From UHGV virus genome UHGV-0180032: a stretch of DNA of 64,000 bases; one strand, 5' to 3'. The stretch comes from a virus. Below the pieces are notes generated by a model. It was not told the DNA's origin. It saw nothing but the letters and a program-made list of their open reading frames with translations, and made no database searches. This document shows, piece after piece, positions 1-64,000 of this stretch. Position 1 is the stretch's first letter. Each line of letters starts with the position of its first letter. Made by a program: the position numbers and the translations under genes.

Positions 1-2
1 CG

Positions 3-254
3 CTACATCAAGCCACGCCGGTAAGATTGTTGTACGACCACACTGACACATCGGAGTTAGCGTTTACCATTGAGACGCTCTCAGTGCGTAAAGATTTAGA
101 TAACGTAGGTAAAGGGAAGTGGTCGATTGAGCGCGTAGAGGAAATTCTCAGCCACTTTAAAGCCAACAACCGATTTAAACGCTGGTGTACATTACCTGAG
201 TTAGTAGAGGAGTTGAAAAAGCGGGATTGCAAGCCGCTACCTTTTAATCCGTAA
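3..254 (+). CDS. hypothetical protein, probably 5'-truncated by window edge
   Basis: Frame open to window start with no ATG; track ORF 27..254 begins at TTG; same strand as downstream operon. Confidence 0.35.
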   Translation, partial: LHQATPVRLLYDHTDTSELAFTIETLSVRKDLDNVGKGKWSIERVEEILSHFKANNRFKRWCTLPELVEELKKRDCKPLPFNP

Positions 255-298
255 CTTTTTACGAATGCAGCTATTTTAATGATTAGGAGAATATAGAG

Positions 299-694
299 AT
301 GACAGCAATACTAGGTGTAATGGCAAGAAAAGCCGACATCATTGAAACGTTTATTGAACAATACAACAATTCACCGTATACGCGTTTTAGATTACATAAA
401 CCGAAGAATAGTACAGAATGGGTTCGTTGGTTTAGGATTTGGGATAAAACAATAAGTAAAATTGATCCGTTATTTAGAATAACGGTTGAACCTGCTTATT
501 GGATTGTAATGGAAATTTCGCTATTACGTATTATCGAAAAACGTCCGATTGACACAATGACGATGTTTGGGAAAGATACGTATAAAATGTTGACCAACGG
601 TTTTGTGGGTAATGGGGAACACACGTTGTATCAAGCGATGCTGGAAATGTGTTTGTTCGATTTAGTTACTTACGAATTGGGGATTTCAAAATGA
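299..694 (+). CDS. hypothetical protein (131 aa)
   Basis: Track ORF; SD-like aggaga upstream of ATG; stop overlaps next start (ATGA). Confidence 0.55.
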   Translation: MTAILGVMARKADIIETFIEQYNNSPYTRFRLHKPKNSTEWVRWFRIWDKTISKIDPLFRITVEPAYWIVMEISLLRIIEKRPIDTMTMFGKDTYKMLTNGFVGNGEHTLYQAMLEMCLFDLVTYELGISK

Positions 695-1155
695 ATTGCT
701 TCGAATCTAAAGAAATTGTTGAGTTGTTTAAGCAGCGTGAGAAAACAACATTCCGTGACCTGTACGATTCCGATTATCGTCCTCTGTTTGCGGTATTGTT
801 GAAACTGGATAAAGAACCCGAAATCGCATTAGCAGAAGTTCAGCATCATCACATCAGTTTCGTGTTAACTGAAAACAAGGAACGTTGGGTAGATGACATA
901 CTGGGTCGTATTGCGCTTTTGGAAACACCGCATCGTTGGGAAGTGGTTATTCAGAAATCGTTGTTCCCACGGGAAGACATTTTCAACAACTATCGGCCGA
1001 AACAGTATTACAACCACGACGGGTCGCCAAAACGTGCTTTCCTGGCACCGCAACACTTCGTAACTTACGTAACGTTGCGTTATAAAGACACCGTGGTACC
1101 GTTTGACACCTACCTGGAAATGCGCGAGATAATTTTAGGGAAGAATCCAACATGA
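691..1155 (+). CDS. hypothetical protein
   Basis: Track ORF 649..1155 trimmed to internal ATG at 691 that forms ATGA overlap with upstream stop. Confidence 0.55.
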   Translation: MNCFESKEIVELFKQREKTTFRDLYDSDYRPLFAVLLKLDKEPEIALAEVQHHHISFVLTENKERWVDDILGRIALLETPHRWEVVIQKSLFPREDIFNNYRPKQYYNHDGSPKRAFLAPQHFVTYVTLRYKDTVVPFDTYLEMREIILGKNPT

Positions 1156-1634
1156 TTCAATTTTCTGTTGACGCAGAAAGACTGGCGTCATTTAAAGAGC
1201 GTGCTCAGTCTGCAACTAAAAACGGTTACATTGAGAAAGGTGTTCGTGATACCTGTAAACTAATCAACGACCATCCGCACCTGGCGACAATGTGGAGCTG
1301 TGAAGGTCACGGTATGTATTCTAAGTCACCTGGAAATCTGCATATCGTTTTTGCAACAGACGCTATTGGAAGTCAGATTCCAATGCAGGTTATGTCCGAA
1401 CTTGCAAAATCGGATTTACCTAATTTTTGGAATCTTAGTTTGTGTCGTCTTTATATACCAGATTCATACACGGATTTGGTATATCTTGAACCTGACTATG
1501 GATTAAATACCGACGACACGTCTTACTGGTCTTGGAAAATCGGATACATGTGCTTGATTAATCGGCCAGTATTAATTGAAGCACGTCAAGCTCTTTACAA
1601 AGCATTTCACACAGTATTAGTTGAGAATAAATAA
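1152..1634 (+). CDS. hypothetical protein (160 aa)
   Basis: Track ORF; ATGA overlap with upstream gene. Confidence 0.55.
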   Translation: MIQFSVDAERLASFKERAQSATKNGYIEKGVRDTCKLINDHPHLATMWSCEGHGMYSKSPGNLHIVFATDAIGSQIPMQVMSELAKSDLPNFWNLSLCRLYIPDSYTDLVYLEPDYGLNTDDTSYWSWKIGYMCLINRPVLIEARQALYKAFHTVLVENK

Positions 1635-2326
1635 TGGCTACCAAACAAAAGAAACCTCGTAACAAAAAGTATAACCCGAAAGCGGCTGCTAACCGTACTG
1701 CGCACACCATTGCTGAAAATGCGTTAAACCGCATTACTTTCGTCGGTAGCTCTATTCGTCCTATCGGCCCGTACGCGGGTCGTGGTTTCCAGTTTACAAC
1801 GTCACCGCGTATGCGCATGGCAGCAACTGATATGTTAATCGGTGGTCTGTTTGACGAACCACGTAACTGGAAACTCTGGGTTGCGCATCTGTACGAAACG
1901 GATAACGGTGTACAGGCAGAAACCGTCGTGGCAACTCTTGACGACTACACGTTAAGTGATTTCTGTCAACACGGCGACAAAATCATCAAGTCGTTACGTG
2001 AGACAGAAGAAAACTACTTCGGTTATGCTTTCGTTGCTGCACCTAACGAACGTTATGATTTCGACCAGGGAGAAGAACGCTTACTGGAAAACTTCATGCA
2101 TTCTGGACTGTTAGACAAATCCTTACACTTACCTGAAGAAGAACTGATGGTTACGCGTAAAGATATGGTAACGTTGCTGTTAGCCGACCGTGGTCGTTTT
2201 GATATCACCGAGCCACATGTACGTAAGGTACAGAAACTCGTGGATAAGGTAGACGAAACTGACCTGGACACTAATGAAGTCGCAACACGTATTCAAAGTG
2301 TAGTAAATCAGATTGAGGATTACTAA
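1634..2326 (+). CDS. hypothetical protein with very basic N-terminus (KQKKPRNKKYNPK)
   Basis: Track ORF; start overlaps upstream stop by 1 nt. Confidence 0.55.
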   Translation: MATKQKKPRNKKYNPKAAANRTAHTIAENALNRITFVGSSIRPIGPYAGRGFQFTTSPRMRMAATDMLIGGLFDEPRNWKLWVAHLYETDNGVQAETVVATLDDYTLSDFCQHGDKIIKSLRETEENYFGYAFVAAPNERYDFDQGEERLLENFMHSGLLDKSLHLPEEELMVTRKDMVTLLLADRGRFDITEPHVRKVQKLVDKVDETDLDTNEVATRIQSVVNQIEDY

Positions 2327-2328
2327 AC

Positions 2329-2859
2329 GTGATAGCACGACTTGTGGGTTGGTTTAAGCAACGTCGTGCAAAGGCGGTCGAATGGCCGCCTATTACGCAT
2401 GACGAGAAAGTGGCTCTTTTTTTGGGGTATAACAAAGACTTGGGGAGATTAGGCGAGTTAATGCACTTAACGGAACGCCAGGTTTTTGCTAAGATTTCGA
2501 GCAGCGAGTTGCGTAAAGAAGTAATTCCGCACCTATCCTTTTTAGGGCAGGTTTATGCAATGACGACAGAGGAATTTTTATCAACCCAAGGTAGCGAACG
2601 GCCACATATTCGGTTTTCCGTCGTAGGTGAACCTGATACGGTAGGTGAAATCGATTTTAAGATGCTGTATCGCAGAATAAAAGATGATGGGTTTATACAT
2701 GTTAAACGACTATCAAAAACTTCCGTGGTGATTTATCATCGCACTGATCAGGATTTGTTAGGGTGTGTTATAACGTTAACAAATTTACATAGTTTTTACG
2801 TTGATTTACTTACAGACTTTTATCCAGAACCTTGGTGCTTTATAGATGAAAATAAATGA
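2329..2859 (+). CDS. hypothetical protein (176 aa)
   Basis: Track ORF, GTG start immediately after upstream stop. Confidence 0.45.
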   Translation: MIARLVGWFKQRRAKAVEWPPITHDEKVALFLGYNKDLGRLGELMHLTERQVFAKISSSELRKEVIPHLSFLGQVYAMTTEEFLSTQGSERPHIRFSVVGEPDTVGEIDFKMLYRRIKDDGFIHVKRLSKTSVVIYHRTDQDLLGCVITLTNLHSFYVDLLTDFYPEPWCFIDENK

Positions 2860-3058
2860 CGGGTATATCATTTCAGCAATCGTTTCAACTGCGTTGATTG
2901 TAGCGATGTTGATGTTCTACGTTAAGACGTCTGACGAATCACGTAAAGAGTCCCTTTATCGTGAATGTATGTCAGGCACTACTGTAGATAGCCCACGTTA
3001 TGCTGAAATAGTAATGGCGTGTACGGAATACGCTAATCGAATGGGAGGAGGGAAATGA
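2846..3058 (+). CDS. small membrane-anchored protein
   Basis: Track ORF; single N-terminal hydrophobic helix; paralogous to next ORF. Confidence 0.45.
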   Translation: MKINDGYIISAIVSTALIVAMLMFYVKTSDESRKESLYRECMSGTTVDSPRYAEIVMACTEYANRMGGGK

Positions 3059-3252
3059 AAATTTGGTTGCCGATTCTAGTTTTTATCGTTATTGCAGGTG
3101 CACTAGCAACTGCTGAGTACGACTCTCGTACGTTAGAAACGAAACGTGAGTTGTATCAGGACTGTATAAAGGATTATACGCCGGGTACAGAGCTTCATGC
3201 ACAAGCTGTAAAAAGCTGTGCGTTGATGGCTGAATCACAGACTCGGTCCTGA
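3055..3252 (+). CDS. small membrane-anchored protein (paralog of 2846..3058)
   Basis: Track ORF; N-terminal hydrophobic helix; shared R-E-(S/L)-Y-(R/Q)-(E/D)-C motif; ATGA overlap. Confidence 0.45.
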   Translation: MKIWLPILVFIVIAGALATAEYDSRTLETKRELYQDCIKDYTPGTELHAQAVKSCALMAESQTRS

Positions 3253-3626
3253 TGCGTATCTGGACGCTACAACTCGCTAAGTGGCGGTTAGCTAAGCAGA
3301 AAGGGTTTCACGCAATGGATATCACCGTGAAGTCAGGGCGAAAGGAACTCGCCCCCGACTGGGATTTCCTAATGGCGTATAAATCTTCTGCCAAGGACGC
3401 TGTCGCTGAACGTGAGTACACGATAAAGTATTTGTACAAACTCGAACGACTGTTAGATACTGACGCCGAAGTTTTAGTGTCGTTACTCAGACACGATGAC
3501 TTGGTTTTGATGTGTTACTGTCCCGCAGGTAAGTTTTGTCATCGCCACCTACTGGCGAACAAACTTCAAGAAGTGGGAATGATGTTCGGTATCGATGTTG
3601 AGTTGTGTGGAGAATTAACCGAATGA
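3252..3626 (+). CDS. hypothetical protein with Cys/His motif (CYCPAGKFCHRH), possible zinc site
   Basis: Track ORF; start may be an internal ATG. Confidence 0.45.
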   Translation: MRIWTLQLAKWRLAKQKGFHAMDITVKSGRKELAPDWDFLMAYKSSAKDAVAEREYTIKYLYKLERLLDTDAEVLVSLLRHDDLVLMCYCPAGKFCHRHLLANKLQEVGMMFGIDVELCGELTE

Positions 3627-4060
3627 AAGTAAAAGCGGAAATTGTTAAAACATCAGCAGGGTTAATGATGTCAGCTGAAGGTTTGTTGTTGAAACTACCT
3701 TGTTCTGATTTCCGAGACCCAAATAATCCAGGGGCAGCTTTTGCACGTTTGCTGAAACGACGTATGACCGTTTGCGAGGTCTCTAAACCCCTTCTTTTAG
3801 ACGACTTACAAGAACCTACGCTACACAAAATTTTATTTAGTGCTGGGCATCTAACTAACACCAAATTGTTAGTCGTTGATGGTTCGGTCGAGTTTTACGG
3901 TAAAATTACCCCAGGAGGTTTTAACAACGAGCCTGTAAGGATGTTTATTCAAGAGAACGGCTATTTAGATGTAACACCAAAAATAGTTTATTATAATGAT
4001 AAAATCTCTCTTATCCCTACTTTTCTACTCGACGTATCAAAACCTTCCGAAAAACACTAA
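3623..4060 (+). CDS. hypothetical protein
   Basis: Track ORF 3605..4060 trimmed to ATG 3623 (ggag SD, ATGA overlap with upstream stop). Confidence 0.5.
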   Translation: MKVKAEIVKTSAGLMMSAEGLLLKLPCSDFRDPNNPGAAFARLLKRRMTVCEVSKPLLLDDLQEPTLHKILFSAGHLTNTKLLVVDGSVEFYGKITPGGFNNEPVRMFIQENGYLDVTPKIVYYNDKISLIPTFLLDVSKPSEKH

Positions 4061-4091
4061 CCGTTCTTGATTTTTAACTACAGAATAGTTT

Positions 4092-4134
4092 CCTACCGCC
4101 CGATTCTATGGGCGGTAGGTGTTTTATTTTTTTT
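4092..4134 (+). terminator. intrinsic terminator
   Basis: 10-bp perfect stem cctaccgccc/gggcggtagg, 8-nt loop, then T-rich run tgttttatttttttt. Confidence 0.65.
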
Positions 4135-4150
4135 GATCTTGGAGGGTTAA

Positions 4151-4714
4151 GTGGCCACATCTTACGTACCTGATTTGAGTCTGACCTCAGCAGAGCTAGT
4201 GGTCGCTTTAATCAATCATGATAACGGGTTACAGCTTACACTAAACGAAATCCGTATTAGCGGAACTGTAACAAACCCATCCCCAACAACTTCGCGACGT
4301 AACACTATCACCGAAATCAGTAAAATCAGAAAACCGGATGGTGCGACTGTTGTGGTTTACTACGACAGACTCGATGCCGATGAGGTATTAACGTCCGAAC
4401 CTATTTTGATTTCGTTAGACGGTACCGAAGCGAACATTCGTGATGTTCTTAGTGTTGTAAATGAATACTGCGGTACGAACTTACAACCTGAGGACTTACG
4501 TGCCTCAGATATTACTTCAGGTAATGATCCTATTGCTATTAACGTTGCTGACGATTCTCCTGCCTGGATGAATGCGTTTATGGTGACGTTGTTTGATAAA
4601 ACCGAACGTGCGTTAGCGAACGAAGAAGATGAAATCTTCTGCATCGGTGACGATAGCGTTCTTACATTCGAGGTTACAGATGGCGACAGCACTGAAGAAG
4701 ACGAGACTCCATGA
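4151..4714 (+). CDS. hypothetical protein, member of an intragenomic paralog family (YYDRL...NLQPEDL motif)
   Basis: Track ORF, GTG start after ggaggg SD; clear similarity to 14372..14884 product. Confidence 0.55.
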   Translation: MATSYVPDLSLTSAELVVALINHDNGLQLTLNEIRISGTVTNPSPTTSRRNTITEISKIRKPDGATVVVYYDRLDADEVLTSEPILISLDGTEANIRDVLSVVNEYCGTNLQPEDLRASDITSGNDPIAINVADDSPAWMNAFMVTLFDKTERALANEEDEIFCIGDDSVLTFEVTDGDSTEEDETP

Positions 4715-5141
4715 GCTTGAAAGCTACGCAGGCACACCCCAAGGCGGGGTACTGCTGTATAGCAAAGACAATAAAGAATATAAAATTGACGTTGATAAGT
4801 TAGCCCCGGTTGCGACAGTCACCACGGTTAACGGTTCGAATAATGCCGCCACGATGGATTTCAATACCAGCACTGACATTATTCTGGTGTTAAACGATCC
4901 TAACACTACAGTGACGTTCGCAGCCCTTACCAACGTTGCGGAAAATACCCGTTTCGAAGTAATGCTAACGATTAAGCAAGGAACAGGGGCGAATAAAGTA
5001 ACTTGGCCTGAAAACGTTAAGTGGCCTCACGGTGCACAACCGGTTTTATCCTACGCGGCAAATGCGGAAGACACTCTGTCGCTTTATACCCTTGATGGGG
5101 GTGCCACCTGGAAAGGTTCTCTTCTTGCAGCGGGTTACTAA
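4680..5141 (+). CDS. small protein homologous to the N-terminal module of the long tail fibre
   Basis: Track ORF 4629..5141 trimmed to ATG 4680 (gagg SD); N-terminus MATALKKTRLHELESYAGTPQGGVLLYSKDNKEYK aligns with N-terminus of 8225..12850 product. Confidence 0.55.
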   Translation: MATALKKTRLHELESYAGTPQGGVLLYSKDNKEYKIDVDKLAPVATVTTVNGSNNAATMDFNTSTDIILVLNDPNTTVTFAALTNVAENTRFEVMLTIKQGTGANKVTWPENVKWPHGAQPVLSYAANAEDTLSLYTLDGGATWKGSLLAAGY

Positions 5142-5312
5142 ATGAGAAAACATTTTCAGCGTCACGCGATTAGCTACGCGTTATCGTTAGCTTACGGACA
5201 CCAATCCTTCGTTACCCGGAATACGGGAACGACTCACGACGCGCACAACGAACACTATATTCAAAACGAAGAAGGTGTTCTGTAGAATAACCGTCATTTC
5301 ATTGCTGACACT

Positions 5313-8147
5313 ATGGCGGAATACCAACCGAACGGGGATGCGACGACCGAGGGTCAGTCGTTACACGTTATCGGTTACTGCCACATGTATATCGCAACGA
5401 AAGACGAAAGATGGTTAGATGCGGCGAAACACGCCTGGGATGCGTACAATACGTACTTCTACGCCGGGCAGCCTATTCCAACCACACCCCAGCGTCGTAT
5501 TTGTAACTGGTTGGTAAACGGGAAAGAACCGGTATTAGCACATTACCCAATAAACCCTACGGAACCTACCCAAGGTGGGTATAAAAGCGTCCCTGTAAGG
5601 TTTACAAACGGACAGTGTAAAATACCGCATGGTGCACCGTTCTGGGGAGAGTATTTGGATACCTTTACGTTTGCGCATCGTGGTCACCCTGCCTGGGAAG
5701 CCATTAACGCAGACGTACAGATTATCAAGGAAGACAAAGAAGGGTCAATTAATTGGGAAGATGTTTTAACTCACGTTATTACCAATCCTGATAAACCCTA
5801 CGAGGCCATAGCCTGGGTCGATTGGCCTACGTTGTTAAACAACGCTACAGGGTACACCCCGCTTTGGGGTGGTAGCGCAACAAAAGGCCCTAAATACGAC
5901 GCTGACTGGATAATTGCCTGGACAGGTAACAAAATCCAGGATAGTGAGATTATTGAGACAGGATTAGCAGACGCTGATAAAGGTACCGTACAGTTAAAAG
6001 ACACGCAGTTAAACGGTGTCTATTTGATTAACTACGCGGTAAAACTGCCTGTCGAACACGGGGGTTACGAGTTTAAACGTAACGAACCGTGGCACAACCG
6101 TCCGGTCCACACACCGTTCTTAGGGACGAAAAACCAATACGGCAACGCTGCTGATGCTGAACTGTGGTTTATTGACGCCTGTTATTTGCTGTGGCGAATC
6201 ACGGGTGAAGAGAAATACAAACAAGCATTAGACTGTACTTTCTACACAGCACACGAGTACACGTATATTGATGCAGTAGATAAATTCTTCCGTCGTTCTA
6301 CCGCTGCGGAAACACCGTTTACGGATGGTATTTCGTACGACTTCAATTACCCAGACACCGTAAGTGCTACCTACGGCCGTGATGAGAATGGGGATATTAC
6401 CATCCATGTGCCTGAAGCGGCACAACACTTTATGGAGCAGAAAGCGGTTCGATTCAGGATTAACAAAGACTCCAAACTACGTGTCACGTACGGCGGGGTT
6501 TGTAAGAACGGTGATCCTGTCTACTGCAAAGCAATGGTAAACATTAACCCTGCGAAAGGTGATACCGAGGAAGTAAACTGGTACGGTTTAACCTTACCTC
6601 GGTCTACGGTAAATGCCGTTAAGCAGTACGATGTTGACTTAGGCCAACTTGCTCGTATTACCACCCCAGAAGGGGAAGATTACCTGATAGCTGATGACCG
6701 CGCGTGTTCGGACTATGGTGGTTGTACGTGGGAAGAACGTTTTGAGGACAGCATTTACGACGGTCGCGCGGGTACCGTTATAGAAGCTGAATTTCCTGAT
6801 GACAGTGCCGGGTTTATTATCGGGTTCTGGTTAACCGCTGAAGAGAAGGTAAAACCGGTTTCTATTGTCTACCGTGCGGACGCGGATTTTAACCTGCGTT
6901 TAGCTGACAGTGATAACTGGCGTTGGTGGTGGATGTTACCCAACACAAACAACGAATGGCGTCAGGTAACGTTAAATCCGGATGATGCTACACTTTCCGG
7001 TTATCAGCCAGACCACACAGACGCTGACCCTAAACCGGCAGCACCGAATTTCGATAAGGTGGATCAGGTCACGATTCTCCCTGACTCTACGGTTGACCAT
7101 GCGCACTTTGCCTACTATTGCGTTAACAATGTTCCACCGCTCTTTAATAAAGACGACGGTTATATTCTCACCTTCCGTATTGGGTTACGCGGTGGTGGAG
7201 AGTATGATGCGAAGGTCGGCGACTGTACGATCAAAGATTACCGATTAGATTCGTTAGCGTATTGTCCGGGTACGATACCGTTCTCCAACAACTATTCAGA
7301 AGGTTCAGAACAGTTAGGTGCCTGGCACGGGATGCCTTATCCGGGTTATCAGTATCCGTTTATGTACACTATCCACAAAGACGACCGGTATAAGCTGTGG
7401 TTAGATAACCAGATTCAGTTCATGTACGACTCGCAGTTGGCTTACCAACGGCAGCTCGGTGAATTAGGGCCTGGTTGTGCTGCGTATATTTGGAACCGTT
7501 GGGACAACTACACCTACGGAGAAGCGGATACCTGGACAACGTTCCATTGGAGCGACGACCATCCGTGGCCAGGGTACCAACCGCGCGCGTTTCATGCGGC
7601 GTGTCGGTGCTGGTACGAACTGAAACTGCGAGGTAAAGAGGTTCCTGAGGCGTTAACAAACTATATTGAAAACTGGGTGAATTGGCTAGGTGGGTTTGTG
7701 GATCGGTTTAACGGACACACCCCTAACGAGTTCCCTACAGCACCGAATAAACCCGTTTGGGTGGAAGATGACTTCAACGCACATATGTGTGCGTTGTGGT
7801 TAGCAGGGTGTTGTTGGGCGTTACTCGCCGGTGCAACGAATCCGAACTACGAAAAAGTGGTTAATGCGGCAATTAAGGAGTTAGGTGAAGGGTTTACGAT
7901 TACCTCAATTCCGAATAAGCCGATTAACGGGGCGTGGTCTCCAGCCGCTCGAGAGTCTTCCGATAACGGTATGGCTTTTGGGTTCTACAGTGGGGAAGCG
8001 TTCCGTGCGTTAGGTCTCTACGTTACTTACAAAACCTACGGGGCCAACGCTAATATTTATCGTGACTTAGCGATTAGTGACCACAGTCAAGCGGTCTTAG
8101 ACGTTACGTTAACGATAGAAGACGATGCATTAAAACCAGAGCAATAA
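5313..8147 (+). CDS. large protein (944 aa), possibly tail-associated; function unknown
   Basis: Long uninterrupted ORF; Trp/aromatic-rich C-terminal half; sits between fibre N-module ORF and long tail fibre gene. Confidence 0.65.
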   Translation: MAEYQPNGDATTEGQSLHVIGYCHMYIATKDERWLDAAKHAWDAYNTYFYAGQPIPTTPQRRICNWLVNGKEPVLAHYPINPTEPTQGGYKSVPVRFTNGQCKIPHGAPFWGEYLDTFTFAHRGHPAWEAINADVQIIKEDKEGSINWEDVLTHVITNPDKPYEAIAWVDWPTLLNNATGYTPLWGGSATKGPKYDADWIIAWTGNKIQDSEIIETGLADADKGTVQLKDTQLNGVYLINYAVKLPVEHGGYEFKRNEPWHNRPVHTPFLGTKNQYGNAADAELWFIDACYLLWRITGEEKYKQALDCTFYTAHEYTYIDAVDKFFRRSTAAETPFTDGISYDFNYPDTVSATYGRDENGDITIHVPEAAQHFMEQKAVRFRINKDSKLRVTYGGVCKNGDPVYCKAMVNINPAKGDTEEVNWYGLTLPRSTVNAVKQYDVDLGQLARITTPEGEDYLIADDRACSDYGGCTWEERFEDSIYDGRAGTVIEAEFPDDSAGFIIGFWLTAEEKVKPVSIVYRADADFNLRLADSDNWRWWWMLPNTNNEWRQVTLNPDDATLSGYQPDHTDADPKPAAPNFDKVDQVTILPDSTVDHAHFAYYCVNNVPPLFNKDDGYILTFRIGLRGGGEYDAKVGDCTIKDYRLDSLAYCPGTIPFSNNYSEGSEQLGAWHGMPYPGYQYPFMYTIHKDDRYKLWLDNQIQFMYDSQLAYQRQLGELGPGCAAYIWNRWDNYTYGEADTWTTFHWSDDHPWPGYQPRAFHAACRCWYELKLRGKEVPEALTNYIENWVNWLGGFVDRFNGHTPNEFPTAPNKPVWVEDDFNAHMCALWLAGCCWALLAGATNPNYEKVVNAAIKELGEGFTITSIPNKPINGAWSPAARESSDNGMAFGFYSGEAFRALGLYVTYKTYGANANIYRDLAISDHSQAVLDVTLTIEDDALKPEQ

Positions 8148-8164
8148 TAACCCGCTTATAAAAT

Positions 8165-8195
8165 ATTGGGGGGGGGGTAAGCTACTCCCCCCGAT
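8165..8195 (+). promoter_or_regulatory. G-tract hairpin element, copy 1
   Basis: att-G10-taagctact-C6-gat; 30 nt upstream of tail fibre ATG. Confidence 0.4.
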
Positions 8196-8224
8196 CTTTA
8201 GCTCCCGATAGAGAACTTAATATC

Positions 8225-11200
8225 ATGGCAAAAGCGGTAAAGAAAATACGATTACATAATCTTAGACCATATACCGGTGATATCGGTGAAGGCGTTTTAC
8301 TTTTCTCCAAGGATGAGAAAGATTATAAGTTACCAGTCCGTGAGATCATTGCGGATATTGACACCGTACGTAATGCGGTGGCTGAAGCACAAACAGCAGC
8401 AACACAATCACAAGAAGCTGCAACGCAGGCTACACAAGCAAAGAATTTAGCAGAAACCGCAAAACAACAAACTGACACCGTTGCGGCGACGGTTGCTCAA
8501 CAAGCGCAAACTGTAACCGAAAAAGCAACTGAAGTCGGTACAAAACACACTGAAGTGTTAGCCGCGAAAACGGCGGTAGATACCCAGGTTGTGTCCGTTA
8601 ATGAGAAAGCGCAAGCGGTAGCGGCAAGTGAGGCCAACGTCACACTAGCAGAGACTGCCGTTACGAAGAAAGCAGAAGCCGTCGCCACACAAGCCGGTCA
8701 AGTCGAACAGTCGCTTACAGCAGTTAACGAAGCTGTCGCGTCGGTAGAGTCGTCAAAAGCCTCTGTAGAAGCTACAGCAACGCAAGTTACCACAGACAAA
8801 GAAACCGCAGAGAATGCGGCAACGCGTTCTGAGGCAGCCGCTAAGCGCGCAGAAGAAATCGCTGCAAAAGGTAACGTTGATGCATCAACGACCAGTAAAG
8901 GTATCGTTAAGCTTAATAATACCCTAAGCAGTGACTCTGTTACTGAAGCGGCTACGCCGTCAACGGTTAAGCAGTTAAATGAAGATTTGCAGTTAAAAGC
9001 AAACCGTCACAACCCAACATTTACTGGTACGGTAAAAGCACCAACTCCTGCTTCGGATTCTAACGACACGAGTGTCTCAACGACTGCATGGGTACGACAA
9101 GCGATTGCTGAATTAGTGGATTCTTCACCCGAGACGTTAGATACGTTATCAGAAATTGCAGCTGCGTTAGGGAACGATCCTAACTTTGCGACAACGATGA
9201 CGAACCAACTCGCGGGTAAGCAGCCGTTAAGTCCGTTACTGACAGCGATTGCCGCAGTCACCACCGCTGCAAACAAACTCCCTTACTTTACCGGTAGTAA
9301 TCAGGTAGGGTTAGCGGATTTCACCTCGACTGCGCGTGATTTGTTAGCGAAAGGGTCGACGACCGATATCATTAACTTCCTGGGTTTGAAAACCACCGTC
9401 GATAAAGCTGCGGGTGCTATGCAACGCAGTTCTAACGGTGCCGATATTCCCGACAAAGTCACCTTCGCGAAGAACATCGGGTTGTCAGCAGAGACGTACC
9501 TGAAGTACAACGGCGATATGGCGATAGACGCGGACCTTAATACCTTCGGTCCAGTCGAAGCGTCTATGGGTATTTGGTCGAAAGGCACATCTACAAACGC
9601 AACGATTGCAAAGAACTTCCCGGAAGAAAACGCAGTCGGTTATTTAGAGGTTTTTAGAGCAGGTAACTACGGCGGGAGTCAGCGTTTCACTGTACGTAAC
9701 GGTAACGTCTATACACGTCATCTTACTGCTTCATGGAATGGGACAAACGGCCCTTGGTCAGAATGGCGTAATGTTGCCGGTTCCGCCAGAACGTTGAACG
9801 AACAAAATAATCTGAATGACTTAGGCGGTGAACCCGCACTGGGTGTTTGGAGAAACAGTACAAGTACGTTAGCAACAGCTGCGCTGAATTATCCTGAGGA
9901 AGGTTCCTTTGCCCAGGGTGTATTAGAGGTCCTCAAAGGTGGTAACTACAGTTACACACAACGCTACACTACCCGTAGAGGTAATGTGTACGTTCGTTGT
10001 CTACAGGCCACGTGGGACGCTTCTAATCCGCAGTGGGAAGAATGGCGCTGTGTCGGTCATCAATCTGTCAGCGCATATTTCGAAGGCGATCTCGACACGT
10101 TAACTTCGCCTAACCGTTATAGCATTACCGACAAAGCGACTAACGTTCCTTTAATCGACGGCACTAAAATTATCGGTATCTTGGATGTCAGTCGTCGTTT
10201 TGATAACGTCAGTGTCGAACAAAAATTCACCTCGTTTGGTTCCGGTAGTAAAACCACAGGTCGCGTTTTCACTCGTGTATTCTCCGGCCAATCAAACGGT
10301 AAATGGAGTGAGTGGCGAGAGGTTTTCACCTCGTATTCACTTCCGTTAGTTTTAGGCATTGGTGGTGAAGCTGCTAAGGTTGACCCGTTAGACTGGCAAA
10401 CTTACGACTTCGTTCCTGGTCAGATGCTAACGACACCGTTGAACACCATGAAAAACATTCCTGCGGGAATGGATTGGGGTGTGATTGACGGTAACTTAGT
10501 TAACATCCTTGTCGGGCCGTCTGACGACACTGGTACCGGTCGGAGTATGTTGGTTTGGCGTAGCACGGTGTCTACTGCCAACTATCGCTTCTTTGCGGTA
10601 CGTGTCGCTGGTGAGAAGGGTAGCCGTACGATTACGCCACGTCAGATGCCTGTGTTGAACGCAGCGCACACCTGGGCAGAGAAACAGACCTTTGCAAAAG
10701 GGTTAGCAGGTGAGTTAACCGGCAATGCTTCAACCGCCACTAAGCTCCAGACTGCGCGTAGAATTGGCGGGGTCGCTTTCGACGGCAGCGGTGACATTAA
10801 CCTCCCCGGTGTTAACCAACAGGGTAATCAAAACACCACGGGTAACGCCGCGACAGCCACTAAACTTCAAACCGCCAGAAATATTAACGGTGTGAGGTTC
10901 GATGGCTCTGGAGACATCAATATCAACACCTTGGTAGGTCGTGGACGGGTTACCGCTCTGACCGGGTCGAACAAGGGTACACCTGGTATCCAGATGTACG
11001 AAGTTTACAATAATGGTTATCCAACCGCTTATGGTAACTTGCTGCACTTAGGTGGTGCTAGTGCCGTAGGCGAAGGTGAACTGTTAATCGGTTGGTCTGG
11101 CACCAGCGGTGCGCACGCGCCAGTTTTTATTCGTAGTCGCCGCGATACGGCTGACGCGCCGTGGTCAGACTGGGCACAAGTTTATACTGCCCGTGACAGT

Positions 11201-12850
11201 ATTCCTGGCGTAAATGCCACCGGTAATCAAGATACGACCGGAAACGCCGCTACCGCAACCAAATTGAAAACCGCTCGCAGAATCGGTGGTGTTACCTTTG
11301 ACGGTACTGGGGATATCAATTTACCGGGCGTAAACCAGCAAGGCAACCAGAACACGACAGGTAATGCTGCAACAGCGACTAAACTTCAGACTGCCCGAAG
11401 TATCGGTGGTGTGGCTTTTGATGGTACGAAAGACATCAGTTTACCTGGGGTAAACCAAACGGGGAATCAGTCAACTACGGGGAACGCTGCTACTGCAACG
11501 AAGTTGCAGACAGCGCGTACCATTAACGGTATCGAATTTGACGGTACTAAAAATATTGAACTGACCCCAAGAGCCATAGGCACGATTAACTCAACAACCA
11601 TGTCTTTTAATGGTGGTGCCGGATGGTTCAAGCTGGCAACTGTAACCATGCCACAAGCCAGTTCCGTGGTTTACATAAGCATGATTGGTGGTGCAGGGTA
11701 TAACGTTGGCTCCCCGCAACAAGCTGGTATCTCTGAGCTGGTCCTGCGTGCAGGAAATGGGAACCCAAAAGGTATTACTGGTGCTTTATGGCGACGGACC
11801 TCTGTTGCTTTTACTAATTTTGCATGGGTGAATACATCTGGTGACACCTATGACATTTATGTAGAAATAGGTAATTACGCAACAGGTGTTAATATCCAAT
11901 GGGATTATACAAGTGACGCCACAGTACAAATCTATACATCGCCAACTTATACATCAGATAAACCAGCTGGTCTGACTGATGGAACGGTATATGTCGTTTA
12001 CAGTTCACACATTAAACCTACTGCGAATGATGTTGGGGCGTTGCCATTATCCGGCGGCCAATTGAATGGAGCTTTGGGTATTGGAACCGCCAATGCTTTA
12101 GGTGGGAACTCCATAGTTTTAGGGGATAATGACACCGGCCTTAAGCAGAACGGGGATGGCGTTCTAGATGTTTACGCCAATAATGCTCACGTTTTACGCT
12201 TTACGAGTGGGGCTGTTCAAAGCAATAAACCTCTCAACGTTACTGGGGATATAAGAACCAATACTTGGGTTTATGCAAATAGATATTCTATTAACAGCAA
12301 CTCAGGTTCTTGGATTAGCATGAGAGACCATAACGTTATTTTTGGTCTTAATGCGGTAGGAACTAGTTCTGCTCAGGCTTTGTTAAGACAAGACCATGCT
12401 GATAGGAAATATTTTGTTGGTGGTTTAGGTAACAGTCAATTCGGCTTTTACATGATAAACAACTCACGTACTGATAATGGCACCGATGCTAATGCTTATT
12501 TGCAAAATGACGGTACTTGGGTTTGTGGTGGGAACGGTAACTTTAACGACGTTTATATACGTTCAGACGCCCGGCTGAAAAGTAATTTCTCTCCAATAAC
12601 TAATGCATTGGAGAAGGTAAAGAAATTGTCAGGTTTAATATACGACAAAAAGGAGAACTTTAAATCCACTAATGTTCATCGTGAGGCTGGCGTTGTAGCA
12701 CAGACCTTACAAAAAGTGTTACCTGAAGCAGTTTCTACTTATAAAGACGCTAATGGTGAGGACGTTTTGACGGTCTCTAATTCTGCTCAAATAGCTTTAC
12801 TTATTGAGGCAATAAAGGAGTTGGCGGAGATAATTGAGACCAAGTTATAA
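8225..12850 (+). CDS. long tail fibre protein with C-terminal intramolecular-chaperone (S74-like) domain
   Basis: 1541 aa; Ala/Thr/Gln-rich N-terminal region; five copies of a ~40-aa repeat; C-terminal SDARLKSNF...LIEAIKEL motif typical of auto-cleaving fibre chaperone domains. Confidence 0.9.
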   Translation: MAKAVKKIRLHNLRPYTGDIGEGVLLFSKDEKDYKLPVREIIADIDTVRNAVAEAQTAATQSQEAATQATQAKNLAETAKQQTDTVAATVAQQAQTVTEKATEVGTKHTEVLAAKTAVDTQVVSVNEKAQAVAASEANVTLAETAVTKKAEAVATQAGQVEQSLTAVNEAVASVESSKASVEATATQVTTDKETAENAATRSEAAAKRAEEIAAKGNVDASTTSKGIVKLNNTLSSDSVTEAATPSTVKQLNEDLQLKANRHNPTFTGTVKAPTPASDSNDTSVSTTAWVRQAIAELVDSSPETLDTLSEIAAALGNDPNFATTMTNQLAGKQPLSPLLTAIAAVTTAANKLPYFTGSNQVGLADFTSTARDLLAKGSTTDIINFLGLKTTVDKAAGAMQRSSNGADIPDKVTFAKNIGLSAETYLKYNGDMAIDADLNTFGPVEASMGIWSKGTSTNATIAKNFPEENAVGYLEVFRAGNYGGSQRFTVRNGNVYTRHLTASWNGTNGPWSEWRNVAGSARTLNEQNNLNDLGGEPALGVWRNSTSTLATAALNYPEEGSFAQGVLEVLKGGNYSYTQRYTTRRGNVYVRCLQATWDASNPQWEEWRCVGHQSVSAYFEGDLDTLTSPNRYSITDKATNVPLIDGTKIIGILDVSRRFDNVSVEQKFTSFGSGSKTTGRVFTRVFSGQSNGKWSEWREVFTSYSLPLVLGIGGEAAKVDPLDWQTYDFVPGQMLTTPLNTMKNIPAGMDWGVIDGNLVNILVGPSDDTGTGRSMLVWRSTVSTANYRFFAVRVAGEKGSRTITPRQMPVLNAAHTWAEKQTFAKGLAGELTGNASTATKLQTARRIGGVAFDGSGDINLPGVNQQGNQNTTGNAATATKLQTARNINGVRFDGSGDININTLVGRGRVTALTGSNKGTPGIQMYEVYNNGYPTAYGNLLHLGGASAVGEGELLIGWSGTSGAHAPVFIRSRRDTADAPWSDWAQVYTARDSIPGVNATGNQDTTGNAATATKLKTARRIGGVTFDGTGDINLPGVNQQGNQNTTGNAATATKLQTARSIGGVAFDGTKDISLPGVNQTGNQSTTGNAATATKLQTARTINGIEFDGTKNIELTPRAIGTINSTTMSFNGGAGWFKLATVTMPQASSVVYISMIGGAGYNVGSPQQAGISELVLRAGNGNPKGITGALWRRTSVAFTNFAWVNTSGDTYDIYVEIGNYATGVNIQWDYTSDATVQIYTSPTYTSDKPAGLTDGTVYVVYSSHIKPTANDVGALPLSGGQLNGALGIGTANALGGNSIVLGDNDTGLKQNGDGVLDVYANNAHVLRFTSGAVQSNKPLNVTGDIRTNTWVYANRYSINSNSGSWISMRDHNVIFGLNAVGTSSAQALLRQDHADRKYFVGGLGNSQFGFYMINNSRTDNGTDANAYLQNDGTWVCGGNGNFNDVYIRSDARLKSNFSPITNALEKVKKLSGLIYDKKENFKSTNVHREAGVVAQTLQKVLPEAVSTYKDANGEDVLTVSNSAQIALLIEAIKELAEIIETKL
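10722..11575 (+). repeat. phage tail-fibre repeats (about five copies) inside the fibre CDS
   Basis: Repeated unit GNQ(N/D)TTGNAATATKLQTAR-I-G(V)-FDG-GDI-LPGVNQ seen directly in the translation. Confidence 0.6.
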
Positions 12851-12854
12851 TTAT

Positions 12855-12877
12855 CAGTGAGGGGGAACCCCTCACTG
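12855..12877 (+). promoter_or_regulatory. intergenic stem-loop between fibre and adhesin genes
   Basis: 10-bp perfect stem cagtgagggg/cccctcactg, loop gaa; no T-run after it. Confidence 0.35.
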
Positions 12878-12897
12878 ACTCACAAGTACGTTATAAG

Positions 12898-13689
12898 GTG
12901 GTTATTTTGTCTGTATCAGCGACTCCCGGATGGATTGGTTCTTCAGCAAAAGCTGAAGCTGGTGACGGTTGGATGTCTGGCGCGATGCGCACACTTGGTG
13001 TGCCGGTTCCAGGCTGGATGTCGCAATTGGCGGGAAAATCAAAAGAGGCTCAGTATTCGATCGGGGCTAATCACAATTACAATAAAGATACGCTTATTAA
13101 CTATTTACGTTCCATAGGCTCTACTGCTGTCGTTGTGACCATTACAGGGGATTTAGTGTCTTATAGTAGCGGGGTTCCTTGTTTAGAGTTCCCTAGCAAT
13201 CTTCCAAATTCGTATATTACCCTCATCATCAATCCTGGGGTTACAGTATACGGCAGAGGAGGCAACGGCGGTTCTAACTCACCAGGCGGTGCAGGTGGAA
13301 CCGCAATACAGAACGGAATAGGAAACAGACTGCGTATAACCAACCGTGGCGCTATTGCCGGAGGCGGTGGCGGCGGTGGCGGCGGTAACAGGGGTAGACT
13401 AGTATTTGGTGGTGGCGGTGGTCGCCCATTCGGTGCTGGTGGGTCTTCCTCTCATATGAGTTCCGGTGCGGCTGCTGGTACTATTTCCGCTCCTGGTAGA
13501 GGATCTGTTGGTGAGGGGTCTCTTAGTGCATATACAGGCGGTTCGGGTGGTAATGTCGGTGCTGGTGGAGGAAGATGTAATACTCATGGTAACGGTACAG
13601 AATATAACGGCGGAGCAGCTGGTGCAGCTGTTACTGGTAATGCGCCAAGATGGGACGCAGTAGGTGCAATATACGGTTCACGTGTTTAA
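12898..13689 (+). CDS. gp38-like tail-fibre tip adhesin (T2-type, glycine-rich)
   Basis: N-terminal PGWIGSSAKAEAGDGWMS...PGWMSQLAG; poly-Gly blocks (GGGGGGGGG, FGGGGGRPFGAGGSSSHMSSG); C-terminal TGNAPRWDAVGAIYGSRV; matches my recollection of T2/T6 gp38. Confidence 0.75.
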   Translation: MVILSVSATPGWIGSSAKAEAGDGWMSGAMRTLGVPVPGWMSQLAGKSKEAQYSIGANHNYNKDTLINYLRSIGSTAVVVTITGDLVSYSSGVPCLEFPSNLPNSYITLIINPGVTVYGRGGNGGSNSPGGAGGTAIQNGIGNRLRITNRGAIAGGGGGGGGGNRGRLVFGGGGGRPFGAGGSSSHMSSGAAAGTISAPGRGSVGEGSLSAYTGGSGGNVGAGGGRCNTHGNGTEYNGGAAGAAVTGNAPRWDAVGAIYGSRV

Positions 13690-13705
13690 TTAAAAAAGAG
13701 GGTAG

Positions 13706-14218
13706 ATGGGGGTAGCGTCAGGATGGGTCGGTTCTTCGGCCAAGAGTGAAACGGGCGAACAATGGATGAGCGCTGCTGGTAGTAAATTAGGATTGGGTAG
13801 ACCTTTTATGATGAGCCAAATGGTAGGCAGGTCTGTAGGTTGCAAAATAGCAACAGCTTATTATAAAACGTCAAATACTGATAAGGTAGAGAACTGGGGT
13901 GCTGTCGGAGCCGATTGGCCGTTGGTAGATAAGAACAAAGGAACGCTTTCTGGTGCCTCGAACTGTGGCTTAGGACGTTTAGTGGGGATCGTACTTACGC
14001 AAGCTCACTACGTTGCCGGTGTTCCGCCTACTGCCGCTTTATATATTTCTGGCGGACGGGCGAGTAACATTACGGTGACGGTTGGTGGTGTTTCGCAAGC
14101 ATTTACTTACAATAGTGTTACTAACGGTTTTCACTATTATTGGCAAGGAACACCGAGTTCGGCCTTTATAGCGGCAATGAAGAAGACGGGTGTTACACAA
14201 GATTTGAAAATTAGCTAA
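13706..14218 (+). CDS. second gp38-like protein: conserved N-terminal module with a different, non-glycine-rich C-terminal domain
   Basis: N-terminus GWVGSSAKSETGEQWMS aligns with 12898 product; remainder unrelated. Confidence 0.6.
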   Translation: MGVASGWVGSSAKSETGEQWMSAAGSKLGLGRPFMMSQMVGRSVGCKIATAYYKTSNTDKVENWGAVGADWPLVDKNKGTLSGASNCGLGRLVGIVLTQAHYVAGVPPTAALYISGGRASNITVTVGGVSQAFTYNSVTNGFHYYWQGTPSSAFIAAMKKTGVTQDLKIS

Positions 14219-14303
14219 CTAATTGGGGTAAAACGATAACCAAAATTAGTAAAATAAGAATTCGTAATTCAATAATTTTTTATAGAAAGGTTGATTTATT
14301 AGA

Positions 14304-14354
14304 ATCGGGGGGGGGGTGAAATGTTTTTAGCCAACATTTTATGTCTCCCCAATC
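14304..14354 (+). promoter_or_regulatory. G-tract hairpin element, copy 2
   Basis: atc-G10-...-CCCC-aatc with an internal sub-hairpin; just upstream of SD/GTG of 14372 gene. Confidence 0.35.
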
Positions 14355-14371
14355 ATAGGAGGTAACCATAC

Positions 14372-14884
14372 GTGGAACAATTCACGCCTGATTTGTCCTT
14401 AACTTCACTTAACATGGTTATTTCACTGGTTAACCATGACCTCCAGCTCGACTTGCAAGAGAACGAGGTTGAAGTCAGCGACGTAAAGACCAGTGACGAA
14501 ATGGATCGTGACACCACTGCTGTTGTAAAGATAAAACGTCCCGGTAACAGAACGTTACAAATCTATTACAACCGTTTAACCGCAGAACGTTGGTTAAACC
14601 AGCAACCTATTCTGGTACAAGTAGCTGGAGAGGGGTTTAACACACACGATTTAATCGACGGGATTAACGCAGCCTGTGGCAGTAACCTGCAACCTGAAGA
14701 TCTTCAGGACGATTCATTTACAGTAGGAAAAGACGCTGTAACGTTACAGGTATCACCTAACTCCCTAAGTTATAAAGGCCAATTCTCTGTTTTGGTTTTT
14801 GGTAACGGTGAAGAAGCCGCAGTAACAAAAGATGACAACCTAATCGTTACCGCAGATAATCGCGTCTTAACCTTTGGTGGTTAA
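14372..14884 (+). CDS. hypothetical protein, paralog of 4151..4714 product
   Basis: Track ORF, GTG start after aggagg SD; shared PDLSLTS...LVNHD...YY(D/N)RL...CG(T/S)NLQPEDL. Confidence 0.55.
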   Translation: MEQFTPDLSLTSLNMVISLVNHDLQLDLQENEVEVSDVKTSDEMDRDTTAVVKIKRPGNRTLQIYYNRLTAERWLNQQPILVQVAGEGFNTHDLIDGINAACGSNLQPEDLQDDSFTVGKDAVTLQVSPNSLSYKGQFSVLVFGNGEEAAVTKDDNLIVTADNRVLTFGG

Positions 14885-14981
14885 TAGTGGCTGACACGAG
14901 CTACCATCACTTTCAGAAGACATCACTATTAAGCGTCTTACAGGGACAACGCTTTCTCAGAACGGAATGAAATAAATATTA

Positions 14982-15029
14982 GGTAGTAGGGGCTAAGCCC
15001 CTACTACCTTTCTTTTTTTTTATTTTTTC
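14982..15029 (+). terminator. intrinsic terminator
   Basis: Stem ggtagtagggg/cccctactacc, loop ctaag, followed by long T-run. Confidence 0.65.
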
Positions 15030-15074
15030 TCAGATATATATTACCTAGAGGAGAGCGAAATTTACATTCGCTCT
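15028..15074 (+). promoter_or_regulatory. conserved promoter-like box plus stem-loop, copy A
   Basis: tctcagatatatattacctagaggagag followed by hairpin agagcg/cgctct; near-identical box at 18331 and 54431. Confidence 0.45.
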
Positions 15075-15182
15075 ATTAGTTATAGCCGAAAGGAGGATTA
15101 GTTCTATCACCCGCATTATCTGTTCTGGTGAATTGGGCGAAGATAAATTAGTTGAAGATTACATTAAGAAGGAAGGGCAATT

Positions 15183-15626
15183 ATGAAACCAAATACTACT
15201 AACGGCATTATGCTACTTTGTGATTCTGAAACGTTAGCAAATCGTATTCGTGGTTTGATGGAAGTACGTTGGAAGCAAAAGGTTCGCGTGGACTATGCTG
15301 CCCCGTTTGTTCACGTTACTTGGTTACCAGAAGCTGACGATTTTAGAGAAAAAATAACCACGAGAAGAATTAAAGATTGGTTATCAGCAATCATTAATAA
15401 ACAGATTACCGTTATCAATTTCCAACTTTTCGGTACCGCTGAAGAACATGAAATCTTGAAACAGTGTTTAAGAGCATTGGCTCTTTCCTTCTCTGTTCGT
15501 GGAAACTGTTACACGACTTATTTTATCGGTTCGCTTGAACTGTTTAAGAATACGCTAATGCTTCAGCTAAAAGACGACTACAAACTTTTAGATAAAATCG
15601 ATTTCGAATTCCCAGCAATGATTTAA
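15183..15626 (+). CDS. hypothetical protein (147 aa)
   Basis: Track ORF; SD aaggaagg. Confidence 0.6.
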   Translation: MKPNTTNGIMLLCDSETLANRIRGLMEVRWKQKVRVDYAAPFVHVTWLPEADDFREKITTRRIKDWLSAIINKQITVINFQLFGTAEEHEILKQCLRALALSFSVRGNCYTTYFIGSLELFKNTLMLQLKDDYKLLDKIDFEFPAMI

Positions 15627-15636
15627 GGAGTATAAA

Positions 15637-16164
15637 ATGCATCAGAAATTAATGACTAGTAACAAAGTTCTCCGTTTTAACCAACGTGAGTTAGAAATTG
15701 GCGGAGAACGAATTGGTCGAGTTCGTAATCTTTTAACTGTGTTAGGTTTGGTCGGCGTTACATTTACATACACCGGTAAAATTCTTTACGCGACCTGGGC
15801 TTCATGCGAAAGTGACGCTACCTACGATAAAATTCTCGATGGTATTAAAGACGGCTCGGTTTATTGTAATGTTTTCCGTGGCGTTTCGTACATCGCTGGC
15901 GATAAGTTAATGGATAAACTGAAAGCCAAATACGGAGACGGTATTATCACCACCATCTTCTTTGGTGGCGATATGCTAATCGTAACGAAAAAGGAAATTA
16001 GTCTGGAACTTCAAAGTGATGTAAACTACGAACTTCAGATTGGTCCACAATTTAGCTGTAGAATTAATGTTGTTGTCGGTAAAGATGATTTCTACGATGA
16101 AGACGAGTCAGTAGAAATTCGAAAAATTGCGAGTCGCTACATGGATTCTATTTTCCGTAGTTAA
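15637..16164 (+). CDS. hypothetical protein (175 aa)
   Basis: Track ORF; SD aaggag. Confidence 0.6.
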   Translation: MHQKLMTSNKVLRFNQRELEIGGERIGRVRNLLTVLGLVGVTFTYTGKILYATWASCESDATYDKILDGIKDGSVYCNVFRGVSYIAGDKLMDKLKAKYGDGIITTIFFGGDMLIVTKKEISLELQSDVNYELQIGPQFSCRINVVVGKDDFYDEDESVEIRKIASRYMDSIFRS

Positions 16165-16220
16165 TAATCAAAAAGGGCTGTAAGTCCCCCACATAGAGTA
16201 AATCCCTAAAGGAGCATTAA

Positions 16221-16736
16221 ATGTCTGTAACAATCAACATGAATCTTTATACCAAACGTGAACGTCAAATCTTGGCTAATCAGCCAGGCGTTACTACTAT
16301 TGACGGTAAACCTATCGACCCATTAAAAGTTGTCGTCGCACACAACTGTCTCGAGAAAGACTGGGACATCATGTATTTCCGTTGCCGTTCTGTCGCCAAC
16401 GCACTTACCCAGCTCTCGAATTATCATCCTGGCCCAGTATTAAAAGACTGGGTTTGGTTAGTCCCTAAAACACCTTCAGCGATTGAGTATCCGTCGGGTA
16501 TGGTCTATATTCGTCCTGTCGCTTATCCAGAACGTTTAAAAGAATATCTGGAGGTTATCTGGGACCGACCTCGTAAAGAGCTGGTGACGATTATCCGTTT
16601 ACTTCAAATGTGCGATATCCCCAATGTTTCGAATCTGAAACTTACGTCTCGCGATGTTAACCAGGCTTACTGGGAACTGGAGTGGACTGAAATGAAATTC
16701 GAAAACACTAACCGCATCTTCTTGCACCGGGGGTAA
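16221..16736 (+). CDS. hypothetical protein (171 aa)
   Basis: Track ORF; SD aaggag. Confidence 0.6.
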   Translation: MSVTINMNLYTKRERQILANQPGVTTIDGKPIDPLKVVVAHNCLEKDWDIMYFRCRSVANALTQLSNYHPGPVLKDWVWLVPKTPSAIEYPSGMVYIRPVAYPERLKEYLEVIWDRPRKELVTIIRLLQMCDIPNVSNLKLTSRDVNQAYWELEWTEMKFENTNRIFLHRG

Positions 16737-16738
16737 AA

Positions 16739-17020
16739 ATGTTAGATTGGTTGTTGGGATTAATTAACTCACGTCAACAGGAGCTTTATAAAGAAAACAT
16801 GCGATTACGGCAGGAGCTTAGTAACAATCGCCAAACCAAACGCCAATTAATTCGGATGGTAAAACAACAGGCACGTTGTATACGTGATATCGATTATCAG
16901 TATCACCGCCTGAATACCTTAGACCCAACAACAAAAGCTTTAGGCAGTACGATTGGACACGCACGGAAAGTCAGTCACGATGCGTTAGTTCGAATCGACA
17001 CAATAGAAGAGAAACTGTGA
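16739..17020 (+). CDS. hypothetical coiled-coil protein (93 aa)
   Basis: Track ORF; heptad-like Leu/Gln/Arg-rich sequence. Confidence 0.5.
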   Translation: MLDWLLGLINSRQQELYKENMRLRQELSNNRQTKRQLIRMVKQQARCIRDIDYQYHRLNTLDPTTKALGSTIGHARKVSHDALVRIDTIEEKL

Positions 17021-17025
17021 TTAGC

Positions 17026-17050
17026 TCTCCCTCGGGATTACCGAGGGAGA
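17026..17050 (+). promoter_or_regulatory. intergenic stem-loop (not followed by T-run)
   Basis: Perfect 10-bp stem tctccctcgg/ccgagggaga, loop gatta. Confidence 0.35.
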
Positions 17051-17063
17051 TAAGGCGATTTAC

Positions 17064-17453
17064 ATGATGCGTTTATCTTACATTAAAAGACGTTTGTTAC
17101 TAAAAGCTCAACTGTATGCTAACGGGAAAGTTAAAAACTGGCTATGCGGTGAAAGGGTACAACGTATCGTCAGTGAGGGCGACTGGTATACGGAAATCGT
17201 GGTTTCCCCAAATGGCGAGCTTATAAACGTTACCATTCGTGACGTTTTAGTTAAGATTGGCAGGGAAGGTGGTCTGCTGTTTGAATCGGAAACTACAAAA
17301 GTCGTTGCTAAACAATTGAAAGAAGGTCGGGTTATATTCAATATCACCGCCCAGAAATATTACGACCATTTATTCGAATGTCAACGAGCATTAGACAGAA
17401 TGACCCGTGAGATGCGAAGAATGCACATCACGGAGATCACTATAGGGGTTTAA
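17064..17453 (+). CDS. hypothetical protein (129 aa)
   Basis: Track ORF. Confidence 0.55.
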   Translation: MMRLSYIKRRLLLKAQLYANGKVKNWLCGERVQRIVSEGDWYTEIVVSPNGELINVTIRDVLVKIGREGGLLFESETTKVVAKQLKEGRVIFNITAQKYYDHLFECQRALDRMTREMRRMHITEITIGV

Positions 17454-17764
17454 TGATGGAAAGTAAAATCACGAACACAACGACACCTGAGAACATTGTC
17501 AACTACATTCTCAGTGGCGGATTGTTAGAAGACAACAAAGAAACGTGTGATAAACTCGTTTCTCAACTTCTGCCGATTCGTTCAGAATACTGCGAAGTCG
17601 TTATCCTGGGTTCGGAGTATTGCGTACGTTCTTACTGTCGTCGTTTCGAAGCCTTACGCGTTCCACGTACGTTAGGTGGTGTGATACTCTTGGTCTCTAA
17701 CTTTCACAATGCACACGTTCGTGTTGCAACCTGGATTGCCAACGGTGGTGACAATGGTTTTTAA
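17453..17764 (+). CDS. hypothetical protein (103 aa)
   Basis: Track ORF; start overlaps upstream stop. Confidence 0.55.
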   Translation: MMESKITNTTTPENIVNYILSGGLLEDNKETCDKLVSQLLPIRSEYCEVVILGSEYCVRSYCRRFEALRVPRTLGGVILLVSNFHNAHVRVATWIANGGDNGF

Positions 17765-18050
17765 ACTAATTCGGCTGTTTAAACGTAAGAAATGTCCTGT
17801 CTGCGAAGTCAATGAAAAGGTTATTGCTAAGCAAGATGAATTAATTAAAGTACAGGAAAAATCGCTCAGGGAACAGCTAGAGCTTTATTACAAGCTTTGT
17901 GCTATTACCGAGTACATCTGCGAGGAGAAATTGCCAAAAGAAGCTGGTTTTTTAATACTAGAGAAAGCCACAAAAGATTGTCGTGCTCAGGTCGATATGT
18001 ATAAACAAGTTTTACGGCGAGAATTATGGGGGAAAATCAATGAAGCGTGA
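17754..18050 (+). CDS. hypothetical protein with CPVCE motif
   Basis: Track ORF 17709..18050 trimmed to ATG 17754 (ggtggtga SD-like). Confidence 0.5.
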   Translation: MVFKLIRLFKRKKCPVCEVNEKVIAKQDELIKVQEKSLREQLELYYKLCAITEYICEEKLPKEAGFLILEKATKDCRAQVDMYKQVLRRELWGKINEA

Positions 18051-18321
18051 AACAGTTGTATTTCGTAGCAACGGTGATGTGGTTTTGTATCGTGGTAAGA
18101 AACGTATTCGTACGTTAGAATACCGTGAAGCAAAACGTTTTGTTGAAGAGTGTGCATGGTTAATGCATTACGAAGGGAACTACCGAGCTATTTTAGAAGC
18201 ACCGCGTCTAGAACGTGCGGTTGCGCAGATGGCAATAGGTAATCCTAAGAACTGTTACCTGGCACGTAAGCCAAAATACCTACAGCGGCTTTCGTTAGGC
18301 AGCTTTATTGCTGGGTTTTAA
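18040..18321 (+). CDS. hypothetical protein
   Basis: Track ORF 17983..18321 trimmed to ATG 18040 (gggga SD, overlaps upstream stop). Confidence 0.5.
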   Translation: MKRETVVFRSNGDVVLYRGKKRIRTLEYREAKRFVEECAWLMHYEGNYRAILEAPRLERAVAQMAIGNPKNCYLARKPKYLQRLSLGSFIAGF

Positions 18322-18330
18322 TAAAAATAA

Positions 18331-18373
18331 TTTCAGATATATATTACCTAGGTGAGAGTTCAGCTACTCTCAC
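18331..18373 (+). promoter_or_regulatory. conserved promoter-like box plus stem-loop, copy B
   Basis: tttcagatatatattacctaggtgagag with hairpin gtgagagt/actctcac; upstream of 18404 gene. Confidence 0.45.
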
Positions 18374-18403
18374 TTAACCAAAACCATTTTAGGAGCATAT
18401 GCC

Positions 18404-18898
18404 ATGAACTTCACAAGACTTGATTACACTAACGAATTAGTTGACAAAGAAAAATACAAATTCACTGTTGACTTGGGTTACGGATTACTGGACGTAGAAA
18501 AAGATGTTCTGCACAAAGAATTCCGTGAGCAGTTCGGTGCTCTGTTCTGCGCAGGTTTCCGCAGAAACACTATCGATATCGGTTATAGCGCAACACCACA
18601 TACCGACGAAGAAATGTTTAAGCTGGTAACACAGATTATCGGAACGCGTGGAGCTAATCGTCTTAATTATTCCAACGAACTTGTTTCGAAAGAGCATTAC
18701 AAGTTCACCGTTAGACTACCTGTACACCTCACAGAAGAAGATAAGAACATCCTCTATAAAGCCCTTCAAACCGAATTCGGTAAAACGCTCAAAGTAGGGT
18801 TCCGTAATCGTAGTATCGATATCGGAATTAGTGTGGATGTGTGTAGTGACGATGACCTTTACGAATTAGTTTCGGAAGTTATCGGAAATCATCTCTAA
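18404..18898 (+). CDS. hypothetical protein built from two tandem ~80-aa repeats
   Basis: Translation shows RLDYTNELVDKEKYKFTV...IIG and RLNYSNELVSKEHYKFTV...VIG. Confidence 0.6.
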   Translation: MNFTRLDYTNELVDKEKYKFTVDLGYGLLDVEKDVLHKEFREQFGALFCAGFRRNTIDIGYSATPHTDEEMFKLVTQIIGTRGANRLNYSNELVSKEHYKFTVRLPVHLTEEDKNILYKALQTEFGKTLKVGFRNRSIDIGISVDVCSDDDLYELVSEVIGNHL

Positions 18899-18946
18899 AC
18901 CTAAATTAACTCATTAACACTTCGACTTGTAAATAAGGAATAGAAT

Positions 18947-19420
18947 ATGTTTAGCTTAGAATTCAACAACAACGTTCATGTCGCTTTCCATTCAGTAGAA
19001 AAAACCTATAAAACTAAAGATCTGTTTACTGGCAGAAGCGATGCTTTTTCGCTGATTAAGAATGGATGGAGAAAAAGCAAAGAGCTGAAACGTGATTCAA
19101 ACCTTTACATTATTGAACGTTTAACTGTAACCGACGATCTTGTCACTGCACGTTATGACTTTGTTGTAATGGACGATTTCATCCCGTTAGACAAACTGGT
19201 TATCTTGGCTGACAATGGGGAACGCTACGAGGCGGGCGAGAACGGTGAACGTTCATTTACTAATGACGGTAAACTAAAAGTTCGCCATTCTGTAATGGCA
19301 GTTTGCTACGATGGTGAATGGCTAGGATCTCTGAATAAAGGATTGGATTTGATTGACGCCGATGATTTAGAAAATTTCGCCGATGTTTTCTCCAGCTATC
19401 TGTTTGAATATAAGTGGTGA
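18947..19420 (+). CDS. hypothetical protein (157 aa)
   Basis: Track ORF; SD aaggaa. Confidence 0.55.
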   Translation: MFSLEFNNNVHVAFHSVEKTYKTKDLFTGRSDAFSLIKNGWRKSKELKRDSNLYIIERLTVTDDLVTARYDFVVMDDFIPLDKLVILADNGERYEAGENGERSFTNDGKLKVRHSVMAVCYDGEWLGSLNKGLDLIDADDLENFADVFSSYLFEYKW

Positions 19421-19425
19421 GTTCG

Positions 19426-19857
19426 ATGAGAAAAGAACTAAAATCAGAGTTACGTGATTACATTCGTAAATACCCAGCCAGTATTCCGGTACTGGCTTCA
19501 CTCTCTTTATCGGGTATGGACCTTAATACCTTAACGGTAGAAAAATTCCACGAAGTGGTGAAGTCGTCGTATCAAATTGTTACCGATATGTCAGTGCGGA
19601 AACGTGCTGACTACCCAGACGGTGATTTCGGTACAGAGATGTTCACGGACTACGCAGTTGCGTATCTGATGGGACGTCACTTTATCGATAAACTCAATAC
19701 GGCTGTAGAAGGAGAAACCGTTACGGAAATTGTCAATGCTTGGCAACAACGTATTGTGAGTGACGCTTACTGTCGTCAAGCCTTAAAGAAAATGTCGGCA
19801 GTAGCATTAACCAATGACCAACGTGCTTTAGAGTTCCTTAAGCACAACTACGAATAA
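19426..19857 (+). CDS. hypothetical protein, paralog of 21121..21552 product
   Basis: Track ORF 19414..19857 trimmed to ATG 19426; shared LRDYIRKYP...YP-G-(D/E)-G motifs with 21121 product. Confidence 0.55.
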   Translation: MRKELKSELRDYIRKYPASIPVLASLSLSGMDLNTLTVEKFHEVVKSSYQIVTDMSVRKRADYPDGDFGTEMFTDYAVAYLMGRHFIDKLNTAVEGETVTEIVNAWQQRIVSDAYCRQALKKMSAVALTNDQRALEFLKHNYE

Positions 19858-19878
19858 TTTACCAAAAGGAAAATTGAC

Positions 19879-21051
19879 ATGTATAATATCGAGATTACCT
19901 CACTCGTTAAAACTGAAATCCGTCCGGTTCCTGAAGGACAGTTACTCGATCGACTTTATCGTATATTCCTGGATAAAGGTGTGCATTTCCGTGTAGAACA
20001 GGCCAATGTTGAAAGCATAGTGTTCTACTGGACTGACAACAGTGAGTACGTTTGGTGGAGTATTGCGGTAGAGATCGGTGAGTTACTCAATCCGGTAGCC
20101 ACGACCGCCAAGGTAGAAACGACCGAGACCGAACAACCGAAAGTCGAAGAACAGCAGTGGCCGTACACCAGCGCCGACAACCCGCTCGTCTATCGGTATG
20201 GTGCCGAAACGAACGAGAAAATTAAAGAAACATTAGAGGCTCTCTATCCCGATTATTTAACCATCAGTCAACAATGCGACGTGTTAGTTATCTGGATGAA
20301 TGATCTCGAACCCAAGCTCATTAAAGCTATTCGCATCACCGTTGCACTGATCGTCAAAGACGCCGTTCGCCTTATTTCGTTTGAAGGTATCGGTCGACGT
20401 GACGCGGATGATTTCATGCGTGATGTCGTTCACGAACACAAGGAGAAAATTCTTCGGTCTAATTATGTTGGTGACACTCTAACTGTGCTTGTTGATAATG
20501 ACCCCGTTATTATTAATCAGCTGAACATCCGTATGCGTAAGTTAACAAAGAAAATTTTTCTTAAAGGGGAGCAATCGCTTGAAGAGTCCAAAGTGTCTAA
20601 AGTCTTTACTTACACTGGTCCAGATGCCAAAGCGATTAACGATACTTTGGCAGCTTTCTATTCTAGCAAAGTAGAGACTAAACTCGAGGGCGAAGAACTC
20701 ACCATTAAATGGAAATGGTGGGACATTGCTCTTGAAGAAGAAATTCATAGTCTTATTAAAGAGATTGTTGACAACCGTCTACGTCTTCTAACGATCACTA
20801 CTATCGGGGGAGAGGATGCCGATGCGTTTATAAGCGGGGTTCTTCGTGCGTATCCTGAGAAAGTCCGTCAATGGACTTACAATGACAATACACTTATCAT
20901 CCTGCTCAACTATGAACCTGGCCTTATTGGGAAATTGAAGGATCGTCTACGTGATCTGTGGTACAAACGATTTCTTAAGGATGGGTCGAAAGAGCTCATT
21001 AAAGGATTGTTTTCTGATTGCAACTGTCCTATATGTCAGAAGCATCGCTAA
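19879..21051 (+). CDS. hypothetical protein (390 aa) with internal duplication and C-terminal CNCPICQ
   Basis: Track ORF; two related segments (GIGRRDADDFMRDV... and IGGEDADAFISGV...). Confidence 0.6.
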   Translation: MYNIEITSLVKTEIRPVPEGQLLDRLYRIFLDKGVHFRVEQANVESIVFYWTDNSEYVWWSIAVEIGELLNPVATTAKVETTETEQPKVEEQQWPYTSADNPLVYRYGAETNEKIKETLEALYPDYLTISQQCDVLVIWMNDLEPKLIKAIRITVALIVKDAVRLISFEGIGRRDADDFMRDVVHEHKEKILRSNYVGDTLTVLVDNDPVIINQLNIRMRKLTKKIFLKGEQSLEESKVSKVFTYTGPDAKAINDTLAAFYSSKVETKLEGEELTIKWKWWDIALEEEIHSLIKEIVDNRLRLLTITTIGGEDADAFISGVLRAYPEKVRQWTYNDNTLIILLNYEPGLIGKLKDRLRDLWYKRFLKDGSKELIKGLFSDCNCPICQKHR

Positions 21052-21068
21052 TTAACTAAATTCGTACA

Positions 21069-21100
21069 AGGGGTGGTAAACCACCCCTCTATTATTGTAT
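21069..21100 (+). terminator. terminator-like hairpin
   Basis: Stem aggggtgg/ccacccct, loop taaa, then T-rich tail. Confidence 0.5.
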
Positions 21101-21120
21101 TTACCTAAAGGAGTATTAAA

Positions 21121-21552
21121 ATGTTTTTCGTATTAAAAGATGATATTCGTAACTACATTCGTAACAATCCGATTGCTCTAGGCGTTTTAGCAGGTTTCTG
21201 TCGTCCAAATACTGACTTCGATTTAGTTAAGTTAGAAGAATATCAGGAAATTGTGAATACTAACTACATGCACATCTGTAGCTGGGGTAAACGTCCCCGT
21301 GAAGAGTACCCTGTAGGTGAGTTAGGTGACACCATGCACCGTGACCAGAATCTGATGCACGAATTCGTTGAATACACACTGGAAAATCTTAACTATCCAC
21401 TCCTGGTCGACACTGTACCAGAAATGGTTGACGAATGGTTAAAACGTGTTTATAGCGATCCTACCGCCAACAAGTTACTGAGCCAGATGTCACAAACTTC
21501 TCGTGACATCGACACTCGTACCTTGATGTACTTAGCACATAACGTTCGCTAA
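21121..21552 (+). CDS. hypothetical protein, paralog of 19426..19857 product
   Basis: Track ORF; SD aaggag. Confidence 0.55.
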   Translation: MFFVLKDDIRNYIRNNPIALGVLAGFCRPNTDFDLVKLEEYQEIVNTNYMHICSWGKRPREEYPVGELGDTMHRDQNLMHEFVEYTLENLNYPLLVDTVPEMVDEWLKRVYSDPTANKLLSQMSQTSRDIDTRTLMYLAHNVR

Positions 21553-21559
21553 CCTCTTT

Positions 21560-21610
21560 CCGCTATAGGCTTCGGTCTATAGCGGAATTAATTTTCTTTC
21601 CCTTTTCTTT
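21560..21610 (+). terminator. terminator-like hairpin
   Basis: Stem ccgctatag/ctatagcgg followed by T-rich region. Confidence 0.45.
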
Positions 21611-21718
21611 TTTGTTATTTTGACACCACTTTACTTACGCCCTACCCGACTATTCCTATGCTGGCTGAGGGATGTAAAACGACCTCTTAAACCTTTTTAC
21701 TTACTGTGAGTTAACGCG

Positions 21719-22567
21719 ATGTCTCTTACGTCAAAACAGAAACTGCTAAAACTCATCAACACTGAAAACAATATTAGTCCACCGTTGACTTTCAGTGATG
21801 TTGAAATCGGGGAACCTACCGGTACTGGGGTTGATACCCAGGTGGTTCTGACCTCTAAACTTAAAGGCGATGAGTCTACTACTTTAACCGTGACTTACCA
21901 CCGTCGTAATTTACCTGACTACCTAACCGGTGAGTTGGTATTCGGTAACGACAGTGTGGTAACCGCATCCGATTTGCTTAATGCGATTAACGCAAAATAC
22001 AACCTAAATATTTTACCCTCGGATATCGTTGACGCAAAAGTTGAAGGTGAAACCCATCAGCTTACGGCTAACGAGAAATCTTACGAGTGGTGCGGTGTAG
22101 TAACGCTTACGCTGCGTGATCCTATTGACCTGACCGAACTGTTACCGGTTACTCAATTAGAAAATCTGGTAGAGTATCCGTCCACGAAGAAAGGTAACGC
22201 GGCGGTTTATTCTCACCCGATTGATTTCACCGCAGAAAAAGATTACCTTGACCCGATTACTATCAACGACACTGTAGACTTAGTAGAATTAGCTACTAAA
22301 CTGGATGGTGTGGTTGACGAGAAATGGGTAAGCGTACCTAAGAACGCTGCTTACAACCTGTACGGTGCGAAAGTTATTTACGATGGCCCAACCTCAGGCT
22401 ACGAAGGCGCAAATACGAAATTCACTCGTGTGTTGGTGCTAACACTCAGCCCGCTGTGTTCTAACCTGACCGGTAACCTGTTAATTCACTTTAACGGTAC
22501 CGATCGTCCGAAGTCGAAGATTGAATTAGCACAGACTAATCCGGTCTTACCGGGATTCTTAGATTAA
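21719..22567 (+). CDS. hypothetical protein (282 aa), distant member of the YYDRL-type paralog family
   Basis: Track ORF; contains TYHRRNL...LNAINAKY...LPSD similar to family motif. Confidence 0.55.
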   Translation: MSLTSKQKLLKLINTENNISPPLTFSDVEIGEPTGTGVDTQVVLTSKLKGDESTTLTVTYHRRNLPDYLTGELVFGNDSVVTASDLLNAINAKYNLNILPSDIVDAKVEGETHQLTANEKSYEWCGVVTLTLRDPIDLTELLPVTQLENLVEYPSTKKGNAAVYSHPIDFTAEKDYLDPITINDTVDLVELATKLDGVVDEKWVSVPKNAAYNLYGAKVIYDGPTSGYEGANTKFTRVLVLTLSPLCSNLTGNLLIHFNGTDRPKSKIELAQTNPVLPGFLD

Positions 22568-22580
22568 GAGGATTACAGTA

Positions 22581-23060
22581 ATGGCCAATCAAGAAACTAT
22601 CTTCGACCTTATTAAAAAGGCTAACCCGGACGCTGAGTTCGACACCACCAAAGTCACGCTGGGTGATCCGGTTGTGGCCACCGGTACTTACAATACCGAA
22701 ATTACGGTTGCGTCAATTAAGAATCTCGGTTACACTAACGAACAAACGTTCCAGTATAACCGCATTGACGCAGGTTTATATTTCCTGAACGTATTACCGA
22801 AGCTGTTGGTAGAATCTGCAACGACTACCGCTGACTTACTGCCCGTCATTAACGAGCAGTACAGCCTAGCCCTTACAGAAGACGATGTGTGGGTAGAACA
22901 GGTTGGTGAGTTACCGTTAGACGGTAGCGCAATCGAACACGGTATTTTCTTCCGTCCTGAGTGTCTGACTTGGGTTGGCGGTTTTACAGTGCGCGTTGCG
23001 CGTAAACCGGCTGAAGCCACACCGCCAAAGGCGGCGTCTCGCGCTAAAAAGAAAAAATAA
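22581..23060 (+). CDS. hypothetical protein (159 aa), distant paralog-family member with Lys/Ala-rich tail
   Basis: Track ORF; SD aagagga; FQYNRID...LPVINEQY motif. Confidence 0.55.
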   Translation: MANQETIFDLIKKANPDAEFDTTKVTLGDPVVATGTYNTEITVASIKNLGYTNEQTFQYNRIDAGLYFLNVLPKLLVESATTTADLLPVINEQYSLALTEDDVWVEQVGELPLDGSAIEHGIFFRPECLTWVGGFTVRVARKPAEATPPKAASRAKKKK

Positions 23061-23065
23061 TCACA

Positions 23066-23100
23066 GGGTGGGGGTAATCCCCACCCTCTTTTCTTTTTTG
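23066..23100 (+). terminator. intrinsic terminator
   Basis: Stem agggtgggg/ccccaccct, loop gtaat, then T-run. Confidence 0.7.
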
Positions 23101-23123
23101 TGTAAAATAGGAGTTAAACGAAA

Positions 23124-23714
23124 ATGGCCGAACGTTGGACTAAAGAAGGTATTATTGAATCCAAAACCGATTTGGAAGGTGGGTACGTCAACGACCCTGA
23201 CGACAAAGGTGGAGAAACCTGTCACGGCGTGACTTTAACTACCGCACGCGAGTACGGTTACACAGGGAAAATGAAAGACCTCACTCGTGCACAAGCATTC
23301 GATATCTACGATCGCGGTTGGTGGAAGAAACTCAAACTCGATGAGATTTTTGCTATTTCGCCGTTACTGGCTGACAGAATGTTTGATTTCGGGATTAACG
23401 CAGGGCGTGCTAACTGTGTGAAATCACTACAACGTATTCTCAACGTTTTAAATAACGAAGGGAAACTCTACGCGGATATCGACACAGACGGTGGGATGGG
23501 GCCTAAAACGCTGGGCGCGTTGAACGCGTATCTGAAATACCGTAAAGATGAAGGGCTAAGCATTTTAATCTTTGCATTAATCTCGCACCAGGTAACTTAC
23601 TACACGGAAATCTCCGAGAAACGTAAGCGAAACGAGAAATACACTTACGGCTGGTACGGCCGTGTGTTCAGAGAAATGGCAGATTATGCGGTAAAAGCGG
23701 GGTTAGTAAAATGA
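23124..23714 (+). CDS. endolysin: GH108-type lysozyme with C-terminal peptidoglycan-binding domain
   Basis: N-terminal EGGYVNDPDDKGGETCHGVT signature of GH108 lysozymes; C-terminal region resembles PG_binding_3; SD aggag. Confidence 0.75.
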   Translation: MAERWTKEGIIESKTDLEGGYVNDPDDKGGETCHGVTLTTAREYGYTGKMKDLTRAQAFDIYDRGWWKKLKLDEIFAISPLLADRMFDFGINAGRANCVKSLQRILNVLNNEGKLYADIDTDGGMGPKTLGALNAYLKYRKDEGLSILIFALISHQVTYYTEISEKRKRNEKYTYGWYGRVFREMADYAVKAGLVK

Positions 23715-23815
23715 ACTGGTTTGCTAAACTCTTAGCGTTATTGTGGAAAGCGTTAACGTCTGGTCGAAAACGTAAAGACGAAAAACGTGGGCAAGAATTC
23801 TTCTGGTTTTTGTAA
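23711..23815 (+). CDS. small hydrophobic ORF (34 aa), possible holin or lysis accessory
   Basis: ATG overlaps lysozyme stop (ATGA); MNWFAKLLALLWKALTSGRKRKDEKRGQEFFWFL; below track size cutoff. Confidence 0.3.
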   Translation: MNWFAKLLALLWKALTSGRKRKDEKRGQEFFWFL

Positions 23816-23830
23816 GGAAAGGTGTGGGTA

Positions 23831-24496
23831 ATGGAAAAGCTTCAATATAAACGTTTAAATAATAAGTGGTTTGTATTAACGGAGGATTACCATTATCCGT
23901 TTACGTTACGTGAGATTTATCACGACCACGTACACTTAGACCGTGCGGTATATTTAACCGGTGTATTACCTGACACGCAACTGTGGTTAACCGCTCCGAA
24001 AGGGTTCGTAACGGACTTAGCGTCGATACCCGAACACTTACAGGGAATTTTCCATCCTGACGGGCCTTGGGCACCGGCTGCGTGTATTCACGATTTGCTA
24101 TACCAGAAATGCAGTACGGAACGTAGCTACCCTATGACGCCCGGTGGTAACGTTTCTCGCATTATCGATAAAGAGTTCGCTGACTTAACGTTTCTGCGTA
24201 TTATGCAGTCATTAGAAATCTCACCGTATATCTGCCAAACGTTTTATAAAGCCGTTGTAGGATTCGGTTGGGATGCTTACGTAGACCCTAACGCGAAACC
24301 GTCTTATACCACTAACGACTACCGTACGTTAGACTATAATCGAAACTATTTGTTCGTTCGCGAGTTTAAGGAGTCTGCTATTCCTGACCACGAACGAGTT
24401 GATATCACCACAGGTTGTCCCGTTAATGTCAAATACCTGAACATCAAACGGGCTTTTCTGTCTGGGAGGGAAGATGTTTCATCCAAATCCGAGTAA
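23831..24496 (+). CDS. DUF1353-like phage protein
   Basis: Track ORF 23822..24496 trimmed to ATG 23831; motif GFVTDLASIP...AACIHDLLY resembles DUF1353 signature. Confidence 0.5.
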   Translation: MEKLQYKRLNNKWFVLTEDYHYPFTLREIYHDHVHLDRAVYLTGVLPDTQLWLTAPKGFVTDLASIPEHLQGIFHPDGPWAPAACIHDLLYQKCSTERSYPMTPGGNVSRIIDKEFADLTFLRIMQSLEISPYICQTFYKAVVGFGWDAYVDPNAKPSYTTNDYRTLDYNRNYLFVREFKESAIPDHERVDITTGCPVNVKYLNIKRAFLSGREDVSSKSE

Positions 24497-24989
24497 CTTT
24501 AAACTCAAAGAGTTAGTACCACAATCGTACATCACCAAATACGGTGATTCTGCAATTCGGTTTATGAACCCGTTGTTAATGATTTCACTACAACAGATTC
24601 GTAACCGTTTCGGCAGAATGGTAATTAACTCGTCTGCTGCGCAACAGCGTGGTCTAAGAACCTTAGACTTTTTCATTAACCAAGAAAAGCCTAAGGGCGG
24701 TAACTATAAACAACGTGCGTTACAACTCTACTCCGATTCAGGAAGTCAGCACAAGTTCGGTAACGCGTTCGACGCAACACTGTTAGATTCAACGGTAAAA
24801 CAAGTCCACGATTATATCGCTGCTAATCCTGATGAGTTTCCGTTTATTCACTTTATCGAATGCGACATCAGTTGGTTGCATATCGACGTTCGTAACCAAC
24901 CGAATATCACGTTCTGGTCACCGAATCGTGGTACTGTGAAAGTCGTGAAACAAAGCCCTATCGATTGGAGCGCCTTAGTTAAAATCTAA
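24474..24989 (+). CDS. peptidase M15-family peptidoglycan hydrolase (putative endopeptidase/carboxypeptidase)
   Basis: H-x6-D (SQHKFGNAFD) and WLHID motifs typical of zinc M15 peptidases; SD gggagg. Confidence 0.6.
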   Translation: MFHPNPSNFKLKELVPQSYITKYGDSAIRFMNPLLMISLQQIRNRFGRMVINSSAAQQRGLRTLDFFINQEKPKGGNYKQRALQLYSDSGSQHKFGNAFDATLLDSTVKQVHDYIAANPDEFPFIHFIECDISWLHIDVRNQPNITFWSPNRGTVKVVKQSPIDWSALVKI

Positions 24990-25080
24990 GCGCATAATCT
25001 TTAACTTAGGGTGATTGTACCTTATTTTGTATAAACCGTCTTAGAACTCGTTCTAGCGCGTTTTACGGACAAAATAAACC

Positions 25081-25115
25081 TACCCTCCTGCTAAGCAGGA
25101 GGGTATTTATTATTC
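25081..25115. terminator. bidirectional terminator between convergent genes
   Basis: Stem taccctcctgc/gcaggagggta with T-rich flanks on both strands. Confidence 0.6.
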
Positions 25116-25589
25116 TACCGGGTGCAACATAGTGCCGGTATCTGGAATGCTACCTTCGTGACATCTGAAGAACGTTACACCTTTACCTTCACCCGTTTTG
25201 TAGTTGACAGTAGAATACGCAAACGTTGGGGTTTTCGACAGTAACCCGTTTACACGGTAATAGCGCTCACCGGTAACAACGTTTAAGTTACCGTCCACTT
25301 TACCTAACAGGTCTTTATATAGTTGCGGAGATTCAATTTTACCTTCGTCCCATGTAGCGACCCAATTCGCCCCTGTATCCATGACTAACACCGAAAGGGG
25401 CATCAGTTTTAGGCTAGACGGTACCGGTTTAAAATCAACGAATTCTTGAGAAGCACCTGTACAGGTGTAAATGACCATATCGTGTTGGTCAACAGGTACG
25501 GTGGAAAACTGACCTTCCGCGTTCGGCTGAATAGCACAACTTGCCAACGTCATTACAAAAGCAACGACCACGAGAATGCGTTTTAGCAT
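25110..25589 (-). CDS. lipoprotein (signal peptide with LASC lipobox)
   Basis: Track ORF 25110..25649 trimmed to ATG 25589; MLKRILVVVAFVMTLASC lipobox. Confidence 0.6.
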   Translation of the reverse strand: MLKRILVVVAFVMTLASCAIQPNAEGQFSTVPVDQHDMVIYTCTGASQEFVDFKPVPSSLKLMPLSVLVMDTGANWVATWDEGKIESPQLYKDLLGKVDGNLNVVTGERYYRVNGLLSKTPTFAYSTVNYKTGEGKGVTFFRCHEGSIPDTGTMLHPVE

Positions 25590-25859
25590 AAACTCACCCT
25601 TATTAAAATTAAGAAAAAATAATTTTTTCAGGTTAGCGCTTACTGCCAACCGTCATATCTATATTTTAGGAAATGTCTAAAATAACATTCTTATGCAATC
25701 CACCCCTACCACTAACGAGGTAAAAAAAGATGGCTAAAGCCTTCAAACAACAGCTCAATTCGTCTGGCTTCTCAAGACCTGATCGGTGCCAAAGCTTACG
25801 AACAAGCCGGTAGCCTCGATCTGGAAAACTCCGTCATCGTAACCAAACTGAACGAAGAA

Positions 25860-26096
25860 ATGGTTACTAAAGGTTATGTCGATGACGCATTCGCCGAAAG
25901 CGAACTGTCCATTGAGAAATCCGAAGGCGACAGCGGTGCTAAAGTCTACACTGTCAAAGTAAGCGAAGGCCACATCAAATTCCTGGCTGGTACTATTGCC
26001 GTCTTCACTTATTCCAACCCAGCTCCTGAGAAGGTAGCACTGAGCGGTCTGGAAGGTGAACTTGATGGCTTCACTGCACCGGGTGTCGGTGGCTAA
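25860..26096 (+). CDS. hypothetical protein (78 aa), C-terminal GELDGFTA motif; possibly truncated or frameshifted
   Basis: Track ORF; shares C-terminal motif with 26161 product; upstream frame stays open without a start and an SD-preceded ATG at 25730 lies in another frame. Confidence 0.4.
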   Translation: MVTKGYVDDAFAESELSIEKSEGDSGAKVYTVKVSEGHIKFLAGTIAVFTYSNPAPEKVALSGLEGELDGFTAPGVGG

Positions 26097-26100
26097 TTAA

Positions 26101-26126
26101 ATCGGGGGGGGGTGACCTCCCCCGAT
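26101..26126 (+). promoter_or_regulatory. G-tract hairpin element, copy 3
   Basis: atc-G9-tgacct-C5-gat palindrome directly after stop of 25860 ORF. Confidence 0.4.
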
Positions 26127-26160
26127 ATTTCTCTAACACGTATTATTAAGGACCTAGATA

Positions 26161-26691
26161 ATGGCCGCTACTAACCAGATGATGTTGGTCGCGCTTTATA
26201 ATGCTGCTAACGCTGAGCTACCGCATCAGATTACAGATAAAGAAGTGTCCTTTGGTCTCCCTACTGCGCTGGAAGGCGAAAGTAAGAATACCAAAGTTAC
26301 CATGACTGCACTACCGGGTTCTGAGAATTTCAAAGGCGAAATCGAACTGCATTACGATCGTCTGGAACCAGGTGTTGTAGGACGGATTGAACTAACTGAC
26401 GATCTGTCTCGCTGGGTTCAAGAAAATGAACTCCGCGCTTGGTTACAATATTACATCAACAAAGTAAAACCTGACGACGCTATCGCACCAGGCGACGTTG
26501 TGTACAACACCGAAGACCAGAAAGACGAACATGAAAACGTCACTCTGCGTACCGTGACGTGCACCGTTACTGAAAAGAACCTCCGTTATAAACCGGGCGT
26601 AATGGCAACCTTCGTAATTACACCGAAGGTTGTCGATAATCGTATTGACCTGGCCACCACCAACGGTGAGTTGGACGGTTTTACTGCTTAA
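26161..26691 (+). CDS. hypothetical protein (176 aa), paralog-family member
   Basis: Track ORF; contains HYDRL motif and C-terminal NGELDGFTA. Confidence 0.55.
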   Translation: MAATNQMMLVALYNAANAELPHQITDKEVSFGLPTALEGESKNTKVTMTALPGSENFKGEIELHYDRLEPGVVGRIELTDDLSRWVQENELRAWLQYYINKVKPDDAIAPGDVVYNTEDQKDEHENVTLRTVTCTVTEKNLRYKPGVMATFVITPKVVDNRIDLATTNGELDGFTA

Positions 26692-26729
26692 TCGCTAAGT
26701 CAACTACTATAACAAAAAATAATAAGTTT

Positions 26730-26762
26730 ACCTACCTCCTTTACGGAGGTAGGTATTTTTTT
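26730..26762. terminator. bidirectional terminator
   Basis: Stem acctacctcc/ggaggtaggt, loop tttac, T-runs on both strands. Confidence 0.65.
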
Positions 26763-27435
26763 ATTCTAATCCCATTTCCAGTGCAAGAGCACGGATCGTG
26801 TCGTAGTCACGCTGTTCAGCGTACTGACGAATTTCACGTTTCTGGGCAGACATCGCGTTGTGTAACTGTTGGTCACGCTTCACAATAGCCCCCATCAACG
26901 CTTTACATTGCTCCAGCGTAAACGGTTCTATACGTGTATTCGACGTGTCCAGCCAATAATCCGGTGCAGTTTCAGACTGGATATATTGGCCCAGCATCTG
27001 ACGAGAGGTTTCGTCAGCTTGGAAATGACGACCGTCAACTTCGATGTAGCCGTGACGCTGGTCTTCGTAACGGTGTTCAATTTCCAACATGATTTTCTGG
27101 ATATCTAAATAGATATAGCGAGACGTCGAACGCATATTCGAACGAATCTCATCCAGGTCAATCTCCAGAACGTCAGTAATGAATTCTTTTGCTTTATTCA
27201 GTGTAAACTTCGACTCGATAGGAGACATTTCGTAAGTTTGCATCTGGGCTAAAGCTTCTTCATCACTCATCCCTTCAATCAACTTGTAGTGCAGTAAAGC
27301 ACAGAACCCCGTACGTCCACGGACTTCGTTACCTACACGTTCCATGTAGTTACCGTGGCGGTCAATTGGGAGATCGTGAGCGAAATAACGCGCGCGAATC
27401 TCTTCCTTCGTTAAGCTTTTGTTAGAAGCAGACAT
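26761..27435 (-). CDS. hypothetical protein (224 aa), last gene of the radical-SAM operon
   Basis: Track ORF; co-oriented and overlapping with upstream gene. Confidence 0.55.
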   Translation of the reverse strand: MSASNKSLTKEEIRARYFAHDLPIDRHGNYMERVGNEVRGRTGFCALLHYKLIEGMSDEEALAQMQTYEMSPIESKFTLNKAKEFITDVLEIDLDEIRSNMRSTSRYIYLDIQKIMLEIEHRYEDQRHGYIEVDGRHFQADETSRQMLGQYIQSETAPDYWLDTSNTRIEPFTLEQCKALMGAIVKRDQQLHNAMSAQKREIRQYAEQRDYDTIRALALEMGLE

Positions 27436-27977
27436 TCTTCTTCTCCAACCATACCTAATTCTTGCAGCAAGCCAAAATCAATCAACTGGAAGGTTTCAGA
27501 GAGATCGTTTGACCACACCACGTTTGCAATGTCGCGTTCTTCATCCGTTAACTGCGGTAACACACTTTCGTTGAACGTCTGATGCTCTACGTAATACGCA
27601 TCGTAGATAGACGTGGAACGCAAACAACGGATGGGTAGACGCGGGAAAGACACCGCTAACGCAGCAATAGACGCGCTGCTCGGATTCTCCGCTGAATAAC
27701 GAAGCAGTTCGATTTTGTGGCGTGGGTAGTCCAGTACACGTTGTTCGAAACCCGGATTACGTTTTTCGATTTCCACAACGGACTCATGGCCTGTTTCTGT
27801 GCAGTAAACAGGAATCATCACGTTTAACCCGTACTTAATCAGCAGGGGTTTAATCTCATCTGTAAAGTCTTCACCAGGGATAATGGCGTGGACGTTATAG
27901 AGTTTGTGTTTACGCAGAAAACGCTCAACCAGGTGGAGTTTACGCTTCGTAAAATTGTGGATCAGAATTGATTTCAT
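27411..27977 (-). CDS. hypothetical protein
   Basis: Track ORF 27411..28001 trimmed to second ATG (27977) with gagg SD; overlaps end of radical-SAM gene. Confidence 0.5.
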   Translation of the reverse strand: MKSILIHNFTKRKLHLVERFLRKHKLYNVHAIIPGEDFTDEIKPLLIKYGLNVMIPVYCTETGHESVVEIEKRNPGFEQRVLDYPRHKIELLRYSAENPSSASIAALAVSFPRLPIRCLRSTSIYDAYYVEHQTFNESVLPQLTDEERDIANVVWSNDLSETFQLIDFGLLQELGMVGEEECLLLTKA

Positions 27978-29274
27978 TATTTGCCTCAGTAGGTTGTGCA
28001 TTTAACGCACGTTTAGCTTGCTCACGCTCACGCGTACATTTCGGACAGTAACAAACAGACGAATCGTGCAGTGACGACGCGTGGACGGTACCTGTACGTT
28101 GACGCCAGTATTCTGCTGCCATCAGTTTGGCGGTCGTCCAACCACATTGACGACGTTCAGCGTGGTACGCCTTACGGTCTTCCAGTGTCCCTTCACCGTT
28201 TTCGTAGGATGCGGCCGCACAGCTCCCACAACCGTGTTTCATCGGACAGCCTAAGCACGTTTCAGGATAGTTGGTGTATTGCGTCTGAATCTCTTCCAGC
28301 AGTTTCCCACCGTCTAAGCTAACAAACTCACGACCGACTAACTCAAACACCGCAGAACGTGACGTTACCGTTGACATAAACCGGTTACAACCGTACACCT
28401 TACGGTCAAAACCTAAGCAGGTCATAAACGTCAACGTCCCACAGAACGGACGTAAACGTTCAGGGTTATAACGGTGCGTGTCGTCGTACAGCAGTTTATC
28501 GCGCCAATCCGGGTCCCAAATCTGACGGAAATCCAGACCTTCAGGAATGATGTGGGACAACACGTTACGTGGGTTGGTGTGCAGTCCTTTCTCAATCCAA
28601 TAATCCATCACCTCGATCATCTGCAACGCAATATCCGTCGCCATGCTTCGTGGAAGAATATCTTCGTACGTCACGTTACCTGAAATCGTACCGCCACCGG
28701 CAATATCGATTAACGACTTCATACTCGCCGCGTAATGCGGTAAGGTTTCGGACGTAAAGGTTGCCTTAATACCCAGTTCGGCGATACCCACTTCTTTTAA
28801 GTAGTTATAGCCACGAACAGCGGCTTCGTAAGAACCCTGACGCGACGTGGTAAAGATACGATAGCGGTCATGGACTTCTGGCAACCCGTCGATAGAAACA
28901 CCGATGGAGAGTTTGTCTTTCCAACGCTCAACAATCTCACGGTTTAACGGACGGTCTAACAACGTCCCGTTCGTGGAGATACTGAACATATACGGGCGGT
29001 TATGCTCCTTACACAGCTGTTCTGCGGTTTCAAACGCCGCTAACAGCAGTTTCGGTTGCATAAAAGGTTCGCCGCCGATGATATCAATAATGACGTCGAT
29101 GTTCGGAATATCTTTGTCACGCTCAAAACAGGCGTGTAAGAAATCCACGATATCCGCCGCTTTGTTATTACGCGGATACTTACGTTCGTAACAATACTCA
29201 CAGTCTAAGTTACAAGACAGGTTCGTTACCACCTGGTAAGTACGTTGTGAACGTGGTGCTTCATTATTGCTCAT
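27940..29274 (-). CDS. radical SAM enzyme with C-terminal SPASM-type Cys cluster (peptide/protein maturase-like)
   Basis: CNLDCEYC (CxxxCxxC), IIGGEPFM SAM-binding motif, C-terminal CLGCPMKHGCGSCAA plus further Cys; 444 aa. Confidence 0.85.
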   Translation of the reverse strand: MSNNEAPRSQRTYQVVTNLSCNLDCEYCYERKYPRNNKAADIVDFLHACFERDKDIPNIDVIIDIIGGEPFMQPKLLLAAFETAEQLCKEHNRPYMFSISTNGTLLDRPLNREIVERWKDKLSIGVSIDGLPEVHDRYRIFTTSRQGSYEAAVRGYNYLKEVGIAELGIKATFTSETLPHYAASMKSLIDIAGGGTISGNVTYEDILPRSMATDIALQMIEVMDYWIEKGLHTNPRNVLSHIIPEGLDFRQIWDPDWRDKLLYDDTHRYNPERLRPFCGTLTFMTCLGFDRKVYGCNRFMSTVTSRSAVFELVGREFVSLDGGKLLEEIQTQYTNYPETCLGCPMKHGCGSCAAASYENGEGTLEDRKAYHAERRQCGWTTAKLMAAEYWRQRTGTVHASSLHDSSVCYCPKCTREREQAKRALNAQPTEANNEINSDPQFYEA

Positions 29275-30181
29275 CTTTGCTTATCCTTTTACGCTCTGCA
29301 TAAATCACGCGTTTAATGTACTCGTAAGCACCTACCCCGATAGAGCAAGCAAGCTGATTGCACCCACCCTTTAAGATAGCCGGTGCATTCTGAAGCTGAT
29401 GTTCTGTTCCATCTGCGTTCAAATACAACTCTTCGCTACAGACATTACACTCGTTTTCGAAAATCTTGCTGACAGACACACCGCACGATTCTCCAGTTTG
29501 GACGTTCAGCCGTTCCATATTCTCCTGAATCTTTAAATAACCATAAACGAAGTTCATGATGTGATCGGGAGACAACGGTTTTGGCATTTGGGCATCAAAC
29601 ATCAGAGAGAACGCACGGGGACGATAGTGGTACATTGCACGATGCAGTTCCACAATATCTTCATACCAGCGCTTATCGGCTAACTGGTCACGCGTAATCA
29701 CAGCCCAGGTTTGGAAGTTATCGAGTTCGTATAACGCTTCCAGTGCTTCGTGGCTATCCTCTTCAATAAAGCGTATAAAAGGACGCTCAGAACGCTTGTA
29801 GCCATCAATTGATACAAACACATGCTCAAAGTCTTTTAGCAGCGTAAGATGCGATTTACGCAGCTTTAATCCGTTGGTATACAAGTGATGCTCAAGATGC
29901 GGATGAGACACTTTCAATTCGTTAACGAAATCCTCAATCTTACGTTGGACGAGTAGCGGTTCTCCACCGGTCCAATGTATTTCCTTAATAGCTGGATTCT
30001 CTTGTAGTAATTCCAGGATACGTTCGCGTTGAAAAGCACGAGACGAATCTTCACGATTCATGTAGTAGGCTCCACCGCAGAAACTACAGTCTAGGTTACA
30101 CTTAGACGTCGTAACTACGGACAATATAGTGGGTTTATCGTACAACTTCGTCGAGATCCTGGATTCCACATTGTCTATCAT
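29264..30181 (-). CDS. radical SAM enzyme (second, shorter) with C-terminal auxiliary Cys motifs
   Basis: CNLDCSFC, HWTGGEPLL, C-terminal CNVCSEE...GGCNQLACS; 305 aa; stop overlaps start of 27940..29274. Confidence 0.8.
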   Translation of the reverse strand: MIDNVESRISTKLYDKPTILSVVTTSKCNLDCSFCGGAYYMNREDSSRAFQRERILELLQENPAIKEIHWTGGEPLLVQRKIEDFVNELKVSHPHLEHHLYTNGLKLRKSHLTLLKDFEHVFVSIDGYKRSERPFIRFIEEDSHEALEALYELDNFQTWAVITRDQLADKRWYEDIVELHRAMYHYRPRAFSLMFDAQMPKPLSPDHIMNFVYGYLKIQENMERLNVQTGESCGVSVSKIFENECNVCSEELYLNADGTEHQLQNAPAILKGGCNQLACSIGVGAYEYIKRVIYAERKRISKDEQ

Positions 30182-30201
30182 TGCAGGTTGCTCCAGTATT
30201 T

Positions 30202-31089
30202 TTAAATATAATCGATGGCGAATAAAGGATCTTCGTCGAAGTTAACACCGGGTTTTAAAATCAGTGGTGAATTATACGCTTCCAGTAAACGGTTAAGTTC
30301 GTTGTAGCGGCTATTCATCCGTTTGAGGTCTTCTAAGGTTACAACACGGTCCAGCATCGGCTTAACCGCTTCGGCTTCTTCGTCAGTCAGCTTAACTTTC
30401 GACAGCAAGAAACTAACGAGTTTGGAAATGTCCGCTTCGGTAGCTGGGCTCTGACCAAAACGTACCTGAACCATATGCTGCATCCACGGTTTACGAATGC
30501 GTTTCGTAATTACGTGTTCGTCAGTAATGGCTTTCCAAACCGAACGTTCACGAATCCATTCAAACTTATAGCTGTAAGCCATTAAGTCAGCCAAATGCGT
30601 AATTCCGAGTTCTTGATAACCTTCAATATCGATATACGGTTCCGTATCGAAATACTCTTTGGTATCCTTCTCGACCAACGCGTAGTAGTTAGGGAATGCA
30701 CCCAGGTAGTCTGGACTCCACCAACGACGCGCCATCGGTTTAGCATCGAGTTCTTCAAACGGTGTGAACATAAGTTCTAAGTCAACTGTATTATTTAACA
30801 CACCGTCGCTAAAGAAATATTTACCATCGATAAGTTTACCGCGTTGTGAGTTGTCACCGGTAAAGACAACGATGCTTTCGCCAACCATGTCACGAATTTT
30901 GAACGTATTCTCAACCGTAAAGTTGTCACGATTAGCGATATGACGACCACGCACTTTCGGCCATTCCCCAGGAATCATGGCAATTAAGCGTACATCATCA
31001 GCAAGATGGTGACGTACCGAATCAGGGGAAGAGATGTGAAGTGGATGATTGAACGTTGTCGTATATGCAAGATGTAGATCGTTCTTCAT
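30202..31089 (-). CDS. hypothetical protein (295 aa) between precursor-like ORFs and radical SAM genes
   Basis: Track ORF; no recognisable motif. Confidence 0.6.
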   Translation of the reverse strand: MKNDLHLAYTTTFNHPLHISSPDSVRHHLADDVRLIAMIPGEWPKVRGRHIANRDNFTVENTFKIRDMVGESIVVFTGDNSQRGKLIDGKYFFSDGVLNNTVDLELMFTPFEELDAKPMARRWWSPDYLGAFPNYYALVEKDTKEYFDTEPYIDIEGYQELGITHLADLMAYSYKFEWIRERSVWKAITDEHVITKRIRKPWMQHMVQVRFGQSPATEADISKLVSFLLSKVKLTDEEAEAVKPMLDRVVTLEDLKRMNSRYNELNRLLEAYNSPLILKPGVNFDEDPLFAIDYI

Positions 31090-31238
31090 TGATTACTCCA
31101 ATTAATTCACGGTCAAACGGACGTTCAGGGTATAGAACCCACCCCGCCATTGTCTGCCGGTAACTTGAAACTCAGCAGTAAACCCATTCGATTTACTCGA
31201 TTGTTGTGTAATAGCCGTGCTACCACCGGAGGGTTTAT

Positions 31239-31445
31239 TTACCTTCCCCCCGCTCCTTTACTACAGCTACCACTGCACGCCCAGCTACAACTACCGTTAC
31301 AGTTATAGTGAGTTAACGGTAATCCCGCCAGGTTATTCGTTGAGGACACCGTACCTTGGTTAGCGATGTAGTTATTCGCGTCTGTGGTTTTAATGTAACC
31401 TTCAACCTGACCGACTCTGTCTCGAATATTTTTGAGGGAAATCAC
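31239..31445 (-). CDS. Cys-rich precursor-like peptide 1 (68 aa)
   Basis: GTG start after aggaggtga SD; N-terminal leader-like region MISLKNIRDRV...; C-terminal NCNGSCSWACSGSCSKGAGGR. Confidence 0.6.
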   Translation of the reverse strand: MISLKNIRDRVGQVEGYIKTTDANNYIANQGTVSSTNNLAGLPLTHYNCNGSCSWACSGSCSKGAGGR

Positions 31446-31455
31446 TTCTCACCTC

Positions 31456-31851
31456 CTATCGTCCTGTACACGACGAGCAGCCACCCGTACAGCTACTGGA
31501 GCACGATGCTGTACAGCCGCCCGTACAAGTGCCCGAACACGCATTAGCGCACCCACCCGAACAACTCCCCGAACATCCTGAACAACTACTGGAACACCCT
31601 GACGTGCAGTTTGCAGAGCATGAAGAACCACAACCACCAGACGCGTTCCCTGTACAACCACCAGAGCAACTCGAGCAGGTAAAGGAACACGTGCCCGCAC
31701 AATCATAATGCGCACGATTCCGACCACCGAACAGGTCCGCGTTATTCGTGGCCTTATTGCGGATGTAGTTCTGTACACCTGTGGTGTTTTTCAGCGCGAT
31801 ACTATCGACGTTATTAAGACGTCTTACTAATTCAGCTAATCCGACTGCCAT
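31456..31851 (-). CDS. Cys-rich precursor-like protein 2 (131 aa)
   Basis: SD ggggga; leader-like MAVGLAELVRRLNNVD...; long core with Cys every 3-4 residues ending CTGR; alternative-frame ORFs over the same DNA judged spurious. Confidence 0.65.
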   Translation of the reverse strand: MAVGLAELVRRLNNVDSIALKNTTGVQNYIRNKATNNADLFGGRNRAHYDCAGTCSFTCSSCSGGCTGNASGGCGSSCSANCTSGCSSSCSGCSGSCSGGCANACSGTCTGGCTASCSSSCTGGCSSCTGR

Positions 31852-31860
31852 TTCTTCCCC

Positions 31861-32253
31861 CTATCGTCCAGAGCATCCGCCGGAGCAAGCACCCGAACAG
31901 TTATGCGAACAACGCCCAGTACAACTTCCGGTACAGGTACTTGTACAACTGCTAGAACAGGCCCCCGAGCAACCGGAGCATCCTGAACAGTTGCCCCCAC
32001 AGGACGAAGAACAGCTACCCACGCACGACGCTGAACAGTTTCCTGAACAGCTCGAGCAACCGTGAGTACATCCGTTAGAACATGTCCACGAACACGCTCC
32101 CCCGCAGTCTAAACGCGAAGGCGTCCAACCGGAAAACGAATCTGCTGCGTTATGCGCTTTCGATGCGACCTGCGCATTGACACGAGGGCCGGTAGCGACT
32201 GTATTTTCTACCGTTGTTAACCGATCGCGCATTTGTTTAACACTAATCGCCAT
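31861..32253 (-). CDS. Cys-rich precursor-like protein 3 (130 aa)
   Basis: SD aaggaag; leader-like MAISVKQMRDRLTTVEN...; Cys-periodic core ending CSGR. Confidence 0.65.
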   Translation of the reverse strand: MAISVKQMRDRLTTVENTVATGPRVNAQVASKAHNAADSFSGWTPSRLDCGGACSWTCSNGCTHGCSSCSGNCSASCVGSCSSSCGGNCSGCSGCSGACSSSCTSTCTGSCTGRCSHNCSGACSGGCSGR

Positions 32254-32318
32254 TACGCTTCCTTAAAATTAAAATAGAGGAGGAACCAGCCATAAGCATA
32301 GTTCCTCCTGTAATTAAA

Positions 32319-33524
32319 TTATTTCGTACCCGCTTCCGCCTGTACGTCATCACGAGACGTCAGGTTAGCGTTAACGTGTACAGCGGCCTGAACCACACCA
32401 CCGTATCTCTTGTGGAGATAACCGCTGTGCGGGTTATCTGCCGCGATGTGGTTTTGTAGGTTCTGGTTCGCTTGACTGATTGCGTTCGTGTTATTGTTAA
32501 CCTGCTGTTTAAGCGCATCCAGGTTCTGTTGTACCTGATCGATTTTCTGATCGGTTTCTTGACCCTGTTGCTCTAACGCGGCAACACGCTGAATAACCTG
32601 ATTCAGTTTTGTGTTTAAATCGTTGATGCTCTTTTGCAGTTGTAACACTAACGAGTTCAGGTTCGCTAACGCTAAAGCCATTTTCTGGTAGTTTTGAGCA
32701 ACCACGTTAAGTTGGTCGTTCCACGCTTCCAGAGAGTTGACAACAGCGTCAATACGTTTACCTAAAGCTTCGTCTGCTTTCTTCAGTGCATTGATTTCCG
32801 TAATCGTTGCATCGATAGCAGACTGGACGTCACGAATAAGCGCACGGATTTCCGTTTCTGTTAACCCGTTAACCTGATGGATATCAAGATGGTGAACGTT
32901 ACCGGTTGCGTTGATGTGCGCATTTAAAGCGTCTAAGAAGTCATTTTTCAGGCTTTCTAAAATCGCTTTAATGTTCTCTAACTGTACCGCGTCACCGGAA
33001 CTGATCGCGTCTTTAATCCCCGCCAATACGGTGATGATATATTCAAAACCGTAGATGTCACCCACGTCTTTATACGTCGGTGCAGACGGGAATGTATCCG
33101 GTACGTTACGCAAGTCTTTAAACGCAATCGTACGGTTATCGAGGTTTAACTCAGCAATCGCCTGTTCGATAGCCACAATGTTCGCAGACTGTGGACCACC
33201 AACGACCTGCGCAGATACCGTAATATCTGTTGGAATCGCTGTGTTAGTGACCACCACCGCCATAACAATCTCGCGGTTTTTAGTCAGCTTTTCATAAGTC
33301 GGGTGTGCAAAAATCAACTCATAATCGGTACCACGTTCGTAGGTTGCATCCGGTCGGTTAGCAACGCGTAAACGGAACGTGTCCGCAAAGAACGGACCAT
33401 CAGGAAAAGCAAAAGCACGGTTTACTTTACCTGTACCTAACGTAATCTGACGCTCCACAGCGTTAGACGTTAGCGTGCCCGTTAAATCTAAAGGATATTG
33501 ATAAACAATGGAGGCCATGGCCAC
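32319..33524 (-). CDS. fibre-like coiled-coil protein (401 aa) sharing the N-terminal module of the giant proteins
   Basis: N-terminal FPDGPFFADTFRL...GTDYEL; long Gln/Asn/Leu-rich coiled-coil segment. Confidence 0.65.
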   Translation of the reverse strand: MAMASIVYQYPLDLTGTLTSNAVERQITLGTGKVNRAFAFPDGPFFADTFRLRVANRPDATYERGTDYELIFAHPTYEKLTKNREIVMAVVVTNTAIPTDITVSAQVVGGPQSANIVAIEQAIAELNLDNRTIAFKDLRNVPDTFPSAPTYKDVGDIYGFEYIITVLAGIKDAISSGDAVQLENIKAILESLKNDFLDALNAHINATGNVHHLDIHQVNGLTETEIRALIRDVQSAIDATITEINALKKADEALGKRIDAVVNSLEAWNDQLNVVAQNYQKMALALANLNSLVLQLQKSINDLNTKLNQVIQRVAALEQQGQETDQKIDQVQQNLDALKQQVNNNTNAISQANQNLQNHIAADNPHSGYLHKRYGGVVQAAVHVNANLTSRDDVQAEAGTK

Positions 33525-33558
33525 TCTCCTTTATTCGAGACGTCCTTGTCCCGAGTCA

Positions 33559-36500
33559 TTAAGATGTAAACATAAGATTGAACTGGAGTTTGTCGATATC
33601 GCGAGTTTCTGCCGGATTCACGGCATCGTACGCGGTCGCTACGTAAACGGTTAGCGTACCGTTCGCGTAAGACGATTTCACCGGTGGGTTAGTTCCGGAC
33701 TGACCATCTCGCACAATGAGTGTAGGTTCACTTGGGAGATTGTCAAACTGACCCTTAACCGCTTTATATACCAAACCCGATTGCGCAGCCAGTTCAGTGT
33801 CCGTAAAGACAAAGAACGGTGTGTCGATATCAGCCTGTTTGATTGTAGTACCAGACTCGACGTCAATCAACTGTACCGCCCCAAACTTCGTACGATAACT
33901 TCCATACTCGTTCTTCGGAATAACGAACGTGACATGAACACGAACCTCCTCGGCGGGTTTAAACCCACTGTGCTCTTTTTCCAGGTACTGGTTGGCGGTT
34001 AACGTTACCGTTTGTTCAGTCATCGTACCACCGGCCTGGTTTATTGCATACCGAGCTTCAACAATACCGGTTGGTGCAGCAAGTCGCAGTTTCAGAGCAC
34101 GATTCGCCGTTCCTGGATTACCTGGCACCTGAACGCGCAAACTCAATGTTAGGTAAGCATTCGTTCCGGTAGTCGGTTTCGTATACGCACCAATCCATTT
34201 CATGTTCGCAGACGCTGCCTGCGTGTTCTCAGAAGCAGTGGCTGTCGCAATGTTAGCAGCTACCGCTTTCTGCCAGAATTGGTCAGCGCAGTTCTCATAC
34301 GCTACCCTGGCCACGCTCTTATAACCCGAATACGTTTCCTGAATTGGTAACTTAGGACGCGTCGTAATGCCAGACAGTGAACCCCATTTCTGACCGTCAA
34401 CATACCCTTCACCTTTTGACGCAGACGCCGTAGGTGCTTTAACAGGCTTGTTAACCAGCGTTAATAGAGGACCCGTCTTTCTGTCAAACGCTGCTGCAAC
34501 ATCATGTTGGTCGATAATCGCTGCGTGGTCTTCCAGTTCTTTCACACGGCCCAAGCGTTTTACTTTGTCGATACGGATATCCGTAATACGGTTGGAATCA
34601 GTGGTTACTGTCCCGACGAACAGTCTCGTTGAAGTATCAGCTAACTGCTCCAAACCGATACGGTATTGCGCAGTAGAACCCGACACCTCAGCGTGCACGT
34701 AGAACGTCTGGTTAGCGTGGTTAGACGGGAATTCGCTGCTTAAGTCCACAGACCACGTTGGGAGCGTGTAACTGCTGCTACCGAAGTCTAATTTGACTTC
34801 TTCCGTCAAATATAGAATCCAGCCTTCTGCTGTCTCCACACCGGCAATAATAACAGCCTGACCTTCGGTTGAGAACGTCGTGTCGTTAACAAACTCTGCG
34901 GCTGTATACGCGTTACCTGAACAGAAAACACGGTCAGCTTTAGAGTAAATCAACGCCATCTTGTCCCAATCACCGGCACCCATAAAGCAGCCTGATTCTG
35001 GTCTATGTGCAGGGGCCATCTGTCGTAACTGTGATTTACCTGCAACGCGTGTCCAACCTGAACCAGGGTCGAAGGTATATTTCGCAGCGTAGCCCAGGGC
35101 GTTTAAGTCCCCGATATTTCGGGTAGTTAACGTATAAGGTAGCCAGATACCGAAGTTAGTTCCATCCACAGATGCAAAAATAGGCTGTCCCACGCGCCGC
35201 GTTTTACCACCCCCTTCTTCCCTCAAAGACTGATAACTTAAACCATAATCGAGGTCTAAGAACCAGTCCACCAACTTAAAGGTAGCGGAGTTGAAACGTA
35301 AGTAGCCGTTCTCTTTAGATGGGCTCACCATGAAGTAATAGATGTCCAGAATTCGACGTCCGTTACTTGAGGTTTTCATGCACGAAACTTGCAACAAGTC
35401 AAATTCGCACACGGTGTTGATACCCAACATCCAAAGAGCAAACAATGCATTACCGGTTTGATGGGCAGCACTAATACGTTCGTTCGCGTATCCGTTCGCT
35501 TCACCGGAAGGCGCACCGTCGACGATCATCCGAATCATTTTCTGCCGATCGGCTTCTTCTAACGTTAAACGTTCGGAGGACAACGCGAAATTACCGTAGA
35601 TGTTGCGATACGGGAACGTTTCTGCTTTGGTCAAATACCAACCGTTTAACTGTCCATGACGCTCCTCAGGGATCATACACGCAGCCATACAGCTAAGCTG
35701 CTCGTAAAGCGTCGCATCAACTTCACGACGGTTGTTGTTCGGACCGTACCCACTATACCCAGAAACATCGTAAGGTTTGTTCGGATCAACTTCCACTTCG
35801 ATCGTGTAACGGTTACGAGGGTTCGATAACCAGACCTTATTCGAACCACCAATCCCTACTGGATAAGACAAACCGATGGTGTAAATGGAGCCACGGCCTT
35901 TATCCCAGGTAAACGTTCCTTCGCCCGAGGTGTTGTTTGGGTTATCGTAACGCAGATAATCGAAAAGCTCTCTGCCTTGTGTACTCTTAATAGAAACATT
36001 AGGCATTTGGTCCGCATCGGCAATTTGCCAACAGGAAAGCATCATTCCTGTACCGTTGGGTTTAGCATACGTCGCGAAACAACGGTTGTTTGCCTGGCCA
36101 CCACCCCACTTACGATTGGTTCCTACAGTTGAACCATCTGCGAACGAGAGTGTAGTAGTAGCATCAGCCTTGATGGGGAAGCGTTCGCGGCCTTCTAACG
36201 TAACCTTGCCCGTCAACGTATCGATTGTAAAACTTGTTGCCCATTGAAGGAAATTAATCGTCGTACCGTCGGCCGCTGCAAACCACACGGTAGGCATATG
36301 GTTCACACGAATCACGCTATCGCGCACAGCACACGCGTGGTTACATTCTGGACCGTGAACAAAGTTACGCCCGATCGTCCATTTAGCACGACCCTCCGGT
36401 GTGAGATATGTAAAGAATTGACCCGTTTGCGACTCTTCGGTTTTCTGACCAATACGCAAGCAGAGGTTATCTCCGAATTGTCCCATCTCGCCGGTTAGAG

Positions 36501-38745
36501 TTACACGTTCAAATTCTAACGTAGTGTTAGTAGACAAATCGGCCTTACGTAGACGCCAAGCTGCTACGGCGTAAGCGGAGTTATTTACCGTTGAACGGAG
36601 AAGATAAACGTAGTCCTCAACCAACACGACATCGTCAGCTTCCGGCCACGGGTTCCAGGTTTGTTCCACAGTACCACTGGGGTTGCCGTTACGGTACACG
36701 GGCATCGTAACGCGACATACCACCGTGTGCTTAGTGTGGTCCATCGAGCCATTAAACAGCACCAAATAACGGTTATTGTCAGAACCCAGGCAAATAATCG
36801 CTTCCTGGCCACCGATCAAAATAGCTTTTAGGGTCACTCCAGGATATTTACTCATCCCGGCAGGGTGATATTTCACTGAGGTCTGCTGCGGATTTACAAA
36901 CGCGTTTGACGTGTCAATGTCAGCATAGCCGTAATAAATAGCTTCCGTACCCGGCACGCCGTTAGAACCGTTACGGAGCGAATAAACCTTACCCTGCTGA
37001 TACCCAACAACCCCTTTCTGGTAAGACTGGTTTTTGGTGTAGCCTGCGTAGTTGCCTAACGCTGGGATAGGTAAGAAGTTTTTATTACCGAATTTCGCAC
37101 CGCCTACTGTCCATGCCGGTAAGATGGTATTCAGTTTATCAGAGACCTTCTTAATCTCTTTTGCGAACAACCACCCTTGACGTGACGTGACAGCTTTATC
37201 GTTAGTGGTGTCAATTGCATCCCACAGCTGTAAGATACCATCAACCGTTGCACTACCAATCGGGACGTTATCCAAGTCAGCAGTGGTGTGGGTGTGCGTC
37301 TTCAAACTCTTGTTTTTCAACACGTTCGTTAACGCTTTTGTCACAGGCTTAGCACTCGGTATGGTGTTATCCATCTTATCGATACCGAAATCGGTTTTCG
37401 TTAAGGTTAACACCATGTTGTCGCCCGTCTTAACAAACCCTTTACCGTTAACGGTATAGTCATCGTCAACGTACAAGTCCAACCGGTCTTTTAATTCAGT
37501 TACGGCTTTCTGGGAGATAGCAGTACCTAACGCCGCAGACGTAGAGATATTCGTAATCGAGAACAACCCATAAACTGATTCGGACGCTGTGGGAATATTC
37601 GCGTTTAACGTGACCGGGTTAGTCTGTTTTGCGGTACCGTACGGTTTTACTGTGTCTGACGCTTTGAAATACGCGTTTGCTTCAAGCAACGTTACTGACG
37701 TCAGATACATGTTCACCATTTCTGGTGTAACCAGGTACACAGAGTTATAAACCGGTGCTAATACGTCCTGCTCTGACCCTGAGTGAACCCAAAGTGTATT
37801 CAGACCCGCACTGAATTCAACCGCTAAACCCGATTCGTTGTTGTCCTGGTCTGCTTTAATCACTAACGGTTGTGGCGAGGTAATTAACCACTTATCACCA
37901 CGAATACTGATGATGTGACCACCTGACGTTTTAAACGTTAATTCATTACCGTTCGTGGTGCCCCATCGACCGTAAACGGTGCCGAGGGCTTCACCCATTA
38001 ACTTGTCAACGTCGGATTGCTCAATACCCGCTGACCCCATCAGCGTAGCCAATTCGTCAATCGTTAACCCAAACGCTTTTGTGGCGTCAACCGCACGTCC
38101 TAATACGGGGAGAGCAGCAACGTCATCAGTGGTATAGTGATGCGCGTTAGGATTACGGTGATGCTGGTATAATTCTTCGTCGAAAACCTTTTTCCCGTTC
38201 TCGTAAATCAGGTTAGTGACTTCACTGAACGCAGCATCTAATTCCGTAGAACGTTTGATGATTTTCTTGCGAATGTCTTCTAAAGCCTTAACGACCTCGT
38301 CCCTCAGAATCGCTTCTTCTAAGTTAGCAGGCGGGTCGATAGGCTGAATAACCGGCGCATACGCCATTAGTTCAGACCAGTCCACGTTACGTGGGTCTTT
38401 CAGGTCAGTACGAACTAAGAACTTCCCGATTTCAGATTGCGGTACACGGTATTGACGTGCTACCCCTAAAATCTCGTATTCGATTTCTGTTGCGGTAAGC
38501 AACATAAACCCGCCGTAAATCTGATCCTGCTCAGCTTCGGCGAGTTCTTTAAAGTAATAGCCTAAATAGTAGTCCAACCCCTCAATCAGAGTACGACGTC
38601 CGTTAGGCGCGGTATCGTCGGCTACTGTGAGTTTTAATCCGATACGATAAAAAGGTCCTTCGGGTGGAATGACCACGTTAAATCGGTTAGGGTACGTCGC
38701 TGTGCTTAGCGTACCGTTAAACTGCGCCGCGTCTTCTCTCGGCAT
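33559..38745 (-). CDS. giant tail-fibre/tailspike-like protein (1728 aa)
   Basis: N-terminal PPEGPFYRIGLKL...GLDYYL module shared with neighbours; long ORF. Confidence 0.7.
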   Translation of the reverse strand: MPREDAAQFNGTLSTATYPNRFNVVIPPEGPFYRIGLKLTVADDTAPNGRRTLIEGLDYYLGYYFKELAEAEQDQIYGGFMLLTATEIEYEILGVARQYRVPQSEIGKFLVRTDLKDPRNVDWSELMAYAPVIQPIDPPANLEEAILRDEVVKALEDIRKKIIKRSTELDAAFSEVTNLIYENGKKVFDEELYQHHRNPNAHHYTTDDVAALPVLGRAVDATKAFGLTIDELATLMGSAGIEQSDVDKLMGEALGTVYGRWGTTNGNELTFKTSGGHIISIRGDKWLITSPQPLVIKADQDNNESGLAVEFSAGLNTLWVHSGSEQDVLAPVYNSVYLVTPEMVNMYLTSVTLLEANAYFKASDTVKPYGTAKQTNPVTLNANIPTASESVYGLFSITNISTSAALGTAISQKAVTELKDRLDLYVDDDYTVNGKGFVKTGDNMVLTLTKTDFGIDKMDNTIPSAKPVTKALTNVLKNKSLKTHTHTTADLDNVPIGSATVDGILQLWDAIDTTNDKAVTSRQGWLFAKEIKKVSDKLNTILPAWTVGGAKFGNKNFLPIPALGNYAGYTKNQSYQKGVVGYQQGKVYSLRNGSNGVPGTEAIYYGYADIDTSNAFVNPQQTSVKYHPAGMSKYPGVTLKAILIGGQEAIICLGSDNNRYLVLFNGSMDHTKHTVVCRVTMPVYRNGNPSGTVEQTWNPWPEADDVVLVEDYVYLLRSTVNNSAYAVAAWRLRKADLSTNTTLEFERVTLTGEMGQFGDNLCLRIGQKTEESQTGQFFTYLTPEGRAKWTIGRNFVHGPECNHACAVRDSVIRVNHMPTVWFAAADGTTINFLQWATSFTIDTLTGKVTLEGRERFPIKADATTTLSFADGSTVGTNRKWGGGQANNRCFATYAKPNGTGMMLSCWQIADADQMPNVSIKSTQGRELFDYLRYDNPNNTSGEGTFTWDKGRGSIYTIGLSYPVGIGGSNKVWLSNPRNRYTIEVEVDPNKPYDVSGYSGYGPNNNRREVDATLYEQLSCMAACMIPEERHGQLNGWYLTKAETFPYRNIYGNFALSSERLTLEEADRQKMIRMIVDGAPSGEANGYANERISAAHQTGNALFALWMLGINTVCEFDLLQVSCMKTSSNGRRILDIYYFMVSPSKENGYLRFNSATFKLVDWFLDLDYGLSYQSLREEGGGKTRRVGQPIFASVDGTNFGIWLPYTLTTRNIGDLNALGYAAKYTFDPGSGWTRVAGKSQLRQMAPAHRPESGCFMGAGDWDKMALIYSKADRVFCSGNAYTAAEFVNDTTFSTEGQAVIIAGVETAEGWILYLTEEVKLDFGSSSYTLPTWSVDLSSEFPSNHANQTFYVHAEVSGSTAQYRIGLEQLADTSTRLFVGTVTTDSNRITDIRIDKVKRLGRVKELEDHAAIIDQHDVAAAFDRKTGPLLTLVNKPVKAPTASASKGEGYVDGQKWGSLSGITTRPKLPIQETYSGYKSVARVAYENCADQFWQKAVAANIATATASENTQAASANMKWIGAYTKPTTGTNAYLTLSLRVQVPGNPGTANRALKLRLAAPTGIVEARYAINQAGGTMTEQTVTLTANQYLEKEHSGFKPAEEVRVHVTFVIPKNEYGSYRTKFGAVQLIDVESGTTIKQADIDTPFFVFTDTELAAQSGLVYKAVKGQFDNLPSEPTLIVRDGQSGTNPPVKSSYANGTLTVYVATAYDAVNPAETRDIDKLQFNLMFTS

Positions 38746-38839
38746 CGTAAAGACTCCTACTTTTAAATAAAATGGATACCCCTCCCCATTACAGGGAGGG
38801 GTTACCTACGGACACACAACTGCCCGCAGGCAGCCTGTC

Positions 38840-41800
38840 CTAAGTACGATCCCCTAACTGCTTCCCGTTAAGTTCTCGTTTCAGTACAGAAAGTATCCAT
38901 TTCCACGCTTTACTCGTGATGTGGTACGGATTGCGTTTCTCCATTAAGAACTGCTTTTCACCGCTACGCAGTTCGAAGCTCTGCGCATTAAGCTGATCCT
39001 GACGAGTGCTTTGCTCATCGGTCACATCTAACGAACAGGTAAAGTTAAGCTCGTAACCTTCAGGATTATTACCCGGCGGGTCTAAGACAATATAGATGTC
39101 CTGACCTACACGTAAGTCGGTGGCCGTGATACTAATCGCTTTACCTACGTCAGCGCTGGTCGACAGAGCAAACTCCGCACTGTCCGTAGACGCTAAGAAT
39201 GGGTCTTTCCCTGCGTCACCGATAATCACCTTACCTGGCCAGTTACTTTTTATCGTTCCCGTCACTTTTGCAATTCGGTACTGTTGTTTATCGGCACCTT
39301 GTGCAAAACGGAGAATGAGTTTGTGACGATAACGACTTGCAGCAGCCTTAGTCGTACTCCACTCGTTGTTCCAGGAAGTGTGCAGTTCGTTGTTCTTCGC
39401 CATCAACGCACCGCGAGACAGCTTACGATCAAAGAACTGCGCAGGTAACTGCCCATCATGAGAAACCGCAACGCTTCCCTGACCAGTTGGCAAGGCAATG
39501 CTCTCCGTAACGCGATATTTCTGACTAATCTCATAAGTCGCAGGGTCAATCACAGACTGACTATAATCAGCGTCTTTGTTATCAGCCAAATACCCAACGG
39601 ATGAATCCAGATACGACTCAAACAGCGAACGTAAGTAATGATACTTATCAATGTTGATGTTGTTCGTAACCGGATCAATCAGCGCATGGCTAATCGTTAC
39701 TCGGCATTTCGCACTCAGTTCTTTAAACGACAACCCTATTCCGTCACCGGTGAAATAATCCACTAAGTCGAACGGGAATTGAATTTCCAACTGACGTTGT
39801 TTAACTGTCGTCGTCCCAAACTGCGAGAACGACAACGCTAAACGCAGCACACGCGTACTTACGTTATAACGGTAACGAATCATCCCACGAGGTGCATGGT
39901 TTGCAGAGATTTTATCTCGAGCGGCACCCCAGCCAATCAAATCGAGAATCGCGGGGTTGGTTTCTTCACCGTTGAACAACACGTCCTTAAACGTTGCATT
40001 CACCGCTGTTTCCCCAGACTCTTCCATTACCAACGGAATGTCAGTAACGTCTGAAACTGAACGGGAACCAATCCCCAACTTGCACGCTTTGGCCGTCAGA
40101 TCGATACGTACGTAACGGCGTTTAACACTCGCCCCTTGCGTTGACGTACACAGCACCAAATCCGGTGCAGCAGTAAGTGCTTGTGTTCCACCGACGTCGT
40201 CAACGTCAAACACAAACGAACCTTCGAATGTCGGTGCGTTGTTTTCTTTCGGGTTAAACGGTGTAAACCAGCAATACGGTGTAGCGCCTTCAGGTATCAC
40301 AACGTACTGAAGACTGGACTTCACGTTTTGGTTGTGTGCGTAAGTATAAAGACCACGACTGACAAGATGGAAAACATCACCTGTACCGGCTGCTAACGCT
40401 TTCCTAAAGATACACGCTCTCGGTTCGGCAATGGCACGGTTTAATAACGGCAACCGTGGGTTATCCGTTAACGCCCAGTCCACAGAACTGAGTCCGTGTG
40501 CTTTACGCGTGGCGATGTGTCCACTAACCTCGGCACTTTTCCCGAAATCAAACGTGGTTTCGAACCCTACCGTTTTATTCGCGTAATTCTCACCAGCAAC
40601 AATATCAACGTAACCGATATAACCGCGTTCAGGATCAACCGCGACGCTCTGAATCGGTTCAGCACGCGAATACAGAGAGCCTGTGAGCATGTTAACGTAC
40701 AGATAGTGACGAATCCCTACGTGCGTGGTAACAAACTCCTGGAGAAGCTCTACGCGCGTTTCAGGGCCACTGAAGTAAACGGGGTAATCCCCATCGTAAA
40801 CTTCAAACTGTACCGCTGCGGACTTAGCCGTATCGCTACATTCGGCTTTAACCGCTATTGTGTAGTTTTCAACGTCTGATGACGTTTCGTACACTGCAAC
40901 GAGCGGAGACTCGCCTGACGCTGCCAGGTTACCGTTAATGTAAACCGTAACCGGACCGCCGCCCGCAGCATAAACCCAGAGCTTTGATTGGTACGCCCTT
41001 ACACGCGTTTTTGCCAGTACCGTAACCACTGACTGGTCACCCATCTGAGTAGCGGTTTTACCTACCGCAACAGACTGGAATCCCATCAACGGCGGTTCTT
41101 CAATACCTGTCCAGTTGATTCCCGTACCGTTACTCACCTTACCCGTAGGCCAAGTCAGTTCAAGCTGGTTGTTAGGTGAGAACCAGTTAAACATCGGGGT
41201 GGTTTGCAGGTCAATCGCACCAGTAACGGTACTGTCGCCTTTCGTCCCGTCCAGCAAATAGAAATATTTCAAATCCTGAACAGAGATTGACGTACCCTGG
41301 CTATTAAAACGCCAGTCCGCACCTTTCACAGCAGCAAAATCGGTTACCGTACCTTCTTTCGCGTTTGCAATTGCCGCAGCGACCACATCTAAACGTGCTG
41401 AAAGCTCTTTTAGGATGTTCGGTACCACCGCTCGGTTTTCAACTAAGCCGTTCTGGTTAGTTGCGTAACGACCAATACCGTAAATCGTCTGCGAGGCTTT
41501 ATAAATGCCTAACTCTGACCAGTCGTGATGGTGACCGACATCTGCTAAACCACTAACCGAAGCATTCAGTGCGGTAGACAACGGTTTGTCAAGGTCTGCG
41601 GTGTTATCCGCTTGCCCTAATCCCAGGTCAGCTTTCGTGATTGTCCTGGAACCGTCGTTCATCGGCTTACCGTTAATCATGGTCGTTTTAGTCACGTACC
41701 CTGATAAGTCGGTTGAATACGGCGTTAATGACGCAGGAGTTGCTGCAACCCCAACCGTTTCTGTGCCTTTACCGGTTTTAAGCTTAACAACACCTTTTTC

Positions 41801-43024
41801 AGCGGTGGTCGCTTTCGTCGGGTCGATAGTCCCCACGATGGGATCGGCACGAGAACCTTTACCGGTAAAACTAATCCCGTTACGGCCTTCGATATACACT
41901 TTGGAGTCATCAGGATCGCTACCGCCACTCCCGCCAGCATCAGGGTCTTGCTGATACTCCATCAGCGCTGTGGTGGTCAACAACGGGTTACCGTTCAGGG
42001 TGAGTTTGTTCATCCCTAAAGCGTCACCGGTTGACTCGATGCGTAAGGTGTTTTTACCCGCACGCCAGTTAATGTAACGCCCCGCACCTGTGCCTTCCAG
42101 ATGCCCTACCGCTAATACCACAGAACCGTTGGATTTTAACGTAAAGCCATCATTCGCAAAAATGATTTCGGATTCACCGTTTTTCGAACGGAATTGTGCG
42201 CGGTTTCCAGACACCGTACAGTTAAACACGCCCCGTACTTCCGAAGAAATCCAGTGGGAGATATACGTGTCAATAACTGACTGTGGTAAACGAAACGCTT
42301 TCAGTTCATCCGTTAACGCTTTCAATTTTAACCCGTACGCCATAAAGGTGTCAGGTGTTTTCAGGTTAACGGGATGGGCATTAATTTGTGCGCTCGTGGT
42401 TTCGTGCGGGTTCGTCGCGGCGATATGTGCTGGGTAGTTAAACGCTTCAATTTCTTTCCCCAACGCAGTCACTAGCACTTTAACTTCGGCTATTTTATCC
42501 TTAATTAGCTGGTTAGCGTCATCGGTTTTCAACTCAATATCGTGAATCGCTGACGCTAAGTATTTTTTGTTCAGCAAATCCGCCCAGGACGTTGCCGCAG
42601 GCGTAGCTGGGTATAACGACGGTCTACCGTCTAACAACAGCCAGTCTGCACTGACTGGGTTATTCAGATATTTCACCAACTCGTCGAGCATGTCAACGAA
42701 CGGGTCGTAGAACGTACCGCCGAGCATTTGTCCTTCAAAGGTTACGATCCCTTTGATGGATGGGTTGATAAGGTGTACCCCACAATACACGTTGGCTGCT
42801 ACCGAGTCATCCAGTTCCGTCAGCTGATATTGCAGTTCGTAGTCCACCCCACGGCTCAGTGGGGTGGTTGAACCTGGTTGTCTGACGACTAAGTCTTCAA
42901 AGAACGGGCGATGGTCTAAAATCACCACCCGGTCATTGTTGTTTTCTGACCCGATGATACGCTCCTCTAAGAAGTGATTCTCGGTTTTCGTCCCCCGAGG
43001 ATCGTAAGGATACGCTTTCATCAA
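38840..43024 (-). CDS. giant tail-fibre/tailspike-like protein (1394 aa)
   Basis: N-terminal HRPFFEDLVV...GVDYEL module; long ORF. Confidence 0.7.
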   Translation of the reverse strand: MMKAYPYDPRGTKTENHFLEERIIGSENNNDRVVILDHRPFFEDLVVRQPGSTTPLSRGVDYELQYQLTELDDSVAANVYCGVHLINPSIKGIVTFEGQMLGGTFYDPFVDMLDELVKYLNNPVSADWLLLDGRPSLYPATPAATSWADLLNKKYLASAIHDIELKTDDANQLIKDKIAEVKVLVTALGKEIEAFNYPAHIAATNPHETTSAQINAHPVNLKTPDTFMAYGLKLKALTDELKAFRLPQSVIDTYISHWISSEVRGVFNCTVSGNRAQFRSKNGESEIIFANDGFTLKSNGSVVLAVGHLEGTGAGRYINWRAGKNTLRIESTGDALGMNKLTLNGNPLLTTTALMEYQQDPDAGGSGGSDPDDSKVYIEGRNGISFTGKGSRADPIVGTIDPTKATTAEKGVVKLKTGKGTETVGVAATPASLTPYSTDLSGYVTKTTMINGKPMNDGSRTITKADLGLGQADNTADLDKPLSTALNASVSGLADVGHHHDWSELGIYKASQTIYGIGRYATNQNGLVENRAVVPNILKELSARLDVVAAAIANAKEGTVTDFAAVKGADWRFNSQGTSISVQDLKYFYLLDGTKGDSTVTGAIDLQTTPMFNWFSPNNQLELTWPTGKVSNGTGINWTGIEEPPLMGFQSVAVGKTATQMGDQSVVTVLAKTRVRAYQSKLWVYAAGGGPVTVYINGNLAASGESPLVAVYETSSDVENYTIAVKAECSDTAKSAAVQFEVYDGDYPVYFSGPETRVELLQEFVTTHVGIRHYLYVNMLTGSLYSRAEPIQSVAVDPERGYIGYVDIVAGENYANKTVGFETTFDFGKSAEVSGHIATRKAHGLSSVDWALTDNPRLPLLNRAIAEPRACIFRKALAAGTGDVFHLVSRGLYTYAHNQNVKSSLQYVVIPEGATPYCWFTPFNPKENNAPTFEGSFVFDVDDVGGTQALTAAPDLVLCTSTQGASVKRRYVRIDLTAKACKLGIGSRSVSDVTDIPLVMEESGETAVNATFKDVLFNGEETNPAILDLIGWGAARDKISANHAPRGMIRYRYNVSTRVLRLALSFSQFGTTTVKQRQLEIQFPFDLVDYFTGDGIGLSFKELSAKCRVTISHALIDPVTNNINIDKYHYLRSLFESYLDSSVGYLADNKDADYSQSVIDPATYEISQKYRVTESIALPTGQGSVAVSHDGQLPAQFFDRKLSRGALMAKNNELHTSWNNEWSTTKAAASRYRHKLILRFAQGADKQQYRIAKVTGTIKSNWPGKVIIGDAGKDPFLASTDSAEFALSTSADVGKAISITATDLRVGQDIYIVLDPPGNNPEGYELNFTCSLDVTDEQSTRQDQLNAQSFELRSGEKQFLMEKRNPYHITSKAWKWILSVLKRELNGKQLGDRT

Positions 43025-43034
43025 AAAATTCTCC

Positions 43035-46000
43035 TTAATCGCGAATGATTACCGCCTGCACTTTATTGTTGGTGTCGATAAACGACATTACGCGCTCCTT
43101 GTTAAGATAAGGAGGTATCGGCAACGCAGCATAATCCGCCAGGTTGTTATTAAACTCGGTTGCCACTAACGCATTAAGCGTTTCAGGGTCTGAGCTTGTC
43201 CCGGCCAATTCCACGACGCGTACACGATTTAACGAGGAGTAGTTGCTGATATAATCCAACAGCGTACCGTAGAGTTTATTCCCGGTTATGCTGTCCGCCG
43301 TAGAGCGGATATTGGCACGCACTTCGTCCTCATAAAGTCCCCCTAATCCGTAGTAAATAGGGGTGTACGGATCGTTAACGATAGGCGCGAGGTTGAACCC
43401 GGTTAAACGGTCGGTCAGCGAGATTTTCTGCGTAGTACCACCTGCCGCCGTACAGCTTACGTATTTATCTGCCGCAGACAAATACACCACAATAGTGTAA
43501 ACAGTACCTGCTAAGGTCAGCGTTGCGTTAAACGTTAATTCGTTATTCGCACCACGCGTGTGGGTAAATGTCACATCAGGTTGTAACGTACTCCACGGTG
43601 CTGGGGTAACACGTTTGGTCGGCGTGAAGCCTAACACCACAGATCTCCCGTTACCGAAGTTTAAACCAAACCCGGCGTAACAATACTCACCGTTGCTGTC
43701 AGTTAAACGATAACCACGGGTGATAAGTAACGACAACCGCATAAACTCGTCATCGGTATTTTTCCAGCAACCCAGGATGGTTTCTAGCACCGTACCGGTT
43801 TTTGCGTTGCTTTCGGTTTCCCAACTGACTCGCATCCCCGTATTGTTAAATACTGGGAACAGGTTGTGGATAAACCCGTGAACGTTATCACTTACCCCTT
43901 TCGCATCAAACACCCACTTCGACGCAAGCTGGTCGTATTTCACACCGTCGAGTGCTTTATATCCGCCGCCAACCACATAACGCCAGTCTGCTTCACCACG
44001 CACAACCGCTTGAAGTCCAGAAGCCCAGCAGGGCGCACCTACTGTTAAATTGCTTAACCCCAGCACTGCACGTGAAGCAGAACGCTGAATGTGTGCGTTG
44101 TCATTAGCGACATGGTCTTTCAGCTCACGGAAATCCCCTAACCGTGTCACGTTACGTAGTTCAGTAACGAACACTTCAGAAAGGTCGTTAATACCGATCA
44201 ACCCCACGCGCGTCATGATATCCGTTTCAGCCTGACTGTAGCTGTCGTGAATAATGTACTTCGCTTTGTTATCGACAATGTCAACAAAAATCCCTGCGTA
44301 AACTTCCTTATTCAGATTCGGGAAACGTTCGGTAACGTTAACCGACATCAACGGTACGTTGTACGTTTCACCACCAATGAAATACGTGGAAGCAGGAAGT
44401 GTCACCAGGATTTTGTCTTTAACCGTAACGTCAATTAAGTCGTTACCGGACTTACCAAAGCGAATAATGTCAACTCGCGCACCCGAGTCAACCCCGCCGA
44501 CGGTATTCTCCAGTTTTTCAATCTGGGAAGTCTGCGCCATCACCACACTACTATCGAGTGCTAAAGTGACATCATCCACATCCAGACCGAACTTAATCAG
44601 ACCCCGTTTCGTGGTGTCTGCGTTTTCAACACCGAACACAGAAGACGGGTGTTGGTGAACCTTCGGTGAGTATTTGTCTAACTCAGTCTGCTGTGCAACA
44701 GAAATCGGCAAGTCGAGGTCCGGGGTATTCGCAACATTACCTAAACCAAAGGTAATTTTGTCGATAGTCACCGAACTGGTAAGCTGCATGTCGTTGATAT
44801 ACGACTTGGCAGCAACTAACTTACCGGTAAACTCTGCGTCTAGTTTTTCAATTAACGCGGGTGTAGCTGCAAGGTTTTCAGCCGTACCGAATTCGTCCGT
44901 TAACTGCCAGCAGGCTAACGTTGTGACGTCGTTGGCAACCGGAAGGATAAACGTTGCGACAAACGGTGATGCTTTAATCCCGCTGCCAGTAAGTTCCACG
45001 GTAGACGTCGACGCACCGTAGAACAGACCTGTACCGCCTGCGGTATTACCCGGCAAATACGGACCGACCGTAGTGGGGTCTAAGAGTTTCTTACCACGCC
45101 ACAACAGTCCACGGTCATCGGGGTATAGCACAAGCTGGTTATCGCCTGCCTGTAACGTAACAGGGTTGTTACCCGCATTAACATCGGTGGAGCCTTGACC
45201 GATAAACTTAATGGACTTCGGATCAACGACGAACTGGGCACCTAAACGTTTTTCGTCAACTACACCAGGTGCTTTCTTAATGGTAACCGTGTTACCTTTG
45301 TTTTGCGAACTAATAGAGACGCCGTCAGCAACATTATTGATCAGCGATTTAAAGTGATACCGATTCTCTAATGCTTCTAACGCAGAGTCCATGTTATCGA
45401 AGTTAATCCGGGCGCTATACGTTTTACCGTTTACGGTAATAACGGCGTCAAACACGTTCCCTGTACGCTTCAGTTGAAAACGCAGCGTAAAATCCCCATC
45501 CGGTATTGCTGGATCAGGAGCTTGAGAAATATACCGAACTGACGGTACCGGACTCCCGTAACCGTGCAACGACAGTTCGATAGTAAGAGTACCACCCCAG
45601 ACTTCACCGAAAATCTCTACGTACTTACCGGAGTTACTACCGGGATTTTCGTAGAAACGTAAACCGGCCCTACCGACTGCCTCATTACCAGACGCTGTTT
45701 TACGTCCAGTAACAATAAAGTCAATATCTTGCAGGTTAGCGGGTACCGCATTAAAAGAAGCACTAAATCCATTCTTCGTTCCTGTGTAACGAAGCGCGCC
45801 GTGATACGTGCGGCCTTGACTAACATAGCTTTCGCTAAAATAAGGACTCACGTATTTAGACATCGAAACCGGATCAACTTCTGTCGTGAACGAAGTAAAA
45901 CCGGGCAGCGTTCCAATGGTTCCGTCGGCCGTTTTCGTAGTTGACGTGCGCAGTAGTTTCTTTTGCGCAGCCAATGTTGCTTGCGTTGGATACTTAGCAT

Positions 46001-47357
46001 TAACATAATCTGTTAACTGCGGCTTCGTTTTTCCGTAAGCTAACGCTGTATCCGTCGCAATACCATTCAACTCTAACGCACGGATCGGGCCCCACGTATC
46101 GTTGTGCGGGTTGTCCTTACGTGTAACGTGTTCGTGCGCAGGTGCGTTGCGATAGAGCTGTTCTACTAACTGATGGTACTTAACGATTAGCTGATAAACG
46201 TCATTACTTACGTCTGCTTCTGGCGCACCAGGTAACGCAAGGAATTGAGCGTAATCGTTTTCAGCCGCCCACCAGTTTAAGTTAACGTTGGTTTTGTATT
46301 TCAGCCACTTCGCAACATCCGTTTTGGTGTAACCTGCTGAAAATTCGTCTGGCGGTGTGTCAACGTTAAAGGTGTAGTCCATGGACTGTTTGTTAGTCGT
46401 CACCTCGATAACGTATACACCGTTACCCGGTTGACGAACAACGCTAAACGTTAACTCGCCTTTTAATTCGTCGTCGGTCAAACCGTTGATTAACGTATAA
46501 TCATAATCGGTCGAACCGCTGCCTAACGCAACCGTCAGTCGTAGACCGATTTTACGTTGTTTTAATTGGAGACGAAGGATACTTGCACCACCGTTCGCGT
46601 AGCACAGCATCCAATCGATTTGTTCGTTCGGGTTAATACTCCCCATGTTCGGAAAAATAGCCGGGATACGGTATTTCATCGACAGGGAATATTCATTTAA
46701 CGTGGTGGTTTTGTACGTAACGGAGAAACGACGTTTAGCGGTGTTGTAAGTATACCCACCTTTGTTGTCGTACGTTGCGTACTGTTCAGATGTGATAACC
46801 GTACCATTAGCACGGTGTTCGATATCTAACGTGTTACGTGCAATCGGGTCTACCCGATTCACCACGTTACCTAACGAATCACCTAAGCCTGCAATGGCCT
46901 GCATTAATTCCAGTTCACCTTTCCAGTTTTCCCAGTCGAACTGAATGTCAACCGGTGGAAAGTAAACGTCGCCGATAACGGTATCCCATTGACACGCAGA
47001 CGGGTATTTATCTTTATTGAGTTCGCGTTCTGCGGTAATCTGTTCTTGGGTCGCTTCACCACAACCTACGGCGTGGTAATCTACCGTGAAATTCGATTTG
47101 TATTTGTCGTTAACAATCCAAATCATCCCGTGCACGAGATAGGCTGTGCGCAACATACCGGTCTCGTACGGGTGTGTAATAACGTAATCGTCGCCTAAGG
47201 TCAGTATTTTGCCGCCGCTCTTGACCACCAGGGATGTGGTGAAAAAAGGGGCGTGGGCAGGTACCAACATTCGGTACTTCGTACCAATGACGGCGACCGC
47301 TTCACCGGTTATTTTATTCCCCGGTTCTTTGAAGTGTGGGTCTAGGACGACAGCCAT
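43035..47357 (-). CDS. giant tail-fibre/tailspike-like protein (1440 aa)
   Basis: N-terminal AHAPFFTTSLVV...GDDYVI module; long ORF. Confidence 0.7.
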   Translation of the reverse strand: MAVVLDPHFKEPGNKITGEAVAVIGTKYRMLVPAHAPFFTTSLVVKSGGKILTLGDDYVITHPYETGMLRTAYLVHGMIWIVNDKYKSNFTVDYHAVGCGEATQEQITAERELNKDKYPSACQWDTVIGDVYFPPVDIQFDWENWKGELELMQAIAGLGDSLGNVVNRVDPIARNTLDIEHRANGTVITSEQYATYDNKGGYTYNTAKRRFSVTYKTTTLNEYSLSMKYRIPAIFPNMGSINPNEQIDWMLCYANGGASILRLQLKQRKIGLRLTVALGSGSTDYDYTLINGLTDDELKGELTFSVVRQPGNGVYVIEVTTNKQSMDYTFNVDTPPDEFSAGYTKTDVAKWLKYKTNVNLNWWAAENDYAQFLALPGAPEADVSNDVYQLIVKYHQLVEQLYRNAPAHEHVTRKDNPHNDTWGPIRALELNGIATDTALAYGKTKPQLTDYVNAKYPTQATLAAQKKLLRTSTTKTADGTIGTLPGFTSFTTEVDPVSMSKYVSPYFSESYVSQGRTYHGALRYTGTKNGFSASFNAVPANLQDIDFIVTGRKTASGNEAVGRAGLRFYENPGSNSGKYVEIFGEVWGGTLTIELSLHGYGSPVPSVRYISQAPDPAIPDGDFTLRFQLKRTGNVFDAVITVNGKTYSARINFDNMDSALEALENRYHFKSLINNVADGVSISSQNKGNTVTIKKAPGVVDEKRLGAQFVVDPKSIKFIGQGSTDVNAGNNPVTLQAGDNQLVLYPDDRGLLWRGKKLLDPTTVGPYLPGNTAGGTGLFYGASTSTVELTGSGIKASPFVATFILPVANDVTTLACWQLTDEFGTAENLAATPALIEKLDAEFTGKLVAAKSYINDMQLTSSVTIDKITFGLGNVANTPDLDLPISVAQQTELDKYSPKVHQHPSSVFGVENADTTKRGLIKFGLDVDDVTLALDSSVVMAQTSQIEKLENTVGGVDSGARVDIIRFGKSGNDLIDVTVKDKILVTLPASTYFIGGETYNVPLMSVNVTERFPNLNKEVYAGIFVDIVDNKAKYIIHDSYSQAETDIMTRVGLIGINDLSEVFVTELRNVTRLGDFRELKDHVANDNAHIQRSASRAVLGLSNLTVGAPCWASGLQAVVRGEADWRYVVGGGYKALDGVKYDQLASKWVFDAKGVSDNVHGFIHNLFPVFNNTGMRVSWETESNAKTGTVLETILGCWKNTDDEFMRLSLLITRGYRLTDSNGEYCYAGFGLNFGNGRSVVLGFTPTKRVTPAPWSTLQPDVTFTHTRGANNELTFNATLTLAGTVYTIVVYLSAADKYVSCTAAGGTTQKISLTDRLTGFNLAPIVNDPYTPIYYGLGGLYEDEVRANIRSTADSITGNKLYGTLLDYISNYSSLNRVRVVELAGTSSDPETLNALVATEFNNNLADYAALPIPPYLNKERVMSFIDTNNKVQAVIIRD

Positions 47358-47424
47358 TATCTACTCCTATAGTCCGTGGGCGTCGAGTTCATACTATGAC
47401 TTGAATCTATTGAGGAAAAGAGCT

Positions 47425-48687
47425 GTGACTACTGCTTATCAAGTGCGGCCTGACAGCGCTTTTGGCTTCTCTCGTGAGACCCGTACCTGGGGAGCCATCG
47501 ACGTCACGCAACCCTTAGAAACCTTGTGTTCTGATTACCATATTTTCGAAGTCGGTCTGAGTGCGCTTGGTAGAGACTATACGTTAATTAGCCAATATCA
47601 CCTCGCTGACTTACAAAACCGTACCGATACGTTACAAGACTGGCTGAATGAAAAAGCCGGTGTGGTTATCTCTGCGTTGAAAGACGGTTTACCGACGTTA
47701 GAGTTTGATTGGGCACACTACCAATCGATTAATGCCGATGTTCCAGTAGAAACCTACCTGTGCCCTCCTGGTTATCACTACAGTCAAGAATTCAGTATAG
47801 ACGATGCTGACGACGTTGTGGTGGTGTGTGAAGATAAATGGAAAGACAAGTACCGTAACGGGGTGTTGTACAACATCAACGGACAGTGGGTGCCGCATCA
47901 ATCCGATACTGTTGGTGTACGTTTACCGGGTGCAGGTAAAATAGTACGTCGCGCAGGGACACCGGATATCGGGTGTATGGTCTTTAGTAAATTGGGGAAT
48001 GTTAAAACGTACCCCATTGCTAATTTGACCTTAAACAAACTCGACACCACTCGCGACTATTACTCCACGTTAATGATTTCTTTACCGGAATCTATTACAG
48101 GTAAAACCGTGGGGTTTGTTATCGGGGGATTGATACACTGGTTACCGGTTACTGGGTACTTCTCCGACAAAGCCATTATGGTATCGCTACCGAACTTTGA
48201 CGTTGCGCGTACGGTGTTAGAAACCCGACGTTATTACGACTGGGACAGCATTGGCGTGGGTGATTTGTCATCACCGACCAACGTACAGCGTATCCGTAAC
48301 CCAGAAACGTTAAAGGCGCTTTTAACCCACGAGTCGTCGTTTATCTTTACGGTGGATAATCCGTATCTGGAAGAAGAAGTTGTGGGGGTTTCTCACAACG
48401 CTATCTGGGGGCGTTTATACCTTAAAGATCCTACTGACCCTGATGGGGAAAAACAACTGGGGTATCTGTTAAACCGCTTCGGTAAAACCGTTGCCTATTG
48501 GCCGACGTGGGAAGAAGGAGAATGGGTATTTAACACCACGGAGTTCGACAGTCAAAACTACGTGTTCCGTGAAGCCCGCTGGTATAACCAGAATAAAATT
48601 AACGATGCACAGGCAATCGTAGGGCCTTTCGGTCCCTGGGAAAAAGTCTATTTAGAAATGCATCGTTTCCGTGCAAGAAAAAAATAA
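47425..48687 (+). CDS. hypothetical protein (about 420 aa)
   Basis: Track ORF 47209..48687 trimmed to GTG 47425, because upstream part overlaps the minus-strand giant gene; gagg SD. Confidence 0.5.
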   Translation: MTTAYQVRPDSAFGFSRETRTWGAIDVTQPLETLCSDYHIFEVGLSALGRDYTLISQYHLADLQNRTDTLQDWLNEKAGVVISALKDGLPTLEFDWAHYQSINADVPVETYLCPPGYHYSQEFSIDDADDVVVVCEDKWKDKYRNGVLYNINGQWVPHQSDTVGVRLPGAGKIVRRAGTPDIGCMVFSKLGNVKTYPIANLTLNKLDTTRDYYSTLMISLPESITGKTVGFVIGGLIHWLPVTGYFSDKAIMVSLPNFDVARTVLETRRYYDWDSIGVGDLSSPTNVQRIRNPETLKALLTHESSFIFTVDNPYLEEEVVGVSHNAIWGRLYLKDPTDPDGEKQLGYLLNRFGKTVAYWPTWEEGEWVFNTTEFDSQNYVFREARWYNQNKINDAQAIVGPFGPWEKVYLEMHRFRARKK

Positions 48688-48692
48688 GTAAC

Positions 48693-48734
48693 CTCCTACC
48701 CTCTTAGAGGGTAGGAGTAGCACGTTTTTTTTTT
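48693..48734. terminator. bidirectional terminator between convergent genes
   Basis: 11-bp stem ctcctaccctc/gagggtaggag; T10 downstream on plus strand, T-run on minus strand. Confidence 0.65.
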
Positions 48735-48737
48735 CAC

Positions 48738-48947
48738 TTAGTCTTTTTTGTAGACGATCGCGTTACCGTGCAGTTTGTTGTTACCGGAAATACCGATAAC
48801 TTTAAACGCTTCACCGCCGATCTTTTCAGCTTCGACAGCCAGCTTAGCAGTAACGTCGTCTACGGTGTCACCGAAAGCGCTTACGTTACCAATTTTCTTG
48901 AACTCTTCAGGAATGTGTTCGGCAGAAGAGAATTCTTTAATAGCCAT
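48738..48947 (-). CDS. BhsA/YcfR-like DUF1471 domain protein without signal peptide
   Basis: KIGNVSAFGDTVDDVTAKLAVEAEKIGGEAFKVIGISGNNKLHGNAIVYK closely resembles recalled E. coli BhsA domain; in-frame stop right upstream of ATG; SD ggagag. Confidence 0.65.
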   Translation of the reverse strand: MAIKEFSSAEHIPEEFKKIGNVSAFGDTVDDVTAKLAVEAEKIGGEAFKVIGISGNNKLHGNAIVYKKD

Positions 48948-49147
48948 AGCTACTCTCCAGTTAAAGAAAGGAAGGACTGTATCGTGTTACAACCAAAGCA
49001 TAAGATAGCTCCTCCCGGAAGGGAGGAGTAGAGTGCGCGAAAAAAGTGGCCTGCTTAACTAAACGACGAGGTTTAAGAAAAGTGTTGATAAGAAGCTTAC
49101 CAACGTCAGGTCACAATATATAATACCAACGTAAGAAAAAGGGGAAA

Positions 49148-50113
49148 TTAGCGCGGGCCTGAAGTTGGACCATGTACACCGTCGTGGATGTGTACGCTGA
49201 AGGTAATACCGGAAATCACCGCATCCTTAACCGTAAAGACACCCACACCTTCACCCGTACCACCGTATTTGAAGTTCTTAGCAACTTCCAAATTACCGGT
49301 GAACATTGCTTCATTACCCTCTTGCTTAAAGTTCGGCGTTTTATACGTTGTGGAACCGGAGGCTTCGGTTAGCCACGTTTCTGTTTTAAAGGTAACCGAT
49401 TTCGACGCTTCGGTATTCCGAACTTCGCATTTCTCATTAATCGTTTTCGTTTCCAGGTTAATCGAACGTTTTGCGTAAATGAACGCATCCTCTTTGTTGA
49501 TGTTCACTTTCGAGAGCATCGCGTTCTCAAAACCTAAATCGTCTTCCACCGAGTTAATGTAATACTTATTCCCTTTATGGTCAACGCACTGCCACGATCC
49601 GTTAGCGTTATCGAATTGGAATAACCACGCCGCTTTCTCCCCGTTCACCATGCTTGTTCTTAGGGTAACGTGTTTGTCAATCGTTGAGACGTTTAACACA
49701 TACGCGTTCGACAAGTCATCCGCCATCTGGTTTTCAGGGTCAGCAGACCACGCGTAAACCGCATCCTCTAATCGCTTAACGTTAGCGAAATTCAAATCAA
49801 TCCAAAAATAAATATCAGTTTGCCCTAGACGTAGCAGAATAACGTAATCTTCACGCTTAACGTCTGGGGAATTAATTCGGTTGGAATTAAACTTCCACCA
49901 CTTTGCAGTAATCGTGTTACCGGTTTTAATCGTTAGGTTGTCGGTAGCACCCCCGGCTTCGTGTACCTTTTCAGCGGTTGAAGAAACGGATTGTACAACG
50001 GTAGGGTTCGCAAAGTTGGTTTCAATGGGAATAACACTCACCCGATCCGTACCACGAGGTTTATCTTCCGCGACGATACCAATCGAGAAAAAGTCAACGC
50101 TGGATTTCTCCAT
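49148..50113 (-). CDS. hypothetical protein (321 aa) with C-terminal His-rich motif (VHIHDGVHGP)
   Basis: Track ORF; possible structural protein, unverified. Confidence 0.55.
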   Translation of the reverse strand: MEKSSVDFFSIGIVAEDKPRGTDRVSVIPIETNFANPTVVQSVSSTAEKVHEAGGATDNLTIKTGNTITAKWWKFNSNRINSPDVKREDYVILLRLGQTDIYFWIDLNFANVKRLEDAVYAWSADPENQMADDLSNAYVLNVSTIDKHVTLRTSMVNGEKAAWLFQFDNANGSWQCVDHKGNKYYINSVEDDLGFENAMLSKVNINKEDAFIYAKRSINLETKTINEKCEVRNTEASKSVTFKTETWLTEASGSTTYKTPNFKQEGNEAMFTGNLEVAKNFKYGGTGEGVGVFTVKDAVISGITFSVHIHDGVHGPTSGPR

Positions 50114-50140
50114 TAGGTCGTTCCTTAGATCGGAAATGTA

Positions 50141-50193
50141 ATCAGATATATTTTACTTAGGTGAGTAGGGGCTGAACTCGCACTTCAGCCCCT
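50141..50193 (+). promoter_or_regulatory. degenerate copy (D) of promoter-like box plus stem-loop
   Basis: atcagatatattttacttaggtgag followed by perfect 10-bp hairpin aggggctgaa/ttcagcccct; lies in divergent intergenic region. Confidence 0.4.
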
Positions 50194-50245
50194 ATGGGCA
50201 CGTTTCTTTCGAAACGGAGTTACCACGTGATTAGGAGACAGACCA

Positions 50246-50323
50246 ATGTCTACTGAGAAGAAAAGCGGATTGGACGAAGTCATCGAACTGTTCAAACGCT
50301 ACAACCCGGCTATTCCTCGGTAA
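50246..50323 (+). CDS. tiny ORF (25 aa) downstream of box D
   Basis: ATG with aggag SD; MSTEKKSGLDEVIELFKRYNPAIPR. Confidence 0.25.
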   Translation: MSTEKKSGLDEVIELFKRYNPAIPR

Positions 50324-50501
50324 TCATAGTATTACTTAAAATTTACAGATTGACCCTTTATTCTGCTACTCGGGATACCGGTAGGGGGTAGGGGGCAATA
50401 TGTATACGGATATAAATAGCGGAGGTATACGTAGTATACCGACATACTCTTCCCAGAGGAACGTAGTGACTTCCTTATTCCTTTTTAGGAGAATAAACCC
50501 C

Positions 50502-51239
50502 ATGAGAGACTTAATTGACGATATCTTTACCAATACCAGTTTAGAGCTTTCTTCTACGGTGGTTAACGATCTAATAGGGCAACCGTATCCTGCTAAGTTA
50601 ATGTCAGTCGGTACCATTAAACCCGAAGATTATCCAGACAATGACATTATCGACTGTATAATTGACGAATACACGATAGCCAGTTACGCCAGCCGGGTCT
50701 TCTTTGTTCTTAATAGCGAAACCAGTGTCATTTTAATCTATAAGTTGATTAGTGGTGCTGAACTTGAAGTTGTAGCCGACCACATTCGTCTTATTGCGAG
50801 TACGATTGATGATTTCGCTGTTGCGCTTTTTGGAGACAGTTGGCCTTTGCAACCCCTGTTCGCTTACTTCCCACTGTTTAAGCATGGAATAGGGTTAATC
50901 CGACATACAGAAACCCTTCCCGATAACGTAGAGCTATCGCTGCTTGGACCCGGCATCGATCTTTATCCATTAAAAGACGAGGGCACGCTATATGGTTTGC
51001 GCATTTATGTTTCTCTGTTAGAGGGATACCGCGTTATTGAATTGATTGCATCAGATTTAGCAAAACAGATCCCTGAAGTAGAAACGATTTCTAAAGCCAC
51101 CCACCAGGTTGAGATTAACCTAGGCGATCCCTTATTGAAATATCACAAAGAAATTGACCTTCGTAAAATCGCCACAACAAGAGGGTGGGGGTGTGCTGAG
51201 GTTACGAATGGCTATCTGTTATTAATTAAAACCGCGTAA
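50502..51239 (+). CDS. hypothetical protein, member 1 of GW...LLF paralog family
   Basis: Track ORF 50400..51239 trimmed to ATG 50502 (aggag SD); C-terminus RGWGCAEVTNGYLLLIKTA. Confidence 0.5.
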   Translation: MRDLIDDIFTNTSLELSSTVVNDLIGQPYPAKLMSVGTIKPEDYPDNDIIDCIIDEYTIASYASRVFFVLNSETSVILIYKLISGAELEVVADHIRLIASTIDDFAVALFGDSWPLQPLFAYFPLFKHGIGLIRHTETLPDNVELSLLGPGIDLYPLKDEGTLYGLRIYVSLLEGYRVIELIASDLAKQIPEVETISKATHQVEINLGDPLLKYHKEIDLRKIATTRGWGCAEVTNGYLLLIKTA

Positions 51240-51264
51240 GTAAAAACCTAAAGGAGAAAATATC

Positions 51265-51804
51265 ATGATTAGTATCGAAATGAAACAACAAGTTATTGAA
51301 TTTATTAACCGGGGCGTGGGTAAACATCGTTTTGAAAACCCGTACAATATATTGTCTAACGTTATCCAACCGGGTACATTGATCACTGGTATTGAAGTAG
51401 AAAAAATCAGCGAAGATGCTGTGCTTTATTATCGCGGTTACGGGGATAGCTTTACCGAATTATTCCGTAAACTGTTTTCCGGTACCGGATGGAAAGTGAC
51501 GAGCGCGTCCTACGACGGTGGCGCGGATGTTGTTACGCTTCTAGACACGGGGAAAGCACTCTATATCGTGAACTTTACTTTCGCAAGACGCTACGCGTAT
51601 TTCCCGAACCCTCTTACGTGTACGTTAAGTAACCCAGGATTACTGTTGACAGATAAAGAAGCGGAAACACTACTTACAGAACTGAAGAAGGACGGTTGCG
51701 ACGCTGGCGATTGGGAAACATTGGTAGGGACAGCAAAAGCACACGGTTGGTATACCGTGCGTAATCTCGGTCAGCAGTTGTTGTTCTTAGCTTATAATGT
51801 TTAA
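51265..51804 (+). CDS. hypothetical protein, member 2 of GW...QLLF paralog family
   Basis: SD aaggag; C-terminus AHGWYTVRNLGQQLLFLAYNV plus internal GWKVTSASYDGGADVVTLL. Confidence 0.6.
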   Translation: MISIEMKQQVIEFINRGVGKHRFENPYNILSNVIQPGTLITGIEVEKISEDAVLYYRGYGDSFTELFRKLFSGTGWKVTSASYDGGADVVTLLDTGKALYIVNFTFARRYAYFPNPLTCTLSNPGLLLTDKEAETLLTELKKDGCDAGDWETLVGTAKAHGWYTVRNLGQQLLFLAYNV

Positions 51805-51815
51805 AGGATAATATC

Positions 51816-52943
51816 ATGCATATTTGCCATAACGCACCGTCGCACAGACTTTATCTTGAAATGCTTTTCGAGGACTACAAGAAAGGGGTGCCGAAAATAT
51901 TACTTAGCATCTCAGGTGCCACGCAAACTGAATTGTTCGGTCGTGTTTTTGGTTGTACCGTTAACGCTTTGCCAGAACCAATCTGTGCACCTGTGGATGT
52001 TTGTGTTTTCGACGAGCGAATTGAGGATTTTCAATTCACCTTTTACGTAAATGATTCTTTACCGTACGACAAACTTTACGTTCGTGAGTTGAAATCAAAT
52101 CAGCGGTTAATGTACCGCGTCTATCCACCCCACAAATGGTCGGTGCTAGAGTATAAAATCAGGCGGCTACCTTACGAGGGTGTGCAATTACTCGACCAGC
52201 AGGATATGGCTTTTCTGGAAGAACTTTGCGGATTTGAAATTGAGAAGATTCACGTAACCCAGGAAATATCCCGAAACGTACCTAGTCGTCATACCCCTAA
52301 CGGTGGATTTCCGTACGAGTTCACCGACACAGGACTAAGGCTCGTAACCGAATTTAACGACGTAATGTATTACGCAGTGTGTATTGAACGTAAAGTAGTG
52401 GAGAAAGAAATGGCAAGTACATTGAAAGAAGAATTAGCCCAATTCATTCGTGATGTTGAAGAGAAAAGCAAGAGCGATCACATATTCTCACAACGCTATC
52501 CTGAACTTATTGACGAAACCACCGATAGTGTCGTCGACGGTATACGCATTTTCCCAAGTGGTCTTGCAATCTACCGACTACCTAGCGTTAACCAGCTTAA
52601 AGTCATGGAAATGCTAAAAGACGTTTTAGCAGAAGCGGGTTGGGAATATCGCTTCGATTGCAATTTCGAAGGGATGGCGTTATTCGTTACAAAGAAAAAC
52701 TATACCTTGTCAATCGATCTACCTAAAAGTCAATATTACAGTTTCTTCCCGAAAGCGGATGACCGCACTGAAAAAGAACCTGCGATGTTACTTGATGCGG
52801 CAGAATCCAATACGTTAATGGTGCGTCTGCGGTCAATTGACAAAAAGTTAAACACCAGTCATTTAACGACGATCGGTAAAGATTACGGTTGGAAATCTGT
52901 CGAACCGTACGGCAGTCAGCTGCTGTTTGTTGCTGACCTTTAA
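51816..52943 (+). CDS. hypothetical protein, member 3 of GW...QLLF paralog family
   Basis: SD aaggat; C-terminus DYGWKSVEPYGSQLLFVADL plus internal AGWEYRFDCNFEGMALFV. Confidence 0.6.
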   Translation: MHICHNAPSHRLYLEMLFEDYKKGVPKILLSISGATQTELFGRVFGCTVNALPEPICAPVDVCVFDERIEDFQFTFYVNDSLPYDKLYVRELKSNQRLMYRVYPPHKWSVLEYKIRRLPYEGVQLLDQQDMAFLEELCGFEIEKIHVTQEISRNVPSRHTPNGGFPYEFTDTGLRLVTEFNDVMYYAVCIERKVVEKEMASTLKEELAQFIRDVEEKSKSDHIFSQRYPELIDETTDSVVDGIRIFPSGLAIYRLPSVNQLKVMEMLKDVLAEAGWEYRFDCNFEGMALFVTKKNYTLSIDLPKSQYYSFFPKADDRTEKEPAMLLDAAESNTLMVRLRSIDKKLNTSHLTTIGKDYGWKSVEPYGSQLLFVADL

Positions 52944-53010
52944 TAAGTGAAAATACACTTTCTCTAACTGCCGCGCTTTAGTCGCGGCTTTTGTTAAGAA
53001 GGAAATAGAA

Positions 53011-53784
53011 ATGAAAGTCCATTTAGACGACCTCTTTAAAACTGAACCGTATATGGTTAAAGGTTCATTGGCTTCACTGTTGTTAGATGATAGATTTCAT
53101 CGAACGCTCCAATTACAATCGGTCGAATCCGCACCAACAGAAGACGTGGGTCTTTATCAACGTATCACTTATACACGCGGAGAATATCGGCGATATAAAC
53201 CTGATACGCTAACCGTTAAGCTCTGGCAAGTGGCCACAGGCAAAGTATTAACTTATCGCACTGTTGGTCTGTACTACGTTGAACGTGCCTACGCGTGGTT
53301 AGAAGAAGTTAAAGAAATGGATTACGACCGCTTAAGCAAAAGACTGCGCGATAACAACGCCAGTTTACCGATACGCAATTATTTCTCCACAATTGAAAAT
53401 AGTCGTTGTTTCGTTTCACGCGAATCCATGATATTGCCTGGGGCTGATGTTCAGACGACACTAAAAGATGTGGTTGTGAGGAAAATCTTTCATGAATCTG
53501 AACACGTTGGATTTCGTATCTATTTAACTCACAAGAGGCCATTTACCGTGATTCATCTTGTTACCGTACCCGAAGGCTCAGCGGTCGTACGTGAACTTCC
53601 TGACGCACGTGACCGTAGTCCTAATGAGCCGCTTTACTTAATGTCAGGAACAAAATCAGAATCTTTGATGTCCCGTTACAGCATGGTTGATGTTGTTGAT
53701 ACTGCTATGAAGTTAGGTTGGAAAGAAGTACAGCAGCACGGCAAACAATTGCTGTTTATCGCAGATGTAAATCTCAATAACTAA
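53011..53784 (+). CDS. hypothetical protein, member 4 of GW...QLLF paralog family
   Basis: SD aaggaa; C-terminus LGWKEVQQHGKQLLFIADV. Confidence 0.6.
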   Translation: MKVHLDDLFKTEPYMVKGSLASLLLDDRFHRTLQLQSVESAPTEDVGLYQRITYTRGEYRRYKPDTLTVKLWQVATGKVLTYRTVGLYYVERAYAWLEEVKEMDYDRLSKRLRDNNASLPIRNYFSTIENSRCFVSRESMILPGADVQTTLKDVVVRKIFHESEHVGFRIYLTHKRPFTVIHLVTVPEGSAVVRELPDARDRSPNEPLYLMSGTKSESLMSRYSMVDVVDTAMKLGWKEVQQHGKQLLFIADVNLNN

Positions 53785-53796
53785 AGAGGTGGTACC

Positions 53797-54375
53797 GTGT
53801 ACCGATTAATAGAAATGAGAAAAGACGTTTGGTTGGAAAACCTCGTCGATGGGGAGCTCGAGGGAATAGAGCTTTCCTTACCAGAGAGAGCGGACACGGT
53901 ATTGGCCTTTCTGGTAAAACAGGCAGACCGTGAACCGGTAGGAATCTTCACTGTGGACTATAAAGATCCACGAGGAATCCATTTACGGAACATTTGCAGT
54001 GGTTTGGAAAACTTACCGGCTAATCCGTTCTTAAACTACGCAAAACGTAAACTCCAACCGGGACAACACCTCTGGGTAACGTTATCGCCTGACGTTAGGA
54101 TCATACGTGACGATTACTCGGCGTTTGTACAGGCAACGAAAGTCAGTCTGTATAACCCGAACGCAGAGCGTACCGATATGCCGTTTATAATTACCTTAGA
54201 AGACGATGGAACGCAAGAAGGTATCGAGGCAATTACGGAATTAGTAAACTCTTATCCGGTTGCCACTATGGAGTTAGAAAACCCAAGCCGACTACCGTTG
54301 GGTGACCTGCTCGAATGGATTGAACTGAATACAGAATTCTTAATCAATTCTCGTCAGTATCGATTCGATGTTTAA
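53797..54375 (+). CDS. hypothetical protein (192 aa)
   Basis: Track ORF; SD agaggtgg. Confidence 0.55.
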   Translation: MYRLIEMRKDVWLENLVDGELEGIELSLPERADTVLAFLVKQADREPVGIFTVDYKDPRGIHLRNICSGLENLPANPFLNYAKRKLQPGQHLWVTLSPDVRIIRDDYSAFVQATKVSLYNPNAERTDMPFIITLEDDGTQEGIEAITELVNSYPVATMELENPSRLPLGDLLEWIELNTEFLINSRQYRFDV

Positions 54376-54379
54376 CAAC

Positions 54380-54410
54380 GGTGGGGTGTAAGCCCCACCT
54401 TTTATTTTTT
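54380..54410 (+). terminator. intrinsic terminator
   Basis: Stem ggtgggg/ccccacc then T-run ttttattttttt. Confidence 0.65.
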
Positions 54411-54430
54411 GTTCGCTGACATTAAAAATA

Positions 54431-54473
54431 ATCTCAGATATATATTACTCAGGTGAGAGTTAAGATTAACTCT
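54431..54473 (+). promoter_or_regulatory. conserved promoter-like box plus stem-loop, copy C
   Basis: atctcagatatatattactcaggtgagag with hairpin agagtta/taactct; upstream of secreted-protein gene block. Confidence 0.45.
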
Positions 54474-54504
54474 TTTACTTGGTAACCCCACGAGGAGCAA
54501 AACA

Positions 54505-54966
54505 ATGAAAATCTTCACTTCCTTTTTAATCGCCCTTTTCGCAATCGGATTCAATACTGCACACGCCGCAATCAATAGCTGGGAACAACTACCGAACCCA
54601 GGTCAGGCTGTTTACGAAATTGAAGATACCGCCGGAAACGGACTGTCTATCAACTGTGACACTGAAACTGCGAATCGCAAATTTTACGGTCGCATGGTTT
54701 GGTATTACGGGGAACCTGTAGGTGCAACTAACGCTGAAGACAACACGTTGGATATTGTCGTAAATGGCAAAACCTACAACATCCCTACCGTGGATGGTAG
54801 TGACAAAGCAGAACTCGCTTGGGTGGCTTTCGTTAACGCTATCGGTAACGCCAAAACGTTCAGTGTGAATATCAATGGTAACGAAGCTGCTAACTTTACC
54901 GTAGAAGGCGAACGTCTGTCGGAAACTTTCTTCCAGAACTGTGGACACACCCGTCCTAACAAATAA
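54505..54966 (+). CDS. small secreted protein (cleavable signal peptide)
   Basis: N-terminal MKIFTSFLIALFAIGFNTAHA; SD aggag. Confidence 0.6.
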   Translation: MKIFTSFLIALFAIGFNTAHAAINSWEQLPNPGQAVYEIEDTAGNGLSINCDTETANRKFYGRMVWYYGEPVGATNAEDNTLDIVVNGKTYNIPTVDGSDKAELAWVAFVNAIGNAKTFSVNINGNEAANFTVEGERLSETFFQNCGHTRPNK

Positions 54967-54988
54967 GTATTAATCTTTTTTAGAGTGC

Positions 54989-55381
54989 GTGAAAATGAAT
55001 ATCAGAACTATACTTTATACAATCATTATTTTCTGTGCAATCGGCATTACTGGCACTTATGCTTTCGGTGGCTCGGATGTCAGCCATTACGAACCGGCTC
55101 CTGACTCACCGATTATCAACCCGGATGAGTCCCCTACGTTAATGCGCAGTTTCGGTAAACTGCAAGTTTATCGCTTAGTACGTGGTGAAACGTGTACCGG
55201 ATTACTCATTGCTGACACCCGTGCACAAGTCTACCAACGTCTGACGGATATCGCCTGCGAACAACCAAAAGTCATGTCGGTCAGTATTCATCCGTTAGAG
55301 GTCGGTAATTATACTGCTGTGGACTTCTTCCATAATGCAGAACTGATTGGCCGTATTACTTTAAATCGTAGCGCTGAATAA
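54989..55381 (+). CDS. small secreted protein (signal peptide); start GTG 54989 or ATG 54995
   Basis: N-terminal hydrophobic segment TILYTIIIFCAIGITGTYA. Confidence 0.5.
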   Translation: MKMNIRTILYTIIIFCAIGITGTYAFGGSDVSHYEPAPDSPIINPDESPTLMRSFGKLQVYRLVRGETCTGLLIADTRAQVYQRLTDIACEQPKVMSVSIHPLEVGNYTAVDFFHNAELIGRITLNRSAE

Positions 55382-55399
55382 TTTAATGGAGAATTTACA

Positions 55400-55888
55400 A
55401 TGAAACGTTTACACACCCTGATGTTCTTCGTGGCTATTCTTTTCACAGGCTTTACCTTTAACGCAGAAGCGGCTACCGTAAAACAAGCTCTTAGCTGTAA
55501 CCCGGAAGCCTGGGCTGAACAACCTGGTGCGTGTCCATCAACGTACGAGTTGTACGAAGGTGACGCTACCTACAAAGCCGCTATCGACAAAGCATTAAAA
55601 CCGGTCGGACTGAGCGGCATGTTCGGTAAAGGCGGCTATATGGATGGCCCTGGTGGAGGTATCACGCCAGTAAACATTAACGGTACAGTCTGGCTCCAGG
55701 GCGACGGTTGCAAAGCCAATACCTGCGGCTGGGACTTTATCGTAACACTCTATAACCCAAAAACCCATGAAGTTGTTGGCTACCGTTACTTTGGTTTAGA
55801 TGACCCGGCCTACCTGGTTTGGTTCGGTGAAATTGGCGTGCATGAATTCGCGTATCTGGTGAAAAACTACGTAGCTGCGGTTAACTAA
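55400..55888 (+). CDS. Ivy-family periplasmic lysozyme inhibitor homologue
   Basis: Signal peptide; KGGYM...GDGCKANTCGWDFIVTLYNPKTHEVVG resembles recalled Ivy CKPHDCGSQRIAVMW region; SD ggaga. Confidence 0.6.
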   Translation: MKRLHTLMFFVAILFTGFTFNAEAATVKQALSCNPEAWAEQPGACPSTYELYEGDATYKAAIDKALKPVGLSGMFGKGGYMDGPGGGITPVNINGTVWLQGDGCKANTCGWDFIVTLYNPKTHEVVGYRYFGLDDPAYLVWFGEIGVHEFAYLVKNYVAAVN

Positions 55889-55903
55889 TTTAAGGAGTCT
55901 ATC

Positions 55904-56314
55904 ATGAAAACGTTTATCAAAACTTTACTCGTTGCTGTAACTGTTCTGTTCTCTCTTAACGTGGCAGCAAAAACAGTAAAACTACCGGCGGGTATCAAAT
56001 ACGTCAACAGTACCGATGAATTCTACTGCACAGAAATTGACGGTCTGTATTGCCAGACAAAGAATTTGTTTGAATACAAAGGTAACAGATATGTTTTCGT
56101 TGTTGAGCAAGGCGGTGCCTGGTGCTACGACAGCCCTATGTCGGTACTCAACCTGGAAACTTGGAAAGCACAGAAAATTGAATACAAAGACAACCAACTG
56201 TGTTCAGGCGAAAACAAACCGTTCTTCAAAATCAAAAATGGTGTCCCGACTGTAGGTATTATCGACACCTCTGGAACACCAATCGTTGTAGCTCAGGACA
56301 AACTTAAAATCTAA
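55904..56314 (+). CDS. small secreted protein (signal peptide), Cys-containing
   Basis: N-terminal MKTFIKTLLVAVTVLFSLNVAA; SD aaggag. Confidence 0.6.
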   Translation: MKTFIKTLLVAVTVLFSLNVAAKTVKLPAGIKYVNSTDEFYCTEIDGLYCQTKNLFEYKGNRYVFVVEQGGAWCYDSPMSVLNLETWKAQKIEYKDNQLCSGENKPFFKIKNGVPTVGIIDTSGTPIVVAQDKLKI

Positions 56315-56324
56315 GGAGTAAACC

Positions 56325-56714
56325 ATGCGTCTTATCTGCGCTTTGTTGGCGTTTTTCTCAATCGGAGTTATGGCTTCTACACACATCGACGATTTATTAC
56401 TTACCCCGGCAACGAACACAGACTATCACTACAACCCACCGGGTTTTGAAGTCTGCGAAGGCGATGCAGGCGAATGCCAAGAAGTTGGCGCAGATGGACG
56501 CTATATACTCGTAAAAGCAGACGGCGGGACAACCTGTCCTGCGGGTTATTATTTCGTACTTGACTCTGTAGCAAAAGAGGTGCTTCCTGTAACGACCAAA
56601 ACGTGTGACCCCACAGTTGTACTAACGCTTGCGAAAAGCAAATCACGTGACCGTCATCTTATCGTCATCGAAGAACGCGGTGAGATGCTAGGCGCTATCG
56701 AATTAGATTACTGA
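56325..56714 (+). CDS. small secreted protein (signal peptide), Cys-containing
   Basis: N-terminal MRLICALLAFFSIGVMAS; SD aaggag. Confidence 0.6.
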   Translation: MRLICALLAFFSIGVMASTHIDDLLLTPATNTDYHYNPPGFEVCEGDAGECQEVGADGRYILVKADGGTTCPAGYYFVLDSVAKEVLPVTTKTCDPTVVLTLAKSKSRDRHLIVIEERGEMLGAIELDY

Positions 56715-56725
56715 TGTGTAGTCTT

Positions 56726-56764
56726 GACCCCGGTTCGTGCCGATTCGTCCGGGGTCCTTTTTAC
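56726..56764 (+). terminator. terminator-like hairpin
   Basis: Stem gaccccgg/ccggggtc then ctttttac. Confidence 0.5.
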
Positions 56765-56792
56765 GACTTGTTTTACCTAAAGGAGAATTAAA

Positions 56793-57269
56793 ATGCGTTT
56801 ATCTAATGTTTATCAAGCAGCCCAATTCCATCACGAACTGACGGCTAAGCCTGAGTATATTCGCCACAACTTAACGGTGGCATGGAAACTGTTAGTGATT
56901 GCTGATGCAGCACGGCACAACGACCAGGAAACCATTATCAAAACTGTGCGTACTTTACGCCCTATTGACCTGGAAACAATTTGGTCGTTTGACTTAACTC
57001 GAATTTATCATCGTCGTTTTAATGCGGCGGTGGATGCGATACGTCCTTATTTCCACTATTTGCAAGCAACATCGGACTGTGGTCCATCCTTAGAGTGGGT
57101 CTTGGTACAAAGCGTATGGAGCGATTACATTTATCTCCTATCTTTAGAGACGGGTGAATGCATTATCGCTAACGAGGTATTCTCAACCAACGCCGAAATG
57201 TATCGTTCCCACGCTACTATCCAGGGTGTCTCACAGCCTATCTTATCACTCACGCACTTAGGGCTGTGA
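56793..57269 (+). CDS. hypothetical protein (158 aa)
   Basis: Track ORF; SD aaggag. Confidence 0.55.
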   Translation: MRLSNVYQAAQFHHELTAKPEYIRHNLTVAWKLLVIADAARHNDQETIIKTVRTLRPIDLETIWSFDLTRIYHRRFNAAVDAIRPYFHYLQATSDCGPSLEWVLVQSVWSDYIYLLSLETGECIIANEVFSTNAEMYRSHATIQGVSQPILSLTHLGL

Positions 57270-57277
57270 TTAGCCCG

Positions 57278-57306
57278 GCCCCGCTGTGTACGGGGCTTCT
57301 TTTTTG
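57278..57306 (+). terminator. intrinsic terminator
   Basis: Stem gccccg/cggggc, loop ctgtgta, then T-run. Confidence 0.6.
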
Positions 57307-57323
57307 CCCAAGGAAACTGAAAC

Positions 57324-57932
57324 ATGAACGAAATTACTTTGGTTCGTTTTATCGAAGCGATGCATCGAAACGAAGCTAATCCGCACTCTCCGTTATTCAT
57401 CGATTTAATGGAGGAAGAAGTCGAAGGGTTCTTAGCGTACCCGCGTTTGAAAGCGTATTTCGAACGTAAAACACCAACCGCTTACGAGAAGTTGATGTAC
57501 GCGTTAGACAACCGTACTACGCTGAACACCACACCGTTTAAAGCGCTGGAAGCAATTGACCCTACCGGGGGCGCAGGTATCCCACAACGTGTTGTGTTCT
57601 ACTACATCGACAACGGCCGTATTAAAGCCGACGTTGTAAACTGGATCTCCGAAGGGGAAATCCCAGAAACGCGTACTTTTAACCTCTGTCCGGTGGAAGA
57701 AGGTTGGGTCGCAGGAACGCATTATTCCTATCCGTATCAAAGCATCAAATCGCCTTATCTGTATCCGGTGTATTTAGATGACGTTACGCCAGGCAAATGT
57801 ATTCCCGTTACCAATCTGATTTGCTTACTGACGATGGAAGTTGTTGCGTCAGATGCAGGCCAGGCTTGGGTTGAGCAATCGAAGAATATCCAAAACTGGC
57901 AGGAGATGGGTTACAAACTCTACCAGCCGTAA
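57324..57932 (+). CDS. hypothetical protein (202 aa)
   Basis: Track ORF; SD aaggaaa. Confidence 0.55.
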   Translation: MNEITLVRFIEAMHRNEANPHSPLFIDLMEEEVEGFLAYPRLKAYFERKTPTAYEKLMYALDNRTTLNTTPFKALEAIDPTGGAGIPQRVVFYYIDNGRIKADVVNWISEGEIPETRTFNLCPVEEGWVAGTHYSYPYQSIKSPYLYPVYLDDVTPGKCIPVTNLICLLTMEVVASDAGQAWVEQSKNIQNWQEMGYKLYQP

Positions 57933-57938
57933 TACCAC

Positions 57939-57988
57939 GAGAGAACCTTCGGGTTCTCTCCCTTCTCTTTTATTTTTTTTTCTTTTTA
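57939..57988 (+). terminator. intrinsic terminator
   Basis: Stem gagagaacc/ggttctctc then long T-run. Confidence 0.65.
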
Positions 57989-58017
57989 CACCACGCTCCG
58001 TGAATATGGAGGTGGAC

Positions 58018-60522
58018 ATGTTAAAAGTTGAACGTATTGTACTTAAAGGATTTACCGGAATGGGGTTACACGAAATCGAAACCTTCGATTTTACTATCCA
58101 TTCCCCGACCACCATTATCCTCGGTGGTAACGGCTGCGGTAAGACCAGCTTACTGTCCGTGTTTCTACCTATCGCACCTTCGAAATCCGAATTCCGTGAC
58201 GGGGGTTCTTACACCAATATCTGTTTGGTTAACGACCATCGTTACAAGTTTAAAGTTGCACGTAAAGGCAACTCACTGGTTTGCGATATCGAGAACCTGA
58301 CGACGGGTACCAAAATCGTCGAGCAAGGTAATGCGAAAGTGTACAACTCTCGCGTGGAAGAAATCACGGGTATTACAAAAGAGATTAAAGAGTTACTGAA
58401 CGGGGAAGTGCTTTTAACCGATGCAGGAACGGAACTGCGTCGTAAGTGGTTCTACCGTTTAAGTACATCAGACTTAACGTACGCGTTAGGTTTTTATCAA
58501 CGTTTACGAAAAAACCTGACGATGCTAAACGGCGGTATTGAAATCACCAGCCGTAAAATTGCAGAGTTGCGTACCCGCGTAATTGATAACGAGGAAGAAC
58601 GACAGCAGTTAGCAACACGGTTAAAAGCATTAGAAGCAGATTTACGTGAACTCAACAAACAGATCGAACAACTGCCTGGTCTGAATCGTGACGTTACGGT
58701 GGCAACGATTCAATCGCTATTGCTTAAAATCGAAGCACCGATTAATGCTATCTTGGAACACCGTGGTGGATTACCTACGGAAGAACAGGTAGAGGAAGCA
58801 CGACGCGTTGAAGCCACTGCCCGTGAAGCGGTGGTCTCTGCTGAAACAGAACTGTCTATGCTAAACAAAGATTTGTCTTTGTTGATGGACGAGTCTACCC
58901 GCCAAGATTACCTGATGCGAAATCACGAAGGGTTAAAGAACACGGTTGCGAAACTGCGCGAGTTATTAAAGCAGTGGGACACTGAGCACCTTTTCCCTGA
59001 ACTGTTTGCGGAGACCGTTAACATCGACCAGCTTAAAGCAGCGACGGATGCGCGTGTCTGGGGACAACGTTTAGGAACAACGCTGGACGCCATTAAATCA
59101 ACGGAACGGTTGAACGTACTGGAAGAGAAACTGTTGACCTTAGACCAAAACTCGTCTGGGTTGCGTGACCGACTGCAACGTGTTGAAAACGTATTGCAGA
59201 ACCTCAACCACGAACGGAATCACTATTTGGAAACCGCCGAGGTTGATTGTCCGCAGTGTCAGTTTAAATTCCGTCCGGGTGTCCGTCGTTCTTTGCCTGA
59301 ATTGGAAGAAGCCATTCGTGGGCAGATGGAGCAACGTAATACGTTACAGACTCAACTTGATTCCGTGTTGCGAGACCGTACGGAATTAGAATCGGACGTT
59401 AATTACATGCGTCAAGTACGAGAAATCGTTTTAACATACTCGAAAGACCCGGTATTGAGTTTGTTCTTTAAACGTCTCCAGGAGCGGAATGTCTTTACGG
59501 ATAACCGCAGTCAGTTCGGCAGTTTGTGCGCAGAGTTCGATCGTGAACTTTATTCCGCAATTGAGTACCACGAAACGAAACACCGTTTCGCTAAAGCGGA
59601 AAAAGAGTGGGCAAACGCAGTTGCAGCGGTAGGTAACGTTGACGGTGCACTACAGCAGAAAATTGCCTTCCAACAGGAACGTTTGGGTAAGGCAACAGAA
59701 ACGCTCTCAGAGCGCCGTAGAGAGCACGCAGTTGCTAATGATACCTTTTGTTATCTAAACGAACTTAAAGCCACTGTAGACAATTTTAATGCGGTTTTTG
59801 AGCGTTTAGAGAACGATGTTAAGGTAACATTAACCAACACGGTGGTCGAAACGTTATTAAACGCCCGAGAAAACAAGTTGGATGCGTTCACCACAGCACG
59901 AGAACGGTATCGTCAAATGGAAAACGAACTCAACCAACTTACTGCGTTAGAAAAGGAGTTATCAGATTTACAAGCGCAGCAATTCAATAACAAGCTGATG
60001 ATTCAAGCGTTCTCGCCCGAGAAAGGGGTACTACGCAAATACTTCTACAACGCTATCGTGAGAATCACGGAATTGATGACGCGGTATATCGAACAAGTCT
60101 GGACCTACCCTATGCGGGTCATGCCGTGTGACTTAACCGACGGTGACTTAGACTACACCTTCCCAGTGCAGTTGAAAACCCATCCTGAACCGGTACCTGA
60201 CGTACGGAAAGGGTCGAAAGCACAGCGAGCCATCTTTAATTTGATGTTTCGTTTAACCGCTTACAAGGCCCTGAAACTCCATCAGTATCCGCTACTGTTG
60301 GATGAACCGTCAGAAGGGATGGATGAAGAACACCGAAATAACCTCGTTGGGTTTATTAAAACCTTGGCGAATTCCGGTGAGTTCTCTCAGTTACTGGTGG
60401 TGTCTCACGAAGCAGAAATTCATTCAAAACTTAACGAAGCCGCATACTGTGTTATTGAACCTGAAGGCGTAACACTGCCTGCGGTTTACAATGAAGGAGT
60501 AAAAATTGTCTACGCAAACTGA
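58018..60522 (+). CDS. Rad50/SbcC-like recombination/repair ATPase with coiled coil and zinc hook
   Basis: Track ORF 57841..60522 trimmed to ATG 58018 (ggaggtgg SD); Walker A GGNGCGKTS, central CPQC hook within coiled coil, C-terminal LLLDEPSEGMD Walker B and SHEAE. Confidence 0.65.
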   Translation: MLKVERIVLKGFTGMGLHEIETFDFTIHSPTTIILGGNGCGKTSLLSVFLPIAPSKSEFRDGGSYTNICLVNDHRYKFKVARKGNSLVCDIENLTTGTKIVEQGNAKVYNSRVEEITGITKEIKELLNGEVLLTDAGTELRRKWFYRLSTSDLTYALGFYQRLRKNLTMLNGGIEITSRKIAELRTRVIDNEEERQQLATRLKALEADLRELNKQIEQLPGLNRDVTVATIQSLLLKIEAPINAILEHRGGLPTEEQVEEARRVEATAREAVVSAETELSMLNKDLSLLMDESTRQDYLMRNHEGLKNTVAKLRELLKQWDTEHLFPELFAETVNIDQLKAATDARVWGQRLGTTLDAIKSTERLNVLEEKLLTLDQNSSGLRDRLQRVENVLQNLNHERNHYLETAEVDCPQCQFKFRPGVRRSLPELEEAIRGQMEQRNTLQTQLDSVLRDRTELESDVNYMRQVREIVLTYSKDPVLSLFFKRLQERNVFTDNRSQFGSLCAEFDRELYSAIEYHETKHRFAKAEKEWANAVAAVGNVDGALQQKIAFQQERLGKATETLSERRREHAVANDTFCYLNELKATVDNFNAVFERLENDVKVTLTNTVVETLLNARENKLDAFTTARERYRQMENELNQLTALEKELSDLQAQQFNNKLMIQAFSPEKGVLRKYFYNAIVRITELMTRYIEQVWTYPMRVMPCDLTDGDLDYTFPVQLKTHPEPVPDVRKGSKAQRAIFNLMFRLTAYKALKLHQYPLLLDEPSEGMDEEHRNNLVGFIKTLANSGEFSQLLVVSHEAEIHSKLNEAAYCVIEPEGVTLPAVYNEGVKIVYAN

Positions 60523-60706
60523 TTGGTGGCGTCAGTTACTAAGCGTTTTAGGGTTTAGCGTCATGGTACTGGTTGCCATTCTGTACGTGCTATTTTGTAT
60601 AACGGCGATTTTATGGGTGGTCTTAGCGTACGCGATTAGACTCGCCTGGGGTTCAATTTGGCACCAACGCGAATGTGAGTGGCGGTGTGTTGGAGGGAAG
60701 TCATGA
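60506..60706 (+). CDS. small membrane protein (66 aa)
   Basis: Track ORF; two hydrophobic segments. Confidence 0.45.
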   Translation: MSTQTDWWRQLLSVLGFSVMVLVAILYVLFCITAILWVVLAYAIRLAWGSIWHQRECEWRCVGGKS

Positions 60707-60813
60707 TTGAGGGTATTCTGTTAACACTTGGGTCGTTGTGGATTATTGGGAAATCCCTCAACTGGCTGATTAATAAGTACGGATGGGCTTTCAAAGGCTC
60801 TACGCACAGTTAA
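60703..60813 (+). CDS. tiny membrane ORF (36 aa)
   Basis: ATGA overlap with upstream stop, ggaggg SD; MIEGILLTLGSLWIIGKSLNWL... Confidence 0.35.
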   Translation: MIEGILLTLGSLWIIGKSLNWLINKYGWAFKGSTHS

Positions 60814-60863
60814 GTTAGAACCCCCTCCTGGGTAACTGGGAGGGCGTTTTACGAGGGGAAACC

Positions 60864-60992
60864 ATGACTGTTGTCAATACTACCAATGCTGCAATTGGCG
60901 CTTTATACAACGCGGAACTAACATGGGGTGCGGGATTTATTACCGTACTGCTTCTCGCCGCAGCCGCTTTTATCATTGGACGTTGGTTTTAA
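60864..60992 (+). CDS. tiny membrane ORF (42 aa)
   Basis: SD gagggga; ...GFITVLLLAAAAFIIGRWF. Confidence 0.35.
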   Translation: MTVVNTTNAAIGALYNAELTWGAGFITVLLLAAAAFIIGRWF

Positions 60993-61024
60993 TTTCATCT
61001 TTTTGCGTCTGTAAGGTCTGATAA

Positions 61025-61468
61025 ATGGAAATTTATTTGTTGAACGCACTTTCTAAAATCGGTGAAGAACAAGCGAAAGATTTACTCGCGCTTCATTACC
61101 GTTACTTAGATCATCAAGCAACGATGCTGAAAATCAAAACCGCTGTACCGAAATTAAACGTGCGTCAACTGATCGAAGGCAACTGTGTTGTTCTGATTTA
61201 TATCGACGATGTTGCGGTGGGTTATTGCAGTTATCGTAATCGCAACGGGGTACTCAAAATTCGTTCGTTATACGTGCTGCCTGATTACCGTCAGCGTGGG
61301 GTAATGAAAGAAATCTTCAAAGCGATAGCCGCTGATGAAGCATTCGGTGAAATTGCCATTGGGATGTACACGAAGTGCAAAGAAGCGAAAGAGTATTTCA
61401 TTCGTCGTGGCTACAAAGCAACCTATTCTCACGATAAAGAATGGGTGGATTTCAGCAAAACTTTCTAA
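61025..61468 (+). CDS. GNAT-family N-acetyltransferase
   Basis: VAVGYCSY...LYVLPDYRQRGV motif pattern typical of GNAT motif A. Confidence 0.5.
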   Translation: MEIYLLNALSKIGEEQAKDLLALHYRYLDHQATMLKIKTAVPKLNVRQLIEGNCVVLIYIDDVAVGYCSYRNRNGVLKIRSLYVLPDYRQRGVMKEIFKAIAADEAFGEIAIGMYTKCKEAKEYFIRRGYKATYSHDKEWVDFSKTF

Positions 61469-61535
61469 AACAATAAAAGGCTCTCTTGACGTTCCTCACT
61501 ATGAGTGTGAGAATTTTACGTCAGGAGAGCTACTT

Positions 61536-61772
61536 ATGTTAAACAGTTTCGGTGTAGGTGGAATGGATACAAGCATTTGCTGGAAAGAATACGAACGCGC
61601 AAAAGCATTTCTCCAGCATCCCAACGTGGGCAAGATCGGTCAGGTGTGTTTTGGTAAACCTGCACTGACGGCCTGTATTCAAGGTGCGTTAGGAACGCTG
61701 CCACCTGAATCACCTTTCGAGCCTAAGGAGAATCCAGATGTTACCAGGAACCCAAACCCCGTATCTATTTAG
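61536..61772 (+). CDS. hypothetical protein (78 aa)
   Basis: Track ORF 61335..61772 trimmed to ATG 61536 (aggag SD), because upstream part overlaps GNAT gene in another frame. Confidence 0.45.
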   Translation: MLNSFGVGGMDTSICWKEYERAKAFLQHPNVGKIGQVCFGKPALTACIQGALGTLPPESPFEPKENPDVTRNPNPVSI

Positions 61773-62112
61773 TGAACCACTGGATAACAGCGACATCTTA
61801 CAAATCTGTTATCAGTGTCACGAAGTCGGTGGTAGTGAACTTACGCGGGTTAATAAACTACTGTGGCTGATTCCAGAAATCGAATTACCGTTCGTTAAAC
61901 CGAGTTTGTGGCGTCGTGGTGCGTGTCGTGAAGCGTATATGCTGTCAAGATTTAACATTAATCTGGAGAAGGTCTGGGAGAAAATGAATGATGCCCAAAC
62001 CCGAGAACAGATTACGCACACGCTGGAATTGCATCTTGCCATGAAACGCCTCGGTCTTGAGCATGAAGGGCTAGAGTCCGTTATCAGTCAATGGGTGAAA
62101 AGGAATCGTTAA
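61738..62112 (+). CDS. hypothetical protein (124 aa) with CYQCH motif
   Basis: Track ORF; SD aaggag. Confidence 0.5.
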   Translation: MLPGTQTPYLFSEPLDNSDILQICYQCHEVGGSELTRVNKLLWLIPEIELPFVKPSLWRRGACREAYMLSRFNINLEKVWEKMNDAQTREQITHTLELHLAMKRLGLEHEGLESVISQWVKRNR

Positions 62113-62212
62113 TGTCTAAAACGTATATAGCGATTTTGGTTGAGTTAGCAATTGGCGGTACGCGGTTTATTCCTGTGCATCAACTGCGCATAGCCCAGTC
62201 GGTAAGACCGTT

Positions 62213-62710
62213 ATGCTAACGATACTTCCAGAATCGGATATTAACAACGACCTGTTTAACGCGCCTGAACGCTTCAAGGTCGTTACGATAAATTGCGTAG
62301 GGGCAATGGGTCGGGGTATCGCTTTAGCGTGCAGAGAACGCTATCCTGGGCTTTATCAGGACTACCGAGAGCGTTGCTTCGCTAACGAAATACGAATAGG
62401 GAATGTGTACGTTTACCCCGAGGAAAACTGCATTCTCTTACCAACAAAAACACATTGGAAACTGAAATCCCAGGTTTCTTATGTTATCGCGGGTATCACC
62501 GCGTTGGCAGATGCCGCAGAAAACTTAGAGGGTGGGGTGGCTTTACCGCCGTTGGGGATGGCTAACGGTTGGTTGACAAAAGCTGAACGTCAACAAATCT
62601 TTTTGTTTATCGAAAAGAAACTCGTACCGAGGAGACAACATTACCGTTTCTATTTACCTGATACGCTTTACCAAGAAGCAAAACCTTTAATTCCAAACCT
62701 TTTTAAATAG
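62213..62710 (+). CDS. macro-domain-like protein (possible ADP-ribose binding/hydrolase)
   Basis: VVTINCVGAMGRGIALA and VALPPLGMANGW loosely resemble macro-domain Gly-rich loops; weak call. Confidence 0.35.
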   Translation: MLTILPESDINNDLFNAPERFKVVTINCVGAMGRGIALACRERYPGLYQDYRERCFANEIRIGNVYVYPEENCILLPTKTHWKLKSQVSYVIAGITALADAAENLEGGVALPPLGMANGWLTKAERQQIFLFIEKKLVPRRQHYRFYLPDTLYQEAKPLIPNLFK

Positions 62711-62810
62711 ATATTATCATTAGGGCACACAACAAAGGAGTACCAGCTGTCCGCGCCGTGATTTCGTTCTACGGAACACGGAAATGTATAAATCCAACTG
62801 GAGAACTAGT

Positions 62811-63497
62811 ATGTTTCGTATTTTCTTTCTTTTACTGGTAACACTTTTCGCGTTTAACGCATACGCATCCAAATCCGCGCCCAGTGCCAAACACCATCGT
62901 GAATTCGAAATGATTCAAGACCGTTTCGAACGTGTAAAACCGTTGATTGTGGAAATCTCCCGAAAGCAGGGCGTCGATCCTAAATTGATGACCACGCTAA
63001 TCTATCGAGAGTCACGGTTTAATCCGAAGGCGTATAATCGAACGTCTAAAGCGCACAGTCTGGTTCAGATGCTACCGAGCACAAAGCGTAATTTGCTAAA
63101 ACTCTACGGCAACGAAATCGGGCTTAGTCGTAACGCGGATTTGTACAATCCTCGCAATGCGGTGCTATTGGCTTCCGTCTACGTTAAACATTTAGAAAAG
63201 GGGTTGACTAAACGACTCAAACGCAAGCCCACTATTGCAGAAATTGCATTGGCTTATCACTGGGGTGAAAGCGGTGCACACGCCAGGATTAAAAGCAAGT
63301 CTCGGGCAGCACAACGAGAAATGGCGAGCTTTATGAAAGATGCAACGTTCTACAGTGCGAAAATCGACAAGCCTGTAGCGTCTCGTCAGCTTGCGTTTGC
63401 GAAGAAACCAGAACGCCAGATTCAGTTAGCGGAAGTTAACCGAATTTGGGATACGATAAACACCAGTTTTCCATTTAAACAAGGAGTCACCCTTTGA
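62811..63497 (+). CDS. secreted lytic transglycosylase (SLT domain)
   Basis: Track ORF 62784..63497 trimmed to ATG 62811 (ggag SD); signal peptide; ESRFNPKAYNRTSKAHSLVQMLPST matches SLT catalytic-Glu motif pattern. Confidence 0.65.
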   Translation: MFRIFFLLLVTLFAFNAYASKSAPSAKHHREFEMIQDRFERVKPLIVEISRKQGVDPKLMTTLIYRESRFNPKAYNRTSKAHSLVQMLPSTKRNLLKLYGNEIGLSRNADLYNPRNAVLLASVYVKHLEKGLTKRLKRKPTIAEIALAYHWGESGAHARIKSKSRAAQREMASFMKDATFYSAKIDKPVASRQLAFAKKPERQIQLAEVNRIWDTINTSFPFKQGVTL

Positions 63498-64000
63498 GCA
63501 TCGTTGTAACCGATTGGTATAAAGGTATCACTAAGGCTACCCAACTTACTGCCCAGGACGTATACAGCATCGTTCGTAGCAGTAGCGAAGACCAGATAAA
63601 GTCCGACGAAGACTTTGCAACGCGTCATGAGTTTTACGATGCCCTTAAAACGGCTTTCGGTGATGACGAAGAAGAAGGTTTAGAGTTTGACTGGAATGTC
63701 AACCTTGCCTTGTTGTGGATTTGCGGATTACGTCCGAGTGTGAAAGACACGGAGCAAGGGAAAGTTCTGTTGTGGCACTACACCGGTAAATACAATCCGA
63801 ACCAGGTCTTTAAAGAAGCGTATATGGAAGCCACTGTAGAGTTACAGAATCTGCTGTTGGGTGAGAACACCTACTGCCAGCGTAGCTTCCTGACGATTCT
63901 GGAGAAACTGGCGACTACGCACAAAATCTGGCGACAGGCAGATGCCCCTGAACACATCTTCGTTCTGGAATTTGCTGTGATTCCAAACCAACCGTTCTTC
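63494..64000 (+). CDS. hypothetical protein, 3'-truncated by window end
   Basis: Frame open from 63479 to window end; TTG at 63494 preceded by aaggag SD; no ATG available. Confidence 0.45.
   Translation, partial: MSIVVTDWYKGITKATQLTAQDVYSIVRSSSEDQIKSDEDFATRHEFYDALKTAFGDDEEEGLEFDWNVNLALLWICGLRPSVKDTEQGKVLLWHYTGKYNPNQVFKEAYMEATVELQNLLLGENTYCQRSFLTILEKLATTHKIWRQADAPEHIFVLEFAVIPNQPFF

Follow-up and report, generated by a model that had tools for sequence, protein, structure and literature searches.

A conserved DUF1471 (BhsA-like) gene without an export signal beside the tail-spike gene of SPN3US/phiEaH2-like jumbo phages

A 69-residue protein encoded next to the cell-puncturing spike gene of a jumbo phage is, with very little doubt, a DUF1471 domain of the BhsA branch and a member of the phrog_8068 / SPN3US gp172 family. 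We found it in a 64,000-nucleotide stretch of virus genome UHGV-0180032, referred to below as the window; the source is a jumbo phage, a relative of phiEaH2 and SPN3US. The protein is made without a Sec signal, and this absence is a genuine and conserved departure from the bacterial DUF1471 family. The original prediction had called a cytoplasmic copy of such a protein unusual. Its Sec-less state did hold up as a real departure, but the copy is less unusual than was implied, since the gene is a further member of a known, already annotated and functionally uncharacterised phage family. We tentatively favour the view that the protein is a late, low-copy, tail- or baseplate-associated component that would reach the cell envelope on the virion, although the present evidence does not establish a mechanism.

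Knowledge of DUF1471 proteins goes back to the first E. coli genome, and an enterobacterium carries 5-11 paralogues. A long-kept signal-less copy beside a cell-puncturing spike offers a simpler system for asking what DUF1471 binds, and it draws the attention of jumbo-phage biology to a small, recombining and possibly virion-borne component of the SPN3US-type tail. The bacterial members are restricted to Enterobacterales, are almost all exported, and have been linked to stress, biofilms and virulence, with no biochemical function defined for them (PMC4092069, PMC11705850) and no ligand or partner known for any DUF1471 protein (PMC11705850).

DUF1471 identity and the missing export signal

The gene and the elements that fix its start are as follows.

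48738..48947, minus strand: signal-less DUF1471 (BhsA-like) gene, 69 aa, ATG start; phrog_8068 / SPN3US gp172 family
48953..48958, minus strand: Shine-Dalgarno sequence GGAGAG, 5 nt before the ATG
48987..48989, minus strand: in-frame TAA stop, 14 codons 5′ of the ATG, closing the frame

The 69-residue product, MAIKEFSSAEHIPEEFKKIGNVSAFGDTVDDVTAKLAVEAEKIGGEAFKVIGISGNNKLHGNAIVYKKD, has a single Pfam match, to PF07338 (YdgH/BhsA/McbA-like), which it reaches in a profile-HMM search with 40.3 bits (E=3.4e-10; gathering score 27 bits), residues 17-67 aligning with profile positions 2-55 of 55. The highest-scoring NCBIfam model is the BhsA profile (47.4 bits), of which only the mature part is matched, profile positions 30-85 of 85 lying against residues 13-67. 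The nearest bacterial relatives of the phage protein likewise score best on the BhsA profile. A true BhsA/YcfR orthologue was nevertheless ruled out, as 47.4 bits compares with an equivalog cut-off of 90 bits for BhsA/YcfR (NF047859), and the protein is BhsA-branch-like only; its highest identity to any bacterial representative is about 40% at most. The phrog_8068 profile, by comparison, is matched along the whole protein (residues 1-69 against positions 1-70 of 70, E=1.1e-31), and a sequence search of the PDB matched Salmonella YahO (2ma4, 2noc).

Structure prediction agreed with these assignments. An AF2 model computed from a 36-sequence alignment had a mean pLDDT of 85.7 and a beta-beta-alpha-beta-beta topology, and its best Foldseek matches in the PDB were the DUF1471 structures 2m2j, 2jna, 2ma8, 4evu and 2noc (TM 0.64-0.74, probability 0.99-1.00), which comprise solved domains of YdgH, SrfN/STM0082 and YahO. 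The PF07338 match, the alignment to positions 30-85 of the BhsA profile and the AF2/Foldseek comparison together bear out the earlier claim of homology to the mature domain of BhsA/YcfR-type proteins. The phage protein therefore has the same domain and the same alpha+beta fold as the enterobacterial DUF1471 proteins (BhsA/YcfR, YbiJ, McbA, YhcN, YahO, SrfN, YdgH); it differs from them in having no Sec signal, hence no periplasmic targeting, and in that its gene sits in the tail module of a virulent jumbo phage. Two shadow ORFs on the plus strand, 48768-49031 and 48775-49008, found no support, since both homology and dN/dS favour the minus-strand ORF.

A Sec signal is carried by essentially all bacterial members of the family (PMC4092069, PMC11705850). 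Aligned with 28 bacterial representatives, the phage protein starts at the mature N-terminus of the bacterial proteins. The N-terminus of the window protein is hydrophilic, with a Kyte-Doolittle 10-mer maximum over the first 35 residues of 0.40, and the maxima of phage-type proteins (0.15-1.41) lie below those of the 28 bacterial homologues (1.55-3.13). We also searched the frame between the TAA (48989..48987) and the ATG for ATG, GTG or TTG and found none. Similarly, an in-frame stop lies shortly 5′ of the annotated ATG in 10 of the 11 relatives examined, a Shine-Dalgarno sequence of the GGAG/GAGG type sits at the same place in all relatives compared, and a signal peptide is absent from all phage homologues examined. 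Thus the upstream TAA, the hydrophilic N-terminus and the relatives together rule out a hidden upstream start or signal peptide. The start codon proposed originally is upheld by the upstream stops and the conserved Shine-Dalgarno sequence of the relatives, as is the lack of a signal peptide; what had to be corrected is the description of the stop as immediately upstream, because the TAA is 14 codons away, with no start codon between.

Distribution, selection and cassette exchange

To recover the full set of homologues an exhaustive HMMER search was needed: a word-indexed protein search gave 4 matches, and HMMER against 1.84 billion cluster representatives gave 40, among them four signal-less phage-type clusters (50% identity). 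The remaining matches are almost all bacterial and carry signal peptides, and three of them, only 56-73 aa long, have the appearance of ORFs that were truncated or assigned a wrong start. Genes of the phrog_8068 type are present in about 70 records of SPN3US/phiEaH2-like jumbo phages. In IMG/VR we located 16 loci, every one on a contig of 107-248 kb, and a protein identical to that of the window is encoded by three uncultivated genomes. The cultured carriers are all phages of Erwinia, Salmonella, Cronobacter, E. coli or Proteus. The phiKZ-like phages of Pseudomonas have no DUF1471 gene, and members of the family occur solely in jumbo phages of Enterobacterales that are SPN3US/phiEaH2-like.

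In the public records (GenBank/RefSeq) the gene is already annotated, either as “DUF1471 domain-containing protein” or as “putative multiple stress resistance protein BhsA”, the latter in the Erwinia phages Wellington, Kwan and Stratton. A search of the literature on DUF1471/BhsA and phages returned no paper that discusses the phage copies.

The eleven relatives that we examined are 68-73 residues long and begin with M-S-I-[KR]-E or M-[KQ]-[EQ]-F. Pairwise dN/dS ranged from 0.03 to 0.23 where dS was unsaturated (phiEaH2 versus Asesino, 0.029; SNUABM_4 versus ChrisDB, 0.115; SPN3US versus SNUABM_29, 0.121; window versus SNUABM_4, 0.226), and these low values show purifying selection on the gene. 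At 43.8% GC, with the window as a whole at 45.7%, its base composition is fully ameliorated.

The family falls into two allele types that are about 42% identical. The window protein belongs to type I, being 72-78% identical to its counterparts in phiEaH2 and SPAsTU and about 43% identical to the type II protein SPN3US gp172. It nonetheless shares with gp172 a length of about 69 residues, an M-[AS]-I-[KR]-E N-terminus, the missing signal and an identical genomic slot. Using tblastn we found type I, window-like alleles in 30 GenBank phage records, which include the Erwinia phages phiEaH2, Asesino, Machina, ChrisDB, Huxley and Stratton, the Salmonella phages SPAsTU and STsAS and, as a more distant carrier, Cronobacter phage CR5. 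Type II, SPN3US-like alleles are present in 43 phage records, from the Salmonella SPN3US/SPFM group and from phages of E. coli and Proteus, as well as from the Erwinia phages Caitlin and SNUABM_29. P0005 is a mosaic intermediate between the two types.

The ORF is exchanged between phage lineages as a cassette of roughly 250 bp. For example, SPAsTU and SNUABM_29 are 82% identical in the spike and 89% identical in the gp171 homologue, whereas the DUF1471 protein of SPAsTU shares 88% identity with the phiEaH2 protein and 41% with its SNUABM_29 counterpart. Indeed, when the DNA of SPAsTU was compared in sliding windows, its nearest relative switched exactly over the ORF and switched back in the flanks; over the ORF, identity was 73-96% to phiEaH2 versus 44-65% to SNUABM_29. 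Among the type I and type II phage records we saw no correlation between allele type and host genus, nor did allele type co-vary with the flanking proteins. Exchange that is independent of the flanks is typical of host-facing genes rather than of fixed structural partners, and the lack of co-variation with the flanking structural proteins counts against a tight structural fit. Because both types share the phage-specific N-terminus, the simplest history would be one capture event, after which the two types diverged and recombined.

Genomic setting and intergenic elements

The surroundings of the gene contain the following features.

43035..47357, minus strand: virion structural / fibre-like paralogue, 1440 aa; SPN3US gp168-170 family
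47425..48687, plus strand: convergent baseplate protein, 420 aa; phrog_3337; SPN3US gp171 / phiKZ gp130 (9xqd) homologue
48693..48717, no strand assigned: 11-bp hairpin between the convergent genes, dG about -21; conserved in relatives
48999..49002, minus strand: TATG box (TATGC, 49002..48998), G at 48999, 52 nt before the ATG; putative late promoter
49009..49028, minus strand: GC-rich hairpin, 8 bp with a 4-nt loop, 120 nt past the spike stop codon
49037..49050, minus strand: conserved 14-nt box GCCACTTTTTTCGC, intergenic; in 11 of the 12 spacers compared
49148..50113, minus strand: central tail spike (cell-puncturing device), 321 aa; phrog_3216; phiKZ gp164 homologue

Residues 4-259 of the spike match phiKZ gp164 (PDB 6orj, 9xph; E=1.8e-23), and its last 55 residues, 266-320, align with the apex of gp45, the puncturing device of Mu. 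On the other side, the convergent gene encodes a homologue of phiKZ gp130, which links the outer-baseplate star lobes immediately over the points where the fibres attach (PMC13250141). Loss from tailless particles identifies SPN3US gp171, which is essential, and gp173, the counterpart of the spike, as tail proteins (PMC5105663, PMC10052503). In Erskinevirus, Seoulvirus, Machinavirus, Wellingtonvirus and Derbicusvirus the gene order is invariant: a gene of about 320 codons is followed by a spacer of 184-310 nt, the DUF1471 gene, a hairpin, the convergent gene of about 420 codons and very large fibre-like paralogues. Across the slot from spike to gp171-type gene the order is the same in 10 annotated relatives, with one extra inserted paralogue in Wellington, whose gp189 is a tandem copy to which an acidic, disordered tail has been added.

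This arrangement recalls that of phiKZ, in which gp163.1, the PAAR spike tip (PDB 6p1z, 9xph), is likewise encoded by a small gene that follows the spike gene in the same direction and is succeeded by convergent genes (PMC13250141). The likeness is one of position. The phiKZ protein has 88 residues as against 69 and belongs to PAAR family PF05488, so that fold and family are unrelated to DUF1471; its gene is operonic with the spike gene, with a gap of 9 nt, whereas the DUF1471 gene is separated by a 200-nt spacer with a terminator-like hairpin. Moreover, the spike of the window should need no PAAR cap, because it has an apex of its own of the Mu gp45 type, and a search for a gp163.1-like PAAR protein in SPN3US-like phages detected none. 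Homology to the phiKZ spike tip was therefore rejected on the grounds of the different Pfam family and the spike's own apex, and only the positional analogy was kept.

The spike gene and the DUF1471 gene are not operonic; a spacer of 200-310 nt with a terminator or terminator-like hairpin lies between them. In the window this hairpin, at 49009-49028, which the original prediction had pointed out, was confirmed as a strong one (8 bp, of which 6 are GC pairs; dG -15.8 kcal/mol, z -3.9), with a loop reading GGAA on the plus strand and UUCC in the minus-strand transcript. The accompanying description of it as not a terminator found no support. A consensus scan calls the hairpin terminator-like on the gene strand, with the tail CTATCTTATG; the 3′ tail CUAUCUUAUG is an interrupted U-tract with 5 U in its first 9 bases. 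Most relatives compared have, at the homologous position, a GC-rich hairpin and a canonical run of T5-T7 that merges into TTTAC, with TATGC 15-16 nt further on. The window spacer is without this T-run and TTTAC element, and in both the window and its closest metagenomic relative (L012) about 20 nt are missing between the hairpin and the TATG box, so that the U-tract is degraded. The hairpin is thus best read as a trimmed, probably leaky terminator of the spike gene. Apart from the hairpins, the 200-nt leader is unremarkable as a candidate structured RNA (z = -2.0), and the box GCCACTTTTTTCGC was rejected as a repeated element, as it is unique in the window.

Downstream of this hairpin lies the TATG box, which is present in 12 of 12 phages compared, 36-66 nt 5′ of the start codon and amid poorly conserved spacers. 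In phiKZ the motif of late promoters recognised by the non-virion RNA polymerase (nvRNAP) is TATG, with the G as +1, and is necessary but not sufficient (PMC4666361). We infer that the box ahead of the DUF1471 gene is a late promoter. An extended pattern, TTAC-N14-22-TATG, is not enriched in the window (16 matches versus 22.8 expected), and of the tighter TTAC-N-TATG matches only 2 of 8 are intergenic. This lack of enrichment weighs against the late-promoter step; the extended pattern was rejected as the general promoter of this phage, which leaves conservation across phages as the sole basis of the promoter call.

These observations bear on the suggestion, made in the original prediction, that the cytoplasmic protein may be a decoy or regulator. 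It could act, for instance, by titrating a host factor that deals with DUF1471 precursors or by perturbing envelope-stress signalling. The conserved signal-less state implies that the protein is made and folded in the cytoplasm, in keeping with such a role, and the cassette exchange of two divergent allele types suggests a host-facing arms-race gene. The predicted fold also resembles that of the envelope-stress sensor RcsF, an outer-membrane lipoprotein with a similarly small alpha/beta fold (PDB 2y1b; Foldseek TMq 0.82). At 11% identity, however, with no sequence-level relationship and no lipobox, this likeness is a resemblance of fold only. Host-takeover genes of phiKZ-like phages are usually early, but the DUF1471 gene lies in a late structural block behind a TATG box and not behind the early-promoter 23-mer, which occurs elsewhere in the window. 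Furthermore, allele type is independent of host genus, no cytoplasmic partner of DUF1471 is known, and YdgH is functional only when periplasmic (PMC11705850). Taken with the fixed place of the gene in the spike/baseplate/fibre block and a report, not reproduced, of the SPN3US counterpart in virions, these points leave the decoy or regulator proposal without support, and we regard it as very unlikely.

At the 3′ end of the gene, the hairpin at 48693-48717 is followed by a run of T10 on the plus strand and a T-rich tail on the minus strand, and since both strands have T-rich tails it is probably a bidirectional terminator. The gene is part of a self-contained mini-unit that comprises a hairpin/terminator, TATG box, Shine-Dalgarno sequence, ORF and probable bidirectional terminator.

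Such autonomy between terminators, together with horizontal exchange of exactly the ORF and the tandem duplication with an acidic, disordered tail in Wellington gp189, would also suit a moron-like cassette with a product that works extracellularly once the host has lysed, for example by coating debris or neighbouring cells or by modulating matrix polysaccharide, with no role in the particle or its assembly. A precedent for polysaccharide binding exists in the SrfN dimer, which binds sulfated polysaccharides, and binding of extracellular polysaccharides has been suggested for DUF1471 proteins (PMC4092069). For an accessory moron, however, strict position in five genera and long purifying selection would be unusual, and the GC content is fully ameliorated; we consider a function of this kind improbable.

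Virion association and possible roles

In SPN3US, gp172 (7 kDa) was reported as the smallest virion protein, of low abundance, in CsCl-purified virions (PMC5694885). Its supplementary row reads 4, 6, 0.86 and 81, which we take as peptides, spectra, spectra per kDa and per cent coverage (PMC5694885); 0.86 spectra/kDa is comparable to the values of low-copy tail proteins. The protein was missing from 47(am1) particles, and the authors say that its status needs resolving (PMC5694885). There is no gp172 row in the 2016 SPN3US particle proteomes, and in the 2023 data, which cover triplicate wild-type and tailless particles (PMC10052503 supplement), the rows jump from 171 to 173. This last data set is the deeper one, and even non-virion proteins with 2-3 spectra are listed in it. 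The virion association of gp172 thus rests on one data set and is plausible but unproven.

Our tentative reading of the protein as a low-copy tail or baseplate component draws on four lines of evidence: the fixed slot behind the spike gene, the late-type promoter box in all 12 phages, the single virion detection at 81% coverage, and a pattern of allele exchange that is host-facing. The missing signal fits, because a virion component needs no signal peptide when the particle is assembled in the cytoplasm and itself carries the domain outside. The course of events would be as follows. The domain would have been captured once from an enterobacterial host, with loss of the Sec signal. It would be transcribed late, from the TATG box, by the phage non-virion RNA polymerase, synthesised in the cytoplasm, and incorporated in low copy into the tail or baseplate of the virion, in the spike region. 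The virion, and not the Sec pathway, would then bring the domain to the outer surface of the next host cell or into its periplasm, where it might bind a ligand, either an envelope component or a polysaccharide, as the phage adsorbs or penetrates. This ligand step is suggested by the polysaccharide binding of SrfN (PMC4092069). SrfN has a basic polysaccharide-binding face, whereas the phage proteins are mildly acidic (pI 4.6-5.7), a difference that speaks against the step. Against the virion reading as a whole stand the restriction of gp172 to one data set, with its absence from the 47(am1), 2016 and 2023 data, and the terminator-bearing spacer that keeps the gene out of an operon with the spike.

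The same proteomic record can be explained if the protein is a non-virion, cytoplasmic late product, for example an assembly factor or chaperone for the nearby spike, baseplate or fibre proteins. Small tail-assembly chaperones of phages are sometimes carried over into particles, and detection of gp172 in only one of several SPN3US virion proteomes would then be adventitious. A location inside the tail-fibre/baseplate block, a promoter-like box and terminators of its own that allow independent dosage, and a small, acidic, soluble product are all in keeping with such a factor. However, a dedicated chaperone should co-vary with its client, and these alleles are exchanged independently of their neighbours; the DUF1471 fold has no known chaperone activity; and coverage of 81% in CsCl-purified virions is high for a 7-kDa contaminant. 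A non-virion late protein of this kind is the main rival to the virion reading; the failure to reproduce the detection speaks for it, and we rate it somewhat less likely than that reading, itself tentative.

A more specific form of the virion reading would have the signal-less domain loaded on the spike or baseplate, so that tail contraction rather than Sec delivers it to the envelope or periplasm, the two deeply divergent and freely recombining allele types then reflecting an arms race with an envelope target. VgrG-linked cargo provides an analogy for a DUF1471 passenger delivered by contraction. We think this version unlikely as it stands; if true, it would give the DUF1471 family its first defined molecular context.

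Allele exchange and duplication of the DUF1471 gene

Comparison of phage SPAsTU with SNUABM_29 and phiEaH2 revealed a recombination patch of ~250 bp (5985-6230 of the SPAsTU locus) that is limited to the DUF1471 ORF. The gene occurs as two allele types that are ~42% identical to each other, and their distribution among the phages is discordant with that of the flanking spike and baseplate genes. In Erwinia phage Wellington the gene is also present as a tandem second copy, which is likewise signal-less:

2787-3347 (+ strand, Wellington locus): second DUF1471 gene, gp189, 186 aa, directly downstream of the 73-aa DUF1471 gene

The DUF1471 domain of gp189 occupies residues 1-68 (29.7 bits in Pfam; TMq of 0.88 in Foldseek against the model of the 69-aa window protein), and C-terminal to this domain lies an acidic, low-complexity tail of ~120 residues. 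Wellington gp189 shows that this phage family of DUF1471 proteins is capable of duplication and of gaining extensions.

Foldseek also aligned the window protein model with RcsF, the outer-membrane stress sensor (2y1b, 6t1w), at a TMq of 0.82 and 11% identity, a score exceeding that of the same model against DUF1471 structures. At the level of predicted structure, this likeness probably reflects nothing beyond a common small alpha/beta fold.

Conserved and promoter-like elements between genes

The spacer between the spike gene and the DUF1471 gene contains two conserved arrangements:

49037-49050 (- strand): conserved box GCCACTTTTTTCGC, upstream of the DUF1471 gene
49110-49135 (- strand): TTAC-N17-19-TAT(N)G followed by TGAC, CTTACGTTGGTATTATATATTGTGAC in the window, directly after the spike stop codon

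In the spacer comparison the box GCCACTTTTTTCGC was kept in 11 of 12 phages, spanning four genera; it occurs only once within the window, and in some relatives it pairs with downstream A-runs as a T-run/A-run hairpin. The second arrangement, found at the same site in most relatives, could be a second promoter-like element ahead of the terminator-like hairpin at 49009-49028. Many further co-directional gene junctions in the window likewise have GC-rich hairpins whose T-tracts are interrupted, and canonical long-T-run terminators are also present, such as those near 15000 and at 23061-23123. Several other hairpins between genes are based on stretches of 9-10 G:

8160-8200, 14320-14340 and 26100-26125: G-run hairpins, e.g. 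TTGGGGGGGGGGTAAGCTACTCCCCCC

A 23-nt motif, CAGATATAT[AT]TTAC[CT][CT]AGGTGAG, is present in four copies in the window, all intergenic, where 0.01 would be expected by chance:

15031-15053, 18334-18356, 50143-50165 and 54435-54457 (+ strand): 23-nt motif

The copy at 50143 is positioned in a divergent region, just upstream of the neighbour of the spike gene. The motif is similar to the AT-rich element of phiKZ early promoters (TATATTAC). The four copies probably mark early promoters read by the virion RNA polymerase.

Spike apex and large paralogous genes

Residues 4-259 of the spike protein (49148-50113, - strand) correspond to the phiKZ gp164-like body, while its C-terminal 55 residues are similar to the apex of Mu gp45 and P2 gpV type. 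Because the spike thus carries its own apex and no gp163.1-type PAAR tip gene is detectable in SPN3US-like phages, sequence comparison points to a spike that is self-sharpened in these phages. The window also includes three successive, very large paralogous genes:

33559-47357 (- strand): genes of 1728, 1393 and 1440 aa

These correspond to SPN3US gp168-170, the "paralog family C" baseplate/fibre candidates. Within the block, the 1440-aa protein has diverged most, sharing just 46-54% identity with its counterparts in relatives.

Follow-up and report, generated by a model that had tools for sequence, protein, structure and literature searches.

The window, a 64-kb stretch of DNA (64,000 nucleotides) from a ~222-kb phiKZ-like jumbo phage of the nucleus-forming type related to SPN3US/Erskinevirus, harbors four consecutive plus-strand genes, g1 to g4, each preceded by a Shine-Dalgarno sequence (Table 1). 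They follow a divergently transcribed baseplate central spike gene, whose product shares 73% amino acid identity with phiEaH2 gp095 and 64% with SPN3US gp173; at related loci, the spike gene carries the Pfam domain Phage_spike. The start of g1 at position 50502 is confirmed, because all of its orthologues (84/84) begin there, and g2 orthologues of 177–185 aa are present in many ~225-kb contigs. The fifth gene, g5, has homologues in SPN3US (gp177) and phiEaH2 (gp099). Megablast of the locus against the INPHARED phages returned 0 matches; the lineage is absent from isolated phages, and tblastn with g1 and g2 against phages likewise gave no match. In isolates of bacteria, the lineage is found to persist in the form of an episome-like contig of ~222 kb; an E. 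coli ‘plasmid’ copy covers 73% of the locus at 90.9% identity and 99% of the structural region at 94.9%.

Table 1. Features of the g1–g5 locus and its surroundings (positions refer to the window).
Feature	Position	Strand	Remarks
Baseplate central spike gene	49148..50113	-	divergent neighbor, marks the syntenic slot; phrog_3216 E=5e-112
Early-promoter-like AT-rich box TCAGATATATTTTAC	50142..50156	+	one mismatch to the 15-mer TCAGATATATATTAC
Hairpin at the predicted transcript 5’ end	50167..50193	+	AGGGGCTGAA-loop-TTCAGCCCCT, read from the sequence
Small ORF, 25 aa (MSTEKKSGLDEVIELFKRYNPAIPR)	50246..50323	+	predicted first cistron of the operon; SD AGGAG 8 nt upstream
Invariant non-coding block of ~160 nt upstream of g1	50324..50483	+	possible second promoter TTTACAGAT and structured leader
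g1, 245 aa	50502..51239	+	probable but unproven diverged family member
g2, 179 aa	51265..51804	+	shortest form of the family; independent HMM E=4.5e-11
C-terminal module of g2	51568..51801	+	HMM alignment and AF2 model
g3, 375 aa	51816..52943	+	family member; independent HMM E=5.9e-16; phrog_26772 and phrog_33648 matches
C-terminal module of g3	52698..52940	+	HMM alignment
Terminator-like hairpin between g3 and g4	52970..52996	+	GCCGCG-loop-CGCGGC, then TTTTGT; possibly partial
g4, 257 aa	53011..53784	+	family member nearest the consensus; independent HMM E=1.1e-22
C-terminal module of g4 (LPDARDRSPNEPLYLMS...GWKEVQQHGKQLLFIA)	53563..53781	+	HMM alignment; AF2
g5, 192 aa	53797..54375	+	predicted last gene of the operon, outside the family; phrog_20879 E=5e-31
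Intrinsic terminator closing the operon	54380..54409	+	GGTGGGG-loop-CCCCACC, then TTTTATTTTT

Promoter-like box, leader, and operon layout

The promoter-like box that the earlier note had placed before the array is real and one of four copies, all on the plus strand, the other three (positions 15030, 18333, and 54434) being exact matches to the 15-mer. Their flanks are conserved as well, A/T-rich before the box and TAGGTGAG after it, and each of the four is followed at the same place by a hairpin, a different one in every case. The box is conserved at the related loci L004, L010, L011, and L017; in L004 it lies directly upstream of a family member, and a degenerate form precedes SPN3US gp175. 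Early promoters of jumbo phages follow the rule of a conserved AT-rich motif (PMC7598289, PMC8244752), and the box at 50142–50156 fits this rule as a candidate early promoter. An ORF at the position of the small ORF is kept in L010, L011, and L017, with highly diverged sequence. The non-coding block that follows is invariant in ~155 of 160 alignment columns in the same three loci, the flanking genes being 82–96% identical. It folds into a long hairpin (z=-1.95) and has no match in Rfam; SPN3US retains part of it, and the small hairpin there shows a compensatory change. Between the promoter-like box and the terminator, the small ORF and g1–g5 demonstrably lie as one predicted operon, and the next early box follows the operon terminator. 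This layout resembles early operons of phiKZ-type phages that are transcribed by the virion RNA polymerase, where a highly conserved AT-rich box of ~10–15 nt with an A/T-rich tract upstream is likewise found after terminators and before one-strand arrays of small orphan genes; the motif sequence itself is lineage-specific.

Shared C-terminal domain

The earlier note had described g1–g4 as a paralogous family whose members all end in a common GW...G.QLLF.A motif. In its strict form, GW..V...G.QLLF[IVL]A, the motif is found at exactly three places when the window is translated in all six frames, and these are the C-terminal ends of g2, g3, and g4. A profile HMM built from 28 family representatives of unrelated phages, from which the window genes and their orthologues were left out, retrieved the same three genes from among the 634 ORFs of the window, with the next ORF scoring E=0.16 (E-values of the members in Table 1). 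Profile–profile comparison with hhalign gave E=6e-11 over 108 columns for g2 and g3, E=1e-10 over 124 columns for g3 and g4, and E=1e-5 for g2 and g4, spans from which it follows that the homology covers ~110–125 aa and thus extends beyond the terminal motif. Matches to phrog_26772 (g4, E=4e-11; g3, E=3.7e-5) agree with this, and g4 additionally matches phrog_33648, 24489, and 18480, with tblastn matches in SPN3US, Phobos, and CR5. That g2, g3, and g4 have a common C-terminal domain is thereby confirmed, and the alignment, whose lack of significance the earlier note had named as an argument against a family, is significant for these genes (E 1e-22 to 4.5e-11 with the independent HMM).

The position of g1 is less secure. 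Its C-terminal end, RGWGCAEVTNGYLLLIKTA, fails the strict motif, and the HMM gave E=2.4. With hhalign, P values of 1.6e-4 to 2.6e-4 were obtained at a probability of 42–50%, with the alignment located where the family predicts it, at the C-terminus (residues 219–242 against the family; 126 columns against g4), while g5, taken as a control against g1–g4, yielded P=0.14–0.59. We regard g1 as a probable but unproven diverged member, marginal in its similarity, so that the proposed four-gene family comprises three secure members and possibly a fourth. The internal second copies proposed for members 2 and 3 did not hold up: domain E-values were 26–100 with the HMM, comparison of internal with C-terminal segments from sliced alignments (hhalign) gave P=0.04–0.55 over only 3–11 columns, and g4 has no internal GW at all. 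An internal duplication was rejected, as neither method gave a significant result.

Exchange of the N-terminal parts

The N-terminal parts of g1–g4 have no detectable similarity to each other (best pairwise P=0.07), as had been proposed. They also differ between closely related phages. By blastn, positions 50500–51032 and 51795–52426 have no similarity to L010, while the flanks are 92–96% identical at the nucleotide level; at the protein level, identity to L010 is 20–60% in the N-terminal blocks and 90–100% in the C-terminal blocks. Divergent alleles take the place of the N-terminal 177 aa of g1 in L010 and of the N-terminal 204 aa of g3 in both L010 and L011. The proportion of synonymous differences in the N-terminal halves (pS 0.79–0.86) compares with a background dS of 0.08–0.2, and dN/dS is 0.1–0.4 where measurable. 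As read from these genome comparisons, recombination has evidently moved the N-terminal halves between related phages, the alleles involved being deeply diverged, and the C-terminal unit, near-identical between related phages, is evidently under purifying selection. The picture of a tandem array that follows a promoter box and whose proteins join diversified N-termini to a conserved C-terminal domain is thus borne out by the HMM, hhalign, and blastn results and by the box itself.

Fold of the C-terminal module

The core of the shared unit is an autonomous module of 65–75 aa, in which a strand (P.YLMS) is followed by two helices and then by a β-hairpin (GW..V...G.QLLF). Structure prediction, which the earlier note had suggested, gave a folded model of the module: the AF2 model from a 29-sequence alignment (pLDDT 86) comprises a strand, two helices, and a hairpin, and the model of g2 (pLDDT 85) places the strand at residues 125–128, the helices at 130–142 and 150–159, and the hairpin at 164–175. 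Its invariant positions are P, G, and W rather than residues of a catalytic type. Scans of g1–g5 and 29 family members against Pfam, NCBIfam, and PADLOC gave sub-threshold matches only, to Mrr_cat, MtrG, and TBPIP, and none of these was accepted. Profile searches of the PDB with the family, g1, g2, and g3 alignments returned no credible match; for g1, a designed repeat protein (summed repeats of ~5 bits each) and TcdA residues 153–240 (18 bits) were discarded on inspection. Foldseek against BFVD found uncharacterized jumbo-phage proteins only. Among known structures, the C-terminal β-α-β-hairpin region of class I SAM-dependent methyltransferases (for example 5icc, 4gek) matched, which is only a substructure of the Rossmann fold, at 5–17% identity; neither a complete Rossmann fold nor a SAM-binding motif is present, and structural likeness of this kind is not evidence of homology. 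A winged-helix DNA-binding domain was also considered and set aside, as neither a fold match to a solved wHTH nor a basic recognition helix was found. The module is a previously undescribed, alignable, and defined domain without a Pfam entry.

Distribution and synteny of the family

The profile search suggested by the earlier note recovered a small family of ~32 genuine clusters among 1.84 billion representatives, all in phage or phage-like contigs and every member annotated as ‘hypothetical’; P0092, P0102, and P0113 were left out as EGF-repeat or low-complexity proteins. The module always sits at the extreme C-terminus of proteins of 72–412 aa, stand-alone modules included. A scan of IMG/VR with a degenerate DNA pattern gave five loci, none of the five scoring with the HMM. 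Each of 64 isolated enterobacterial jumbo phages has a single copy, always adjoining the divergent baseplate-spike gene, and a member directly follows this gene in L004, L007, SPN3US, and phiEaH2. In L010, L011, and L017, the slot is filled by the four-gene array, as it is in the window. No other neighbor gene conserved across all lineages was found; g5 was rejected as a universal partner because L004 and L007 lack it.

The closest described relative is SPN3US gp175 (SPN3US_0175, YP_009153469; phrog_33648), which carries the same module (HMM E=9e-26), as do phiEaH2 gp097 (J7KJG5) and hypothetical proteins of CR5, Phobos, and EarlPhillipIV (phrog_26772, 24489, 18480). SPN3US gp175-like homologues match g4 by tblastn with E-values of 1e-5 to 1e-7 and share the slot beside the divergent spike gene and a similar upstream box, but these phages have one copy each, compared with three or four in the window, and the N-termini are unrelated. 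No homologue of SPN3US gp175 exists in phiKZ, and the protein carries no flag as a structural one; the phiKZ protease gp175 merely bears the same number and is irrelevant to the family.

Discussion

The reading we favor, with a probability of roughly 45%, is that g2–g4, and probably g1, result from a lineage-specific tandem expansion within an orphan family that is carried by SPN3US-like jumbo phages related to phiKZ, and encode early, non-virion, host-interacting accessory proteins. The operon would be transcribed by the virion RNA polymerase straight after DNA injection, a timing suggested by the sequence motif, and the g1–g4 proteins would have their site of action in the infected cell, not in the virion. 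Judging from the architecture, the C-terminal module may serve a common function, at a guess binding to itself or docking onto a single conserved partner, be it of the phage or of the host, while the swappable N-terminal domains could provide specificity for variable host targets. Proteins so built might be host-takeover, counter-defense, or host-range accessory factors. The earlier note had spoken of effector, immunity-like, or host-takeover families. The host-takeover flavor fits, given that the promoter is of the early type, that SPN3US virions lack gp175, and that the N-terminal halves are replaced like cassettes; the effector or immunity reading is left without support, with no PADLOC, Pfam, or NCBIfam match and a reversed polarity. 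Polymorphic toxin and effector–immunity systems are likewise modular, a conserved part being joined to a hypervariable one; recombination diversifies them, and they are often arranged in tandem, but polymorphic toxins keep the N-terminus and vary the C-terminus, the reverse of g1–g4. No small adjacent immunity genes were found at the locus and no toxin domain in Pfam, PADLOC, or NCBIfam, and a system of this type was rejected on account of the reversed polarity and the lack of a toxin or immunity family match.

Similar in architectural logic are the ankyrin/PRANC (F-box-like) multigene families of poxviruses, host-range factors that combine variable N-terminal target-binding domains with a C-terminal docking domain that is conserved; this is an analogy only, without relation in sequence or fold. 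Taken further, the module could be a docking or targeting domain, shared by the proteins, through which N-terminal ‘specificity cassettes’, themselves interchangeable, reach a single conserved hub in the infected cell, conceivably a host protease or other core machine, the early-infection vesicle, or the nuclear shell. The family would then form a cassette-based toolkit for host range and counter-defense on a new fold, and co-circulating jumbo phages would trade its cassettes in recombination events for which the conserved module is the anchor. We put this bolder version forward as rather unlikely in its specifics.

About equally doubtful appears a regulatory role, with the module acting as a small nucleic-acid-binding domain (winged-helix-like or R3H-like) in regulators of early transcription, translation, or DNA metabolism whose N-termini would be effector or sensor domains. 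A little less probable still is that g1–g4 are superinfection-exclusion or inter-phage competition factors, diversified under pressure from co-circulating related jumbo phages instead of host defenses. Very closely related, host-sharing phages do exchange deeply diverged alleles, the genes are apparently expressed early, and for a lineage that persists as an episome-like contig the exclusion of relatives would pay; however, sequence inspection revealed no membrane-targeting sequences in g1–g4 (GRAVY -0.39 to 0.2), and the same data fit a counter-defense reading equally.

We consider it improbable that the proteins are structural or host-recognition components tied to the adjacent spike, with the C-terminus as a virion anchor and the N-termini facing receptors or being ejected as effectors. 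The spike gene adjoins family genes in every lineage, and receptor-binding proteins are typically modular and hypervariable. Against this, virion mass spectrometry of SPN3US listed the spike protein gp173 but not gp175 among 83 virion proteins (PMC5105663 Table S4), a result that concerns the SPN3US homologue only. Moreover, spike, cap, and tube-initiator proteins account for the whole of the hub and spike density in Goslar and PhiKZ (bioRxiv 10.64898/2026.04.21.720040), and the genes are small, lack fibre-like repeats, and run divergently from the spike gene behind an early-type box. Least probable is a nuclease origin, in which the 110–125-aa unit would have a degenerate fold of the PD-(D/E)xK (Mrr-like) type and the proteins would be active or decayed nucleases against host or competitor DNA: a weak Pfam Mrr_cat match (g2 residues 61–102, E=0.038) and a compatible order of secondary structure elements in the AF2 model, α-β-β-β-α(-α)-β, are outweighed by a score of 14.5 bits against a cut-off of 21, in g2 only, and by the lack of conserved catalytic D...(D/E)xK residues, the aligned segment varying among g2 orthologues and in g3 and g4.

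Among the phage-therapy candidates against Salmonella, E. coli, and Erwinia are nucleus-forming jumbo phages, in which only a minority of the early genes have an assigned role. At the present locus, genomes that agree at 92–96% elsewhere carry N-terminal alleles whose synonymous divergence has reached saturation, a clear evolutionary signal, which is why g1–g4 are likely determinants of strain-specific success. If the genes were dispensable, the locus would be one more hypervariable accessory region. If the module is a common docking domain, it would provide a means of tracking down the hub, in host or phage, that it binds, and a natural scaffold for swaps of specificity domains.

Family membership and the C-terminal module

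The earlier note had described four consecutive genes, g1–g4, as a paralogous family with a common C-terminal motif, which held for g2, g3, and g4 and is plausible for g1. A profile HMM, built from 28 family representatives out of a 1.84-billion-protein library with the window genes and their orthologues excluded, was scored against all 634 window ORFs of ≥40 aa and picked g4 (E = 1.1e-22), g3 (E = 5.9e-16), and g2 (E = 4.5e-11) as top ORFs, the best other ORF reaching E = 0.16 and g1 E = 2.4. Profile–profile comparison of the orthologue alignments of g1–g5, with the next gene g5 as control, linked g2 to g3 (E = 6e-11, 108 columns), g3 to g4 (E = 1e-10, 124 columns), and g2 to g4 (E = 1e-5), and g1 to g4 at P = 2.6e-4 (probability 42%, 126 columns) versus P = 0.14–0.59 for g5 against each of g1–g4. 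Judged by these alignments, g2, g3, and g4 are securely homologous across ~110–125 aa; g1 is plausibly a diverged member and has two features in common with g4: a G.RIY strand and, at its extreme C-terminal end, the pattern LRKIA..RGW......LLLI. Six-frame translation of the window shows the strict motif GW..V...G.QLLF[IVL]A only three times, once each at the C-terminal ends of g2, g3, and g4. The internal second copies proposed for g2 and g3 did not hold up (HMM domain E-values of 26–100, non-significant; hhalign of internal versus C-terminal segments, P = 0.04–0.55), as these segments have only a helix-GW-strand pattern in common with the C-terminus. No relationship was detectable between the N-terminal parts of g1–g4 by profile–profile comparison, as the earlier note had it.

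Features of the locus and copies of the promoter-like box in the window
Feature	Coordinates	Strand	Remarks
Baseplate spike gene	49148–50113	−	phrog_3216, E = 5e-112
Hairpin at operon head	50167–50193	+	inferred operon
Small ORF, 25 aa	50246–50323	+	good Shine-Dalgarno sequence
Non-coding leader, ~160 nt	50324–50483	+	near-invariant
g1, 245 aa	50502–51239	+	Shine-Dalgarno sequence; start codon confirmed by g1 orthologues (n = 84)
g2, 179 aa	51265–51804	+	Shine-Dalgarno sequence
g3, 375 aa	51816–52943	+	Shine-Dalgarno sequence
g4, 257 aa	53011–53784	+	Shine-Dalgarno sequence
Operon terminator	54380–54409	+	inferred operon
Box TCAGATATATATTAC, exact	15030–15044	+	15-mer match
Box TCAGATATATATTAC, exact	18333–18347	+	15-mer match
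Box, one mismatch to TCAGATATATATTAC	50142–50156	+	ahead of the array
Box TCAGATATATATTAC, exact	54434–54448	+	15-mer match

The library yielded 35 representatives at E ≤ 1e-3, three of which were spurious (repeat or low-complexity proteins). In the alignment of the other 32, the module starts with (I/L/F)PD..DR(S/T).N(E/D)P.YLMS, followed by a helix, a variable linker, a second helix, and GW..V...G.QLLFI(A/S), with P, P, G, W, and G invariant. It occupies the extreme C-terminus of proteins of 72–412 aa, and is an autonomous unit, since stand-alone module proteins of 72–130 aa also exist. AF2 models of g2 (pLDDT 85, pTM 0.73) and of the 75-aa g4 module (29 sequences; pLDDT 86) were confident and predict a strand, two helices, and a β-hairpin, to which long forms add an N-terminal helix and three strands.

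Pfam, NCBIfam, and PADLOC gave nothing above threshold, sequence profile searches of the PDB no credible match, and every Foldseek match among viral models was an uncharacterised jumbo-phage protein, from Erwinia phages and others. A weak Mrr_cat match on g2 (E = 0.038) was discarded, the matched segment varying even among g2 orthologues. PHROGs already has clusters for the family, with g3 and g4 falling into four ‘unknown function’ families; this analysis adds a definition of the domain, the tandem expansion, the early-operon setting, and the pattern of recombination.

Distribution and source phage

This is a small, genuine family with a new C-terminal module, found only on phage or phage-like contigs. 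Of the isolated-phage records, 64 have the gene, in a single copy; all are jumbo phages of 218–270 kb with Erwinia, Salmonella, Cronobacter, Escherichia, Proteus, or Shewanella as hosts. The family has a conserved genomic slot with a promoter-like box: SPN3US gp175, phiEaH2 gp097, and the members of two metagenomic loci (L004, L007), all differing in their N-termini, stand singly and immediately after the divergently transcribed spike gene. The same box lies upstream of the L004 member and a degenerate version upstream of gp175. Unlike SPN3US and phiEaH2 with one member beside the spike, the window has a four-gene tandem array; because it is kept in the related loci L010, L011, and L017 and the gene is single in the phages and loci above, the array is a lineage-specific tandem expansion.

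The window belongs to a phiKZ-like jumbo phage; its spike product shares 73% identity with Erwinia phage phiEaH2 gp095 and 64% with the SPN3US gp173 group. A nucleotide search with the locus found no match in 50,697 phage records. The same lineage is represented by circular ~222-kb ‘plasmids’ deposited in complete genomes (NZ_CP173450.1, which is L017, and NZ_CP134650.1), namely a 221,873-bp one of E. coli 98232 (human urine) and a 222,441-bp one of Enterobacter ludwigii, and by ~225-kb contigs from numerous assemblies of Salmonella, Shigella, and E. coli isolates. These deposits and contigs suggest that a nucleus-forming-type phage persists in a carrier state or by pseudolysogeny.

Side observations concern neighbouring genes. 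Between tail genes and spike, a 69-aa DUF1471/YdgH-BhsA-like gene (48738–48947, −) is kept in SPN3US and relatives, apparently without signal peptide; its family comprises enterobacterial periplasmic stress proteins. Downstream of the array, an SbcC-like subunit (57841–60522, +; phrog_77, E = 2e-93) is the counterpart of essential SPN3US gp186. The 12-mer CGTTAACGCTTT, containing the palindrome CGTTAACG, occurs at 23747 (−), 37327, 42311, and, within g3, 51959 (+).

Exchange of N-terminal halves

Comparison with L010 revealed cassette-like replacement of N-terminal parts. The flanking proteins are nearly identical (spike 99.7%, g5 97.9% aa identity; flanks 92–96% at the nucleotide level), and blastn found no similarity of L010 to 50500–51032 (g1 codons 1–177) or 51795–52426 (g3 codons 1–204). 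Per 30 residues, the replaced parts of g1 and g3 are 20–60% identical versus 90–100% for the C-terminal parts; the g4 N-terminus shows 63–73%. In L011, g2 is replaced as well, except for its last 62 bp. In the replaced parts, synonymous divergence has reached saturation (pS 0.79–0.86, versus a background dS of 0.08–0.2), and dN/dS, where measurable, is 0.1–0.4. The pattern is recombinational exchange of old, diverged alleles, not positive selection on point mutations; one breakpoint coincides with the start of the gene and the other with the edge of the conserved unit. In the E. coli episome, 73% of the locus is covered at 90.9% identity versus 99% of the structural region at 94.9%.

Putative early operon

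The promoter-like box noted ahead of the array was recovered as one of four copies. All four have an A/T-rich tract upstream, TAGGTGAG and then a hairpin, different at each copy, on the 3’ side, and downstream several small genes in a row, most of them orphans; a terminator or T-rich tract precedes three, and the start of the divergent spike gene the one at 50142. They match the published description of early promoters of jumbo-phage virion RNA polymerases, which have an AT-rich conserved element near −10 and a T-rich upstream part (PMC7598289, PMC8244752). In this lineage, the box is probably the early promoter (virion RNA polymerase) and the hairpin a structured 5’ end; the predicted operon would comprise box, hairpin, small ORF, leader, g1–g5, and terminator.

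The small ORF is retained in all relatives and hypervariable in sequence. In the leader, ~155 of 160 alignment columns are invariant among four phage genomes, versus 82–96% identity of flanking genes. Within the leader lie TTTACAGAT, a long G-rich hairpin, and a small one, GGTATAC-GTA-GTATACC, of which SPN3US has a compensatory variant. Rfam gave no match; the block may function as a regulatory RNA/leader or as a second promoter.

The operon following the next early-type box (54505–57269, +) specifies a series of small proteins. N-terminal signal peptides (e.g., MKIFTSFLIALFAIGFNTAHA) are present in at least three, those encoded at 54505, 54989, and 55400, and in the relatives the 54505 product matches Pfam YfjT. 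These could be early proteins with a periplasmic or secreted location.

Possible function

We class g1–g4 among the hypervariable phage accessory gene families. That the products are nucleic-acid-binding regulators seems unlikely to us, and a role as inter-phage exclusion factors somewhat less likely still. Spike-associated structural proteins, as the slot beside the spike might suggest, are improbable: the family is absent from the virion in SPN3US, where the mass spectrometry table of purified particles runs from gp171 and gp173 (spike) to gp193, gp175 missing (PMC5105663 Table S4), gp175 has neither a phiKZ homologue nor an ‘STR’ flag, and the hub/spike density of Goslar and PhiKZ is assigned fully to other proteins (bioRxiv 10.64898/2026.04.21.720040). 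Degenerate nucleases we regard as very improbable indeed. Our preferred, still tentative reading (probability about 0.45) is that g1–g4 would be expressed early, the module serving as a common scaffold or docking unit and the N-termini conferring target specificity, which would point to a role in host takeover, counter-defence, or host range.
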